A stretch of 37,894 nucleotides of DNA from an uncultured Pseudobdellovibrionaceae bacterium (GTDB lineage Bacteria; Patescibacteriota; Minisyncoccia; Moranbacterales; GCA-2747515): contig CAZMCZ010000001.1 of the NCBI GenBank assembly GCA_964565145.1, forward strand, positions 29,025 through 66,918, read 5' to 3'. Below the pieces are notes generated by a model. That model ran no database searches. It saw nothing but the letters and a program-made list of their open reading frames with translations, and had not been told where the DNA came from. Below, one piece after another: positions 1 to 37,894 of this stretch; positions within the stretch are counted from its first letter, which is position 1, and every line of letters starts with the position of its first letter. The translations under genes were made by a program, and so were the position numbers.

Positions 1-136
1 GGGCAACAGCGATGTTGCCCAAAGAGCAAGTCTTAGTAATATGTTCCGTGTCGATCATTCCAATGATCATAGAGAGCGGAACGTTCTTCCATGGCGTGCC
101 GGTGGTGGTTTTTCTGTGGTGGATAAGGGCAGGGGA

Positions 137-165
137 TTGACAAGGGGAAAATTATTTGCTATAAT
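137..165 (+). promoter_or_regulatory. sigma70-type promoter, full consensus with extended -10
   Basis: TTGACA at 137-142, a 17-nt spacer, TGc at 157-159 and TATAAT at 160-165, all read directly. It lies about 150 nt upstream of the ATG at 313. Confidence 0.6.
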
Positions 166-171
166 GGTTCT

Positions 172-288
172 ATAAAGTAAAAGCGGGTGCGTTTGTCTAG
201 GGGGACAAACTCTTGTAGAGGAAACAGTACTGTTTTCATACAAGACACCCACTCTCTAAGCAGACGTCAGTCTGTTTTTTCTTTTTTT
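172..288 (+). ncRNA. candidate structured 5' leader (riboswitch-like or attenuator) or small RNA
   Basis: Hand-folded helices: GGGTG 185-189 pairs with CACCC 246-250. GTTTGTC 191-197 pairs with GACAAAC 204-210 (loop TAGGGG). TCTTGTA 211-217 pairs with TACAAGA 239-245, extended by 221-226 with 231-236. A further hairpin CAGAC 261-265 / GTCTG 270-274 is followed by T6CT7 (275-288). I recognise no known RNA family. Confidence 0.35.
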
Positions 289-312
289 AATTCATTAATA
301 CGTTAGAAGCGT

Positions 313-1062
313 ATGCAAAAACAAAAACACATTTCCCGCAAAAAGGGAACGGCATATGTGCTTGGAGCATTAGCACTTTTTGTCGCAGCGCCAGCACTCG
401 GTGCTATTTTGGTGCAGAACTTTACGCAATGGGATGTCGTCGTCGACACGCCACCAATTGCAAAAGTACAAGGTGCCGATGCCAATTACGATGGTGATGG
501 CAATGACACAACAGGGTATTTGCAAGTAAACCTTGGTCAAACAATAACAAATAATGACTCAACACTTGGCACACCAGGTGGAACGGATACACAGCTTGCA
601 CATGAGGAAATCTCTTTCACATGTTTTGCGGGCGACCGTACATACTACACTGATGTCATTCAGTTAGACAACACAACAGCGAGTGAAGATTGGGATGTGA
701 CGCTAACAGTAGAGGCAGATCTCAATGGGAACGCTGCCGTGTCTGATACCTTTACCGCAGGTAATGCAGATATTTGGCTCTTTACATCAAGTCAAGATAG
801 TACCGGTGGTGCTATTACAGAGATTCCAAATCCTGGAAACTATGGCTCACTTACGCAGTGGTATAATGCCGCAGCGCCAAACGGAGCAATCCAACTTGAA
901 GTTGTCGGTGGCACATTGAGTGTTGCACAGGCAACAACGGGACCATTTACAATTCCTGCCGGCGAACAACGTCAATTGGGACTTGTTGTTGACTGTGGTT
1001 CTGATATGGTTGATGCACAAACAGGTACATTCCGTATGACTGTTGCAGCACAACCGCACTAG
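313..1062 (+). CDS. secreted or N-terminally anchored acidic Thr/Gly/Asp-rich protein, unknown family (candidate structural subunit)
   Basis: 249-aa ORF. The N-terminus has a basic n-region (RKKG) followed by the hydrophobic stretch AYVLGALALFVAAPALGAILV. It sits behind the consensus promoter and leader and is followed at once by an intrinsic terminator. No motif that I recognise. Confidence 0.8.
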   Translation: MQKQKHISRKKGTAYVLGALALFVAAPALGAILVQNFTQWDVVVDTPPIAKVQGADANYDGDGNDTTGYLQVNLGQTITNNDSTLGTPGGTDTQLAHEEISFTCFAGDRTYYTDVIQLDNTTASEDWDVTLTVEADLNGNAAVSDTFTAGNADIWLFTSSQDSTGGAITEIPNPGNYGSLTQWYNAAAPNGAIQLEVVGGTLSVAQATTGPFTIPAGEQRQLGLVVDCGSDMVDAQTGTFRMTVAAQPH

Positions 1063-1101
1063 AATAGTCTTAAGACTTCTAGAGAAAAAAGAACGGGTGA
1101 T

Positions 1102-1140
1102 GTGCAGTGAGGGCTTTCCTCACTGCACCACCTGTTTTTA
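1102..1140 (+). terminator. rho-independent terminator
   Basis: An 11-bp perfect stem, GTGCAGTGAGG 1102-1112 with CCTCACTGCAC 1118-1128, loop GCTTT, then a T-rich tail (TTTTT at 1135-1139). Confidence 0.75.
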
Positions 1141-1152
1141 TTTCGTATTTTT

Positions 1153-1752
1153 ATGAAAAAGTCATCACCAGAACATGCGCACGATCGTCACCGCACAAAA
1201 CACTACCGTTTTGTGGAATATATGGCATTTATTGTCAGTGCTCTCGTGCTTGTTGTCATCGGCATGTGGACATATGGGCATCAACACCAAGCGTTGCGAC
1301 AACAAAATCATGGCATTTCTGATGATTTTATAGAACAATCGGTGACGCCGAGGGTGTCATCGACAAATCATATAACGTTTTCGCTTCCACCATTGCCATC
1401 TGATGAGCAGATACACGCCATTATTAACAAGGTTTTTGTGCAGACATGTGATGGTTGTACCCAGCAACCATTAGAATGTCTCACGCAGTATCGCATAGAT
1501 AAACGTCTTGTGCGTGCACCCGGATATGAATACCTTGCAGTTGATGTGCAAACCGGGTCAGCGACACATCCCGCTACGTATACGGTGATAATGGACATCC
1601 ATAACGATTATGCCGTTGTGCGTCACAGTGGCAGTGTAAACAACGCGGTGTGTAAGAAATGGCCACAAAAAAAGAATACAAGAAACGTTCTTGTGCCCGG
1701 CACAGATACGACGAAGGGATCGTTTCTCAGCGTGACTTCGTCAAAAGAATGA
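1153..1752 (+). CDS. single-pass membrane protein with Cys-containing extracytoplasmic domain, unknown family
   Basis: 199-aa ORF with a His/Arg-rich N-terminus, one TM segment (FVEYMAFIVSALVLVVIGMWTYG) and a CDGC..C motif. Its ATG lies 12 nt after the terminator tail. No Shine-Dalgarno site. Confidence 0.6.
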   Translation: MKKSSPEHAHDRHRTKHYRFVEYMAFIVSALVLVVIGMWTYGHQHQALRQQNHGISDDFIEQSVTPRVSSTNHITFSLPPLPSDEQIHAIINKVFVQTCDGCTQQPLECLTQYRIDKRLVRAPGYEYLAVDVQTGSATHPATYTVIMDIHNDYAVVRHSGSVNNAVCKKWPQKKNTRNVLVPGTDTTKGSFLSVTSSKE

Positions 1753-2074
1753 ACGTGTAAACCCCACAACACTTTCAAGAATGATCATGATTCCCCCACA
1801 CAAAAACAATCATCATAAAACAACGATTATAGCGTTTGTACGACGCGTCGGTTTTGTGTTTTTGTATCGGTGTGACGACATTCTTTTTGACATTGTGCGA
1901 CTGTATGGACGAGGTGTTTATCGGCGTATTGTGCGCGTAAAGGGTGTGGTGGCGTTGTCTATGGTGGCACGTTGGCAGAAAAGGAAACGCGTTGTTCGGC
2001 GATGGCGTTTTAAGAGAAAAACGATTGGCACAACGACATATTATCGAGATTTCCAGAGAAAGGTTAAGGATCGC

Positions 2075-5000
2075 ATGACGATGCGAATAATATCATTGCG
2101 CGCTGTGGGGGCGGGGTTTGGTATTTTGATCCTTTTCCTTTCTTTGGCAACCTCGCAGTTTTATAGCGTGAATGATTTGTATGCGGAAATCAAACCGCAA
2201 AACTTCGTGGAAAACACCTCTACGGTTGGTCCGGGCTTGGAAATGCTGTCCTATGAGACGCGCGCAGAAAATACAAAAACCACAAAGGCGGATTTTGATA
2301 GCGGAACATATAGCAACGGACAATTTCTCTCCGGTCACGATGATGTGGCGTCTTTTGTGGCAAGCGATGATTATCTCACGCTTGGACACTATGGTGCCTA
2401 TGCACCAGACACATCAGAAAACGATTGGTGGGATGATGATGGAGATAGTAGCACCAAATATCATTGGCGGTATCGTAAATGCTTCACGATAGACAACAGT
2501 GCCAGTGCTGATGCTTTGATAGAATATCCCATTTACCTTTCTGTTGATACGGCAACGCTGGTTGGTGCCGGGAAGATGCTTGCAAGTGGTGATGACATTC
2601 GTTTTACCAATAACGACGGCGATGTCCTTCCGTTTCAGATTGCCGATGATATGAATAGCGCGTCAACGCGCTTTTGGGTGCAGGTTGATCATATCGCTTC
2701 CGGCGCACAGGAAGACCTCTGCATGTACTATGGCTATATTGGCAGTGGGACACCACCGGCGCAAAGCAATCAGGAAGCGGTTTTTCGCTATAGTACGCCG
2801 AAGGACATCTATTATGTTGTTGCAGATCGTGCAGAGGGAAGCAAGACGCAATTTAGCAGTTACGCCGATGGTAATGATGTATCGGTAGCCAACTATACAA
2901 AAACATTAACGGCATATGAATCCGATATTTATCCAACAAACATTACAACATTGACGCAGACCAGCGCCATAAGCACCACAAAGCCCATTAACGCAACGTA
3001 TAATGCCAATGGTACGGACAACCTTGTTCCGGCACATTTTGCCGGAGAGCATTTTGTCTATCGTATGGACCGCTATACCAATCAGTTTTCCTTTATCTCA
3101 CCGTGGTGTGATGCTGATGTAGAGGTGCGCAATGAAAATAACGCCCTTGTCGCTAATGGTTCTTTTACGATTGCACAGGGCACAATGCATAATCTCTCCA
3201 CAAACAACAGCGCCGGAAATGGCATTGCAAATGACAGCGCGGTGATTGTTGATGTGACAAATAACTGTCCTATTCTTGCACAACACCATAGCAATAACGG
3301 CGGTGATAGTTTTGTCATGCACCCAGCAGAACGTGAGTGGTATGGTGTCGGTTCCGGCAATATACAGATTGCAGCGCTCAATGACAATACATCTGTGACA
3401 CTCTATCGTAGTAGCGGTGCATCAAACACGTATACACTGCAACGGGGTGAAAATGTCATGATTAATGATGCAGGCTCGCAGGGCTCAGATCCGGCACATC
3501 ATGTGGTGGCTGATCAACCGATTGGTGTCGGTTCGTTGGCTGATGGTGATGGCGGGGAAGCGACGACATTTTTGCCGGTGGAGGAGATGGGTTATCGTTA
3601 TTATATCGCAGATGATACACAGTATATCGCTATCGCTACGCGCGCCGGCATAACAACGACTGTTGATTTGTACAATGATGCAACAGTTTGTGACAACGGT
3701 GCACCCGATGAAACACAAACGGTTTCTCCGACGGGAAATAATCCGGGAAAAGTTTACTTTGGTGCGACGAGTGCGGGCAATCATATTCCTGCCGGTGCGT
3801 GTATTGTCGCCGATGAACCAATCGTTGCTTACAATGAGTACAATGGTGCGGGTGACGAACACAATATCTGGAATGAAGTCCAAAATCGGCAGTTTGTGGG
3901 TGCCGTGCCGACGCAGAGCTTTGGCGCAGAAGAAATCGGTCAATGGCATCTGGATGCAACACATACATGGATTCGGCGCACGCCCATAACCATTACTAAC
4001 ACCACTGCAACGGCCGTCAATGATTATCAAGTGCATATTGATTTGAGTACGGTTACGACGAGCGGATTTTTTGATAAGACGCAGGTTGATGGTGGCGACA
4101 TCCGCATTGCCGGAGTCCTGGGCGATGGTACAGATGATATCGTCTATGCTCTTGATACGTTTGACCGTACTAGTGCAACAGGGGATTTGTGGGTGCGCGT
4201 GCCAAGCATCCCAGCAAATGGAAGTACGACATTTTATATGTATTACAGTCCCATTGGTGTGGATGTTGCGGGATTGGGAAGCGTGTTGTGGCTTGATGGA
4301 GCGGACAGTGCCACGATTACGCAAACAGCATCGCGTGTGAGTCAGTGGAATGATAAATCCGGTAATAGCAATGACGTTACACAAAGTGCCAATGCACGCA
4401 AACCGGAGGTAACGATTGATAACGGACATCAAGTATTGGATTTTGCGACCGATTATATGCGTGATGATAGCGGACTTTTTGGGACGGCAAGCTATGATGA
4501 TTCTTATGTTTTTGTCGTTATGAAAAATAAGGTTCTTCCGGAAAACGGCGCGCTGTTTTATGAGCCAATCGTCGGACCCGGATCTAGTCGCTATAGCGCT
4601 AATGCGCCGTGGGGTACAGAAGTGCGGTATTATCCCAATGCCGGCACCAATGCGGCGTCACGACTTTCCGGTGTCTATGGTGGTGATACGACAACCTATC
4701 ATACCGTGCGCTTTGAAGCGCATAATGGCGGTGCGCGCGCGGTTTCTCGTGATGGCGTTCTTTTGGTGGGAGATACCAATGGGACATCGTTTACCGGCAA
4801 TGGTGGGAGTTTTACCGTTGGTGCCTATGCTTCCGGAGCGCGCATGCAGGATATGTATCTGGGTGAGATGATTGTCATCCCTACGGCGTTAACACCGACA
4901 CAGGTACAAAACGTTGAGGCGTATTTAACACAAAAATGGATTAGTGGACCAACGACGACCCTCACAACAACGGGCGATCATATGGCGGTATTTACCACCA

Positions 5001-7054
5001 CAGCGCCCGTGCCAAATTATTACATTGTTGACCAACGCGCGCTTTCTGAACAATTGTCCATTATTTCTTTTGCAGATGACAACCACGTCAATGACACGGT
5101 TACAACGCAGACACTTTCAGAGGGGCAGATAGCCACACTTCCTTTTGGCGACGGCATTGCGCAGACGGATGTTTATCGTGTCACACGGCCACTGCATATT
5201 GACTTTGACGCCGACGCTACGGATTCTGCCGTTCCAATCGGATATGCCGGAAAGGAATTTGTGTATAATGTTGGGCGAAATAATGACGTGTTTAGTTTTT
5301 ATGCGCCGTTTGGCGATGCACAGATTCAGATTCAACAAAGTGGCGCTACCGGTTGGACGACGTTACAAAGCGTGATGCTATCGGCAGGAAATGGTCTAAC
5401 GGTTGCGCAAAATATCACCAACAATCACGCATTTAAGATTGTGTCTGATGAGCCAATTCTTGCCTTTCATCGCAATCAATCGTATGACTCAAAAATCCTC
5501 TATCCGACACACCTTGCGCTTGAGCCAAATTCCGGAAAGTATGAGCTTTATGGTATTGGGTCGAGCTCTTTGCGTCTTGCATCCGCCAGTGATGCTACCG
5601 TGACGCTCTATCGAAGTGATGGCACGCAGAGCACAATCACACTCAATGCCGGCAATAACTTTGTCTATAGTGAAAGTGGTGGTGGTGCGCAGGGTGATTC
5701 ACGTGGCTATCATATCGTCTCCGATGTGCCGATTGGTGCGACAAGCTACGCTGATGCTGATGGTGGTGAGACGGCCGTGTTTGTTTCGCAACGAGAATTT
5801 AGCGATACCTATGTCCTATCCAGCCCTGTACAGTATATGAGCATCGTGACACGAGATCCCGGTGTCACCTGTCGTGTGTATGATGCTCTTGGCGTGGAAG
5901 TCACCAGTGGTCCCGGCGCAATGGATCACGTGCCACCACAGACAAGCACAAACAACGCACTTCCATATCCTAATCGACTACACATTGGTGGTAATGACAC
6001 GTCCGATCCGGCGTTTTTCTCTGCGGGATACCGTATGCAGTGTGATGCGCCGGTCTATGCATATTACGAACAGCATGTTGGCGGACTCAAAACAGATGAG
6101 ACGAGTTGGCTCAGTTGGCCACAGGGACGTACGCGCAATGCTCTGGAGCCACAAATTGCCGACGTGGACACAGCACAGGAAGAAGGCCTTTATTTTGAAA
6201 GTGGTTTTGACAGTGGAAGTGCCGGCACTGACGCAGAAGCAACGGCAACGTATCTTTTTGATGTGAGCGGAATCGTTTACGGCGGTGATACGTATTGGCG
6301 AGACCTTTTGTGGGAAGAGGTCGTGAGTGATCGTAGTGGTGAAAATGCCGTAGAACAAATCACATTGGAGGTCGCTTATGCCGACCCAACGCCAACATGC
6401 AGTAGCGCGACGTACAGTGCCTTTGCACCGCTTACTGCCGTGACGGTGTCGTCATCATCAAGCACCACCCTTGCCCACGAAACAAGAACAACGCAGACAA
6501 AACGTGGCATGATTGCAGGGACGGCCAGTGACCATAGTTGTATCAAGGTGCGCGCTACCGTGCGTACCGGTGACGAAGCGTTTGCGCCGGCATTAAATAA
6601 TTTGCGCGTGGGATATTATGTGCCCACGGTATTGGAGGGACAAACAGATACGCCAACAATCAACATTGATGGTGCAACAAGTGGCATGGCACAAGAGTAT
6701 CGTATCCTCAAGGTGCGTACCAATGACACGGGACTTGCAAACTCTGAGGCCTTTATGACGTATCATGATGTGAGTACGCCGGGCGTTTTTTCTCAGGCAG
6801 ATTTTGATCTTGTAGAAGAAGGAAGCCTCACAACACACTCACAATTCCAGTTCCCACCGTTTCCATCAGTATCACCGACGTCCGCCGGCAATCATACTCC
6901 ATTTGACAGCACGCACGCTACAATGCTCTATGTCACGCATGAGCGCTCTTTGGGGTCTGTGGAGACGATTGACCTTTCTTTTGATGTGGATATTGCGACG
7001 GCGGGCGGTCCGGTCCTTAGTCGTGATGTATCACTTTCTTTTAGCGGATTATAA
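2075..7054 (+). CDS. giant N-terminally anchored surface protein with two DUF2341-like domains, a LamG/concanavalin-like domain and a duplicated ~380-aa module
   Basis: The ORF is open from 1781. I place the start at ATG 2075 (MTMRIISLRAVGAGFGILILFLSLA signal anchor), which is preceded by AAGGA at 2066-2070. DUF2341-like segments: CFTIDNS..YPIYLSVD..GDDIRF..FWVQV..MYYG (about nt 2462-2755) and TPITITN..YQVHIDL..GGDIRI..LWVRVPSIPANGSTTFYMYY (about nt 3965-4255). LamG-like segment: LWLDGADS..VSQWNDKSGNSNDVTQ...EMIVIP (about nt 4283-4939). Confidence 0.9.
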   Translation: MTMRIISLRAVGAGFGILILFLSLATSQFYSVNDLYAEIKPQNFVENTSTVGPGLEMLSYETRAENTKTTKADFDSGTYSNGQFLSGHDDVASFVASDDYLTLGHYGAYAPDTSENDWWDDDGDSSTKYHWRYRKCFTIDNSASADALIEYPIYLSVDTATLVGAGKMLASGDDIRFTNNDGDVLPFQIADDMNSASTRFWVQVDHIASGAQEDLCMYYGYIGSGTPPAQSNQEAVFRYSTPKDIYYVVADRAEGSKTQFSSYADGNDVSVANYTKTLTAYESDIYPTNITTLTQTSAISTTKPINATYNANGTDNLVPAHFAGEHFVYRMDRYTNQFSFISPWCDADVEVRNENNALVANGSFTIAQGTMHNLSTNNSAGNGIANDSAVIVDVTNNCPILAQHHSNNGGDSFVMHPAEREWYGVGSGNIQIAALNDNTSVTLYRSSGASNTYTLQRGENVMINDAGSQGSDPAHHVVADQPIGVGSLADGDGGEATTFLPVEEMGYRYYIADDTQYIAIATRAGITTTVDLYNDATVCDNGAPDETQTVSPTGNNPGKVYFGATSAGNHIPAGACIVADEPIVAYNEYNGAGDEHNIWNEVQNRQFVGAVPTQSFGAEEIGQWHLDATHTWIRRTPITITNTTATAVNDYQVHIDLSTVTTSGFFDKTQVDGGDIRIAGVLGDGTDDIVYALDTFDRTSATGDLWVRVPSIPANGSTTFYMYYSPIGVDVAGLGSVLWLDGADSATITQTASRVSQWNDKSGNSNDVTQSANARKPEVTIDNGHQVLDFATDYMRDDSGLFGTASYDDSYVFVVMKNKVLPENGALFYEPIVGPGSSRYSANAPWGTEVRYYPNAGTNAASRLSGVYGGDTTTYHTVRFEAHNGGARAVSRDGVLLVGDTNGTSFTGNGGSFTVGAYASGARMQDMYLGEMIVIPTALTPTQVQNVEAYLTQKWISGPTTTLTTTGDHMAVFTTTAPVPNYYIVDQRALSEQLSIISFADDNHVNDTVTTQTLSEGQIATLPFGDGIAQTDVYRVTRPLHIDFDADATDSAVPIGYAGKEFVYNVGRNNDVFSFYAPFGDAQIQIQQSGATGWTTLQSVMLSAGNGLTVAQNITNNHAFKIVSDEPILAFHRNQSYDSKILYPTHLALEPNSGKYELYGIGSSSLRLASASDATVTLYRSDGTQSTITLNAGNNFVYSESGGGAQGDSRGYHIVSDVPIGATSYADADGGETAVFVSQREFSDTYVLSSPVQYMSIVTRDPGVTCRVYDALGVEVTSGPGAMDHVPPQTSTNNALPYPNRLHIGGNDTSDPAFFSAGYRMQCDAPVYAYYEQHVGGLKTDETSWLSWPQGRTRNALEPQIADVDTAQEEGLYFESGFDSGSAGTDAEATATYLFDVSGIVYGGDTYWRDLLWEEVVSDRSGENAVEQITLEVAYADPTPTCSSATYSAFAPLTAVTVSSSSSTTLAHETRTTQTKRGMIAGTASDHSCIKVRATVRTGDEAFAPALNNLRVGYYVPTVLEGQTDTPTINIDGATSGMAQEYRILKVRTNDTGLANSEAFMTYHDVSTPGVFSQADFDLVEEGSLTTHSQFQFPPFPSVSPTSAGNHTPFDSTHATMLYVTHERSLGSVETIDLSFDVDIATAGGPVLSRDVSLSFSGL
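2786..3895 (+). repeat. internal protein module copy A (approximate bounds)
   Basis: Aligns by eye with copy B. Examples: YYVVADRA vs YYIVDQRA, HFAGEHFVYRMDRYTNQFSFISPW vs GYAGKEFVYNVGRNNDVFSFYAPF, VTLYRSSGASNTYTL vs VTLYRSDGTQSTITL, and ADQPIGVGSLADGDGGEATTF vs SDVPIGATSYADADGGETAVF. Confidence 0.7.
4994..6115 (+). repeat. internal protein module copy B (approximate bounds)
   Basis: Same evidence as copy A. The offset between the copies is about 736 residues. The similarity is at protein level only. Confidence 0.7.
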
Positions 7055-7103
7055 AAATGATGTATACTGGAGAGTATTATTATCATCACTATTTTATATT
7101 TTT

Positions 7104-7601
7104 ATGACACAATCTACGACAGCACAGAAACGCTTTTTTTCACAAGAAAATTTGCAACAATTTTTCCGTGATGTGTTTTCTGTTGCGATGTATTTTCTCG
7201 TTTTTCGTATTTTCTTTGCCTTCCTCTTCGCCTTTCTCTTTGCGCAGGAGTGGCATGTAGAGAAGGTGTGGCACTGGCTCCCCATTATCGCCTTTAATGC
7301 GGACGTTGCGACTTTTGAGACGATGAATTCTTATGCGGTTTTTTCCGCTTCCGTTGCCATCTTTGGTATGTTTGTGTACTATGGCATCCACAAAAGCATT
7401 CGTATGCGTCCACGGTTGTGGGCGTGGTTTGTGGGTGTGTGTATGGTTTTTTTGCAGTATAGTGTTTTGGTTTTTCTCAATCGGTATTTGCAGTTTGGCG
7501 TACATGTCAATCTTTGGTTGCCACTAGGGCTTCTTGTTGTTGGCGCAAGTGGTATTCTCTGGATGCGAGAACGCACATGGCGCAGAGAGATGGAAGTCTA
7601 A
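7104..7601 (+). CDS. small polytopic membrane protein (about 4 TM), unknown family
   Basis: The listed ORF 6903-7601 overlaps the giant gene. The first ATG after that gene's stop is at 7104 (MTQSTTAQKRFF...), giving 165 aa with hydrophobic segments FSVAMYFLVFRIFFAFLFAFLFA, AVFSASVAIFGMFVYYGI, LWAWFVGVCMVFLQYSVLVFL and LWLPLGLLVVGASGILW. Confidence 0.7.
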   Translation: MTQSTTAQKRFFSQENLQQFFRDVFSVAMYFLVFRIFFAFLFAFLFAQEWHVEKVWHWLPIIAFNADVATFETMNSYAVFSASVAIFGMFVYYGIHKSIRMRPRLWAWFVGVCMVFLQYSVLVFLNRYLQFGVHVNLWLPLGLLVVGASGILWMRERTWRREMEV

Positions 7602-7630
7602 TGACGCATAAGGCGCAGTCTTTTCCGCAA

Positions 7631-7664
7631 ACTCCGCGGTTTCCACCGTCGGGGTTTTTGTTTT
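7631..7664 (+). terminator. rho-independent terminator (one bulge)
   Basis: ACTCCGCGG 7631-7639 pairs with CCGtCGGGGT 7646-7655 (one bulged T and one G-U pair), loop TTTCCA, followed by TTTTTGTTTT. Confidence 0.55.
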
Positions 7665-7677
7665 GAGGGGAAAAGTT

Positions 7678-7686
7678 TGCTATAAT
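7678..7686 (+). promoter_or_regulatory. extended -10 promoter element TGcTATAAT
   Basis: TG at 7678-7679 and TATAAT at 7681-7686. No well-spaced -35 box. It lies 37 nt upstream of ATG 7723. Confidence 0.45.
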
Positions 7687-7722
7687 GAGAGGTACGATTA
7701 TACAAAAATCAAAAAGAAAATT

Positions 7723-9429
7723 ATGGGTATGCATTTTAAAGATGATTTTACCATTGTCATTGCGGGGCAAGCCGGACAGGGCATTGAAAGTGTCGCAACG
7801 GTATTGGCACATATTCTCAAAAAACACGGATATCATGTTTATGTCGCCAAGGAGGTGATGAGTCGCGTGCGTGGTGGCATGAACTCCGTTTCTCTGCGTG
7901 TAAACGCAGAGCGACACAATGGTTTTGTGGAGCGCATTGATCTCTTTGTCCCGCTTGATCCCGGTGGCTATGCGCATCTTGAGCATCGTTTCAGTGATGA
8001 GACGATTTTTATGGGTGTTGAGGATCCACAAAACGCAGAGAGGGATGTGGCGCGAATTAACTTTTTGCAGATTGCACATGAAGTGGGTCATCGCATCTAT
8101 GCAAACACGGTTGCCGCCGGTGCCGTACTGGGGCTGATGGATGCTGATCGAGAAATTGCCACAGATTATTTACGGACGTTTTTTGCGCGTAAAGGCGCGG
8201 ATGTCGTTGAGGCCAATATTGTGGCACTGGAAAAAGGATTTACGATTGGTGCGCATACGGCATATCATGAGGATATCACGTGCGCGTTTCATGTTGATGA
8301 CGATTTGAAAGAGCACGTTTTTCTCTCCGGTTCCGAGGCCGTTGGCTTTGGTGCTTTGGCGGGTGGCTTGGATATGATTTCTTCGTATCCGATGTCGCCG
8401 GCAACCGGTGTGTTGACCTTTCTTGCGCAAAACGGCAAAGAATGTGGTGTGCTTGTCGAGCAGGCGACAGATGAAATTGGCGCAATCAATATGACACTTG
8501 GCGCCGTTTATGCCGGCGCACGCGGTATGGTGACGACGTCCGGTGGGGGGTTTTGTTTGATGATGGAATCGGTTTCTCTCAGTGGGATGACGGAGACGCC
8601 AATCGTTATCCACATCGCACAACGTCCAGGTCCCGCAACCGGCTTACCGACACGAACAGCGCAAGAAGACCTCAATCTCGTCCTCTATGCCGGACATGGA
8701 GAGTTCATGCGGGCGATTTTTGCACCGGGGACGCCGGAAGAAGCGTATGACCTGAGTGCGCATGCGCTTGCGCTTTCTGATAAATATCAAATGCCGGCTT
8801 TTGTATTGACGGATCAACATTTCGTGGATGCACTTTTTTGTGTGCCACAGAGCGCATTGCAACAAAAGGATACGACGAAGCATTTTGTCAAAACGTCAAA
8901 AGAGTATAAGCGCTATCAGCTTACGGACGATGGTATAAGTCCGCGGGGCATTCCCGGCTATGGCACGGGTCTTGTCATGGTTGACAGTGATGAACATGAT
9001 GAGCAGGGACGTATTACGGAGGACATGGATTATCTGCGTCCGGAGATGGTGGCAAAGCGATTTTTTAAGCGTAAGCAACTCTTGATTGATGTGGCATTGC
9101 CTCCGGTTTTGGCAGGTGTCAAAGCGTACAAAATTCTGGTTATTTCATGGGGCTCAAACAAGCCAACGGTTGCCGAAGCCGTTGCAACATGCAAGAAACG
9201 TGGTATGGCGCATGCACATTTTCCACAGGTCTTTCCGCTACACAAAAGCGTCAAAGCGCTACTCAAAAAAGCGCAAAAAATTGTAGTCGTGGAAAATAAC
9301 GCACAAGGACAATTTGCAGACCTGCTCACACGAGAAACGGGCATCACCATCGATAAACGCATCACGCAGTACAATGGCCGTCCGTTTAGCGTTGAAGGGC
9401 TTGTAGAACAATTCAATAAATTGAAATAA
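7723..9429 (+). CDS. 2-oxoacid:ferredoxin (acceptor) oxidoreductase, alpha subunit (gamma+alpha fused type)
   Basis: 568 aa. The N-terminal IVIAGQAGQGIES resembles the gamma domain and is followed by an alpha-type domain. The beta subunit follows 4 nt later. I moved the start to ATG 7723 because the -10 box lies inside the longer listed ORF. Confidence 0.88.
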   Translation: MGMHFKDDFTIVIAGQAGQGIESVATVLAHILKKHGYHVYVAKEVMSRVRGGMNSVSLRVNAERHNGFVERIDLFVPLDPGGYAHLEHRFSDETIFMGVEDPQNAERDVARINFLQIAHEVGHRIYANTVAAGAVLGLMDADREIATDYLRTFFARKGADVVEANIVALEKGFTIGAHTAYHEDITCAFHVDDDLKEHVFLSGSEAVGFGALAGGLDMISSYPMSPATGVLTFLAQNGKECGVLVEQATDEIGAINMTLGAVYAGARGMVTTSGGGFCLMMESVSLSGMTETPIVIHIAQRPGPATGLPTRTAQEDLNLVLYAGHGEFMRAIFAPGTPEEAYDLSAHALALSDKYQMPAFVLTDQHFVDALFCVPQSALQQKDTTKHFVKTSKEYKRYQLTDDGISPRGIPGYGTGLVMVDSDEHDEQGRITEDMDYLRPEMVAKRFFKRKQLLIDVALPPVLAGVKAYKILVISWGSNKPTVAEAVATCKKRGMAHAHFPQVFPLHKSVKALLKKAQKIVVVENNAQGQFADLLTRETGITIDKRITQYNGRPFSVEGLVEQFNKLK

Positions 9430-9433
9430 TTAT

Positions 9434-10318
9434 ATGATTGGTAGCGCACAAAAACAACATGAGAAATCGTTTGCTATTCCACACGGCATTGATAATCAGT
9501 GGTGCCCCGGTTGTGGAAATTTCCCTATCTTACAAACGGTCAAAAAAGCGTTAAAAGATGTTGGATGGACACCGGAAGAAACAGTCTTTGTCAGTGGCAT
9601 CGGGCAAGCGGCAAAATTTCCGCAATATGCCGGTGCACATTATTTCAATGGATTGCATGGGCGCGCATTACCGGTAGCAACGGGCATCAAGGCGGCAAAT
9701 CCACGACTCAATGTTGTCGTTACAAGTGGTGATGGCGATGTTTACGGTGAAGGAGGCGATCACTTTATCCATACGATTCGTCGCAATCCCAACATTACGG
9801 TTATTGTCCATGACAATATGATCTACGGTCTGACGAAGGGGCAGGCGGCGCCAACATCAGAAATCGGTCTTGTGACGCCAACACAGCCACAAGGTGTTTA
9901 TGATAATCCCATCAACCCTGTAGCGCTTGCCATTTCTTTGGATGCGCCGTTTGTCGCACGTGCCAATGCCGGCGATCCGTTGCAGGCGCAAGAGATTATT
10001 CGCAGAGCTTTTGAGCACAAGGGTTTCGCTCTGGTTGACATCTTTCAGCCATGTGTCGTCTTTAACAAAACAAACACCTATCAGTGGTTTAAGGAGCATA
10101 CGTACACCATCACGCCGGAGCATGATGCCAGCGATCAAGAGCAGGCGTTTGCCATTGCACTGCAAAGTGAGAAATTTCCCTTGGGCGTTCTTTATCAACA
10201 TACGCGCCGTCCGATTTTTGATGATGTCGTGGGAACGTACGATGATGATTTGCGTCCACTGTATGAGCGAAAGCGTGACTTTACGATTGTTGATGCGCTC
10301 TTGCGCGCACGACAATAA
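9434..10318 (+). CDS. 2-oxoacid:ferredoxin (acceptor) oxidoreductase, beta (TPP-binding) subunit
   Basis: WCPGCGNFPIL Cys motif near the N-terminus, and a TPP-binding GDG...N region (TSGDGDVYGEGGDHFIHTIRRNPNITVIVHDNMIYGLTKGQ). Confidence 0.9.
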   Translation: MIGSAQKQHEKSFAIPHGIDNQWCPGCGNFPILQTVKKALKDVGWTPEETVFVSGIGQAAKFPQYAGAHYFNGLHGRALPVATGIKAANPRLNVVVTSGDGDVYGEGGDHFIHTIRRNPNITVIVHDNMIYGLTKGQAAPTSEIGLVTPTQPQGVYDNPINPVALAISLDAPFVARANAGDPLQAQEIIRRAFEHKGFALVDIFQPCVVFNKTNTYQWFKEHTYTITPEHDASDQEQAFAIALQSEKFPLGVLYQHTRRPIFDDVVGTYDDDLRPLYERKRDFTIVDALLRARQ

Positions 10319-10332
10319 TATGATGACGTAGC

Positions 10333-10370
10333 AAGGCCTTGTAGCAGAGCATATGCTACCGGCCTTTTTT
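10333..10370 (+). terminator. rho-independent terminator
   Basis: AAGGCC 10333-10338 pairs with GGCCTT 10361-10366, and inner GTAGCA 10341-10346 pairs with TGCTAC 10354-10359. A T-run ends at 10370. Confidence 0.7.
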
Positions 10371-10443
10371 ACGATGTGGACGGACACGTTTTTTGTTGGG
10401 CTGTTTTGCTTTGATGATCTCTATGATAAAGATTTGCTATATG

Positions 10444-10473
10444 AAAAGACCTGCGCCTATGGGGAGCAGGTCT
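10444..10473 (-). terminator. rho-independent terminator of the 85-aa gene
   Basis: AGACCTGC 10447-10454 pairs with GCAGGTCT 10466-10473. On the - strand the hairpin starts 11 nt after the stop and is followed by a short T run (A10444-10447 on the + strand). Confidence 0.55.
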
Positions 10474-10484
10474 GTTTGCGATTA

Positions 10485-10742
10485 TTAGACGCCACGGATT
10501 TTTAGTTGTGTGACGTTGAAAGAATAGGGCTTCACAAAGCATCCTCTTTGCATCATTCTTTTCTCATTTTCTGTGAGTGGTGTGCCGTCGCTAAAAGTAA
10601 TCTCAACACCTTTTCTTTTGTAGAGCTCTAGAAGCATTGCGCTGTGGATGCATGTGCCACGTGAAACATATTTTTTGAAACAATATGTTGTCAATTCTTC
10701 CGCAGACATCGTTTTATACGGCATGTACGGTGGTTTGCTCAT
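10485..10742 (-). CDS. small hypothetical protein (85 aa)
   Basis: Strong Shine-Dalgarno site (AAGGAGG, + strand 10749-10755) 6 nt before the ATG. It has its own promoter and terminator. No recognisable motif. Confidence 0.7.
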   Translation of the reverse strand: MSKPPYMPYKTMSAEELTTYCFKKYVSRGTCIHSAMLLELYKRKGVEITFSDGTPLTENEKRMMQRGCFVKPYSFNVTQLKIRGV

Positions 10743-10776
10743 CAGAAACCTCCTTCATTTATTTGATGATAGTATA

Positions 10777-10805
10777 AGTGTAGGGTTTTTTCGTGGTCTT
10801 GTCAA
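10777..10805 (-). promoter_or_regulatory. sigma70-type promoter TTGACA-17-TACACT
   Basis: On the - strand, TTGACA is at 10805-10800 and TACACT at 10782-10777. Confidence 0.5.
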
Positions 10806-10824
10806 ATAGATCTATCACCTACGC

Positions 10825-10852
10825 TTTACTTTTTATGTGCTTCTGCTATACT
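10825..10852 (+). promoter_or_regulatory. candidate promoter TTTACT-16-TGcTATACT
   Basis: TTTACT at 10825-10830, TG at 10844-10845 and TATACT at 10847-10852. Confidence 0.4.
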
Positions 10853-10880
10853 CGTGAGTAGAATATTATCGTATAGATTT

Positions 10881-11102
10881 ATGGGACAAATTATCCTTAT
10901 TGCATTGGTGGCGATTGCCGTGCTTCTCATTGTGTCAATTCTTTTGCAAAGTCGTGGCGAAGGACTTGGTGTCTTGGGTGCTGATATCGGTGGCTCGTAT
11001 CATACCAAACGTGGTTTTGAACAATTTTTATTTTATGCTACCATTGTGCTTGCAGTGTTGTTTATTTCTACGGCGCTTATCGCTGTTCGTATTGGCGCAT
11101 AA
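10881..11102 (+). CDS. secG: preprotein translocase subunit SecG
   Basis: 73 aa from ATG 10881. Two TM helices flank LLQSRGEGLGVLGADIGG...KRG, the usual SecG layout. The listed GTG start at 10854 falls immediately after the predicted -10 box (10847-10852), upstream of the expected transcription start. Confidence 0.75.
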   Translation: MGQIILIALVAIAVLLIVSILLQSRGEGLGVLGADIGGSYHTKRGFEQFLFYATIVLAVLFISTALIAVRIGA

Positions 11103-11190
11103 TAATTAGTAACATACGCGTATTTCTCGTTTTAGCTTTTTTAGTGTCTTTTCTCCAAAACAGTGGTTTGCGATTACAAAGCATGCATCT

Positions 11191-12852
11191 TTGGCACAAA
11201 AATTTGTCATTGCCGTGCTTTTTATTTTGCTCATCATGACATCGTTGTGGTGGGTGCGTTCTTTGTATGTTTTCTTTACACAGCCGGTTGCTACACATGG
11301 CGGACAGTATGTTGAAGCAATGATTGCACAGCCACGTTTTATCAATCCGTTGCTTGCTCCGGCATCATCGTCAACAGACAAAGCACTGACGCGTCTTATC
11401 TATAGCGGGCTTTTTGCATATGATGCTGAGGGTCTTTTGAAGATGGATCTTGCAGAACGTTTTGAGCAAAGCGGTGATGCCAAAGAATATGTCGTCTATC
11501 TGCGTCAGGACGCCACATGGCATGATGGTGAGCCCTTTGGTGCTGATGATGTTCTCTATACCATCAACACCGCAAAAAATGTTGACTATGGTGCCGTCGG
11601 CGTGCTGGCGGATATTCGTCTGGCATTTCGTGATGTTTCTATTAAGAAGCGTGATGCCCATACGGTTGTCTTTACTCTGAAAGAGCCACGCGCCGATTTT
11701 TTGCATGTGTTGACACTGGGTATATTGCCGGAACATATATGGCGTAATGTTTCTTTGCAACAATTTAACACAACCGATTTCAATGTGAAGCCGATTGGTA
11801 CGGGACCGTATAGTTTTGTCGATGTGCATGCCCTTGCCGATGGTACGGTGCAGGAGTATATTCTTCGCGCTTATGAGGGGTATTACAAGGGGGAGCCGTA
11901 TATCACGAAGTTTTCTTTTCGTCTGTATCCCGATCGCGACCATGCCGTTGCGGCCTATAATAGCGGAGAGATTGGTGGCGTGACGATTGATACGCCGGAG
12001 CAAGACAATATGATCACAGCGCAAAAAACACACAAGCAACATATTGCCGTGCCATCATACTATGCGGTCTTTTTTAATCAGACAAAGAGCGTTCCATTGG
12101 CTTATGATGATGTGCGCGCAGCGTTGGTTATGGGGATTGATCGCCGGGCGATTATTGATGCGGTTTTTGGTGACTTCGCACAGGATGTGCGAGCGCCACT
12201 GCTTGCCGGCATGAACGGCTATAGTGCGGACTTTTTGCAACCGGAGCAAGCACAAGATCAGGCGCGTCAAAAATTAGAGAGTGCGGGGTGGAAAGTCGGT
12301 GATGATGGTGTGCGCTTTCGCGGTGGCGACAAACTTACCTTTACACTTACCGTGCGTGATGATCAGAAGCAACTTGTGCGTGTTGCGGAATTACTGCAAG
12401 AGCAATGGAAGGCCATTGGTGCGCGTGTTGACATTCGCAAGGTGCGCAAAGATGAATTGGCTACGAATGTGATCAAACCGCATGAATATGACGCTGTGTT
12501 GATGCCACATCCGTTGCGATGGGATCAGCCACGCCTACGACAGCTATGGCATAGTGATTTCCGTGAAGGCACAGGGAAAAACTACGCGCTGTTTAAGGAC
12601 GCCGTCGTTGATCGCACCCTTGATGACCTTGAGAAAACAACAGATTTATCACAACGTGCGACGGAGTATCTCACCATTCAAAAGCGTATTCTGGCAGAAG
12701 ATCCGGCTCTCTTTCTCTTTGCGCCGGGATTTGTCTTTGCCCATACCGATAAGTTGCATGGCAGTGGGACGTCACGCGCCAATGTTTCGTCTGATCGTTT
12801 CAGTGATGTATCGCAGTGGTATGTCCAAGAAAAACGAGAGTGGAAAAAATAG
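11191..12852 (+). CDS. family-5 (peptide/nickel-type) ABC solute-binding protein, membrane-anchored
   Basis: 553 aa. Typical SBP_bac_5 N-terminal region (INPLLA..D..L..LIYSGLF...L.LAE...S.D...Y...LR.D..WHDGEPF.A.DV.YT). N-terminal TM helix without a lipobox Cys. The listed start is TTG 11191, and the true start is uncertain. Confidence 0.82.
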   Translation: MAQKFVIAVLFILLIMTSLWWVRSLYVFFTQPVATHGGQYVEAMIAQPRFINPLLAPASSSTDKALTRLIYSGLFAYDAEGLLKMDLAERFEQSGDAKEYVVYLRQDATWHDGEPFGADDVLYTINTAKNVDYGAVGVLADIRLAFRDVSIKKRDAHTVVFTLKEPRADFLHVLTLGILPEHIWRNVSLQQFNTTDFNVKPIGTGPYSFVDVHALADGTVQEYILRAYEGYYKGEPYITKFSFRLYPDRDHAVAAYNSGEIGGVTIDTPEQDNMITAQKTHKQHIAVPSYYAVFFNQTKSVPLAYDDVRAALVMGIDRRAIIDAVFGDFAQDVRAPLLAGMNGYSADFLQPEQAQDQARQKLESAGWKVGDDGVRFRGGDKLTFTLTVRDDQKQLVRVAELLQEQWKAIGARVDIRKVRKDELATNVIKPHEYDAVLMPHPLRWDQPRLRQLWHSDFREGTGKNYALFKDAVVDRTLDDLEKTTDLSQRATEYLTIQKRILAEDPALFLFAPGFVFAHTDKLHGSGTSRANVSSDRFSDVSQWYVQEKREWKK

Positions 12853-12920
12853 CGGGACGTGTTGTCGTGGATTGATGCTGAGGATGTTCCTTTTACGCGT
12901 GTAAAAAAATAAAATATTAT

Positions 12921-14216
12921 ATGAAGAACAACATTTCCTGTGATTATTCCCATGTAGAGGCGTTTAGTGATCCATCATCTGTACGACAGGACATTGTCCA
13001 GAGTGCACAAACGCTCATGGATGGTTCTGGTGCCGGTGCGGCATTTCGCGGATGGCTTACGTTGCCAGAGCAATATGACCGCGAAGAAGATGCACGCATT
13101 CGCGCCGTGGCCCAGAACATCCGTGAGGATGCAGATGTTTTTGTTGTTATTGGCATCGGTGGGTCTTATCTGGGTGCGCGCGGAGCGATTGAAGCTCTAA
13201 AAGGGACGTTCTATAATGAATTGTCGCCTCAAAAACGTCAGGGTCCGCAGATTTTCTTTGCTGGCAATAATCTCAGTGGCACGTACCTTCGTGACATTTT
13301 GACGCTACTGGAAAATAAAAGTGTTTATGTGAATGTGATTTCTAAATCAGGTACGACGCTTGAGCCGGCCGTTGCTTTTCGTCTCATCACAAAAGAGCTT
13401 GCAGTGCGCTATAGCGCTGACGAACTGCGAAAGCGCATTATTGTCACTACAGATGCAACCTCCGGCGCGCTGAAAGACTTGGCAGATAAAAAAGGATATG
13501 AAACATTTGTCGTGCCAGATGATATTGGTGGGCGCTATAGCGTGCTTACGGCCGTCGGACGGTTGCCCCTTGCCGTTGCCGGTATTGATATTGAGGCGAT
13601 GATGCGTGGTGCACGGGATGCTATGAAGCTCTATGATGCGCCCTATGAAGAAAATCCATGTTATCATTATGCGGCGGCACGGACGGCACTCTATCGTGCA
13701 GGATATAAAATTGAAATTTTTACACAGTTTGAGCCGGCGTGGCATTATTTTGCAGAGTGGTGGAAGCAACTTTTCGGGGAGTCAGAGGGCAAGGAGCATA
13801 AAGGCCTCTATCCGTCTTCTCTGGATTTTACAACCGACCTTCACTCTCTGGGGCAATACGTCCAAGAGGGTGAGCGACATCTTTTCAAAACGATTTTGCA
13901 CATTGAGGAAACAAAAGACGCTGTCGTCGTGCCAGATGATGGAGAACATGATGATGGCCTAGAGAATCTTTCCGGGAAGTCCTTTGATGTTTTGAATACT
14001 GCCGCGCAACAGGGGACATTGATTGCGCACGCCGACGGTGCTGTGCCACAAATTGTTCTCTCACTACCACAACAGGACGCCTATTATCTGGGGCAATTGT
14101 TTTTCTTCTTTGAAAAAGCATGCGCTGTGAGCGCGTACGCGTTGGGTGTCAATCCCTTTGATCAACCGGGCGTAGAGGCGTATAAGAAGAACATGTTTCG
14201 TCTTTTGGGCATATAG
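12921..14216 (+). CDS. pgi: glucose-6-phosphate isomerase
   Basis: GIGGSYLGARG, ISKSGTTLEP, GGRYSVLTAVG and GESEGKEHKG motifs. 431 aa. Confidence 0.9.
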   Translation: MKNNISCDYSHVEAFSDPSSVRQDIVQSAQTLMDGSGAGAAFRGWLTLPEQYDREEDARIRAVAQNIREDADVFVVIGIGGSYLGARGAIEALKGTFYNELSPQKRQGPQIFFAGNNLSGTYLRDILTLLENKSVYVNVISKSGTTLEPAVAFRLITKELAVRYSADELRKRIIVTTDATSGALKDLADKKGYETFVVPDDIGGRYSVLTAVGRLPLAVAGIDIEAMMRGARDAMKLYDAPYEENPCYHYAAARTALYRAGYKIEIFTQFEPAWHYFAEWWKQLFGESEGKEHKGLYPSSLDFTTDLHSLGQYVQEGERHLFKTILHIEETKDAVVVPDDGEHDDGLENLSGKSFDVLNTAAQQGTLIAHADGAVPQIVLSLPQQDAYYLGQLFFFFEKACAVSAYALGVNPFDQPGVEAYKKNMFRLLGI

Positions 14217-14312
14217 CTCCTCTATGATGGGCATTTTCTACGCATTTTTCATGTCGTGGTTGTGTTTTTGTTTGTAACACTATCAAAAAGAGCCGGTGCA
14301 GGGTAAACATAA

Positions 14313-14335
14313 AAGTATCATACTTTATCATACTT
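14313..14335 (+). promoter_or_regulatory. candidate operator: tandem 10-bp direct repeat containing a 13-bp palindrome
   Basis: TATCATACTT at 14316-14325 is repeated exactly at 14326-14335. AAGTAT-c-ATACTT at 14313-14325 is a perfect palindrome. The site overlaps -10-like hexamers (TATCAT, CATACT) 29 nt upstream of the RHH gene ATG. Confidence 0.4.
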
Positions 14336-14363
14336 TTATTTTACAAGGGGTGATAAAGGATGT

Positions 14364-15179
14364 ATGATAGATGCATCTTATAACAAACACATGCCATTAC
14401 GTAATCGCATTTCTATCACTCTGCGCAAGGACCTCTTGCAACAAATTGATTATGCAATCCAACAGGGTGACGCACAAAATCGTTCCAATGCCATTGAACA
14501 AGTTTTAATGGAAAAGTTTGGCAATGCACATGCACGCAGAGCCGTCATTCTTGGCGGAGGTTCCGGCGTTGACGTTGATGGAGTGCGGACGTCTGTTCTT
14601 CTCGCAACAGTGGACGGGAAAGTGCTCATTGATCGGCATATTGAGCGTTTAAAAGCTGTTGGCGTTGAGGAAATCATTCTCTCCGTCGGTGCTTTCGGTG
14701 ATGCGGTGCGCTCTGTGGTTGGTGATGGGTCGCGTTATGATATTTCCATTGTCTATTTTGAGCGTGATCACGGCACGGCAAGCGTGTTGCGCAAGGCGCG
14801 GAGCTTACTTAAAGAGACGTTTATCATGCTTAATGGGCACATCATCATTGACGATGTTGACTTTGAAGATATGATTTTGGCGCACAAAAATATGCGCGCG
14901 CTTTGTACGATTGGGTTAACTACGATCGCGCAACCGGGCAATTATGGGCAGGTGAAGATGCGTGGGTCACATGTCGTACAGTACGTAGAGAAACCCGGTG
15001 ACAAAGAAAGCATCTCGCACATCATCAATGCCGGCATCTACATCATTGAGCCGGCAGTTTGTGCTCTTGTGCGACCGGACGAAGCATCTATTGAACAAAA
15101 CATCTTTCCACTTCTGACGCGTAAGGGGATGTTGCATGGGTATCTGTTGGATACGCCTTGGCAACGATATAAAAAATAA
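14364..15179 (+). CDS. ribbon-helix-helix (CopG/NikR-like) domain fused to a sugar-phosphate nucleotidyltransferase-fold domain with a degenerate active-site loop
   Basis: N-terminal RISITLRKDLLQQIDYAIQQGDAQNRSNAIEQVLMEKFG has the RHH pattern. The remainder aligns by eye with NTP_transferase proteins (AVILGGG..., GVEEIILSVG, DGSRYDISIVYFER, GTASVL, LNGHIIID, YGQV, VEKP, INAGIYIIEP). The usual GGxGTRLxPLT..PKP loop is replaced by GGGSGVDVDGVRTSVLL. Confidence 0.78.
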   Translation: MIDASYNKHMPLRNRISITLRKDLLQQIDYAIQQGDAQNRSNAIEQVLMEKFGNAHARRAVILGGGSGVDVDGVRTSVLLATVDGKVLIDRHIERLKAVGVEEIILSVGAFGDAVRSVVGDGSRYDISIVYFERDHGTASVLRKARSLLKETFIMLNGHIIIDDVDFEDMILAHKNMRALCTIGLTTIAQPGNYGQVKMRGSHVVQYVEKPGDKESISHIINAGIYIIEPAVCALVRPDEASIEQNIFPLLTRKGMLHGYLLDTPWQRYKK

Positions 15180-15188
15180 ACAACGCCT

Positions 15189-16274
15189 ATGAAAACGACA
15201 ATGAAAGCGGTTATTCTTGCCGGAGGCTCCGGCACACGACTCTGGCCATTGAGTCGTAAGCAAAAACCAAAGCAGTTTCAAAAAATGACATCGGATCAAA
15301 CGATGTTGCAAGAAACGTATGCGCGACTTGCAAAACATTTTTCGCCGGATGCCATTTACATCTCCACAAATCAGGACTATGTGCAGGAAGTCTCTAAAGA
15401 ACTGCCGGAAATCAATAAACGCAACATCATTGCCGAGCCTCTTGCACGCAATACCGCTCCGGGCATTGCACTTGCCGCGGCAACGATTGCGCAACACCAT
15501 GGCGATGATGCAATGATTGCGGTCTTTCCCGCAGATCATATGATCAAAAACCACGCCGTGCTCTTTCAGGCACTTGATAACGCTGAGGCGTTTCTCACAC
15601 AACAGCCAACATACATCATAACGCTTGGTCTGGCGCCAACTTATCCGGAAACGGGGTATGGTTATATCAAAAAAGGTATGGTGCTTGATAAGCAAAAGCA
15701 GATTTTTGCCGTTGATCGTTTTGTGGAAAAGCCGGACGCAGAAACGGCGCAAAAGTATATCCGTGAAGCATCGTATTATTGGAATGCGGGGATGTTTGTG
15801 TTTGTTGCCGGCGCCATGCTTGCAAAATATCAAAAATACATTCCAAAAACTTATGAATGCATCAAAGAAATTCAAGAGGCGATGGCGACAGATTTTGCAA
15901 CGGACGTTTGTCGTAAGCAGTACGAAAAAACAGATGCGATCAGTGTTGATTATGCGATTATGGAAAATGATTCTCATGTGGCCGTGATACCGATTGCGGA
16001 TCTCGGATGGAGTGATGTGGGGAGTTGGGCGGCGCTAAAGGACGCGCTTGTGGGTGATGGTGATGAGCACTTGGTACAGGGCGAGCATATTGATTTTGAG
16101 AGCACAAACTTGGTCGTGCATGGTGACACCAAGCCCATTGTCACTATCGGATTGAAAGATTTGGTTATTGTGGACACAGAGCATGCGTTATTGGTCTGTG
16201 ATCGTCGTCATGCGCAATTTGTCTCCAGCGTGGTGAAGTCTCTCCAAGACACCAAACATAAAAAAATTATCTAG
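15189..16274 (+). CDS. manC: mannose-1-phosphate guanylyltransferase
   Basis: AVILAGGSGTRLWPLSRKQKPKQF signature. 361 aa with no C-terminal isomerase domain. Confidence 0.85.
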   Translation: MKTTMKAVILAGGSGTRLWPLSRKQKPKQFQKMTSDQTMLQETYARLAKHFSPDAIYISTNQDYVQEVSKELPEINKRNIIAEPLARNTAPGIALAAATIAQHHGDDAMIAVFPADHMIKNHAVLFQALDNAEAFLTQQPTYIITLGLAPTYPETGYGYIKKGMVLDKQKQIFAVDRFVEKPDAETAQKYIREASYYWNAGMFVFVAGAMLAKYQKYIPKTYECIKEIQEAMATDFATDVCRKQYEKTDAISVDYAIMENDSHVAVIPIADLGWSDVGSWAALKDALVGDGDEHLVQGEHIDFESTNLVVHGDTKPIVTIGLKDLVIVDTEHALLVCDRRHAQFVSSVVKSLQDTKHKKII

Positions 16275-16277
16275 TCT

Positions 16278-17372
16278 ATGCCACATATTTACCCTATTGA
16301 TACAACACGAAAGGAGATTTATCAAAAAAAAGTCTGGGGCAATTCCAAAGAACTGGAAATGATTATGGGTCCTCTGCCGGCGTGCTATGCGCAGGAGACG
16401 ATTGGTGAGATTTTTCTCGCATCGACGCATCCGGATGGTCCAAGCGCTTTTGCCGATGGAACGCGTTTTGATACGATGATTGCATCCGAAAAATGCAAGC
16501 GCACTTTCGGGCATGGGGTTTATGGGTATGGAGAATTTCCATTGTTACTCAAGATTTTGAGTGCAACGCAATCACTGTCCATACAAACACACTATGCAAA
16601 TAAGGTAGAGGCCTGGTATGCTCTTTCTGATGGAGAGATGCTTTACGGATTGACGGCCGAAGGTGAGAAAATGGTGGTTCGTGCAGAGGGTCGCAAGACA
16701 TTGGGTGAGCTTTTGCATCGCACGTCTGACGTGGAAACGCTTGCGCGATATTTTAATTACGTCACCTTTAAAAAGGGTGAGGCCTATGTCATCCATGCCG
16801 GCATGGTCCACGCACTGCTCTCGGGGACGGTTTTTGAGCCACAAAAAAATTCCAATCTCACAAATCGCGGTGGTGATTGGGGACGAAATCAGCCGGACCG
16901 CCCGTTGCATTTGAAGGAGTTTTTTGAATCGCTTTATCCTTTTGCTATTACGCCGACGCCAATCAAAAGGGTCGTGTGTGATGATTCGGCCGGCGCAACT
17001 ATGCACTATGTTTTTGCGACAAGCCATTTTGTCGTGCAAGAGCTTCACGTGCGGACGTCCTATGATTTTGCGGGCAGTCGGCATCGTTTTGTCATCGGTT
17101 TTTGCATTGAGGGCATTGTAGAGATCACCCATGGCAAGAGGCATTTTAGCGCCGTTTCCGGAAGTGTTTTTTTGATTCCGGCGGAAGACGCCGTGTGGCA
17201 TCATGCCGGCTCGGGGACAATCCTCTATACATTTGTTGCGCGCCTTCTGGAAGATGTTATTTTACCATTAATCAATCAAGGTATTGCACGTGAGGAAATC
17301 ATTCAACTCGGAGGCGTTATCCCAAAAGAAAACGATCTCTATATTGAGATGAAAGAGCACGGATTGGTGTAG
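16278..17372 (+). CDS. manA: class I mannose-6-phosphate isomerase (cupin)
   Basis: FPLLLKILSATQSLSIQTHY..VEAWY and VIHAGMVHAL match the class I PMI metal-site motifs. It starts 3 nt after the manC stop. Confidence 0.72.
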   Translation: MPHIYPIDTTRKEIYQKKVWGNSKELEMIMGPLPACYAQETIGEIFLASTHPDGPSAFADGTRFDTMIASEKCKRTFGHGVYGYGEFPLLLKILSATQSLSIQTHYANKVEAWYALSDGEMLYGLTAEGEKMVVRAEGRKTLGELLHRTSDVETLARYFNYVTFKKGEAYVIHAGMVHALLSGTVFEPQKNSNLTNRGGDWGRNQPDRPLHLKEFFESLYPFAITPTPIKRVVCDDSAGATMHYVFATSHFVVQELHVRTSYDFAGSRHRFVIGFCIEGIVEITHGKRHFSAVSGSVFLIPAEDAVWHHAGSGTILYTFVARLLEDVILPLINQGIAREEIIQLGGVIPKENDLYIEMKEHGLV

Positions 17373-17469
17373 TGTGTGCCGGATGTGGTTGTATCACATG
17401 ACGCACAGGACAAAAAGATTCTTCCGGCAGGCATAGAGATGCTCTCATTAGGGGTGGCGCTAGAGGTGC

Positions 17470-17498
17470 TTGACAATATATTTCTTCCATGCTATCAT
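17470..17498 (+). promoter_or_regulatory. sigma70-type promoter TTGACA-17-TGcTATCAT
   Basis: TTGACA at 17470-17475, TG at 17490-17491 and TATCAT at 17493-17498. It lies about 300 nt upstream of the RNase J ATG. Confidence 0.55.
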
Positions 17499-17804
17499 AG
17501 AGAAACTAGAACATCCTTCTTACAATATATAAAAATCTCTAATGGCGTGAAAGCTCTTGTTTGTGTTTTTTGTTTCCATCATTGTGTTGTGCAAAAGATA
17601 TGCCAAGGTTTTTCATGTTAGTACGTATCGCATAGCGGTCGATGATATTATGTTTTGATGCGTATACTGCATGATTTTTTCTCTTATAACATTCTTGTAA
17701 GCAACAAAAGGTGGTTGCGTGAATGTGTGATGATCAATAATAAGTATAAATAACAGAAATAGATGTGATGTTTTTACATCACTTGTGATTTCATTTAAGA
17801 ATAT

Positions 17805-19835
17805 ATGACAGAACAAACAACGCCGTATGCAACAGCGCGTCGCGCGCGTAGAAGTGTGCAAGGCGCCGGTGGATCCAATCGTCGCGGACAAAAAAATGCA
17901 CAAGAAGTGCGTACGCACGCGCAACAAAAGCGTGATGTGGCACTTGGTATTGCGACAAAGAAAACAACAAAAAAAGTAACAAAGAAAACAACAAAGAAAG
18001 CGACAAAGAAACACAGCAGAAAACGCAGTGGGAACAAGCGTGGTGGCAACGGTCGTGGACGCGGACGTTTTGCACAGCCACAAACAAATGCTGAGCGTGT
18101 GCTCGACATCACGTCACGTGATGGCGACACAAAGGCGCCAAAGATTCCGCCGATTGAAAAAGACACATTACGGATTATCCCTATCGGAGGCAATGAGGAA
18201 GTGGGTCGCAATATGGTCGTTTTTGAATATGGTACCGGTGGCGGGAAGAGCGACATCGTCGTTGTTGACATCGGTATGCAGTTTCCGGAAGAAGATATGC
18301 CCGGCATTGATTATATCGTGCCAAATGCGAGTTACCTCAAAGGAAAGGAAAAAAACATTCGTGGTGTGATTTTTACGCACGGGCATCTTGATCATATCGG
18401 TGCAGCGCCCGTTGTTCTTAAACAATTGGGATATCCGCCAATTATTGCGCGCGATCTTACGCTGGCGCTGGTCAAAAAGAAAGTAGAAGATGGCAATCCC
18501 GGAGCGGCAAGCCTTCTCAAAACAATCAGTGTAAAAAATCTTGACAAGAAAATGTCACTGGGCATTTTTAAGGTAAACTTTTTTGAAGTAGAGCATTCCA
18601 TAATGGATTCTATGGGTGTTGCATTGGAGACGCCGGTTGGCACGCCAATTCATCTTGGTGACTGGACGATTAGTCATGATCCTGCCGATGGAAACAAGAT
18701 TACATATGAACAACTCAGCAAGCTTCCCGCTCCACGCATTTTGATGCTTGAGAGTCTTGGCGCGGTAAAGACGAGTACAAGCAGTGAAAAAATCGTCCAA
18801 GGCAATTTGGAAGACTTGATTAAGGGCGCAAAGGGACGTGTGATCTTGGCGACATTTGCTTCTCAGGTGAAACGTATCAAACTTCTTTTGGAATTTTGTG
18901 AACGTGTTGGTCGCAAGGTTGCGCTTGATGGATACAGTATGCGTACAAATGTTGAGATTGCCAAAGAGCTTGGCTATATCAAAGTAAAGCCCGATACGCT
19001 CATTCCAATCAACGATATTCATAAATATCCGGATCATAAGATTTTGGTATTGTGCACCGGCGCACAAGGCGAGCACAATGCCGCGCTCAATAAGATTGTG
19101 ACGGGGCATCATCGATTTATAAAATTAAAAAAAGATGATACGATTGTGTTTTCATCGTCTGTCATTCCCGGAAATGAACGCACCATCCAGCGTCTCAAAG
19201 ACAACTTGTATCGCAAGTGTGACAATGTCATCCATAGTGACATCATGGACATCCATATGGGAGGACATTCAAACTCTTCTGATATTCAAGAAGTTATCAA
19301 AATGGTAAAGCCACAGTATTTCTTGCCGGTGTATGCTAATCATTTTTTCCTCAAAGAAGCGGTGAAGCGCGCTGTGGAAATCGGCTTCCCAAAGGGAAAG
19401 ACGGCGGTTTTGGACAATGGACAGATTATAGAATTTACAAAGAAGGGCGTTAAAGTGCGCAAAGAAAAAGCGGATAGTAGTTATGTGTTTGTTGACGGGC
19501 TTGGCGTGGGTGATATTGGGCACATGGTATTGCGTGATCGTCAGGCACTGGCCGAGGATGGCATGTATACGATTACCGTTCTTATCAACAGTCGGAGCAA
19601 AAAGGTCATCAATGTGCAGATTACCTCACGAGGCTTTATTTTTGTGAAAGACAATTTTGATATCGTCAATGAGACCAAGAAAAAGGTTGAAAAAATTGTT
19701 GCAGAGACAACAAGCAAAGACGCCACGATGGATTTTCGTGAAATAGAAAAAATGATTCGTGAGCGCATTGGTGAATACCTCTTTCAAAAAACACAACGTC
19801 GCCCGATGATCCTTCCCGTGGTGATTGAAGTATAG
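17805..19835 (+). CDS. rnj: ribonuclease J with ~120-aa basic N-terminal extension
   Basis: The core starts at LRIIPIGGNEEVGRNM, with the metallo-beta-lactamase motif THGHLDHIG. The total of 676 aa is longer than I expect for this family. Confidence 0.9.
   Translation: MTEQTTPYATARRARRSVQGAGGSNRRGQKNAQEVRTHAQQKRDVALGIATKKTTKKVTKKTTKKATKKHSRKRSGNKRGGNGRGRGRFAQPQTNAERVLDITSRDGDTKAPKIPPIEKDTLRIIPIGGNEEVGRNMVVFEYGTGGGKSDIVVVDIGMQFPEEDMPGIDYIVPNASYLKGKEKNIRGVIFTHGHLDHIGAAPVVLKQLGYPPIIARDLTLALVKKKVEDGNPGAASLLKTISVKNLDKKMSLGIFKVNFFEVEHSIMDSMGVALETPVGTPIHLGDWTISHDPADGNKITYEQLSKLPAPRILMLESLGAVKTSTSSEKIVQGNLEDLIKGAKGRVILATFASQVKRIKLLLEFCERVGRKVALDGYSMRTNVEIAKELGYIKVKPDTLIPINDIHKYPDHKILVLCTGAQGEHNAALNKIVTGHHRFIKLKKDDTIVFSSSVIPGNERTIQRLKDNLYRKCDNVIHSDIMDIHMGGHSNSSDIQEVIKMVKPQYFLPVYANHFFLKEAVKRAVEIGFPKGKTAVLDNGQIIEFTKKGVKVRKEKADSSYVFVDGLGVGDIGHMVLRDRQALAEDGMYTITVLINSRSKKVINVQITSRGFIFVKDNFDIVNETKKKVEKIVAETTSKDATMDFREIEKMIRERIGEYLFQKTQRRPMILPVVIEV
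17955..18014 (+). repeat. five tandem 12-nt repeats (ACAAAGAAAnnn) encoding (T-K-K-x)5
   Basis: ACAAAGAAAACA, ACAAAAAAAGTA, ACAAAGAAAACA, ACAAAGAAAGCG and ACAAAGAAACAC, read directly inside the rnj 5' region. Confidence 0.85.
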
Positions 19836-19886
19836 CGTGGTGCATAATAGAAACAAGCTGAAAGATCGATTGGTCTTTTATGATGG

Positions 19887-19916
19887 AAAAGCGGACTACT
19901 GCTGTAGTCCGCTTTT
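19887..19916. terminator. bidirectional rho-independent terminator
   Basis: AAAA, then GCGGACTAC 19891-19899, loop TGCT, GTAGTCCGC 19904-19912, then TTTT. It sits between the convergent rnj gene and the 155-aa gene. Confidence 0.8.
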
Positions 19917-19918
19917 GT

Positions 19919-20386
19919 TTAATCCGGTTTAAAGAGATAGCAGATTTCTTCTTGCATCTTTCTGGTTGCTTTCTGAAAGTCATCCCTCACTTGTTCTTCT
20001 AGTAAAGCGCGGTTTTCTTTGTCCTCCTCTATATACCGCGCTACAGGTTTGTGTGCCATAAATGTGGTCATCATATCTATGATGATCGTAGTCATGCTAG
20101 CAAAAAGCGTATGTGCATAGACGGTATGCACACTTCCATCACCATGGTAAGAAAAATTTTCTGACAAATCCACTGTCAGCGTTTTGATGACGTCAAGCGT
20201 GCCATCATCTACTATTTTTTTAAGCTCATGTCGGTAGGCTCTTTCGTTTCTAAAAAAGAAAATCTTTGGTTTTGCTACCGTGCTGACAACATGTTCGTCG
20301 TCTGGAAATAATTTTTTTACTTCTTGTGTGTAGAGTGGCTCTGCACACAATAGAATATAGAGTGGTTGATAATCCAGTGTTGTCAT
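19919..20386 (-). CDS. hypothetical protein (155 aa)
   Basis: Strong Shine-Dalgarno site (AAAGGAGAA) upstream of the ATG, with its own promoter and terminator. No recognisable motif. Confidence 0.7.
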   Translation of the reverse strand: MTTLDYQPLYILLCAEPLYTQEVKKLFPDDEHVVSTVAKPKIFFFRNERAYRHELKKIVDDGTLDVIKTLTVDLSENFSYHGDGSVHTVYAHTLFASMTTIIIDMMTTFMAHKPVARYIEEDKENRALLEEQVRDDFQKATRKMQEEICYLFKPD

Positions 20387-20419
20387 GACTTATTCTCCTT
20401 TTTTTAAAAGACTATTTTT

Positions 20420-20447
20420 ATCATAGAGAGATTGGCGTATTTGTCAA
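20420..20447 (-). promoter_or_regulatory. sigma70-type promoter TTGACA-16-TATGAT
   Basis: On the - strand, TTGACA is at 20447-20442 and TATGAT at 20425-20420. Confidence 0.5.
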
Positions 20448-20534
20448 GACAGCGCTTACTTTTTGTTCTTGTGTTGAGATGTCTTTTTTTCTCTATGCGT
20501 GATAAAATAGAGATATAGTAGATGGTTATTTTTT

Positions 20535-21527
20535 ATGACACAAAAGAAAAGACTTTTTAGCGGTATCCAACCAACAGGTAATCTTCACTTGGGAAATTAC
20601 CTTGGTGCCGTGCAACAATTTAAGACATTGCAACAGACACACGATGCGCTTTTTTGTATCGTTGATTTACATGCAATCACCATTGACCAAGACCCGGAGC
20701 AACTTCGGGCGCATATCATTGATCTTACACGCATCTATCTTGCCGCGGGCCTTGACCCAACGCGCGCAATTATTTTTGTGCAAAGTGATGTCAGCGCGCA
20801 TAGCGAGCTCATGTGGATTCTTAATTGTACGGTCGCGCGCATGGGCGACATGGAGAAAATGACACAATTCAAAGACAAGGCGACGGCAAACGGCGCGCAA
20901 CGTGCCAGCGTCGGCCTTTTTGATTATCCTGTGCTTATGGCGGCGGATATTTTGTTATATGATACGCAAATCGTGCCGGTGGGTGAGGATCAAGTGCAAC
21001 ACGTTGAGCTTACGCGCACACTTGCAAAGCGCTTTAACAAAAAATTTGGCGAGACGTTTATCATCCCTACGGCGAAGGTGCGCACGCACGGGAAACGCAT
21101 TATGGGATTAGATGATCCGACAAAAAAGATGAGCAAAAGCGCTCCAAGCACATACAACTATATCGCACTTACAGATGACGCGGAAACCATACAAAAAAAA
21201 GTGCGCAAAGCCGTGACAGATGGCGGGACAGACATTACCTATAGTGATGAGCGTCCCGCGCTGAAGAACCTCCTTGATATTTATCATAGTCTTTCCGGTG
21301 AGGAAATTGCAGAGATTGTTGCGCGCTATGACGGCAAAGGATTTGGTGCGTTCAAGGCGGGCTTGAGTGATGTGATTGTCGCATTTCTTGCACCGCTCCA
21401 GCAAAAAATGGCAGAGATTAGTGATGATGATGTCTTGCGCGTTTTGCATGACGGCGCTCGTCGTGCACAGGTGATTGCCAAAGAAAAACTAACAACCGTA
21501 CAATCAAAAATTGGTCTTATAAAATAA
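20535..21527 (+). CDS. trpS: tryptophan--tRNA ligase
   Basis: GIQPTGNLHLGNYLGA (HIGH region), KMSKS motif, 330 aa. Confidence 0.92.
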   Translation: MTQKKRLFSGIQPTGNLHLGNYLGAVQQFKTLQQTHDALFCIVDLHAITIDQDPEQLRAHIIDLTRIYLAAGLDPTRAIIFVQSDVSAHSELMWILNCTVARMGDMEKMTQFKDKATANGAQRASVGLFDYPVLMAADILLYDTQIVPVGEDQVQHVELTRTLAKRFNKKFGETFIIPTAKVRTHGKRIMGLDDPTKKMSKSAPSTYNYIALTDDAETIQKKVRKAVTDGGTDITYSDERPALKNLLDIYHSLSGEEIAEIVARYDGKGFGAFKAGLSDVIVAFLAPLQQKMAEISDDDVLRVLHDGARRAQVIAKEKLTTVQSKIGLIK

Positions 21528-21531
21528 ATTT

Positions 21532-22440
21532 ATGTCATTCCTTGCATCACTACGTCAATCAACATCTCCTTACAGTATCCAGGGGCAACAACTCTTAAAC
21601 CTCCTCATCCTTCTTGTTATCGGGAAGGTTTTTCTGGATTTACATGTTGCATGGTCTACTGTAATCGTTGTTGTCATTATTGCTATACTCATTGAACACA
21701 TCCTTTTATATCTGCGTGATGGGGCACTGCGGTTTTTTTCTGTTTCGTCGGTTTTGACAGCGTTGGGACTTCTTTTTATGATTCACGCAGACATGATTGT
21801 CATTTATGCGGTTCTGCTATCATTGGCGTTTGTGCAAAAATATGTCTTGCGCGTGCACGGACATCACGTTTTTAATCCCTCCAACCTCGCTGTGACACTG
21901 GCACTGCTTCTTTTTCCGCAACATACGTATGTGGAGATGTGGCAGTGGGGGCAACATCTGTGGCTGGGACTTTTGTTATTTCTCTTGGGCTTTGCCATTT
22001 TGTGGCGCGTAAAACGCATATGGATACCGCTTGTTTTTCTCGTGATTTATATTCCATTACAGATTTACCTCTTTGCACAACACGGGACGTATCCTCTTGA
22101 TTTTTTGTGGACGCGACTTTTTTCCGGAGGATTTTTGATTTATAGCATTTTTATGCTTACCGATCCGCGCACAACACCGGAGAAAACATCATGGCAGATC
22201 TTTTTTATCACGCTTGTAGCATTGACGGCAACGGCGCTTGATAAGATTTTTGGCATGGTTACGGCGCATCTTTTTTGGGCGCTTACACTCATAAGCGCAT
22301 TGGTGCCACTGATGCGACTCTGGAGCAAGGAAGATACCGTGCAGAACGACCATCGTCATAGGCGACAGACGTGGGCGATTTCTCTGGGATTATTTACGAT
22401 GTTGTTGGTTGCAATAGTGTTTTATTCTCTGCTACAGTAG
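21532..22440 (+). CDS. RnfD/NqrB-like polytopic membrane protein (stand-alone)
   Basis: HHVFNPSNLAVTLALLLFP and FMLTDPRTTP resemble conserved NqrB/RnfD motifs. About 8 TM segments. It starts 4 nt after the trpS stop. Confidence 0.6.
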   Translation: MSFLASLRQSTSPYSIQGQQLLNLLILLVIGKVFLDLHVAWSTVIVVVIIAILIEHILLYLRDGALRFFSVSSVLTALGLLFMIHADMIVIYAVLLSLAFVQKYVLRVHGHHVFNPSNLAVTLALLLFPQHTYVEMWQWGQHLWLGLLLFLLGFAILWRVKRIWIPLVFLVIYIPLQIYLFAQHGTYPLDFLWTRLFSGGFLIYSIFMLTDPRTTPEKTSWQIFFITLVALTATALDKIFGMVTAHLFWALTLISALVPLMRLWSKEDTVQNDHRHRRQTWAISLGLFTMLLVAIVFYSLLQ

Positions 22441-22445
22441 CATGT

Positions 22446-23810
22446 TTATGCTCTGATGAGTGCGAGGATCTCATCACGTTTTTGTTGCATGAGCTCCTTC
22501 GTATCGGCTTCCAAGTTGAGGCGTAGGACCGGTTCGGTATTGCTTGCGCGGACATTAAACCACCAGCGTGACCCCTTTGGCGCATCCCAGTAAGAAATTT
22601 TGATGCCATCGAGTTCGTGCAGGGCGCCATCGTGGTAGGTTTCTTTGAGTTTTTGCAGTGTTGCGGTAACGTCTTGTACTTCTGAATTGATTTCGCCACT
22701 ATGGTAATATCGTCGCAAGTCTGCGACCAGTGCGGAGATGTTTTTGTTGGTCTGTGCCATGAGATTTAAGAGCGTGAGTGCCGCATAGGTTGTGAGTTCG
22801 CCATTTTTGTTGGCTTTGAAATAGTAGTGACCGGAAAGCTCGCCGGCAAAGAGTGCATCTTCTTCGCGCATTTGCGCTTTGATAAACGCATGTCCGACAC
22901 GACACTCATGCGCAATGCCCCCGGCTTCTTCAATCACCTCTTTGACGGCCATGGAAGATCGTAAGTCGTAAAGGATGGTTGCGTGCGGCTCTTTTTTGAG
23001 GAGGACCTTGGCAAGCAGTCCGGTAACCAAGTCCATAGAAATAATGTCGCCATGTTCATCAACAAAGCCAATGCGATCGGCATCTCCATCATAGGCAATT
23101 CCGAGACTGGCACCGACTTCTATGACTTTTTCACGCAGGTCATCAAGTGTGTCGGTATTGAGTGGATTGGCTTCATGTGCGCTATAGGGGTGGTCGAGGT
23201 CGCAGTAGAGTTTGGTGATTTTGATGTTTTTGGGAAAGCGTTCATAAATGGGGAGCTCAAGGACGCCCATGGTATTTGCACAGTCAATGACAAGGTGGAA
23301 TTTTTTGTTTGCTAGGCGTGCAAAATGTGCAACGTAGTCTTCATAGGGTGTCTTGATATTCGTTGGCGTAACCTTTCCGGATGGTGCGGTCTCTGAATCC
23401 TCTTTTTTTGCAGGCATTGTGAGGACAGCATCACGAATATTATTGAGACCGGACACGCTCCCCACCGGTGCTGCATTTTTGCGACAGATTTTGATGCCGT
23501 TGTACTCTACGGGGTTGTGTGATGCTGTGACGGCGACGGCGCCATCAACAGGGAGATGCCATGATGCAAAGTAGAGCATCGGCGTTGTGATCATTCCCAA
23601 ATCAATGACATCACATCCCGCATCGGTGATGCCGAGTATGAGATGCTTCATCAGTTGTACGCCATGGGGTCGCGCATCACGTCCAACGGCAAGTGTTTTT
23701 GCGCCGAGCTCTTTGACCGTTGCCACACCGATTTTGTAGGCGGCGTCTTCATCAAAATCTGTGGGATAGATACCGCGAATGTCATAGGCCTTGAAAATTT
23801 CTTTGTTCAT
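22446..23810 (-). CDS. phosphomannomutase/phosphoglucomutase
   Basis: TASHNP phosphoserine loop (AVAVTASHNPVEYNGIK), GIAYDGDADR metal-binding loop, 454 aa. Confidence 0.9.
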   Translation of the reverse strand: MNKEIFKAYDIRGIYPTDFDEDAAYKIGVATVKELGAKTLAVGRDARPHGVQLMKHLILGITDAGCDVIDLGMITTPMLYFASWHLPVDGAVAVTASHNPVEYNGIKICRKNAAPVGSVSGLNNIRDAVLTMPAKKEDSETAPSGKVTPTNIKTPYEDYVAHFARLANKKFHLVIDCANTMGVLELPIYERFPKNIKITKLYCDLDHPYSAHEANPLNTDTLDDLREKVIEVGASLGIAYDGDADRIGFVDEHGDIISMDLVTGLLAKVLLKKEPHATILYDLRSSMAVKEVIEEAGGIAHECRVGHAFIKAQMREEDALFAGELSGHYYFKANKNGELTTYAALTLLNLMAQTNKNISALVADLRRYYHSGEINSEVQDVTATLQKLKETYHDGALHELDGIKISYWDAPKGSRWWFNVRASNTEPVLRLNLEADTKELMQQKRDEILALIRA

Positions 23811-23828
23811 AGTATTGTGTTGGTATTT

Positions 23829-24140
23829 TTATTCATTGATGTCGTTACGAAATTTTCGTAAACGCTGACGGTAGAGTGGTTGTAGATTTTCCGGCGCTTT
23901 TTTGATGAGTTGTTCATAGTAGTGTATGGTGTCTAAGGTGTTTTGCTCTTTTATAGTAGTGTTTAGAGCGCGCACAAGCATTGGATATTCTTTTTTCTCG
24001 TCTTCTGCGAGGCGATAAAATGTTGCAGCCAAGCCCCAGTTACCATCACGCTCTGCTTCTTGTGCAGCTCTATAACCCTCTTTCTTTTTTGGATCGTTTT
24101 TTTGCTCGCGCTGTACTTCGGGGATTGTATATTGTTCCAT
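23829..24140 (-). CDS. hypothetical protein (103 aa from Met-26 of the listed ORF)
   Basis: The listed ORF reaches 24215, but its first 25 codons cover an AT-rich stretch containing TGgTATACT (a -10-like element on the - strand). ATG 24140 is therefore more plausible. The gene lies immediately upstream of the phosphomannomutase gene. Confidence 0.5.
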   Translation of the reverse strand: MEQYTIPEVQREQKNDPKKKEGYRAAQEAERDGNWGLAATFYRLAEDEKKEYPMLVRALNTTIKEQNTLDTIHYYEQLIKKAPENLQPLYRQRLRKFRNDINE

Positions 24141-24189
24141 AAAAACTATTCTAGTAAATAATCTTCTCTTAACAGTATACCACTTTTTA

Positions 24190-24218
24190 TTGACGATATC
24201 ATTATTTTCGGACATAAT
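24190..24218 (+). promoter_or_regulatory. sigma70-type promoter TTGACG-17-CATAAT
   Basis: TTGACG at 24190-24195 and CATAAT at 24213-24218, 32 nt upstream of ATG 24250. Confidence 0.5.
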
Positions 24219-24249
24219 ACGTAATATATTTATTTTTTATAGCATTATC

Positions 24250-25305
24250 ATGGCGCTTCAGGTTGGTATTGTGGGACTGCCCAATGTGGGCAAGTCAACA
24301 CTCTTTAAGGCACTGACAAAAAATCCCGTCGACATCAATAATTACCCCTTTTGTACGATTGAGCCAAATGTCGGCATTGTCGAAGTGCCCGATGCGCGAC
24401 TTGACGCATTGGCGACGTTTTCGCAAACACAAAAAAAAGTGCCAACGGCGATTGAGTTTGTGGACATTGCAGGTCTTGTGGCGGGCGCGAGTAAAGGTGA
24501 GGGTCTCGGCAATAAATTTCTCGCTAACATCCGTGAAGTCGATGCGATTGTCCAGGTCGTGCGCGTTTTTGAGAATGACAACATCACACATGTAAGTGAT
24601 TGTGTGGATCCTCTGCGAGACATTGGCATCATTGAAACGGAGTTAATGCTTGCTGATATGGCAACGGTGGAGAAGACGCTTACACGATTGGAAAAAGGCG
24701 TACGTAGCAATGACAAAGAGGCCATTATACAGCGAGAAGCGGTCCTAGCGATTAAGGACGCGCTTGATCGCGGTGAGCTTGCACGGAGCGTAGAGCTTGA
24801 TCTTGCGCAGGAACCTATAGAACGTATTGTGCGTGAGATGATGCTTCTTACGAGAAAGCCGATGATCTACGTGTACAATGTCTCTGATGTTGAAGCAAAA
24901 CTCTCCAAAGGCTTAGAGGCGCGCGCACATGTCAAAGTGGATATAAAAATTGAAGAAGAGCTCATCGAGATGTCTGTGGAAGAAGCGAAAGAGTTGGAAA
25001 TGGCTTCGCATTTGCCGGAGTTGATTACGCATGCCTATGACATTCTCAATCTCCAAACATTTTTTACAACGGGAGAAAAAGAAACGCGTGCCTGGACGAT
25101 AAAAAAAGGCGCAACGGCGCCGGAAGCGGGTGGTGCGATTCACACAGATTTTACAACGCGTTTTATCCGTGCAGAGATTATTCATTGGAAAACGCTTATT
25201 GATATGGGGTCGTTTAGCGCCGCACGCGATGCCGGCGTGCTTAAGGTTGTTGGCAAGGATTACGTGATGCAGGATGGCGACGTCGCAGATTTTAAGATTG
25301 GGTAA
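24250..25305 (+). CDS. ychF: ribosome-binding ATPase YchF
   Basis: MALQVGIVGLPNVGKSTLF P-loop, and C-terminal IHTDFTTRFIRAEII. 351 aa from ATG 24250. Confidence 0.9.
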   Translation: MALQVGIVGLPNVGKSTLFKALTKNPVDINNYPFCTIEPNVGIVEVPDARLDALATFSQTQKKVPTAIEFVDIAGLVAGASKGEGLGNKFLANIREVDAIVQVVRVFENDNITHVSDCVDPLRDIGIIETELMLADMATVEKTLTRLEKGVRSNDKEAIIQREAVLAIKDALDRGELARSVELDLAQEPIERIVREMMLLTRKPMIYVYNVSDVEAKLSKGLEARAHVKVDIKIEEELIEMSVEEAKELEMASHLPELITHAYDILNLQTFFTTGEKETRAWTIKKGATAPEAGGAIHTDFTTRFIRAEIIHWKTLIDMGSFSAARDAGVLKVVGKDYVMQDGDVADFKIG

Positions 25306-25313
25306 AAAAGATA

Positions 25314-26771
25314 ATGATTTCTTGGTTTAGAAAAAATCGAACAGCTATTCTTTTTGTAAGCATCCTGCTTCTTGCTTTTGCTTTGCGCGTGCCACTTGCC
25401 GTTATCAATCATTCCGCCAATGATAATCATTTTGAGGTTGTGCGATTGATGTTTGCAAACAATGGAGAAATGCCTCAAAGGGATTCTTGCAAGCAATGCT
25501 ATCATCCACCGCTATACTATACGGTCGTCTATCATTCAATTCGTGGTGTGGAGAGCGTGTTACAACACTCCTTGGAAAACGTTCAACGAGAACACATCGG
25601 ACAATATCTCAATGTGCTTGCCGGCATTGGGACATTATCTATCTTGTACCTCTTTCTATCACGTCTTCGCATTTCAGTCACTACGCGCCTTATCATTTTT
25701 GCGCTTCTTGCTGTCAATCCTCGTTTTACGGCGATCAACATACAAATGACCAATGATTCTTTTGTTATCTTTTTTGGTGTGTTTGCAAGTAATGTTTTGT
25801 GGCGATATTTACAGACGCGTCAACGGCGCAATCTTGTTTTTGCGGCAATCGGTGTTTTATTGGCGATTCTTACCAAGGGGACGGGCATTCTCTTGTTTCT
25901 TTTTAGTGTTGTTGTATTAATGATAGTTCTTTTGTTCTCTTTTTTTACAGATCGTCAGATGTTTCGTCGCACGTTTTTTGATAGTGTATTGTTTGTTCTC
26001 ATAATCTTCCTTGGCGTGGTTTTGTTTTCTCCGTATTATCACTACTATAAAGCCAAAGAGCCCATCTTTGCAATCAATCGTGAAAAAGGCGTTGCGCCCG
26101 CACTGTTGCATCGTGCATCTTTTGATGAAAAAACGAGCGTAGTTTCTCTCTATGATGCCTATGCAACATTTCACATAAAGGCCTTATTGCAGTACCCGCT
26201 TCTGACACGCAAGACAACGATTTTGGATTCGAATGGCAATATCATTCCCAGCGCATTACCACGGACATCATTATGGACGAATTTGTACGCTCGGTGGAAT
26301 GTTATCCAATATGAAAAACGACCACGTGCTTGGAAAAATACAAGCACGAAGACGCGTGTTCTTACGCGCGGTATTTACCTGCTTGGACTGGTGCCTCTGG
26401 GACTACTGTTTTATGGATTTTTGGTGCAAGGGCTTTCTTTTTTAAAAAAAATACGGCAGGAGAAAATGCGAGCATTTTTACGGGATTATACATGGTTTTT
26501 CTTTGGCGGTGTGGCGATCTTTCTTCTTTTTATTATCAAGTTTTCATATGATTATCCTATTTTTCCGACGATGAAAGCCATTTATCTGTTCCCGGGATTG
26601 TTGTTTTTTGTGTATTTTTTTGCGCATGGCTTGGAGGCGAGTTTCTCGCGACTTTGGCATTCGCGGTATGGTCGGGTGATGTTTCTTGGTATCTGTGGCA
26701 TGTTGTTTGTCTTGTTTCTTTTCTATATTTTTGATATCATGCTTTTATTGCAGACATTGTTAAAAAAGTAA
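25314..26771 (+). CDS. GT-C fold membrane glycosyltransferase (ArnT/PMT-like, family 39/83 type)
   Basis: 485 aa and more than 10 TM segments. The first loop reads NDNHFEVVRLM...CYHPPLYY, in the position of the DExx...PPL motif of ArnT/PMT enzymes. Confidence 0.7.
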   Translation: MISWFRKNRTAILFVSILLLAFALRVPLAVINHSANDNHFEVVRLMFANNGEMPQRDSCKQCYHPPLYYTVVYHSIRGVESVLQHSLENVQREHIGQYLNVLAGIGTLSILYLFLSRLRISVTTRLIIFALLAVNPRFTAINIQMTNDSFVIFFGVFASNVLWRYLQTRQRRNLVFAAIGVLLAILTKGTGILLFLFSVVVLMIVLLFSFFTDRQMFRRTFFDSVLFVLIIFLGVVLFSPYYHYYKAKEPIFAINREKGVAPALLHRASFDEKTSVVSLYDAYATFHIKALLQYPLLTRKTTILDSNGNIIPSALPRTSLWTNLYARWNVIQYEKRPRAWKNTSTKTRVLTRGIYLLGLVPLGLLFYGFLVQGLSFLKKIRQEKMRAFLRDYTWFFFGGVAIFLLFIIKFSYDYPIFPTMKAIYLFPGLLFFVYFFAHGLEASFSRLWHSRYGRVMFLGICGMLFVLFLFYIFDIMLLLQTLLKK

Positions 26772-26774
26772 GAT

Positions 26775-27197
26775 ATGAAAAAGACGCTTTTGCGCGTGAT
26801 GGTTCAGTCGTCGCACGCGACGCATATTCAATTTTTCCGTTATGGCGTTGTCGGCGTTGTCGCGATGCTTGTTGATATGAGCGTTTTTTACTATGCAAAT
26901 ACGCTGTTAGAGTGGCATTATGTTGTGGCACAGACAATCGCCTTTTTATGTGGTATAGCCATCAATTATGTGTTGAGCATCTTATGGGTCTTTACATCAA
27001 AGCACTCTCGTGCGAGGGAAATGATTGGTTTTTTTGTCATTGGCGTTGGTGGACTCTTGTTGAGTTATTTGTGCCTTTTTCTTTTTATTGATATGCTTCA
27101 TGTACATCAGTTGGACAATATGGTTGCAAAGGCCCTAACGACCGTCATTGTTTTTCTTTGGAATTTTGGTATGCGTAAGCGGTATGTTTTCGCTTAA
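26775..27197 (+). CDS. GtrA family membrane protein
   Basis: 140 aa with 4 TM segments. FFRYGVVGVVAMLVDMSVFY near the N-terminus and WNFGMRKRYVF near the C-terminus are typical of GtrA-like proteins. Confidence 0.8.
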   Translation: MKKTLLRVMVQSSHATHIQFFRYGVVGVVAMLVDMSVFYYANTLLEWHYVVAQTIAFLCGIAINYVLSILWVFTSKHSRAREMIGFFVIGVGGLLLSYLCLFLFIDMLHVHQLDNMVAKALTTVIVFLWNFGMRKRYVFA

Positions 27198-27215
27198 GAG
27201 TTTTATGATATTTAT

Positions 27216-28784
27216 ATGATGGATGACACACAACACAAACAAAAGAACATAGCGATTATTATTGGTGCCGGTCCCGCCGGCCTTACAGCGGCGTATGAAC
27301 TTTTGGAACATACGGACATTACGCCAATCATTCTGGAGCGCGATGATCTTGTCGGTGGTATTTCCCGCACCGTTGATTATAAAGGCAATAAGATTGACAT
27401 CGGAGGACATCGTTTTTTTTCAAAATCAGATCGTGTTATGGCATGGTGGGATCACATCATGCCTTTCCCGCAAACGGATGATGATGTGGCGCGAGAAGAA
27501 TTTGACCCTGAAAAAAATGACCTCGTCATGCTTGTGCGCCAACGTCTATCGCGTATTTTTTATTTGCGCAAATTTTTTGATTATCCGATTTCATTGAGCA
27601 TGCAGACAATCAAAAATCTCGGACTGTGGCGCATGATAAAAATCGGTGTGTCCTATGTGTATACGCGTCTTTTTCCCATTCGTCCGGAAAAATCTCTTGA
27701 AGATTTTTTTATTAATCGATTTGGTCGTGAACTTTATAAAACCTTTTTTAAAGATTATACGGAAAAGCTATGGGGCGTTCCTTGCAAGACGATTAAGGCC
27801 GACTGGGGTGCGCAACGCATTAAAGGACTTTCTGTCCGTGAGGCCTTGGTGCACGCAATGAAATCTTTCCGCAACAACAAGCAAGACCTTGCGCAGAAAG
27901 ACGTTGAAACAAGTCTCATTAACCGATTTCTTTACCCGAAATACGGTCCCGGACAGATGTGGGAGCGTGTGCGAGATATCGTTCTTCGTCGCGGGGGAGA
28001 GCTCTATCTTCATCATGAAGTCAATCACTTGGAGTTTGAGAATGGGCGCATTGTTCGTGTTTCCGCTACCGATACGACAACAGGTGTGACGCGCACATTT
28101 ACACCGGAGTATGTTTTTTCCAGTATGGCGGTAAAGGATTTGATAACGTCTCTAAAGAATGCAGACCCACATATCGTAAATCTCGCACAGAAATTGTGTT
28201 ATAGAGATTTTATGACGGCAGGACTTCTGTGTAAAAAATTACATGTGCGAGATGCCGACGGTAAAGATAATCCAAATCAACAGCAGATCAAAGACACGTG
28301 GATCTATATTCAAGAGCCAGATATCAAAATGGGGCGCATTCAGTTTTTTAATAACTGGAGTCCTTATCTCGTAAACGACGCAGAGCATACGACGTGGATT
28401 GGTTTAGAGTATTTTGTGACAGAAGGTGATCGCTATTGGAATATGTCTGATGAAGATTTTTTGGCTTTTGCGACGAAAGAATTAATTGCCATTGGCATGG
28501 TTGATGCTGATGATGTTTTGGATGGCGTGGTTATCCGTATGCCAAAAGCGTATCCTTCGTATATTGGCGAAGGGTATGAAAGGTTTGATGAAATCCGTGC
28601 GTATGTGGATGATATAAAAAACCTCTTTCTTGTTGGGCGCAATGGCATGCACCGCTATAACAATTCAGATCACTCGATGCTTTCAGCGATGACCGCTGTG
28701 GAAAATATCGTTACGCAACGCGCAAACAAAGATAACATTTGGGATGTGAATGTCGAAAAAGAATATCATGAAGAAAAAAAATAA
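27216..28784 (+). CDS. NAD(P)/FAD-dependent oxidoreductase (amine-oxidase / UDP-galactopyranose-mutase-like Rossmann type)
   Basis: [18 protein letters not shown] dinucleotide-binding motif followed by E (ILERDD). 522 aa. Confidence 0.78.
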
Positions 28785-29890
28785 GTGTAACAGAAAAATT
28801 ATTGCCAAGAGTCTCTCGAAAAATCACGCATACTCGTTATTATTATACTGAAAGTATATTACGCAAGTTTAGTATTATCAAATTATCAAAATGAAAAATA
28901 AACAAATTAATAAATAATCATTGAAAAAATAAAATGAAAAATACAATTTTAATAATAGTTATAGTTATTTTAATTAACAGTGTGGCAATTTTAAGTTTTT
29001 TACTTTGGGAAAATAAAGATCAACAACAAACAATAAATAATCAAATACGTAAGGACGTTGGTGTAGATAGTAACATTGAGAATACGGTAGACACATTATC
29101 AAATGAAATATACAACCAAGACATGAGACTAGATCATGAAAGTGTACAAGAAGAAATGCGAGACGGTGCATCAAAAGATATTTTAAATTTATGTCATACC
29201 GCGAATAACAACGAATATATTTATAGGGGCAATCAGTTAGTTATGTGTTTTCGACGGCCAGATAATTTCTTATATACGAATAAAGTGCAAATTAATCTTG
29301 AAGATATAAAAAAATACACACCAAAATATCCATTAGATATTCAACGGTTATACAATAAGGATAGTGCTAATGGACGTAGTTACGATATGTATGAATATGA
29401 TGAAGACGCGCAATACTTTGATAATATTGATTATGCCGAGGAATTGTTGAGGAAGATTTATATCACTAAGTCCTATTATGAAAAAATAGATAGTAGTGGT
29501 GACCGACATGTTTTTATCGTATATAATAGTTTTGATTGGGATATGTTTGTCAATCCTTTTATGATAACAAATGATAATTTTCTTTTTGATAGTAATTTAT
29601 TAAGTAAGAGACTTGATAATATTCGTCCAGGTTTTATTTCTAGATTGGCCATATCTAAAAAACATAAAAGAGTTAGATTGGCCACATATATACCATTCGG
29701 AGATCGATTGGTTGGGATAGTTTATGAATACCATGTTAAAAATAATTTTAATCCCGAATCGGCAAAAAAGATTGTTGAACAAGAAAATGATAAAATACTC
29801 CAAAGCGTTATTAGTAGATAGCGGAGAAATACAGAAAGAGATTTTAAGATTGGTTAAAAGGGAGGCACTTTAGTTATAGAAGCGTTATCT
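28785..29890. other. AT-rich compositional island
   Basis: My hand counts of 60-nt stretches give about 17-35% G+C inside (28801-28860, 28861-28920, 28981-29040, 29401-29460, 29521-29580). Flanking stretches give about 50% (27241-27300, 30061-30120). Confidence 0.7.
28934..29821 (+). CDS. hypothetical N-terminally anchored protein, Asn/Lys/Ile/Tyr-rich
   Basis: 295-aa ORF with the N-terminal TM helix ILIIVIVILINSVAILSFLLW. It is the only long ORF in the AT-rich island. No recognisable motif. Confidence 0.62.
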   Translation: MKNTILIIVIVILINSVAILSFLLWENKDQQQTINNQIRKDVGVDSNIENTVDTLSNEIYNQDMRLDHESVQEEMRDGASKDILNLCHTANNNEYIYRGNQLVMCFRRPDNFLYTNKVQINLEDIKKYTPKYPLDIQRLYNKDSANGRSYDMYEYDEDAQYFDNIDYAEELLRKIYITKSYYEKIDSSGDRHVFIVYNSFDWDMFVNPFMITNDNFLFDSNLLSKRLDNIRPGFISRLAISKKHKRVRLATYIPFGDRLVGIVYEYHVKNNFNPESAKKIVEQENDKILQSVISR

Positions 29891-30270
29891 ATGAAAAATA
29901 TAAATGTTCTTGTGGCACGGATCTATCGCATCGGTTTTTTGCTAACAGTGCTTCGCGTGCGTCTGCACAATATGTTGCGGAAATTTATCGTGAGAAGTCC
30001 ACAGATAACGATTATTGGTCTACACTCAAAGAGTATATAGAGACGCAACGCAAAGAGCATGAACGGCAAGAGCGAGAACGTCTTGCTCGCCTTGCTGATG
30101 ATGCATTGGCAAAATCACAAGCGCAGGCACGAGAGCGTCAACGGGCACGGGAGCGCGCTGCTGCATTAGCGCAACAAAGAGCGCAAGCACAAAGAGCGCA
30201 ACAGAAAAAAAGAACAATCAAAAAAAGAGTTATTAAAAAAAAGAAAAGTCGAAAATCACGCGCGAGTTAA
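29891..30270 (+). pseudogene. frameshifted (or mis-assembled) gene for a small Cys-x-Cys / coiled-coil / basic-tail protein
   Basis: A frame open from 29848 to the TAA at 30268-30270 has no ATG, GTG or TTG near its 5' end. ATG 29891 is out of frame by one base. One extra A in the A5 run (29894-29898) would give MKKYKCSCGTDLSHRFF...ERQERERLARL...KKRVIKKKKSRKSRAS. Confidence 0.35.
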
Positions 30271-30350
30271 GTGTGATCGTAAGGCGTGGCGTGGTCATGG
30301 TATCCTATGAGAGTAAAGAATGAGTACGTGGTGGTGCTTTTCAGGCTTTG

Positions 30351-30734
30351 TTAGGCGTGGTGCTCTGCTTCGTAGATATCCGCCTCGGATTTATCTTTGT
30401 GAATGGTGCCGTCCGGATGCTCCGGTGGCGTGTAGATGGTGTAGAGTTTGAGGTCGGTGTCTTCTGATGTGTTGGTGACATTGTGCTGTGTGCCGGCCGG
30501 GATGACGATTGCATCATCATCTTTGACGGCAGTTTCAACGCCGTCAAGACTGACAAGTGCCTCGCCTTGCTCGATACGGATAAATTGATCATGTGTTTCG
30601 TGAACTTCCATGCCAATTTCTTCGCCTGGCTTAAGCGCCATGACGACAAGCTGTGATCGCTCTGTCGTATAAAGGACTTTGCGGAAATAATCGTTTTCCA
30701 ATGTTTCGCGTTCGATGTTTGTGATGTAACTCAT
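30351..30734 (-). CDS. cupin domain protein
   Basis: 127 aa. PGEEIGMEVHETHDQFIRIEQGE and IPAGTQHNV match the two cupin motifs. Confidence 0.85.
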   Translation of the reverse strand: MSYITNIERETLENDYFRKVLYTTERSQLVVMALKPGEEIGMEVHETHDQFIRIEQGEALVSLDGVETAVKDDDAIVIPAGTQHNVTNTSEDTDLKLYTIYTPPEHPDGTIHKDKSEADIYEAEHHA

Positions 30735-30791
30735 ACGTTCTCTTTTAGATATTTATATCATCTAGTATACTTTATAGTAATCATTAATACA

Positions 30792-31412
30792 ATGGTAAAG
30801 CGTTTAGAAGACATTTTGAGATTTTTGGAGTGGGTGATTGTACATCCGCTTTTTCGTCGTGGCGTGGCAGTTGTGGTTTATGGTGTCGTGCCGGTTGTTC
30901 TTCTGGACGCGTTGTTGTTTGCTACGGTGCCATATTATTTTATTGTAAAGGCGGGAAAGGTTGCAGAAATTCTTTTGTTTATCATTCTTTTTATTGCGCC
31001 ACTGGCCATTATTTTTCGGGTGTCACTTTTACGGAGGGCACTGATCTATCGCCAAGCAATGGGTGTGATGATGCTCTATGTTGCGCTCTTTCACGGGGTG
31101 TCACTTTTTGATTATACGCGGTTGTTTGATGTGACGTATTATAGCATTACACACAATATCGTGTACGGTGTGATGGCGTTACTATTGACCGTGATGCTTG
31201 GCATAACGTCAAACCGATTTTCTATGCGTCATTTACATCGTTGGTGGAAACGTCTTCACCGCTTTGCATATCCGCTCTTTTTTCTCGTTGTTGTGCACGC
31301 AAGCATTACTACCGGTGAGAAAAAACTCATTCTCCTTGCCCTGCTTTTTCTTCTTCTTAAATTTTTGGCATACAGGCGGATATCCTATAAGATTCCCGGC
31401 CTTTCCTCGTAG
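30792..31412 (+). CDS. ferric-reductase-like transmembrane heme protein (MsrQ/YedZ-like)
   Basis: 206 aa and about 6 TM segments. Conserved His residues in LYVALFHGVSLF and WWKRLHRFAYPLFFLVVVHA resemble the YedZ/MsrQ domain. Confidence 0.65.
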   Translation: MVKRLEDILRFLEWVIVHPLFRRGVAVVVYGVVPVVLLDALLFATVPYYFIVKAGKVAEILLFIILFIAPLAIIFRVSLLRRALIYRQAMGVMMLYVALFHGVSLFDYTRLFDVTYYSITHNIVYGVMALLLTVMLGITSNRFSMRHLHRWWKRLHRFAYPLFFLVVVHASITTGEKKLILLALLFLLLKFLAYRRISYKIPGLSS

Positions 31413-31422
31413 AGCAATGCGG

Positions 31423-31452
31423 TTGTTATCCTCTTTTATACTATGATATACT
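31423..31452 (+). promoter_or_regulatory. sigma70-type promoter TTGTTA-18-TGaTATACT
   Basis: TTGTTA at 31423-31428, TG at 31444-31445 and TATACT at 31447-31452. Confidence 0.5.
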
Positions 31453-31482
31453 GGAGTTAGTATTACTATTATCATTATTACT

Positions 31483-31569
31483 ATGAACAGACAGACAAAA
31501 ACAGCACTCATCCATGTGGGGATCCTCATTATCGGCATTGCGATTGGATGGTTTGTGCGTGGTTGGTAG
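31483..31569 (+). CDS. candidate 28-aa single-TM mini-protein upstream of the P-type ATPase
   Basis: My own translation is MNRQTKTALIHVGILIIGIAIGWFVRGW. It has a polar/basic N-terminus, an 18-residue hydrophobic core and an RGW end. It lies between the predicted promoter and the ATPase gene. It is below the ORF-track length cutoff and has no Shine-Dalgarno site. Confidence 0.35.
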   Translation: MNRQTKTALIHVGILIIGIAIGWFVRGW

Positions 31570-31608
31570 GATGGTCGTATCGTGCGCGAAATTTTTGCCA
31601 TTTTTGTG

Positions 31609-31633
31609 TGTGATAACAAGATTTTTTATCACA
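31609..31633 (+). promoter_or_regulatory. perfect 8-bp inverted repeat TGTGATAA-N9-TTATCACA
   Basis: Read directly. It ends 31 nt upstream of the ATPase ATG and has no flanking T-run on either strand, so it is not a terminator. Confidence 0.35.
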
Positions 31634-31664
31634 AAAAAACGGTGTTTTCTTATAACGTATTTTC

Positions 31665-34061
31665 ATGACATATCACGGACTTTCACAACAGGAGGTGGCG
31701 ACGTTGCGTGCACAGTATGGTTACAATGAAATCGCTCAGGCGCATCTTTCCGGCGTGCAACGATTTCTCCAACAAATACTGCAACCCATTCCACTTATGA
31801 TTTTTTTTGCGGCAGTGTTATCTGCCGTTTTGCGTCATTGGGAAGATTTTATCATCATTAGCACATTGTTGATTGTCAACCTTGGCATTGAATTTTATCA
31901 AGAGCGCAAAGCGCGCAGAGCGCTTGCCGCCTTAAATAAAAAGTTGGAAATACGCGCTTTGGTTTTGCGCGATGGGCACTACAAAGAGATTCCCGCGCGT
32001 CTTTTGGTACCCGGCGATCTCATCAAGCTTCGTATCGGGAGCATTGTCCCGGCCGATGCGGTGTTGCTTATGACTGATGGATGCGAAATCGATCAGTCAG
32101 CCATCACGGGGGAATCTCTTCCCGTGCACAAAGGCGTTGATGATGTCGTGTATAGCGGTACGATTGTCAAAATCGGTGAAGCGCTTGCACGCGTGCGGGC
32201 AATTGGCATGCAGACAGAAATGGGCAAAAGCACACATCTCGTGCAACAAGCCATTGCACAAGAGCAGAGCCATTTTCAGCGGGCCATTCTTAGCATTGGA
32301 CGTTTTTTGATGGGGTTTGCGTTCCTCCTCATCATCATTCTTTTTGTCGTTGCGCTTTTGCGCCACGACACTATCCTTGAAACGGTTAACTTCCTCTTGG
32401 TGCTAGTTATTGCTTCCGTGCCAGTTGCATTACCGACAGTTCTTGCTGTGACAATGGCGATTAGCGCCTATGCGATTGCGCGTAAAAAGGCCGTTGTGCG
32501 CGATGTGAGTGCCATTGAAGAATTGGCAGGCGTTGATGTCTTGTGTAGCGACAAAACGGGCACATTGACAAAAAATGAACTAACCGTTGGAACACCGATT
32601 ATTTACGGTGATTTTAGTGTTGAACAGCTCCTTGTGTATAGCGTATTGACGAGTCATGATGAAAACGATGATCCGATTGAAGAAGCGCTTTTTCGCTATT
32701 ATGAGAAACATTTCTTCCATGATTCGCGACGCGCGTACACGATTATCGATACAGATCCTTTTGACCCCATTAGCAAAAAAAGCACGGCGCGCGTGCTGTA
32801 TCATCAACAAGAACTGTTTCTCGTCAAAGGTGCGCCACAGGTGGTTATCGCACTGACGTCTGATGCGTCAATCCGGCAGAAAGCAAAAAAAGACGTTGAT
32901 GCTTTTGCACAAAAAGGGTACCGTACGCTTGCCGTTGCCGTGCAATCCGGTGCTGATGGCCCTACCAAGCTTGTTGGACTGATTCCGTTTTTTGATCCGC
33001 CGCGCGATGATTCGCGAGCTGTGATTGATACACTGCATGCAGAAGGCGTGCGCATTGTGATGATGACGGGGGATCATCATACAATTGCACAAGAGACGGC
33101 AAAGACGCTTCATCTGGGGACAAACATTATTACGGCAAAAGCATTACATAATACAACGGAGCAACAAAAAAAGCATCTCATGCACACAATGGATGGATTT
33201 GCAGAGGTCTTACCGGAGGATAAGTATCGCATCGTAGAGACTTTTCAAGAGCGGGGCCATATCGTCGCAATGACCGGCGATGGTGTGAATGACGCGCCGG
33301 CGCTTCAAAAAGCTGATGTCGGTATCGCTGTTGCCGGTGCAACCGATGCAGCGCGCGCCTCGGCAGACCTCGTGCTTCTGGCGCCTGGCCTCTCTGTCAT
33401 CAATGACGCTTTGCGACTTGCGCGACAAGCATTTCATCGTATGCTTGCCTATGCGACATTTCGCATTGCGGAGACGGTGCGGATTTTGCTTTTTATTACA
33501 CTTGCCATTATCGTGTATGATTTCTATCCGGTGACGGCGGTCATGATTGTGCTCTTGGCACTGCTTAATGACATTCCCGTGATGATGATTGGTTATGATC
33601 ATGCACCGGTTGACAAACACCCTGTACGATGGAATATGCGTGAAGTGCTGACGATTGCGACGGTTCTGGGCATTGCGGGCGTTGCATCGTCTTTTGGCCT
33701 TCTTGTTTATTTGATTGCGCATGGTTATCCGGAGGGATTAATCCAGGCACTGCTCTTTTTGAAGTTTGATGTTGCGGGACACTCAACACTCTATCTCACG
33801 CGTGCCGGACGTCGGCATTTCTGGCATAAGCCGTTTCCTTCGTGGACGTTTTTTCTTCCGACATTCAGTACGCGTATTATCGGGACATTAATTGCCGTTT
33901 ATGGGGTGTTTATGACGCCGATTGGTTGGGCGGGTGCCGGTGCGATTTGGCTTTATGCGACAGTGTGGTGGTTTTTTAACGATCAAGTAAAAGTGTTTGC
34001 ATATAAAGTCCTTGATTGGACACAACAGAGAAAACAGACAAAAAAACACCACCGTGCATAG
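31665..34061 (+). CDS. P-type ATPase, plasma-membrane H+-ATPase-like (type IIIA)
   Basis: TGES (AITGESLP), CSDKTGTLTKNELTV, MMTGDHHTIA and MTGDGVNDAPALQKADVGIAVAGATDAARASADLVLLAPGLSVI. The TM6-like LLNDIPVMMIGYD closely resembles fungal, plant and archaeal H+-ATPases. 798 aa. Confidence 0.9.
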   Translation: MTYHGLSQQEVATLRAQYGYNEIAQAHLSGVQRFLQQILQPIPLMIFFAAVLSAVLRHWEDFIIISTLLIVNLGIEFYQERKARRALAALNKKLEIRALVLRDGHYKEIPARLLVPGDLIKLRIGSIVPADAVLLMTDGCEIDQSAITGESLPVHKGVDDVVYSGTIVKIGEALARVRAIGMQTEMGKSTHLVQQAIAQEQSHFQRAILSIGRFLMGFAFLLIIILFVVALLRHDTILETVNFLLVLVIASVPVALPTVLAVTMAISAYAIARKKAVVRDVSAIEELAGVDVLCSDKTGTLTKNELTVGTPIIYGDFSVEQLLVYSVLTSHDENDDPIEEALFRYYEKHFFHDSRRAYTIIDTDPFDPISKKSTARVLYHQQELFLVKGAPQVVIALTSDASIRQKAKKDVDAFAQKGYRTLAVAVQSGADGPTKLVGLIPFFDPPRDDSRAVIDTLHAEGVRIVMMTGDHHTIAQETAKTLHLGTNIITAKALHNTTEQQKKHLMHTMDGFAEVLPEDKYRIVETFQERGHIVAMTGDGVNDAPALQKADVGIAVAGATDAARASADLVLLAPGLSVINDALRLARQAFHRMLAYATFRIAETVRILLFITLAIIVYDFYPVTAVMIVLLALLNDIPVMMIGYDHAPVDKHPVRWNMREVLTIATVLGIAGVASSFGLLVYLIAHGYPEGLIQALLFLKFDVAGHSTLYLTRAGRRHFWHKPFPSWTFFLPTFSTRIIGTLIAVYGVFMTPIGWAGAGAIWLYATVWWFFNDQVKVFAYKVLDWTQQRKQTKKHHRA

Positions 34062-34224
34062 CGCGCCGTTATGGACACGCAGTGTTTTATGAGCAAAAAG
34101 CATGATATGAGAGCTTATATTTTTATGATATAGTGGAATATATAGTATGGAGATTTTCTATGAAAGGAGTTTTCCTTAAATCTCATCGCGTTGTGTGGTC
34201 TATTTGTTTTAATAAAAATAAAGT

Positions 34225-37200
34225 ATGAATATAAAAAATATTATAAAGGGAGTTGGGGTCAGCGCTTTACTTCTAGCGGTGTTTTTGGTGGTGCCGAGCT
34301 TTGCTTCGGCGGCGAGTTTGAATGTGACAACAATTTATACGAAGAGTGGGGGCATAAAAGGAGCTCTCAACAGTGTCGGTGATTTGGTTAACGGCGTTAA
34401 TGTTTGTCCGGCTGATCCGACGGATGGTTGTGATTTTTCCGATGATCCCGAATACGATAATAACGGAACGGTCAATGACCCATCAGATGACTTTTATACC
34501 GGTGATTTGTTGGTACGGACCAATGATGTTTTTGAGGTTAATGCGGCATGGAGTTGGAGCGGAGTAAAAGACGGACCGGAAGAAGAAGTAACGTTGGTGG
34601 GGACACTGCCAGCCACGGGGGAATTTGCCTGGACCGATGTTCCGGGGAGTTGTGATGCGGGGCAATCCAGCATTTCCGCTGATGGATTGACAATAACCTG
34701 TGTGCGTAATAACTTTACCAATACGGGAACGCACGCCGAGGATTTGCTTTTTACCGCTAAGGTTTTGGGAAGCGCTCCTGACGGCGCAACGCCCGGGGAT
34801 ATTTCTTTCACTATTTCCGGACAAAACGCGACCAGTGTAACCGATGATACGGATGGTAATTCATTAACGGTAACGGCGTCACCGCGATGGAATTTGGATA
34901 AATCCATCTACATCACTCGTGTGGGACAAACGTTTGATGATGATAATGATCCCAATACCCCCGATGTGAATGGATATATTATCAATTATATTTTCTTCAT
35001 TGAAACCGACGAAGTGGATGGAGAGACGGATGATGCTCCGGCACCATTGGGAAATGAATCAATGGGAGATGATGCCACTTTTAGTTTTACCGACCAGATT
35101 GATGAAATAGCGCCCAATGCTCAATTAGTGGATTGTACGATGGAAGGACGATCACCACAGCACGATGGTTATGTGGGCAGTGCGCGACCGGTAACAAAAA
35201 ATGATGGGATTCATAGTCAGTTTCCGGAGCAGACCATTCCGCAGCCCGGTGGGGAACAACAAATTACCTGTACACAAAATGGAACAGATATCAACGTAAC
35301 CGTTAGTCATGTGGACGCCACTTTGGATAACGCGCCAACGCATAGTTATAGCGGTGTGCAACTCCCGGTTAATAGAAAAATTGCCGCTATTGGTTCTATA
35401 AATATTTTTGTGCCTCTTTCTGATGTAGAGGTGGGTCCCGATGGTCAATCCGGGACTTCGGATGATGGCGCCTTACCGACAAAAAATAAATTGAGAAATT
35501 TTGACCCAACTACACCAACGGGGCACTCCAACTTTGGCGCTAATACGGAGAGTGAAATGGATAATGATTATAGCACAACACTCTATGGCATGAGAGGGTC
35601 ATTTGCAAAATACTATCGTGGTGAACAAGCTAGCGTATGGACCTATCCGGGAGGAGCGACGACGGCTCGTAGCGGAGATGGTTTGGTTACTCAGGGTTAT
35701 GAATTTTCAACAACGTTTATAAATAATAACACCGGTGGAACAGACTATACCGAACAAATGTGTGATGTGGTAGATGCTTACAGATTGGAAATCCAAGATA
35801 TTGAAGATAATACCGTTTATAATAATATTAAAACGCATTATACCGATGCGTATCATGATAACACTTCTCCAGTCATGTACCGTGTTTGGAGTGGTTCGGG
35901 AGATTATGCCAATAATCAACCCGTTGGTCCCTATGAGTTTGAATATTCGGCGCGCTATGTTGATAATTCTTGGCTCCCTTCTCGTGGCGGTGACCAAACG
36001 GTAAGTCACAAAACAGAAATAGAGAATGAATGTAATCAAGTAGGTGGTTGGTTTGCCACGGCCGATGACGCACGAGCTGATGCCAGTGGTATTGGAGCAG
36101 TAACAAAAGTGAGAATTAAATTACGTCCTGGAGTAATGCATATTCCGGGGGCCTATACATACTTTTGGCTTAATCATAAAGTGCGAGACAACGATTTGTT
36201 AACGGGAAATCCGTTACAAAACGGCGATGAAATTGTCAATTATTCAGCATGGTCTTTTAATGGGGCGGCCTTTACCGGAGCGGATTATGTTCCTAATGAG
36301 TATCCAAATGCTGTTGCCGGAACCAATGGAGATCGGGTGACGTTTTCCGGAGGGAAGGTGCGCATCAATAAAACCGCTAGTACCGCCAATACTTCTCCCG
36401 GGCAAACAGTGCAATTTACACTGGCGTCAAGTTATACCAACGACACCGGAACCTCAGAAATCGGCCATGTCATTATTAGAGACATAATGCCAAAAGACAT
36501 TACCTATGTCTCCGGCAGTGTTCAGGGAGCTGCGGAGCCAGTCATCGGTAGCTGTAGTGACGTGGATACTTCCATTGCTTGTGATGACAATGACAATCAA
36601 GTTTTGATTTGGGATTTGGGAGATATCAATACACAAGACAGTATTGACGACATTGTTTTTGATGGAAAGGTTTCCACTGTAGCGGCGGCGGGCAATGTAA
36701 CCAATATGTCAACGATTTCTTCTCCGTCCGATGCCAGCGCCATCACGCAGAGAAGATCTTCAGTGGGGCTTAATATCTCTGTGCCATCAACACTCAATAT
36801 TACGAAATCTACCATTGATGTCGGTCCACGAGAGAGAACCACGACCGGACAAGATATCGATTATGAGATTGATATGCGTAACGGGAAGCCGGGACAACTG
36901 ACTAATCTAGATGTCATTGACATCTTGCCTTTTGCCGGTGACGGAAACAATGGCGCCATCACATTTAATAATGGCACAGCACAACGAGATATCAACACCG
37001 ATTACCACGGAACCGATGAATTTGTTTCCATGAACCTTCGTCAACATCCGCAATCCTCGGCTACCTGTGATCTTACTACCAATGGCGGAGTGAAATATTA
37101 TTACACTACCGAGACACCAAGTAATATCAATATCGCACCAACGGTGGGAGCGGGCAATGTGATTGGTGGGGCAAATACGATTTGGGAAGAAGGGACGGCT

Positions 37201-37894
37201 ACGGACCCGCCGGCAGGAATGAACAGGCCGGATATTACAGCGGTGCGCGCATTCGGGCCAGCGATGGCATCTGACGCTATTTGTCAATTACAATTGAAGA
37301 TGCACGTTAACAATAATTTAGCGGGCGATAATTACAGCAACTCGGCCGGCGCTTCGGCAACGGGTGTTGTTTTACCGGTGATGTCTAATTCTGAAACGGT
37401 AACCATTGTGGGAAGCTCTATTGCAAATATGGTATGGGTTGACACTGATGGCGATGGAATCCAAGATGCCGGAGAAGCAGGACTTGCCAATGTGCAGGTG
37501 GCGCTTCTTGACGGAAATGGAAATCCCGTTAAAGATCCCGCAAATCCAACGCAAGATTACATCGTAACCACTGATGCCAATGGAAATTATCTTTTTGAAA
37601 ATTTAAATCAGGGCAATTATCAGGTTCGCTTTAGCACGCCGGCCGGGTATGCGTTTTCACGGGCTGATCAAGGAAGTGATGATACTGTAGATTCTGATGT
37701 CACAACAATCAATGGACAACAGGGAACAACCGACACGATTGTCCTTGGTGTGGATGAAGATAATGACACCGTTGATGCCGGCATGTATGAACCGGTGACA
37801 CTGGGCAATAAAGTATGGCAGGATAATAATACCGATGGCATTCAAGACGCCGGAGAGCCGGGACTGGCCGGGGTAACGGTTAGGTTATTGGATG
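34225..37894 (+). CDS. large secreted adhesin-like protein with DUF11-type repeats and SdrD-B/Cna-B-like repeats (3' end outside the window)
   Basis: It is not in the ORF track because it never reaches a stop. My translation from ATG 34225 stays open to 37894. Signal peptide: MNIKNIIKGVGVSALLLAVFLVVPSFASA. DUF11-like segments occur at about 36350-36730 (KTASTANTSPGQTVQFTL...IIRDIMPKDITYVSGS) and about 36790-37370. SdrD-B-like repeats start at about 37420 (VWVDTDGDGIQDAGEAGLANVQVALLDGNGNPV...TDANGNYLFENLNQGNYQV) and about 37800 (VWQDNNTDGIQDAGEPGLAGVTVRLLD). Confidence 0.88.
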   Translation, partial: MNIKNIIKGVGVSALLLAVFLVVPSFASAASLNVTTIYTKSGGIKGALNSVGDLVNGVNVCPADPTDGCDFSDDPEYDNNGTVNDPSDDFYTGDLLVRTNDVFEVNAAWSWSGVKDGPEEEVTLVGTLPATGEFAWTDVPGSCDAGQSSISADGLTITCVRNNFTNTGTHAEDLLFTAKVLGSAPDGATPGDISFTISGQNATSVTDDTDGNSLTVTASPRWNLDKSIYITRVGQTFDDDNDPNTPDVNGYIINYIFFIETDEVDGETDDAPAPLGNESMGDDATFSFTDQIDEIAPNAQLVDCTMEGRSPQHDGYVGSARPVTKNDGIHSQFPEQTIPQPGGEQQITCTQNGTDINVTVSHVDATLDNAPTHSYSGVQLPVNRKIAAIGSINIFVPLSDVEVGPDGQSGTSDDGALPTKNKLRNFDPTTPTGHSNFGANTESEMDNDYSTTLYGMRGSFAKYYRGEQASVWTYPGGATTARSGDGLVTQGYEFSTTFINNNTGGTDYTEQMCDVVDAYRLEIQDIEDNTVYNNIKTHYTDAYHDNTSPVMYRVWSGSGDYANNQPVGPYEFEYSARYVDNSWLPSRGGDQTVSHKTEIENECNQVGGWFATADDARADASGIGAVTKVRIKLRPGVMHIPGAYTYFWLNHKVRDNDLLTGNPLQNGDEIVNYSAWSFNGAAFTGADYVPNEYPNAVAGTNGDRVTFSGGKVRINKTASTANTSPGQTVQFTLASSYTNDTGTSEIGHVIIRDIMPKDITYVSGSVQGAAEPVIGSCSDVDTSIACDDNDNQVLIWDLGDINTQDSIDDIVFDGKVSTVAAAGNVTNMSTISSPSDASAITQRRSSVGLNISVPSTLNITKSTIDVGPRERTTTGQDIDYEIDMRNGKPGQLTNLDVIDILPFAGDGNNGAITFNNGTAQRDINTDYHGTDEFVSMNLRQHPQSSATCDLTTNGGVKYYYTTETPSNINIAPTVGAGNVIGGANTIWEEGTATDPPAGMNRPDITAVRAFGPAMASDAICQLQLKMHVNNNLAGDNYSNSAGASATGVVLPVMSNSETVTIVGSSIANMVWVDTDGDGIQDAGEAGLANVQVALLDGNGNPVKDPANPTQDYIVTTDANGNYLFENLNQGNYQVRFSTPAGYAFSRADQGSDDTVDSDVTTINGQQGTTDTIVLGVDEDNDTVDAGMYEPVTLGNKVWQDNNTDGIQDAGEPGLAGVTVRLLD

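Follow-up and report, generated by a model that had tools for sequence, protein, structure and literature searches.

A probable TasA-superfamily surface fibre built by donor-strand complementation in a CPR bacterium, with the pilin donor-strand motif recurring in a giant DUF2341 protein

By sequence and by fold, the locus described here comes nearest to AbpA/AbpB (PDB 7UEG), the bundling pilus of the crenarchaeon Pyrobaculum calidifontis; 4-TM proteins and a large β-rich protein with a single N-terminal TM segment are likewise encoded in the Pyrobaculum operon (PMC9245690). In the TasA-TapA-SipW system of Bacillus subtilis (PMC9674648, PMC10151520), TapA gives its N-terminal strand and is located at the start of the filament (PMC10151520). 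In the Sulfolobus acidocaldarius threads formed by Saci_0406 (PDB 7PNB), Saci_0405 has a donor strand without an acceptor groove and was proposed to act as thread cap or nucleator (PMC9715654). Chaperone-usher pili (Fim/Pap) are assembled by donor-strand complementation and bear an adhesin on one of their ends. Archaeal giants with DUF2341 domains were proposed earlier as tip adhesins of type IV pili (PMC4858521), and DUF2341 has been noted in giant proteins of Patescibacteria (PMC11809585).

The window, that is, the whole stretch of 37,894 nucleotides analysed, comes from an ultra-small CPR bacterium of the Moraniibacteria. An earlier note on this DNA had described a promoter, a folded leader, a first gene, a terminator and three co-oriented genes, in that order; all positions were confirmed (Table 1). 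It had read them as a fibre or attachment apparatus at the cell surface, with a TasA-like layout in which an abundant major subunit is followed by low-copy accessory or tip components, and the homology of gene 1 to a solved donor-strand pilin bears out the core of this reading. The note's wording "of unknown type" has to be dropped, as the family falls within TasA/AbpA, a superfamily of donor-strand-complemented filaments that had been described before. We think it likely that the product of the cassette is a surface fibre of this superfamily, joined by donor-strand complementation, with AbpA as its nearest solved relative. The superfamily and the assembly chemistry are already known; what is new is that the donor-strand motif of the pilin recurs in a giant DUF2341 protein.

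Table 1. Positions of the cassette features within the window.
Feature	Position	Strand	Basis
Sigma-70-type promoter, extended -10, TTGACA-17-TGcTATAAT	137..165	+	12/12 match plus TG
Structured leader RNA, long imperfect hairpin, basal stem AAAAGCGGGUG...CAGUCUGUUUUUU, U-run at end	175..290	+	folding, covariation
Small conserved hairpin over first two bases of gene 1 start codon	298..314	+	helix 5 of consensus structure
Gene 1, AbpA-like major pilin precursor, 249 aa	313..1062	+	sequence and fold matches to AbpA
Predicted Sec signal peptide, cleavage A-L-G↓A after residue 30	313..402	+	AbpA alignment
Predicted donor strand AILVQNFTQWDVVVD, mature N-terminus of gene 1	403..447	+	AbpA donor strand alignment
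Intrinsic terminator after gene 1	1094..1139 (also given as 1102-1128)	+	12-bp stem, T-run
Gene 2, lineage-specific single-pass membrane protein, 199 aa	1153..1752	+	one TM
Gene 3, giant DUF2341 surface protein, 1,757 aa	1781..7054	+	DUF2341 x2, conserved N-terminal extension
Pilin-like donor-strand mimic EIKPQNFVENTSTV in gene 3, residues 38-51 of short form	2186..2227	+	motif
First DUF2341 domain of gene 3	2588..2788	+	Pfam PF10102, residues 172-238 of 1,659-aa form
Gene 4, conserved 4-TM membrane protein, 165 aa, pI 9.7	7104..7601	+	four hydrophobic segments
Weak terminator-like hairpin after gene 4, probable unit end	7636..7659	+	5-bp stem, T-run

Judged by its sequence and its modelled fold, gene 1 is a homologue of AbpA. 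A phmmer search of the PDB returned the archaeal bundling pilin (7UEG_A, E 3e-4), and the family profile A8, which covers CPR and actinobacterial members, matched AbpA over nearly its full length (residues 13-212, E 1.8e-10). AF2 models were confident (pLDDT 86.5 and 89.3, the latter for the mature gene 1 protein), and Foldseek ranked 7ueg_A first (E 4e-9, TM 0.67) and the Sulfolobus thread subunit 7pnb_A second (E 1.4e-5, TM 0.51), with weaker scores for cannulae (CanA) and FimG. AbpA thus came out best in both the profile and the structure searches that the earlier note had advised, contrary to its remark that the locus bears no pilin signature. Gene 1 belongs to no family in Pfam or NCBIfam, and no member of the pilin family matches any Pfam model, including the TasA model PF12389, a point against this assignment and a difference from TasA. 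As previously described, the precursor is an acidic secreted protein (pI 4.06) with a single N-terminal hydrophobic segment. Its identity to AbpA is only about 20%, and the mature pilin (about 219 aa, pI 4.05) differs from AbpA in being larger (219 versus 180 mature residues) and acidic and in having a conserved Cys pair.

The resemblance extends to the processing site. The alignment places the AbpA cleavage site AMA↓T, which was observed experimentally (PMC9245690), onto ALG↓A of gene 1, and relatives carry A/V/S-x-A/G at -3/-1; from this we infer cleavage after Gly30 and a mature start at Ala31. In both proteins a Sec signal with an A-x-A-type site is followed by a donor strand of the form x-L-x-h-x-N-h-T-x-W ... 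P-P, and in both loci no dedicated signal peptidase, chaperone or usher is found nearby. The predicted strand of gene 1 aligns with the AbpA donor strand TLTFTNLTYWLINAT. Conservation in the family peaks at the mature N-terminus, A↓AILVQNF, which is near-invariant; Q35 and N36 do not vary among the CPR members and hardly do so over CPR and actinobacterial relatives together. A point against strand exchange is that in the AF2 monomer of the mature pilin the N-terminal 18 residues form coil and not a docked strand. One can envision that Sec exports the pre-pilin and that cleavage then exposes AILVQNFTQWDVVVD, as the alignment with the AbpA N-terminus suggests, and that the N-terminal strand of each mature pilin then enters the β-sandwich of the next subunit. 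Homology and fold would predict a non-covalent fibre.

The partner of this pilin appears to be the product of gene 3. A start at 2075 gives the 1,659-aa form of the earlier reading; however, relatives keep the basic N-terminal extension of the 1,757-aa form in frame, and it is this long form that public gene callers choose; it is therefore probably the real one. The protein has one TM segment and two DUF2341 domains (E 7.6e-21), and it is homologous to the giants adjoining every related pilin gene, the actinobacterial ones included (E 2e-49, 2e-43). LamG, claimed earlier for this protein, is not detected by Pfam in the window's copy and is recorded for a homologue alone.

Twelve residues past the TM segment, with L-Y-A just before it, gene 3 carries the mimic of the pilin strand. 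A donor-strand motif follows the signal or TM segment in 18/18 distinct CPR giants (14 in a first set and four added later, all with their N-terminus on the contig) and in two of three actinobacterial giants, the third (L025), as called, having no clear motif. Over 158,000 residues of open reading frames the motif regex gave 39 matches, 37 of them at pilin or giant N-termini. The window's giant is identical to its own pilin strand at 5/14 positions, any other 14-mer of gene 3 reaching at most 4/14. Across 17 loci the mean is 6.6/14, and giants resemble the pilin of their own locus more than shuffled partners (p = 0.00015). The window's copy lies at the weaker end of this range and, at its distance from the TM segment, has no textbook cleavage site. 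In four other loci (L004, L008, L024, L026) the motif comes immediately after a canonical A-x-A signal-peptidase site. Simple N-terminal anchoring of the giant, the earlier view, is improbable given these lineages. In the window's subclade, the conserved cytoplasmic basic extension speaks for a possible retention of the N-terminus.

Recurrence of the motif suggests, on sequence grounds and by analogy, a TapA-like strand donation that would put the giant at a fibre end. As it has a donor-strand copy and no recognisable pilin domain, it might dock into the single acceptor groove left free there. We propose that it serves as a strand-donating nucleator, cap or adhesin; once docked it would nucleate or cap the fibre and display a 180-kDa adhesin-like ectodomain. 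Whether this end would be the distal tip or the cell-proximal base should depend on fibre polarity and signal cleavage.

Comparison with the other systems sharpens the picture. With TasA the cassette shares superfamily and predicted assembly chemistry, and it would share the pairing of an abundant major subunit with a rare strand-donating accessory limited to the filament start. In contrast to the TasA locus, SipW is absent from the window, gene order is opposite (major subunit first, closed by a terminator) and the accessory has 1,757 aa, against 253 aa for TapA. In Pyrobaculum the counterpart is the 410-aa TapA-like AbpB, whereas here it is a giant DUF2341 protein with a donor-strand copy; the cassette occurs in bacteria (CPR, Actinobacteria). 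The Sulfolobus threads likewise have a partner with a donor strand and no acceptor groove, and their major and minor components are transcribed unequally, as may be the case here; however, the putative thread cap is a pilin-like paralogue, and threads have isopeptide links, none of which is evident in the cassette. Chaperone-usher pili have a chaperone, an usher and an outer membrane that are missing here, and FimH accepts a strand whereas the putative adhesin here would donate one, placing it at the opposite structural end. A single NCBIfam "usher" match in our searches, scoring 11 bits where the cutoff is 1,422, is noise. Archaeal DUF2341 systems also couple a large DUF2341 surface protein genetically to a pilin gene and suggest an adhesive end, but there the pilin is of type IV and attachment is proposed through a class III signal-peptide helix; here the pilin is of the TasA/AbpA strand-exchange type and attachment would use a pilin-mimicking β-strand.

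It is worth considering that gene 1 forms an unanchored extracellular matrix or bundling scaffold (a TasA- or AbpX-like biofilm mesh) or wide cannula-like tubes, the giant being a membrane-near nucleator only, with no tip adhesin. One superfamily makes matrix fibres (TasA), bundles (AbpA), meshes (AbpX) and tubes (CanA), and CanA is among the Foldseek matches of gene 1; the acidity of the mature pilin and a DxDGDGxD-like insert recall the calcium-dependent AbpX family (bioRxiv 10.64898/2026.01.04.697558), and a retained TM segment with a cytoplasmic extension would suit a TapA-like, membrane-proximal nucleator. Yet the DUF2341-rich ectodomain seems oversized for nucleation alone, and structurally the pilus AbpA matches best, ahead of CanA. 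We regard such an assembly as unlikely; its chemistry would be identical, and it would differ from the proposed fibre in supramolecular form and role, not in kind.

The two remaining genes encode membrane proteins, and the TM segments previously counted in them (one in gene 2, four in gene 4) were found again. In 12 further full-length CPR loci a gene 4 homologue lies beside the giant, and hhalign paired the family with the 4-TM proteins located by actinobacterial pilins (probability 96.7%, E 3.6e-10, 110 columns), a score that membrane-protein composition can inflate. Neither Pfam nor PDB gave a match, and no protease or sortase signature was seen. It is tempting to speculate that gene 4 provides a membrane-embedded platform, anchor or assembly factor. 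Gene 2 has a domain of about 110 aa with four invariant Cys; its homologues (23-34% identity) are confined to the subclade that also has the leader, it is missing from more distant loci, and it has no match in Pfam, NCBIfam or PDB. The anchor role that the earlier note gave it finds no support; speculatively, it could be a lineage-specific accessory.

Motifs that follow a signal peptide in two secreted proteins always linked to a polytopic membrane protein are a signature of dedicated sorting too. Gene 1 might thus be a non-polymerising secreted jelly-roll (a lectin, carbohydrate-binding module or cell-envelope protein), its N-terminal likeness to gene 3 being an export, sorting or processing signal read by the 4-TM protein. 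In exosortase/PEP-CTERM-type sorting logic the signals are C-terminal. Carbohydrate-binding modules, tailspike domains and lectins do occur among the weaker Foldseek matches; however, those to carbohydrate-binding modules and lectins are at least four orders of magnitude weaker, with TM < 0.3, and gene 4 lacks a protease or sortase signature. Moreover, profile homology runs the full length of a pilin whose N-terminal strand is visible in the filament map (PMC9245690), and the conserved strand matches the AbpA donor strand residue for residue. These points make a non-polymerising jelly-roll quite improbable.

The transcription signals fit a fibre whose major subunit is made in excess. The promoter, rightly called full-consensus before, is unique within 9 kb, and TTGAC-17-TGnTATAAT is equally placed upstream of gene 1 in nine relatives (L006, L010, L011, L012, L014, L015, L016, L018, L020). 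The claim of a folded leader is likewise upheld: the region folded (about 172-312) has an MFE of -46.9 kcal/mol (z = -5.3; 0/200 shuffles fold as well) and contains a hairpin of about 110 nt that is conserved and covaries. RNAalifold on 10 loci gave a consensus of 42 pairs, with 90% paired cells (44-55% in slid controls) and compensatory changes in 14 pairs (2-7 in controls). Helix 5 consists of 7 pairs (91% paired) and shows both wobble and compensatory changes. Covariance model R1 matched 175-290 with 53 bits (E 3.5e-9), all its other matches being pilus loci; Rfam holds no family matching the leader, which is a candidate attenuator or 5' stabiliser. The strong terminator behind gene 1 has equivalents in relatives, among which the promoter-leader-terminator architecture as a whole is conserved. 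It shares with the leader the basal motif CGGGTG...CAyCyGTTTT, and 18/20 elements of this type found by regex over 275 kb lie within pilus loci. Together, promoter, leader and terminator would keep pilin mRNA far above the downstream mRNA.

Genes 1, 3 and 4 are linked in 13/13 full-length CPR loci. Of four Acidimicrobiales-like loci, L025 and L026 have the full set of three, L024 has pilin and giant, and L023 has pilin and 4-TM protein. The four-gene synteny that the earlier note advised looking for holds for genes 1, 3 and 4, co-conserved in every relative with enough sequence, and not for gene 2; the suggested link to episymbiosis is plausible and not specific, the module being found also in these Actinobacteria. 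That gene 1 is a stand-alone, highly expressed, self-terminated gene beside an unrelated adhesin operon (genes 2-4) is scarcely credible: the strong terminator divides genes 1 and 2, gene 3 has its own leader-element copy in some relatives, and L008 carries giant and 4-TM gene on the opposite strand, but the pilin-giant-4-TM linkage outlasts that rearrangement and cross-phylum transfer (L026, L025), the giant carries the pilin N-terminal motif and one locus-specific RNA element precedes both genes. Beyond gene 4, the next gene encodes a 2-oxoacid:ferredoxin oxidoreductase.

Five observations carry our analysis of the cassette: the anatomy of the locus, the homology and fold of the pilin encoded by gene 1, a strand motif common to that pilin and to the giant protein encoded by gene 3, the linkage of genes 1, 3 and 4 across phyla, and the conserved structure of the leader RNA. 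They are consistent with a reading to which we give slightly less than an even chance, namely that the cassette belongs to an unrecognised bacterial branch of pili of the type built by AbpA, the bundling pilin of the archaeon Pyrobaculum calidifontis, and that this branch is found in CPR Moraniibacteria and Acidimicrobiales-like Actinobacteria. It would consist of a fixed three-gene module encoding an acidic pilin, whose mature N-terminus reads A-[IV]-[ILV]-[VI]-Q-N-F, a DUF2341 giant adhesin joining the fibre by strand mimicry, and a dedicated 4-TM factor that represents a new family. Control of the module in one CPR subclade would lie with a locus-specific structured RNA of ~110 nt placed before both the pilin and the adhesin gene. 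In the ultra-small bacteria the module would serve as a host-attachment organelle independent of type IV pili.

The promoter, leader, gene 1, terminator and genes 2 to 4 described in the earlier note are all present where it placed them, and the genes around the cassette in the window are housekeeping genes. The names that homologues bear place the window in Candidatus Moraniibacteriota (CPR/Patescibacteria). The form of gene 3 proposed there (1,659 aa, start at 2075) is probably too short, since relatives keep a basic N-terminal extension in the same frame and the long form of 1,757 aa is the one called in public annotations. The LamG domain that it ascribed to this protein was undetected by Pfam (PF13385) in the whole sequence or in segments at E ≤ 1; a LamG (Laminin_G_3) annotation exists only for the gene 3 homologue of L006, a homologous pilus locus in another genome.

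Positions of the pilus cassette and of other features in the window
Feature	Position	Strand	Remarks
Promoter, TTGACA-17-TATAAT with TG extension	137-165	+	Sole 12/12 match in first 9 kb
Gene 1	313-1062	+	249 aa, pI 4.06; one N-terminal hydrophobic segment
Acidic loop of gene 1	481-507		ANYDGDGND, residues 57-65
Cys104 of gene 1	619-627		FTCF
Cys228 of gene 1	991-999		VDCG
Terminator	1102-1128	+	12-bp stem, downstream of gene 1
Gene 2	1153-1752	+	One TM segment
Gene 3	from 1781	+	ORF of 1,757 aa; one TM segment, two DUF2341 matches
Basic extension of gene 3	1781-2074		~100 aa before TM segment
Gene 4	7104-7601	+	Four TM segments
GDP-mannose supply genes	14364-17372, 22446-23810, 25314-27197		Two nucleotidyl transferases, phosphomannose isomerase, phosphomannomutase
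RNase J ORF	17805-19835
Tandem repeat, 12/24 nt	17955-18027		ACAAAGAAAACA, about 3-5 copies
Low-GC stretch	28000-30800		0.32-0.37 versus about 0.45
ORF in low-GC stretch	28934-29821		295 aa, without Pfam match
Second large secreted protein	34225-37894		At least 1,223 aa, running off 3' end

Judged by its predicted fold and by homology to AbpA, the product of gene 1 is an AbpA-type pilin and a member of the TasA superfamily. Neither Pfam nor NCBIfam has a model that matches it. A phmmer search against PDB sequences gave one significant match, 7UEG_A (AbpA; E 3e-4, residues 8-122), and only 66 relatives emerged when a profile was searched exhaustively against 1.84 billion representatives. These form three groups: the CPR family, CPR paralogues, and Ala-rich proteins of 200-247 aa, one of which is assigned to Acidimicrobiales by NCBI. 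When the CPR and actinobacterial pilins were combined in a profile, the match to AbpA reached E 1.8e-10 over nearly the full length. The AlphaFold2 models had pLDDT values of 86.5 (precursor) and 89.3 (mature protein), and Foldseek with the mature model placed AbpA first (7ueg_A; E 4e-9, TM 0.67) and the Sulfolobus thread subunit second (7pnb_A; E 1.4e-5, TM 0.51), with weaker matches to Pyrodictium cannulae/CanA (E 9e-3 to 2e-2) and FimG. AbpA, the thread, the cannulae and FimG are all donor-strand-complemented fibres, grouped as the TasA superfamily (bioRxiv 10.64898/2026.01.04.697558). The family profiles of genes 2 and 4 matched nothing in PDB or Pfam.

The alignment with AbpA also suggests how the subunits would be joined. 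The AMA↓T cleavage site of AbpA, observed experimentally (PMC9245690), falls on ALG↓A of gene 1; the hydrophobic segment spans residues 16-34, and the family keeps an A/V/S-x-A/G site aligned with that of AbpA, from which we infer signal cleavage at Gly30↓Ala31. The donor strand of AbpA, TLTFTNLTYWLINATLPP, is aligned onto AILVQNFTQWDVVVDTPP in gene 1. Nowhere is the family more conserved than in this segment, whose Q35 and N36 are invariant in the CPR family and near-invariant across the CPR and actinobacterial pilins. In the AlphaFold2 monomer of the mature pilin, residues 1-18 are coil and the N-terminal strand is not docked. We infer that the N-terminal strand of each pilin would insert into its neighbour and the fibre polymerise by strand exchange, that the strand carried by gene 3 would dock into the groove of a terminal pilin, and that the pilin transcript would be made in excess.

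Several further features of the pilin deserve mention. Its acidic, DxDGDGxD-like loop is a clean seven-residue indel, present or absent among close homologues; by analogy with the calcium-dependent AbpX fibres, it may be a Ca2+ site. Cys104 and Cys228 are invariant in the CPR family; most actinobacterial pilins are without this pair and have another conserved pair, which suggests lineage-specific disulfides. Pilin paralogues (L008, 11331-12170; proteins P0093, P0094, P0096, P0098 and P0099) consist of a TM segment, a donor-like strand (e.g. A↓SLLIQIRF, A↓IMIENRIV), a long Pro/Thr-rich linker and a pilin domain reduced to its C-terminal two-thirds; in one of them, 947 aa long, the pilin-type domain lies at the end. 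They are candidate minor or anchor subunits and recall TafF of Tafi. The pilin is Thr/Ser-rich with four N-x-S/T sequons, and a PMT-family protein mannosyltransferase and GtrA lie near the GDP-mannose supply genes of the window. Archaeal relatives are glycosylated, and the mannose-pathway enzymes could glycosylate the pilin or the giant.

Co-conservation, whose absence from every relative would by the earlier note refute the cassette, is found in relatives for genes 1, 3 and 4; gene 2 is restricted to one subclade. The pilin, giant and 4-TM genes occur together in every CPR locus with enough downstream sequence, 13 of 13 (the window, L004, L006, L008, L012, L013, L015, L016, L018, L019, L020, L022 and L036); in L008 the giant and 4-TM genes are on the opposite strand, still adjacent. 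Six shorter contigs (L011, L014, L027, L030, L032, L037) hold the pilin and then the start of the giant. The module recurs, whole or in part, in the actinobacterial loci: L026 has an 806-aa DUF2341 protein, a 222-aa 4-TM protein and the pilin; L025 a gene 3 homologue (E 2e-49), a 4-TM protein and the pilin; L024 a pilin adjoined by a gene 3 homologue; and L023 a 4-TM protein and the pilin. The three-gene module is linked across phyla. A metagenome scan gave 11 more loci, mostly short, whose synteny agrees and which add little diversity. The near-identical loci L011, L012, L013, L014 and L019 bear GTDB/NCBI labels of Micavibrio, Dojkabacteria or Pacebacteria, most others being Moraniibacteriota; these odd labels probably reflect mis-binning of MAGs or mislabelling.

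A giant protein would be encoded beside the pilin gene because it bears the very strand that connects the subunits of the fibre. Gene 3 matches DUF2341 (PF10102) in two stretches (74.8 bits versus a cutoff of 23.4); searched in segments it matches no other family, and it matches no PDB sequence. The N-termini of the DUF2341 giants that adjoin related pilin genes show the pilin strand motif shortly behind the signal or TM segment. At the sequence level this holds for all 18 distinct CPR giants with the N-terminus on their contig and for two of three actinobacterial giants.

N-termini of DUF2341 giants, with the residues on either side of the boundary before the strand segment
Locus	Before	After	Remarks
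Window	LYA	EIKPQNFVENTSTV
L004	VSA	ATLVQNFVTATMDA
L006	IEA	EILVQNFTENENIV
L018	IEA	EILVQNFTQYKNVV
L022	ALA	TLIPQNFINNNQIA
L008	IVA	SIIVINVAQSDVTV
L026	AVA	KVVFANFIVGSA	Actinobacterial; adjoining pilin starts SVIIQNFIVANV
L024	ALA	TVRQSNHVLADV	Actinobacterial

A regular expression for the core motif matched 39 times in 812 ORFs of the pilus loci (158,000 residues), and 37 of the matches were N-termini of pilins or giants. The strand of gene 3 is identical to that of its own pilin at 5 of 14 positions, other 14-mers of the 1,600-residue body reaching at most 4 of 14. Over 17 loci, which are phylogenetically related, strand identity averages 6.6/14 and is higher in cognate than in shuffled pairs (p = 0.00015). 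The giants do not resemble the pilin body; they thus have a strand to give and no recognisable acceptor groove, the same logic as that proposed for the thread cap Saci_0405 (PMC9715654). Separately, an adhesin role at the pilus tip has been proposed for DUF2341 giants of archaeal type IV systems (PMC4858521), and DUF2341 proteins were noted among the giant proteins of Patescibacteria (PMC11809585).

The giant may sit at the distal tip or act as a membrane-proximal nucleator. Its release is favoured by L004, L008, L024 and L026, where a canonical signal-peptidase site immediately precedes the strand; its retention is favoured in the window's subclade by a 12-residue spacer together with the conserved cytoplasmic extension. 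This N-terminal extension is strongly basic and is present in frame in the giants of L006, L011, L012, L016 and L020; it is absent from those of L004, L008 and L022 and from the actinobacterial ones; these giants have plain signal peptides.

On all four proteins Pfam and NCBIfam found DUF2341 only, and word-indexed homologue searches with genes 2 and 4 returned self only or one match, their alignments being assembled from pilus loci sequences. The 4-TM proteins of CPR and actinobacterial loci match in profile-profile comparison (96.7% probability, E 3.6e-10, 110 columns), and the abp operon of Pyrobaculum encodes, alongside three 4-TM proteins, a large protein rich in beta structure whose one TM segment is N-terminal (PMC9245690). 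It is tempting to speculate that gene 4 is a membrane platform or anchor. Gene 2 occurs only in the one subclade (the window, L006, L010-L012, L015, L016, L018, L020, L027-L030, L035, L036) and is fast-evolving: its identity is 23-34%, that of the pilins 59-86%. Single-TM anchor proteins serve Tafi loci; an accessory or anchor role for gene 2 is equally speculative.

The leader has a conserved RNA structure. Transcription is expected to start near position 172, and the ~140 nt that follow form one long hairpin and then a U-run, with a fold of -46.9 kcal/mol (z = -5.3) whose stability was matched by none of 200 shuffles. The hairpin is kept upstream of gene 1 in ten loci and is absent from more distant ones. 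In the consensus of the ten, 90% of cells are paired versus 44-55% with partners slid, compensatory changes affect 14 pairs versus 2-7 in slid controls, and the score was reached by 0 of 500 shuffles. A covariance model built from the leader and run over 275 kb found the element upstream of gene 1. A paralogous copy, absent from the window, lies between genes 2 and 3 in four loci (L006, 11651-11756; L018, 6337-6432; L020, 11498-11606; L011, 11853-11948), two of them outside the training set of the model, and its stem shows compensatory differences from the gene 1 copy. All matches of at least 29 bits fall inside pilus loci; outside them no match exceeds 25 bits, and the few weaker ones have E 0.03 or worse. 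In the shorter terminators that follow gene 1, the basal stem, CGGGTG...CAyCyGTTTT, is the same as in the leader. The possibility that CGGGTG...CCGTTTT hairpins are a generic genome-wide terminator was rejected, as 18 of 20 regular-expression matches and the strong covariance matches lie inside pilus loci. Rfam found no cis-regulatory RNA family in the whole window at the gathering score, and only noise for the leader in positions 100-1200 at E ≤ 10. A second small hairpin covers the start codon of gene 1. The leader may act as a conditional terminator, stabilise the 5' end of the mRNA, or be a small RNA in its own right.

Among known systems, the locus would work in the same way as TasA-TapA and AbpA-AbpB, and the kind of machine is known. 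The TasA superfamily (TasA, AbpA, AbpX, CanA, the thread, Tafi) has subunits with a beta-sandwich or jelly-roll fold, to which the AlphaFold2 model of gene 1 is related by its Foldseek matches. Members of the superfamily have a nearby accessory protein with a donor strand (TapA, Saci_0405, a tip protein), a description that gene 3 fits at the sequence level. Membership in Pfam's own TasA family is rejected: PF12389 (Peptidase_M73/camelysin/TasA proper) matches 0 of 31 family members, even at E ≤ 10. The tapA-sipW-tasA operon includes a SipW-type peptidase, whereas no S26 domain was found here in genes 2-4 or in 21 other ORFs of the window; AbpA loci are likewise without a dedicated signal peptidase (PMC9245690). 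Type IV pili were considered and rejected, as the N-terminus of gene 1 is without a class III signal peptide motif and the window has no T2SSE/PilC gene; a T2SSE gene lies ~4 kb upstream in L004 and is not conserved in other loci. Class III signal peptides have a short basic leader, a G↓F/A site, Glu+5 and a hydrophobic helix. Sortase-assembled pili are rejected by the C-termini of genes 1 and 3, which bear no LPXTG-type sorting signal (...TVAAQPH and ...LSFSGL), and by the lack of a sortase domain in the window. Chaperone-usher pili are dismissed, with no chaperone or usher match in Pfam or NCBIfam and an usher fragment in gene 2 that is spurious (11 bits versus a cutoff of 1,422).

Type IV pili, together with giant surface proteins that are still unexplained, are largely credited with the attachment of ultra-small CPR bacteria to hosts or surfaces. 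The locus offers a concrete alternative and predicts a chaperone-free fibre made by strand exchange. Descriptions of the AbpA branch have so far come from hyperthermophilic Crenarchaeota; the locus extends it to two bacterial phyla and nominates the conserved 4-TM family as the missing membrane component of the TasA superfamily. A general rule is suggested, by which a copy of the pilin N-terminal strand marks cap or tip proteins, and the leader is a covarying cis-element, so far uncatalogued, that belongs to an operon for a surface structure. Three things appear to be undescribed: the AbpA-like family, its constant association with a 4-TM protein and a DUF2341 giant that mimics the pilin strand, and the locus-specific RNA. 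In the literature searched, donor strands and Patescibacteria come together only in the AbpA paper, which notes just PF12389 matches in the phylum (PMC9245690).

Three other features of the window may be recorded. The 5' end of the RNase J ORF contains the tandem repeat. In the low-GC stretch, the 295-aa ORF is followed by a gap of ~1 kb without a + strand ORF of at least 110 aa. Finally, the second large secreted protein is adhesin-like, with a signal peptide ending ...PSFASA↓AS and with SdrD_B, DUF11 and SpaA-like domains.

Follow-up and report, generated by a model that had tools for sequence, protein, structure and literature searches.

A predicted ribbon-helix-helix regulator with a catalytically degenerate GDP-mannose-pyrophosphorylase-like domain at the head of a manC-manA gene group in a genome related to Candidatus Moranbacteria

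We describe a fusion gene that lies directly upstream of two genes of GDP-mannose synthesis, together with the repeats that precede it. The window, i.e. the whole stretch of DNA analysed (37,894 nt), belongs to a 96%-complete genome assembly of about 825-826 kb, whose nearest relatives carry the labels Candidatus Moranbacteria or Moraniibacteriota (CPR). The taxon labels of some bins look wrong (e.g. 'Gammaproteobacteria', 'Pseudobdellovibrionaceae'), and these were given no weight. On the plus strand, the gene order is pgi, a gap of 147 nt, the fusion ORF, manC and manA:

12921-14216, plus strand: pgi, the gene upstream of the fusion ORF.
14364-15179, plus strand: RHH-pseudo-nucleotidyltransferase gene as listed, 271 aa (ORF list, Pfam, NCBIfam).
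15189-16274, plus strand: manC, mannose-1-phosphate guanylyltransferase with an intact GGSGTRLWPLS loop (NTP_transferase, 3.8e-49; ManC beta-helix, 4.7e-15; TIGR01479, 8e-100).
16278-17372, plus strand: class I phosphomannose isomerase-like gene (manA), the last gene of the presumed operon (PMI_typeI_cat, 6e-10; MPI_cupin, 8.5e-7; TIGR00218, 2.5e-24, which is under the TIGR00218 cut-off).

The short intergenic gaps given in an earlier note on this DNA (9 nt before manC and 3 nt before manA) were confirmed from the coordinates 15189 and 16278, and the fusion gene and manC are probably co-transcribed. Three features were located within the fusion protein:

14400-14519, plus strand: predicted NikR-type ribbon-helix-helix (RHH) DNA-binding domain, residues 13-52, with the reading strand R15-I-S17-I-T19 (Pfam, NCBIfam, AlphaFold model, family profile).
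14535-15167, plus strand: presumed ligand sensor, a GMPP-like nucleotidyltransferase fold lacking catalytic residues; residues 58-268 (PF00483, 1e-17; GMPP family, about 1e-30; Foldseek, GMPPB/VTC1; residue comparison below).
14553-14603, plus strand: degenerate G-loop GGGSGVDVDGVRTSVLL, residues 64-80 (VTC1 T12 to V69, R13 to D70, K23 to V78).

HMM scoring of the two halves, which the earlier note had proposed, identified the N-terminus as RHH/NikR-type and the C-terminus as a GMPP-like nucleotidyltransferase. As a single sequence, the N-terminus remains below threshold: RHH_1 was matched over residues 15-50 with E = 0.0078 and 16.6 bits (Pfam cut-off 20.5), single-sequence RHH_1 scores ranged from 16.6 to 20.2 bits against the same cut-off, the NikR models of NCBIfam matched residues 14-57 only (1.3e-4), and Pfam also returned a weak HicB-like antitoxin match. 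A profile of the N-terminal 49 residues of 30 family members matched the RHH domain of E. coli NikR (residues 2-46) with E = 6e-9 and CopG with 6.5e-3, and RHH_1 was matched by 23 of these 30 N-terminal segments. E. coli NikR was also matched at 8e-5 in a profile search of PDB sequences. The AlphaFold model, which was built on a 14-sequence alignment (pLDDT 86, pTM 0.80), has an extended segment (residues 13-20) followed by two helices (22-33 and 40-52) and then a Rossmann-like domain. When strand and helix start are aligned, NikR reads QRVTITLDDDLLETLD...NRSEAIRDIL and the family R-x-R-[IL]-T-I-T-L...L..[ILV]D...NRS[HN]AIE, so that the reading strand is RVTITL in NikR and R[IL]TITL in the family. 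Most relatives have R-[IL]-T-I-T, and the first Thr of the NikR reading strand is replaced by Ser in the window protein (R15-I-S17-I-T19). Judged from these comparisons, the head is an RHH domain and specifically a NikR-like one; with relatives included the assignment is sound because of the family profile against NikR, the RHH_1 matches across members and the layout of the model. The RHH pattern that the earlier note had recognized at the N-terminus was thus borne out.

The remainder of the protein has the Rossmann-like GT-A fold of sugar-1-phosphate nucleotidyltransferases, as indicated by Pfam NTP_transferase (PF00483, residues 60-260, E = 1e-17), the profile search of PDB sequences (GMPP structures at about 1e-30) and Foldseek. 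Foldseek ranked GDP-mannose pyrophosphorylases highest, among them human GMPPB and Arabidopsis VTC1 (for these two, probability 1.00 and query-normalised TM about 0.7). Sequence and structure comparison together place GMPPB, VTC1 and Leishmania GDP-MP nearest. The body is therefore of the class named in the earlier note and closest to GDP-mannose pyrophosphorylases by profile and Foldseek. NCBIfam models of mannose-1-P guanylyltransferases and archaeal GlmU-type proteins also matched the C-terminal part, all far under their cut-offs. The beta-helix of ManC/GMP (PF22640) was not matched in the fusion protein, which ends in a W-Q-R motif, and is present in the neighbouring gene at 15189-16274. 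No toxin-like partner gene adjoins the fusion ORF. On this ground, and because the domain has the GMPP-type fold rather than that of a minimal nucleotidyltransferase, a toxin-antitoxin reading was rejected.

The contacts of VTC1 with GDP-mannose and PPi and its catalytically critical residues were taken from PMC9168903 and transferred via an alignment that included a plant GMPP of identical numbering:

VTC1 T12, R13, K23, D111, K196 and D219 (PPi site and catalytically critical): replaced by V69, D70, V78, H159, Q245 and R268.
VTC1 D80 (guanine-N1 contact): replaced by Arg.
VTC1 G85 (guanine O6 backbone contact): kept.
VTC1 G146 and N173 (mannose contacts): kept.
VTC1 N109, Y145, E162, K163, E195 and W217 (further pocket residues): kept.

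The glycine-rich loop reads exactly as the earlier note had given it, and the mapping onto VTC1 revealed the loss of more catalytic residues than had been claimed there. The glycines G9 and G11 and the overall fold are retained; outside the glycines, E195 alone is kept of the catalytic signature G-x-G-T-R...K23, D111, E195-K196, D219 (VTC1 numbering). Nucleotidyl transfer by a domain of this residue content is not plausible. Among the 14 closest homologues, the mean column identity is 60% and the kept pocket residues are invariant or nearly so, which argues for a domain under constraint and against a decaying pseudogene. With His and Arg in place of the two PPi-flanking aspartates, a phosphorylated ligand may be bound independently of metal. 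Since the acid that contacts guanine N1 (VTC1 D80) is Arg here, a guanine nucleotide is not assured as ligand, and sugar phosphates stay in play.

A bifunctional protein that binds DNA and still makes a nucleotide sugar via an unconventional active site, like PutA, BirA and NadR, could draw on the retained fold and the glycines G9 and G11, and also on the many family members, archaeal ones especially, that keep GGxGTRxRP...K...D...D and lie beside PGM/PMM genes. With all six PPi-site or critical residues mapped from VTC1 replaced, including the flanking D111H and D219R, and with a canonical manC 9 nt downstream that makes a second enzyme redundant, we consider such an enzyme-repressor improbable for the window protein. 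The same relatives with a full catalytic set beside PGM/PMM genes point to an active enzyme carrying an RHH head as the probable ancestor.

Upstream of the fusion gene, the following features were assigned:

14313-14325, no strand: 13-bp palindrome AAGTATCATACTT, whose central base is the C of site 1 (read from the sequence).
14316-14335, plus strand: predicted operator sites 1 and 2, an exact tandem of two copies of TATCATACTT (14316-14325 and 14326-14335), with TCATAC at 14318-14323 and 14328-14333, 10 bp apart.
14340-14368, plus strand: probable promoter TTTACA (14340-14345), 17-nt spacer, TATGAT (14363-14368); 10/12 matches, layout as in relatives.
14362-14369, minus strand: predicted operator site 3, an inverted copy GTATGATA that shares positions with the -10 box and with the listed ATG 14364; 8 of its 8 bases are complementary to sites 1 and 2.

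The exact 10-bp tandem repeat and the 13-bp palindrome of the earlier note are both present, and a larger inverted repeat was also found (arms 14306-14322 and 14326-14342). The third, inverted copy had been overlooked. Its distances to sites 2 and 1 are 34 and 44 bp, roughly whole helical turns. Orthologues in other genera have the same tandem upstream (TCATACTTAATCATAC, TATCATACACTATCATAC and similar). In four relatives, a TTGACA-like -35 box follows 6 nt after the second CATAC, and the relatives have an inverted GTATGA within or beside the -10 box, equivalent to site 3. Because this layout from the tandem to the -35 box is conserved in relatives, the promoter was placed at TTTACA-17 nt-TATGAT; on this probable assignment, site 3 falls on the -10 box. 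The transcript would start near 14375. The TATCAT of the repeat also resembles a -10 hexamer, and some of the repeat may thus belong to a promoter. Sites upstream of a -35 box are also compatible with activation.

The position of the promoter bears on the start codon. The N-termini of homologues start 2-4 residues ahead of the R-x-R-[IL]-T-I-T strand, which favours ATG 14391, and ATG 14364 sits within the half-site GTATGA and the probable -10 box; with a transcript start near 14375 it would lie upstream of the transcript. The true start is therefore probably ATG 14391 (262 aa) and not ATG 14364 (271 aa), and the 271-aa form is the lesser possibility, kept in view because an SD-like AAGGGGTGAT precedes 14364.

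Within the genome of about 825 kb, ATCATAC-N3-ATCATAC occurs a single time, at 14316-14335. Versions with one or two mismatches were found genome-wide at the level of shuffled sequence and in unremarkable contexts, without any other convincing target site, and TCATAC itself is not enriched in the genome (401 observed vs 403 expected). The 11-bp-spaced pair at G000:C16:7865-7885, where a glycosyltransferase-like gene probably begins, was considered as a further site and found no support in conservation.

The family to which the protein belongs was collected by a back-translated pattern search with one genome per species, which yielded 244 loci, of which the best 80 plus the window were analysed. 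Its members were found in CPR (Moran-, Parcu-, Pacei-, Uhr-, Buchanan-, Falkow-, Doudna-, Gottesman-, Kerfeld- and Wirthbacteria and Saccharibacteria-labelled bins) and in DPANN (Altiarchaeota, Aenigm-, Nano-, Nanohalo-, Parv- and Woesearchaeota, ARMAN-4). The family is defined by a signature that is complete in the window: a NikR-like RHH (R-x-R-[IL]-T-I-T...NRS[HN]AIE), a nucleotidyltransferase domain of about 220 aa, and upstream TCATAC repeats. Among the best 80 of the 244 loci, 44 carry two or more TCATAC/GTATGA hexamers in the 200-nt upstream region (0.54 expected), and 34 adjacent hexamer pairs lie exactly 10 bp apart in the same orientation. The exact tandem TCATAC-N4-TCATAC occurs 41 times in 837 kb of family-locus DNA, where about 0.1 is expected (12 fixed bases, both strands). 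These 41 tandems comprise 34 that lie at most 260 nt upstream of the fusion gene and seven ahead of same-strand genes preceding it, where operons are likely to begin. For the majority of members, 30-40 nt separate the tandem from the start codon.

Whether fusion and repeat occur together in relatives had been raised in the earlier note, and the comparison bears this out: besides the 41 tandems of the family, in a comparison of 41 relatives the exact tandem adjoins the fusion operon in five of the eight genomes that carry the fusion, and the other three have degenerate or inverted versions. Fusion-less genomes contained four exact tandems (in 3 of 33), which equals the rate of a reversed-pattern control. 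The extra tandems inside coding genes (G012:C4, G017:C20) and between unrelated genes (G002:C136) were treated as background, since their number matches this control.

It could be argued that the repeat is promoter sequence or chance and the RHH-like segment an oligomerisation or protein-binding tail (e.g. antitoxin-like) with no operator function, given the -10-like TATCAT, the sub-threshold RHH score of the single sequence and the weak HicB-like antitoxin match. We regard this as very improbable, since the same hexamer is found with the same 10-bp spacing ahead of the family's genes in Bacteria and Archaea despite their different promoter types (41 vs about 0.1 expected), is not enriched genome-wide (401 vs 403 expected) and is the half-site of NikR, the closest RHH homologue, and since no toxin-like partner gene is adjacent.

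Within the family, the window and ten further loci (L020-L029) form a monophyletic clade of 11 rows with 100/100 support and a long stem. In the best 80 of the 244 loci plus the window, loss of K23, D111 and D219 is confined to this clade. The full catalytic set (GGxGTRxRP, K, D, D) is mostly retained among the archaeal members; in most CPR members T-R has become L/V/I-K, but K23, D111 and D219 are kept. The decay is graded within the clade: L025 and L026 keep K23 and D111, L029 keeps D111, and the inner Moranbacteria group has lost every tested PPi-site or catalytic residue. The next gene is manC in 9 of the 11 clade loci and in 0 of 70 other family loci. Outside the clade, the next gene encodes PGK, GAPDH, PGM/PMM, DUF6206, PfkB, GlpX FBPase or a ROK kinase, and genes for PFK, GlmS, IMPase/FBPase and TrmB regulators are found nearby.

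By these sequence comparisons, the window protein is no isolated case and represents a derived branch, with decayed catalysis, of a large CPR/DPANN family. The simplest history would be an RHH-tagged enzyme whose catalysis was dropped in a lineage with a canonical ManC downstream, which left a sensor; since the link between catalytic loss and manC represents one evolutionary event (one clade), this is a scenario and not a statistical result. The broader proposition, for which we see about even chances, is that the window protein belongs to a single undescribed transcription factor family common to CPR and DPANN, which would keep the operator (TATCATACnn)x2 across both domains, govern genes of sugar-phosphate and central carbon metabolism, and record a stepwise transition from enzyme-repressor to pure metabolite sensor.

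For the window itself, we consider it likely from the sequence that the protein is a ligand-sensing one-component autorepressor of the regulator-manC-manA operon. The overall reading of the earlier note, a sugar-sensing one-component regulator of the GDP-mannose operon, is supported by the domain, residue-loss and co-occurrence checks that were run; DNA binding, repression rather than activation, and the ligand are inferred. The RHH head would dimerise and read the TCATAC sites via its R-I-S-I-T strand. Its dimers would occupy the tandem just upstream of the -35 box, with sites 1 and 2 one helical turn apart, and the inverted site on the -10 box, and this occupancy would block RNA polymerase. 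The sensor domain, presumably descended from a GDP-mannose-pyrophosphorylase-like enzyme, would keep the sugar-side pocket residues and no longer make a nucleotide sugar, since the PPi-binding and catalytically critical residues are lost. The signal would be a mannose-pathway sugar phosphate or NDP-sugar bound in the former active site, and its presence would shift operator occupancy and so tune transcription of regulator, manC and manA.

A ligand-dependent activator or dual regulator, in which the tandem recruits RNA polymerase (cf. H. pylori NikR at ureA, AmrZ) and the -10 site limits expression, would be consistent with the imperfect -35 box (TTTACA) and with the spacing in four relatives, where 6 nt separate the end of the tandem from the -35 box, a position compatible with activation. 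It is nevertheless unlikely, because the third site coincides with the -10 box and because the tandem of most members lies 30-40 nt before the start codon, where promoter and transcript start are expected. Moreover, most RHH proteins, E. coli NikR included, act as repressors. If the protein is an autorepressor, our tentative first choice of ligand is GDP-mannose as co-repressor, which would amount to end-product feedback; mannose-1-P or mannose-6-P as inducer comes next.

A full-text literature search, also by Pfam domain names, found no published RHH-nucleotidyltransferase fusion and no comparable CPR/DPANN regulator; RHH and nucleotidyltransferase co-occur in the literature only in toxin-antitoxin contexts. 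The protein is known in kind, as a one-component regulator with an enzyme-derived sensor and as an RHH head with a ligand domain; the domain combination, the operator and the spread across domains appear to be undescribed. CPR and DPANN organisms have few recognisable transcription factors and do not grow alone, and to our knowledge their gene regulation is almost unstudied. A sharply defined, predictable operator with an obvious class of candidate ligands offers a testable entry into this field, and the operator word could be used for regulon prediction in hundreds of uncultured genomes. The protein also represents a clean case of enzyme-to-sensor evolution, in which a DNA-reading head near to that of NikR is coupled to an entirely different signal.

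Several RHH dimers on short repeats that overlap a promoter, as proposed for the window operator, are known from MetJ, CopG and the omega repressor, whose dimers bind short direct or inverted repeats cooperatively over promoters. Their repeats are 8-bp met boxes or 7-bp heptads and they have no fused enzyme-derived sensor, whereas the window repeat is 10 bp long and the window protein has such a sensor. Enzyme-derived one-component regulators include NrtR (Nudix-like sensor and wHTH), PutA (RHH and proline catabolic enzymes), BirA and NadR, which, as proposed here for the window protein, join a DNA-binding domain to an enzyme or former enzyme domain that reads a metabolite of its own pathway; PutA also shares the RHH head. 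Unlike the proposed window sensor, PutA, BirA and NadR stay active enzymes, and all four differ in enzyme fold, pathway and taxa from the sugar-1-P nucleotidyltransferase fusion of CPR and DPANN.

The closest RHH sequence is that of NikR (E. coli, PDB 1q5v/2hzv; P. horikoshii, 2bj1), with the strand R-V-T-I-T-L and the helix start N-R-S-x-A-I. The operator of E. coli NikR is GTATGA-N16-TCATAC (PMC7055735); its TCATAC hexamer is identical to the core of the window operator, which fits the near-identical reading strands of NikR and the family. Both proteins combine an RHH head with a C-terminal ligand-binding domain, but that of NikR is an ACT-like nickel-binding tetramerisation domain and the C-terminal 210 residues of the window protein form an NTP_transferase fold. 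The NikR half-sites are inverted and 22 bp apart, whereas the main arrangement in the window is two direct repeats with 10-bp spacing, accompanied by a single inverted site, and the signal is a metal in NikR and presumably a sugar metabolite here.

For the sensor domain, the closest parallel is the GMPP paralogue GMPPA, which has no catalytic activity, binds GDP-mannose and restrains GMPPB (PMC9168903, PMC11228364). GMPPA is a pseudoenzyme of the same GMPP branch (human GMPPA-GMPPB complex, PDB 7d72), and chains of both GMPPB and GMPPA are among the top fold and sequence matches of the window protein. GMPPA has a beta-helix and acts allosterically via protein contacts, whereas the window protein, which lacks the beta-helix and has a DNA-binding head, would act on transcription; feedback by GDP-mannose at the operon would parallel that exerted through GMPPA.

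The third gene of the window operon ('manA', 16278-17372) scored above the Pfam cut-offs for PMI_typeI_cat and MPI_cupin, and reached 86 bits against the NCBIfam manA model, which is under the cut-off of 116. This third gene is not conserved, because no close counterpart of the window 'manA' was found after manC in relatives, where an NAD-epimerase/GMD-like gene is encoded instead. In one related genus (loci L022 and L024), a UDP-GlcNAc 2-epimerase-like gene comes after manC, and the operon also includes a HAD sugar-phosphatase-like gene located before the fusion gene. TCATAC tandems in this genus are located 5' of the HAD sugar-phosphatase-like gene and of genes further upstream, which encode an uncharacterised protein of 233-242 amino acids and, in L024, also a weak NUDIX-like protein. 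The positions of these tandems, and of a TCATAC pair in the window's own genome, are as follows:

L022 (genome:contig G012:C14), 3275 and 5092: TCATAC tandems
L024, 2737: TCATAC tandem
G000:C16:7865-7885 (locus L103, 2866-2886), outside the window: TCATAC pair ATCATACTTCTATCATAC with 11-bp spacing

The pair in the window's genome lies where a minus-strand gene probably has its true start (MIIGVNASFL...); the product of this gene was read as a putative glycosyltransferase-like protein. The pair may represent either an additional target of the regulator or a chance occurrence.

At 14360-14369 of the window, the operator half-site GTATGA contains an ATG, which offers gene callers an in-frame start of the form 'MI...'. 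The closest homologue of the fusion protein (P0002, 73% identical) likewise had an 'MI' start, followed by a non-conserved extension of nine residues. Given this operator-borne ATG and the shared start, the annotated N-terminal extensions in the window's clade may be operator artefacts.

A comparison of gene neighbourhoods revealed an additional RHH-NTase/NTase-cluster gene that adjoins the fusion gene or is located at most three genes away in several CPR and DPANN loci (L030, L036, L040, L043, L072, L079, L084-L086, L088, L093), which suggests paralogous pairs of regulators or enzymes. Record titles assign some bins with this CPR/DPANN-type fusion gene (L023, L054, L057, L060, L070, L083, L033) to Pseudobdellovibrionaceae, Gammaproteobacteria or Methanosarcinales. 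The tree places the fusion proteins of these bins among CPR or DPANN sequences, and the assignments in the titles are probably incorrect.

In many CPR members, the gene immediately 3' of the fusion gene encodes an uncharacterised DUF6206 protein of approximately 330 amino acids (L037, L056, L059, L063, L065, L069, L070, L078, L087, L090, L091, L099); genes for PFK, PfkB and TrmB frequently occur in the vicinity. The DUF6206 protein is a candidate for an uncharacterised enzyme of sugar metabolism governed by the same operator as the fusion gene.
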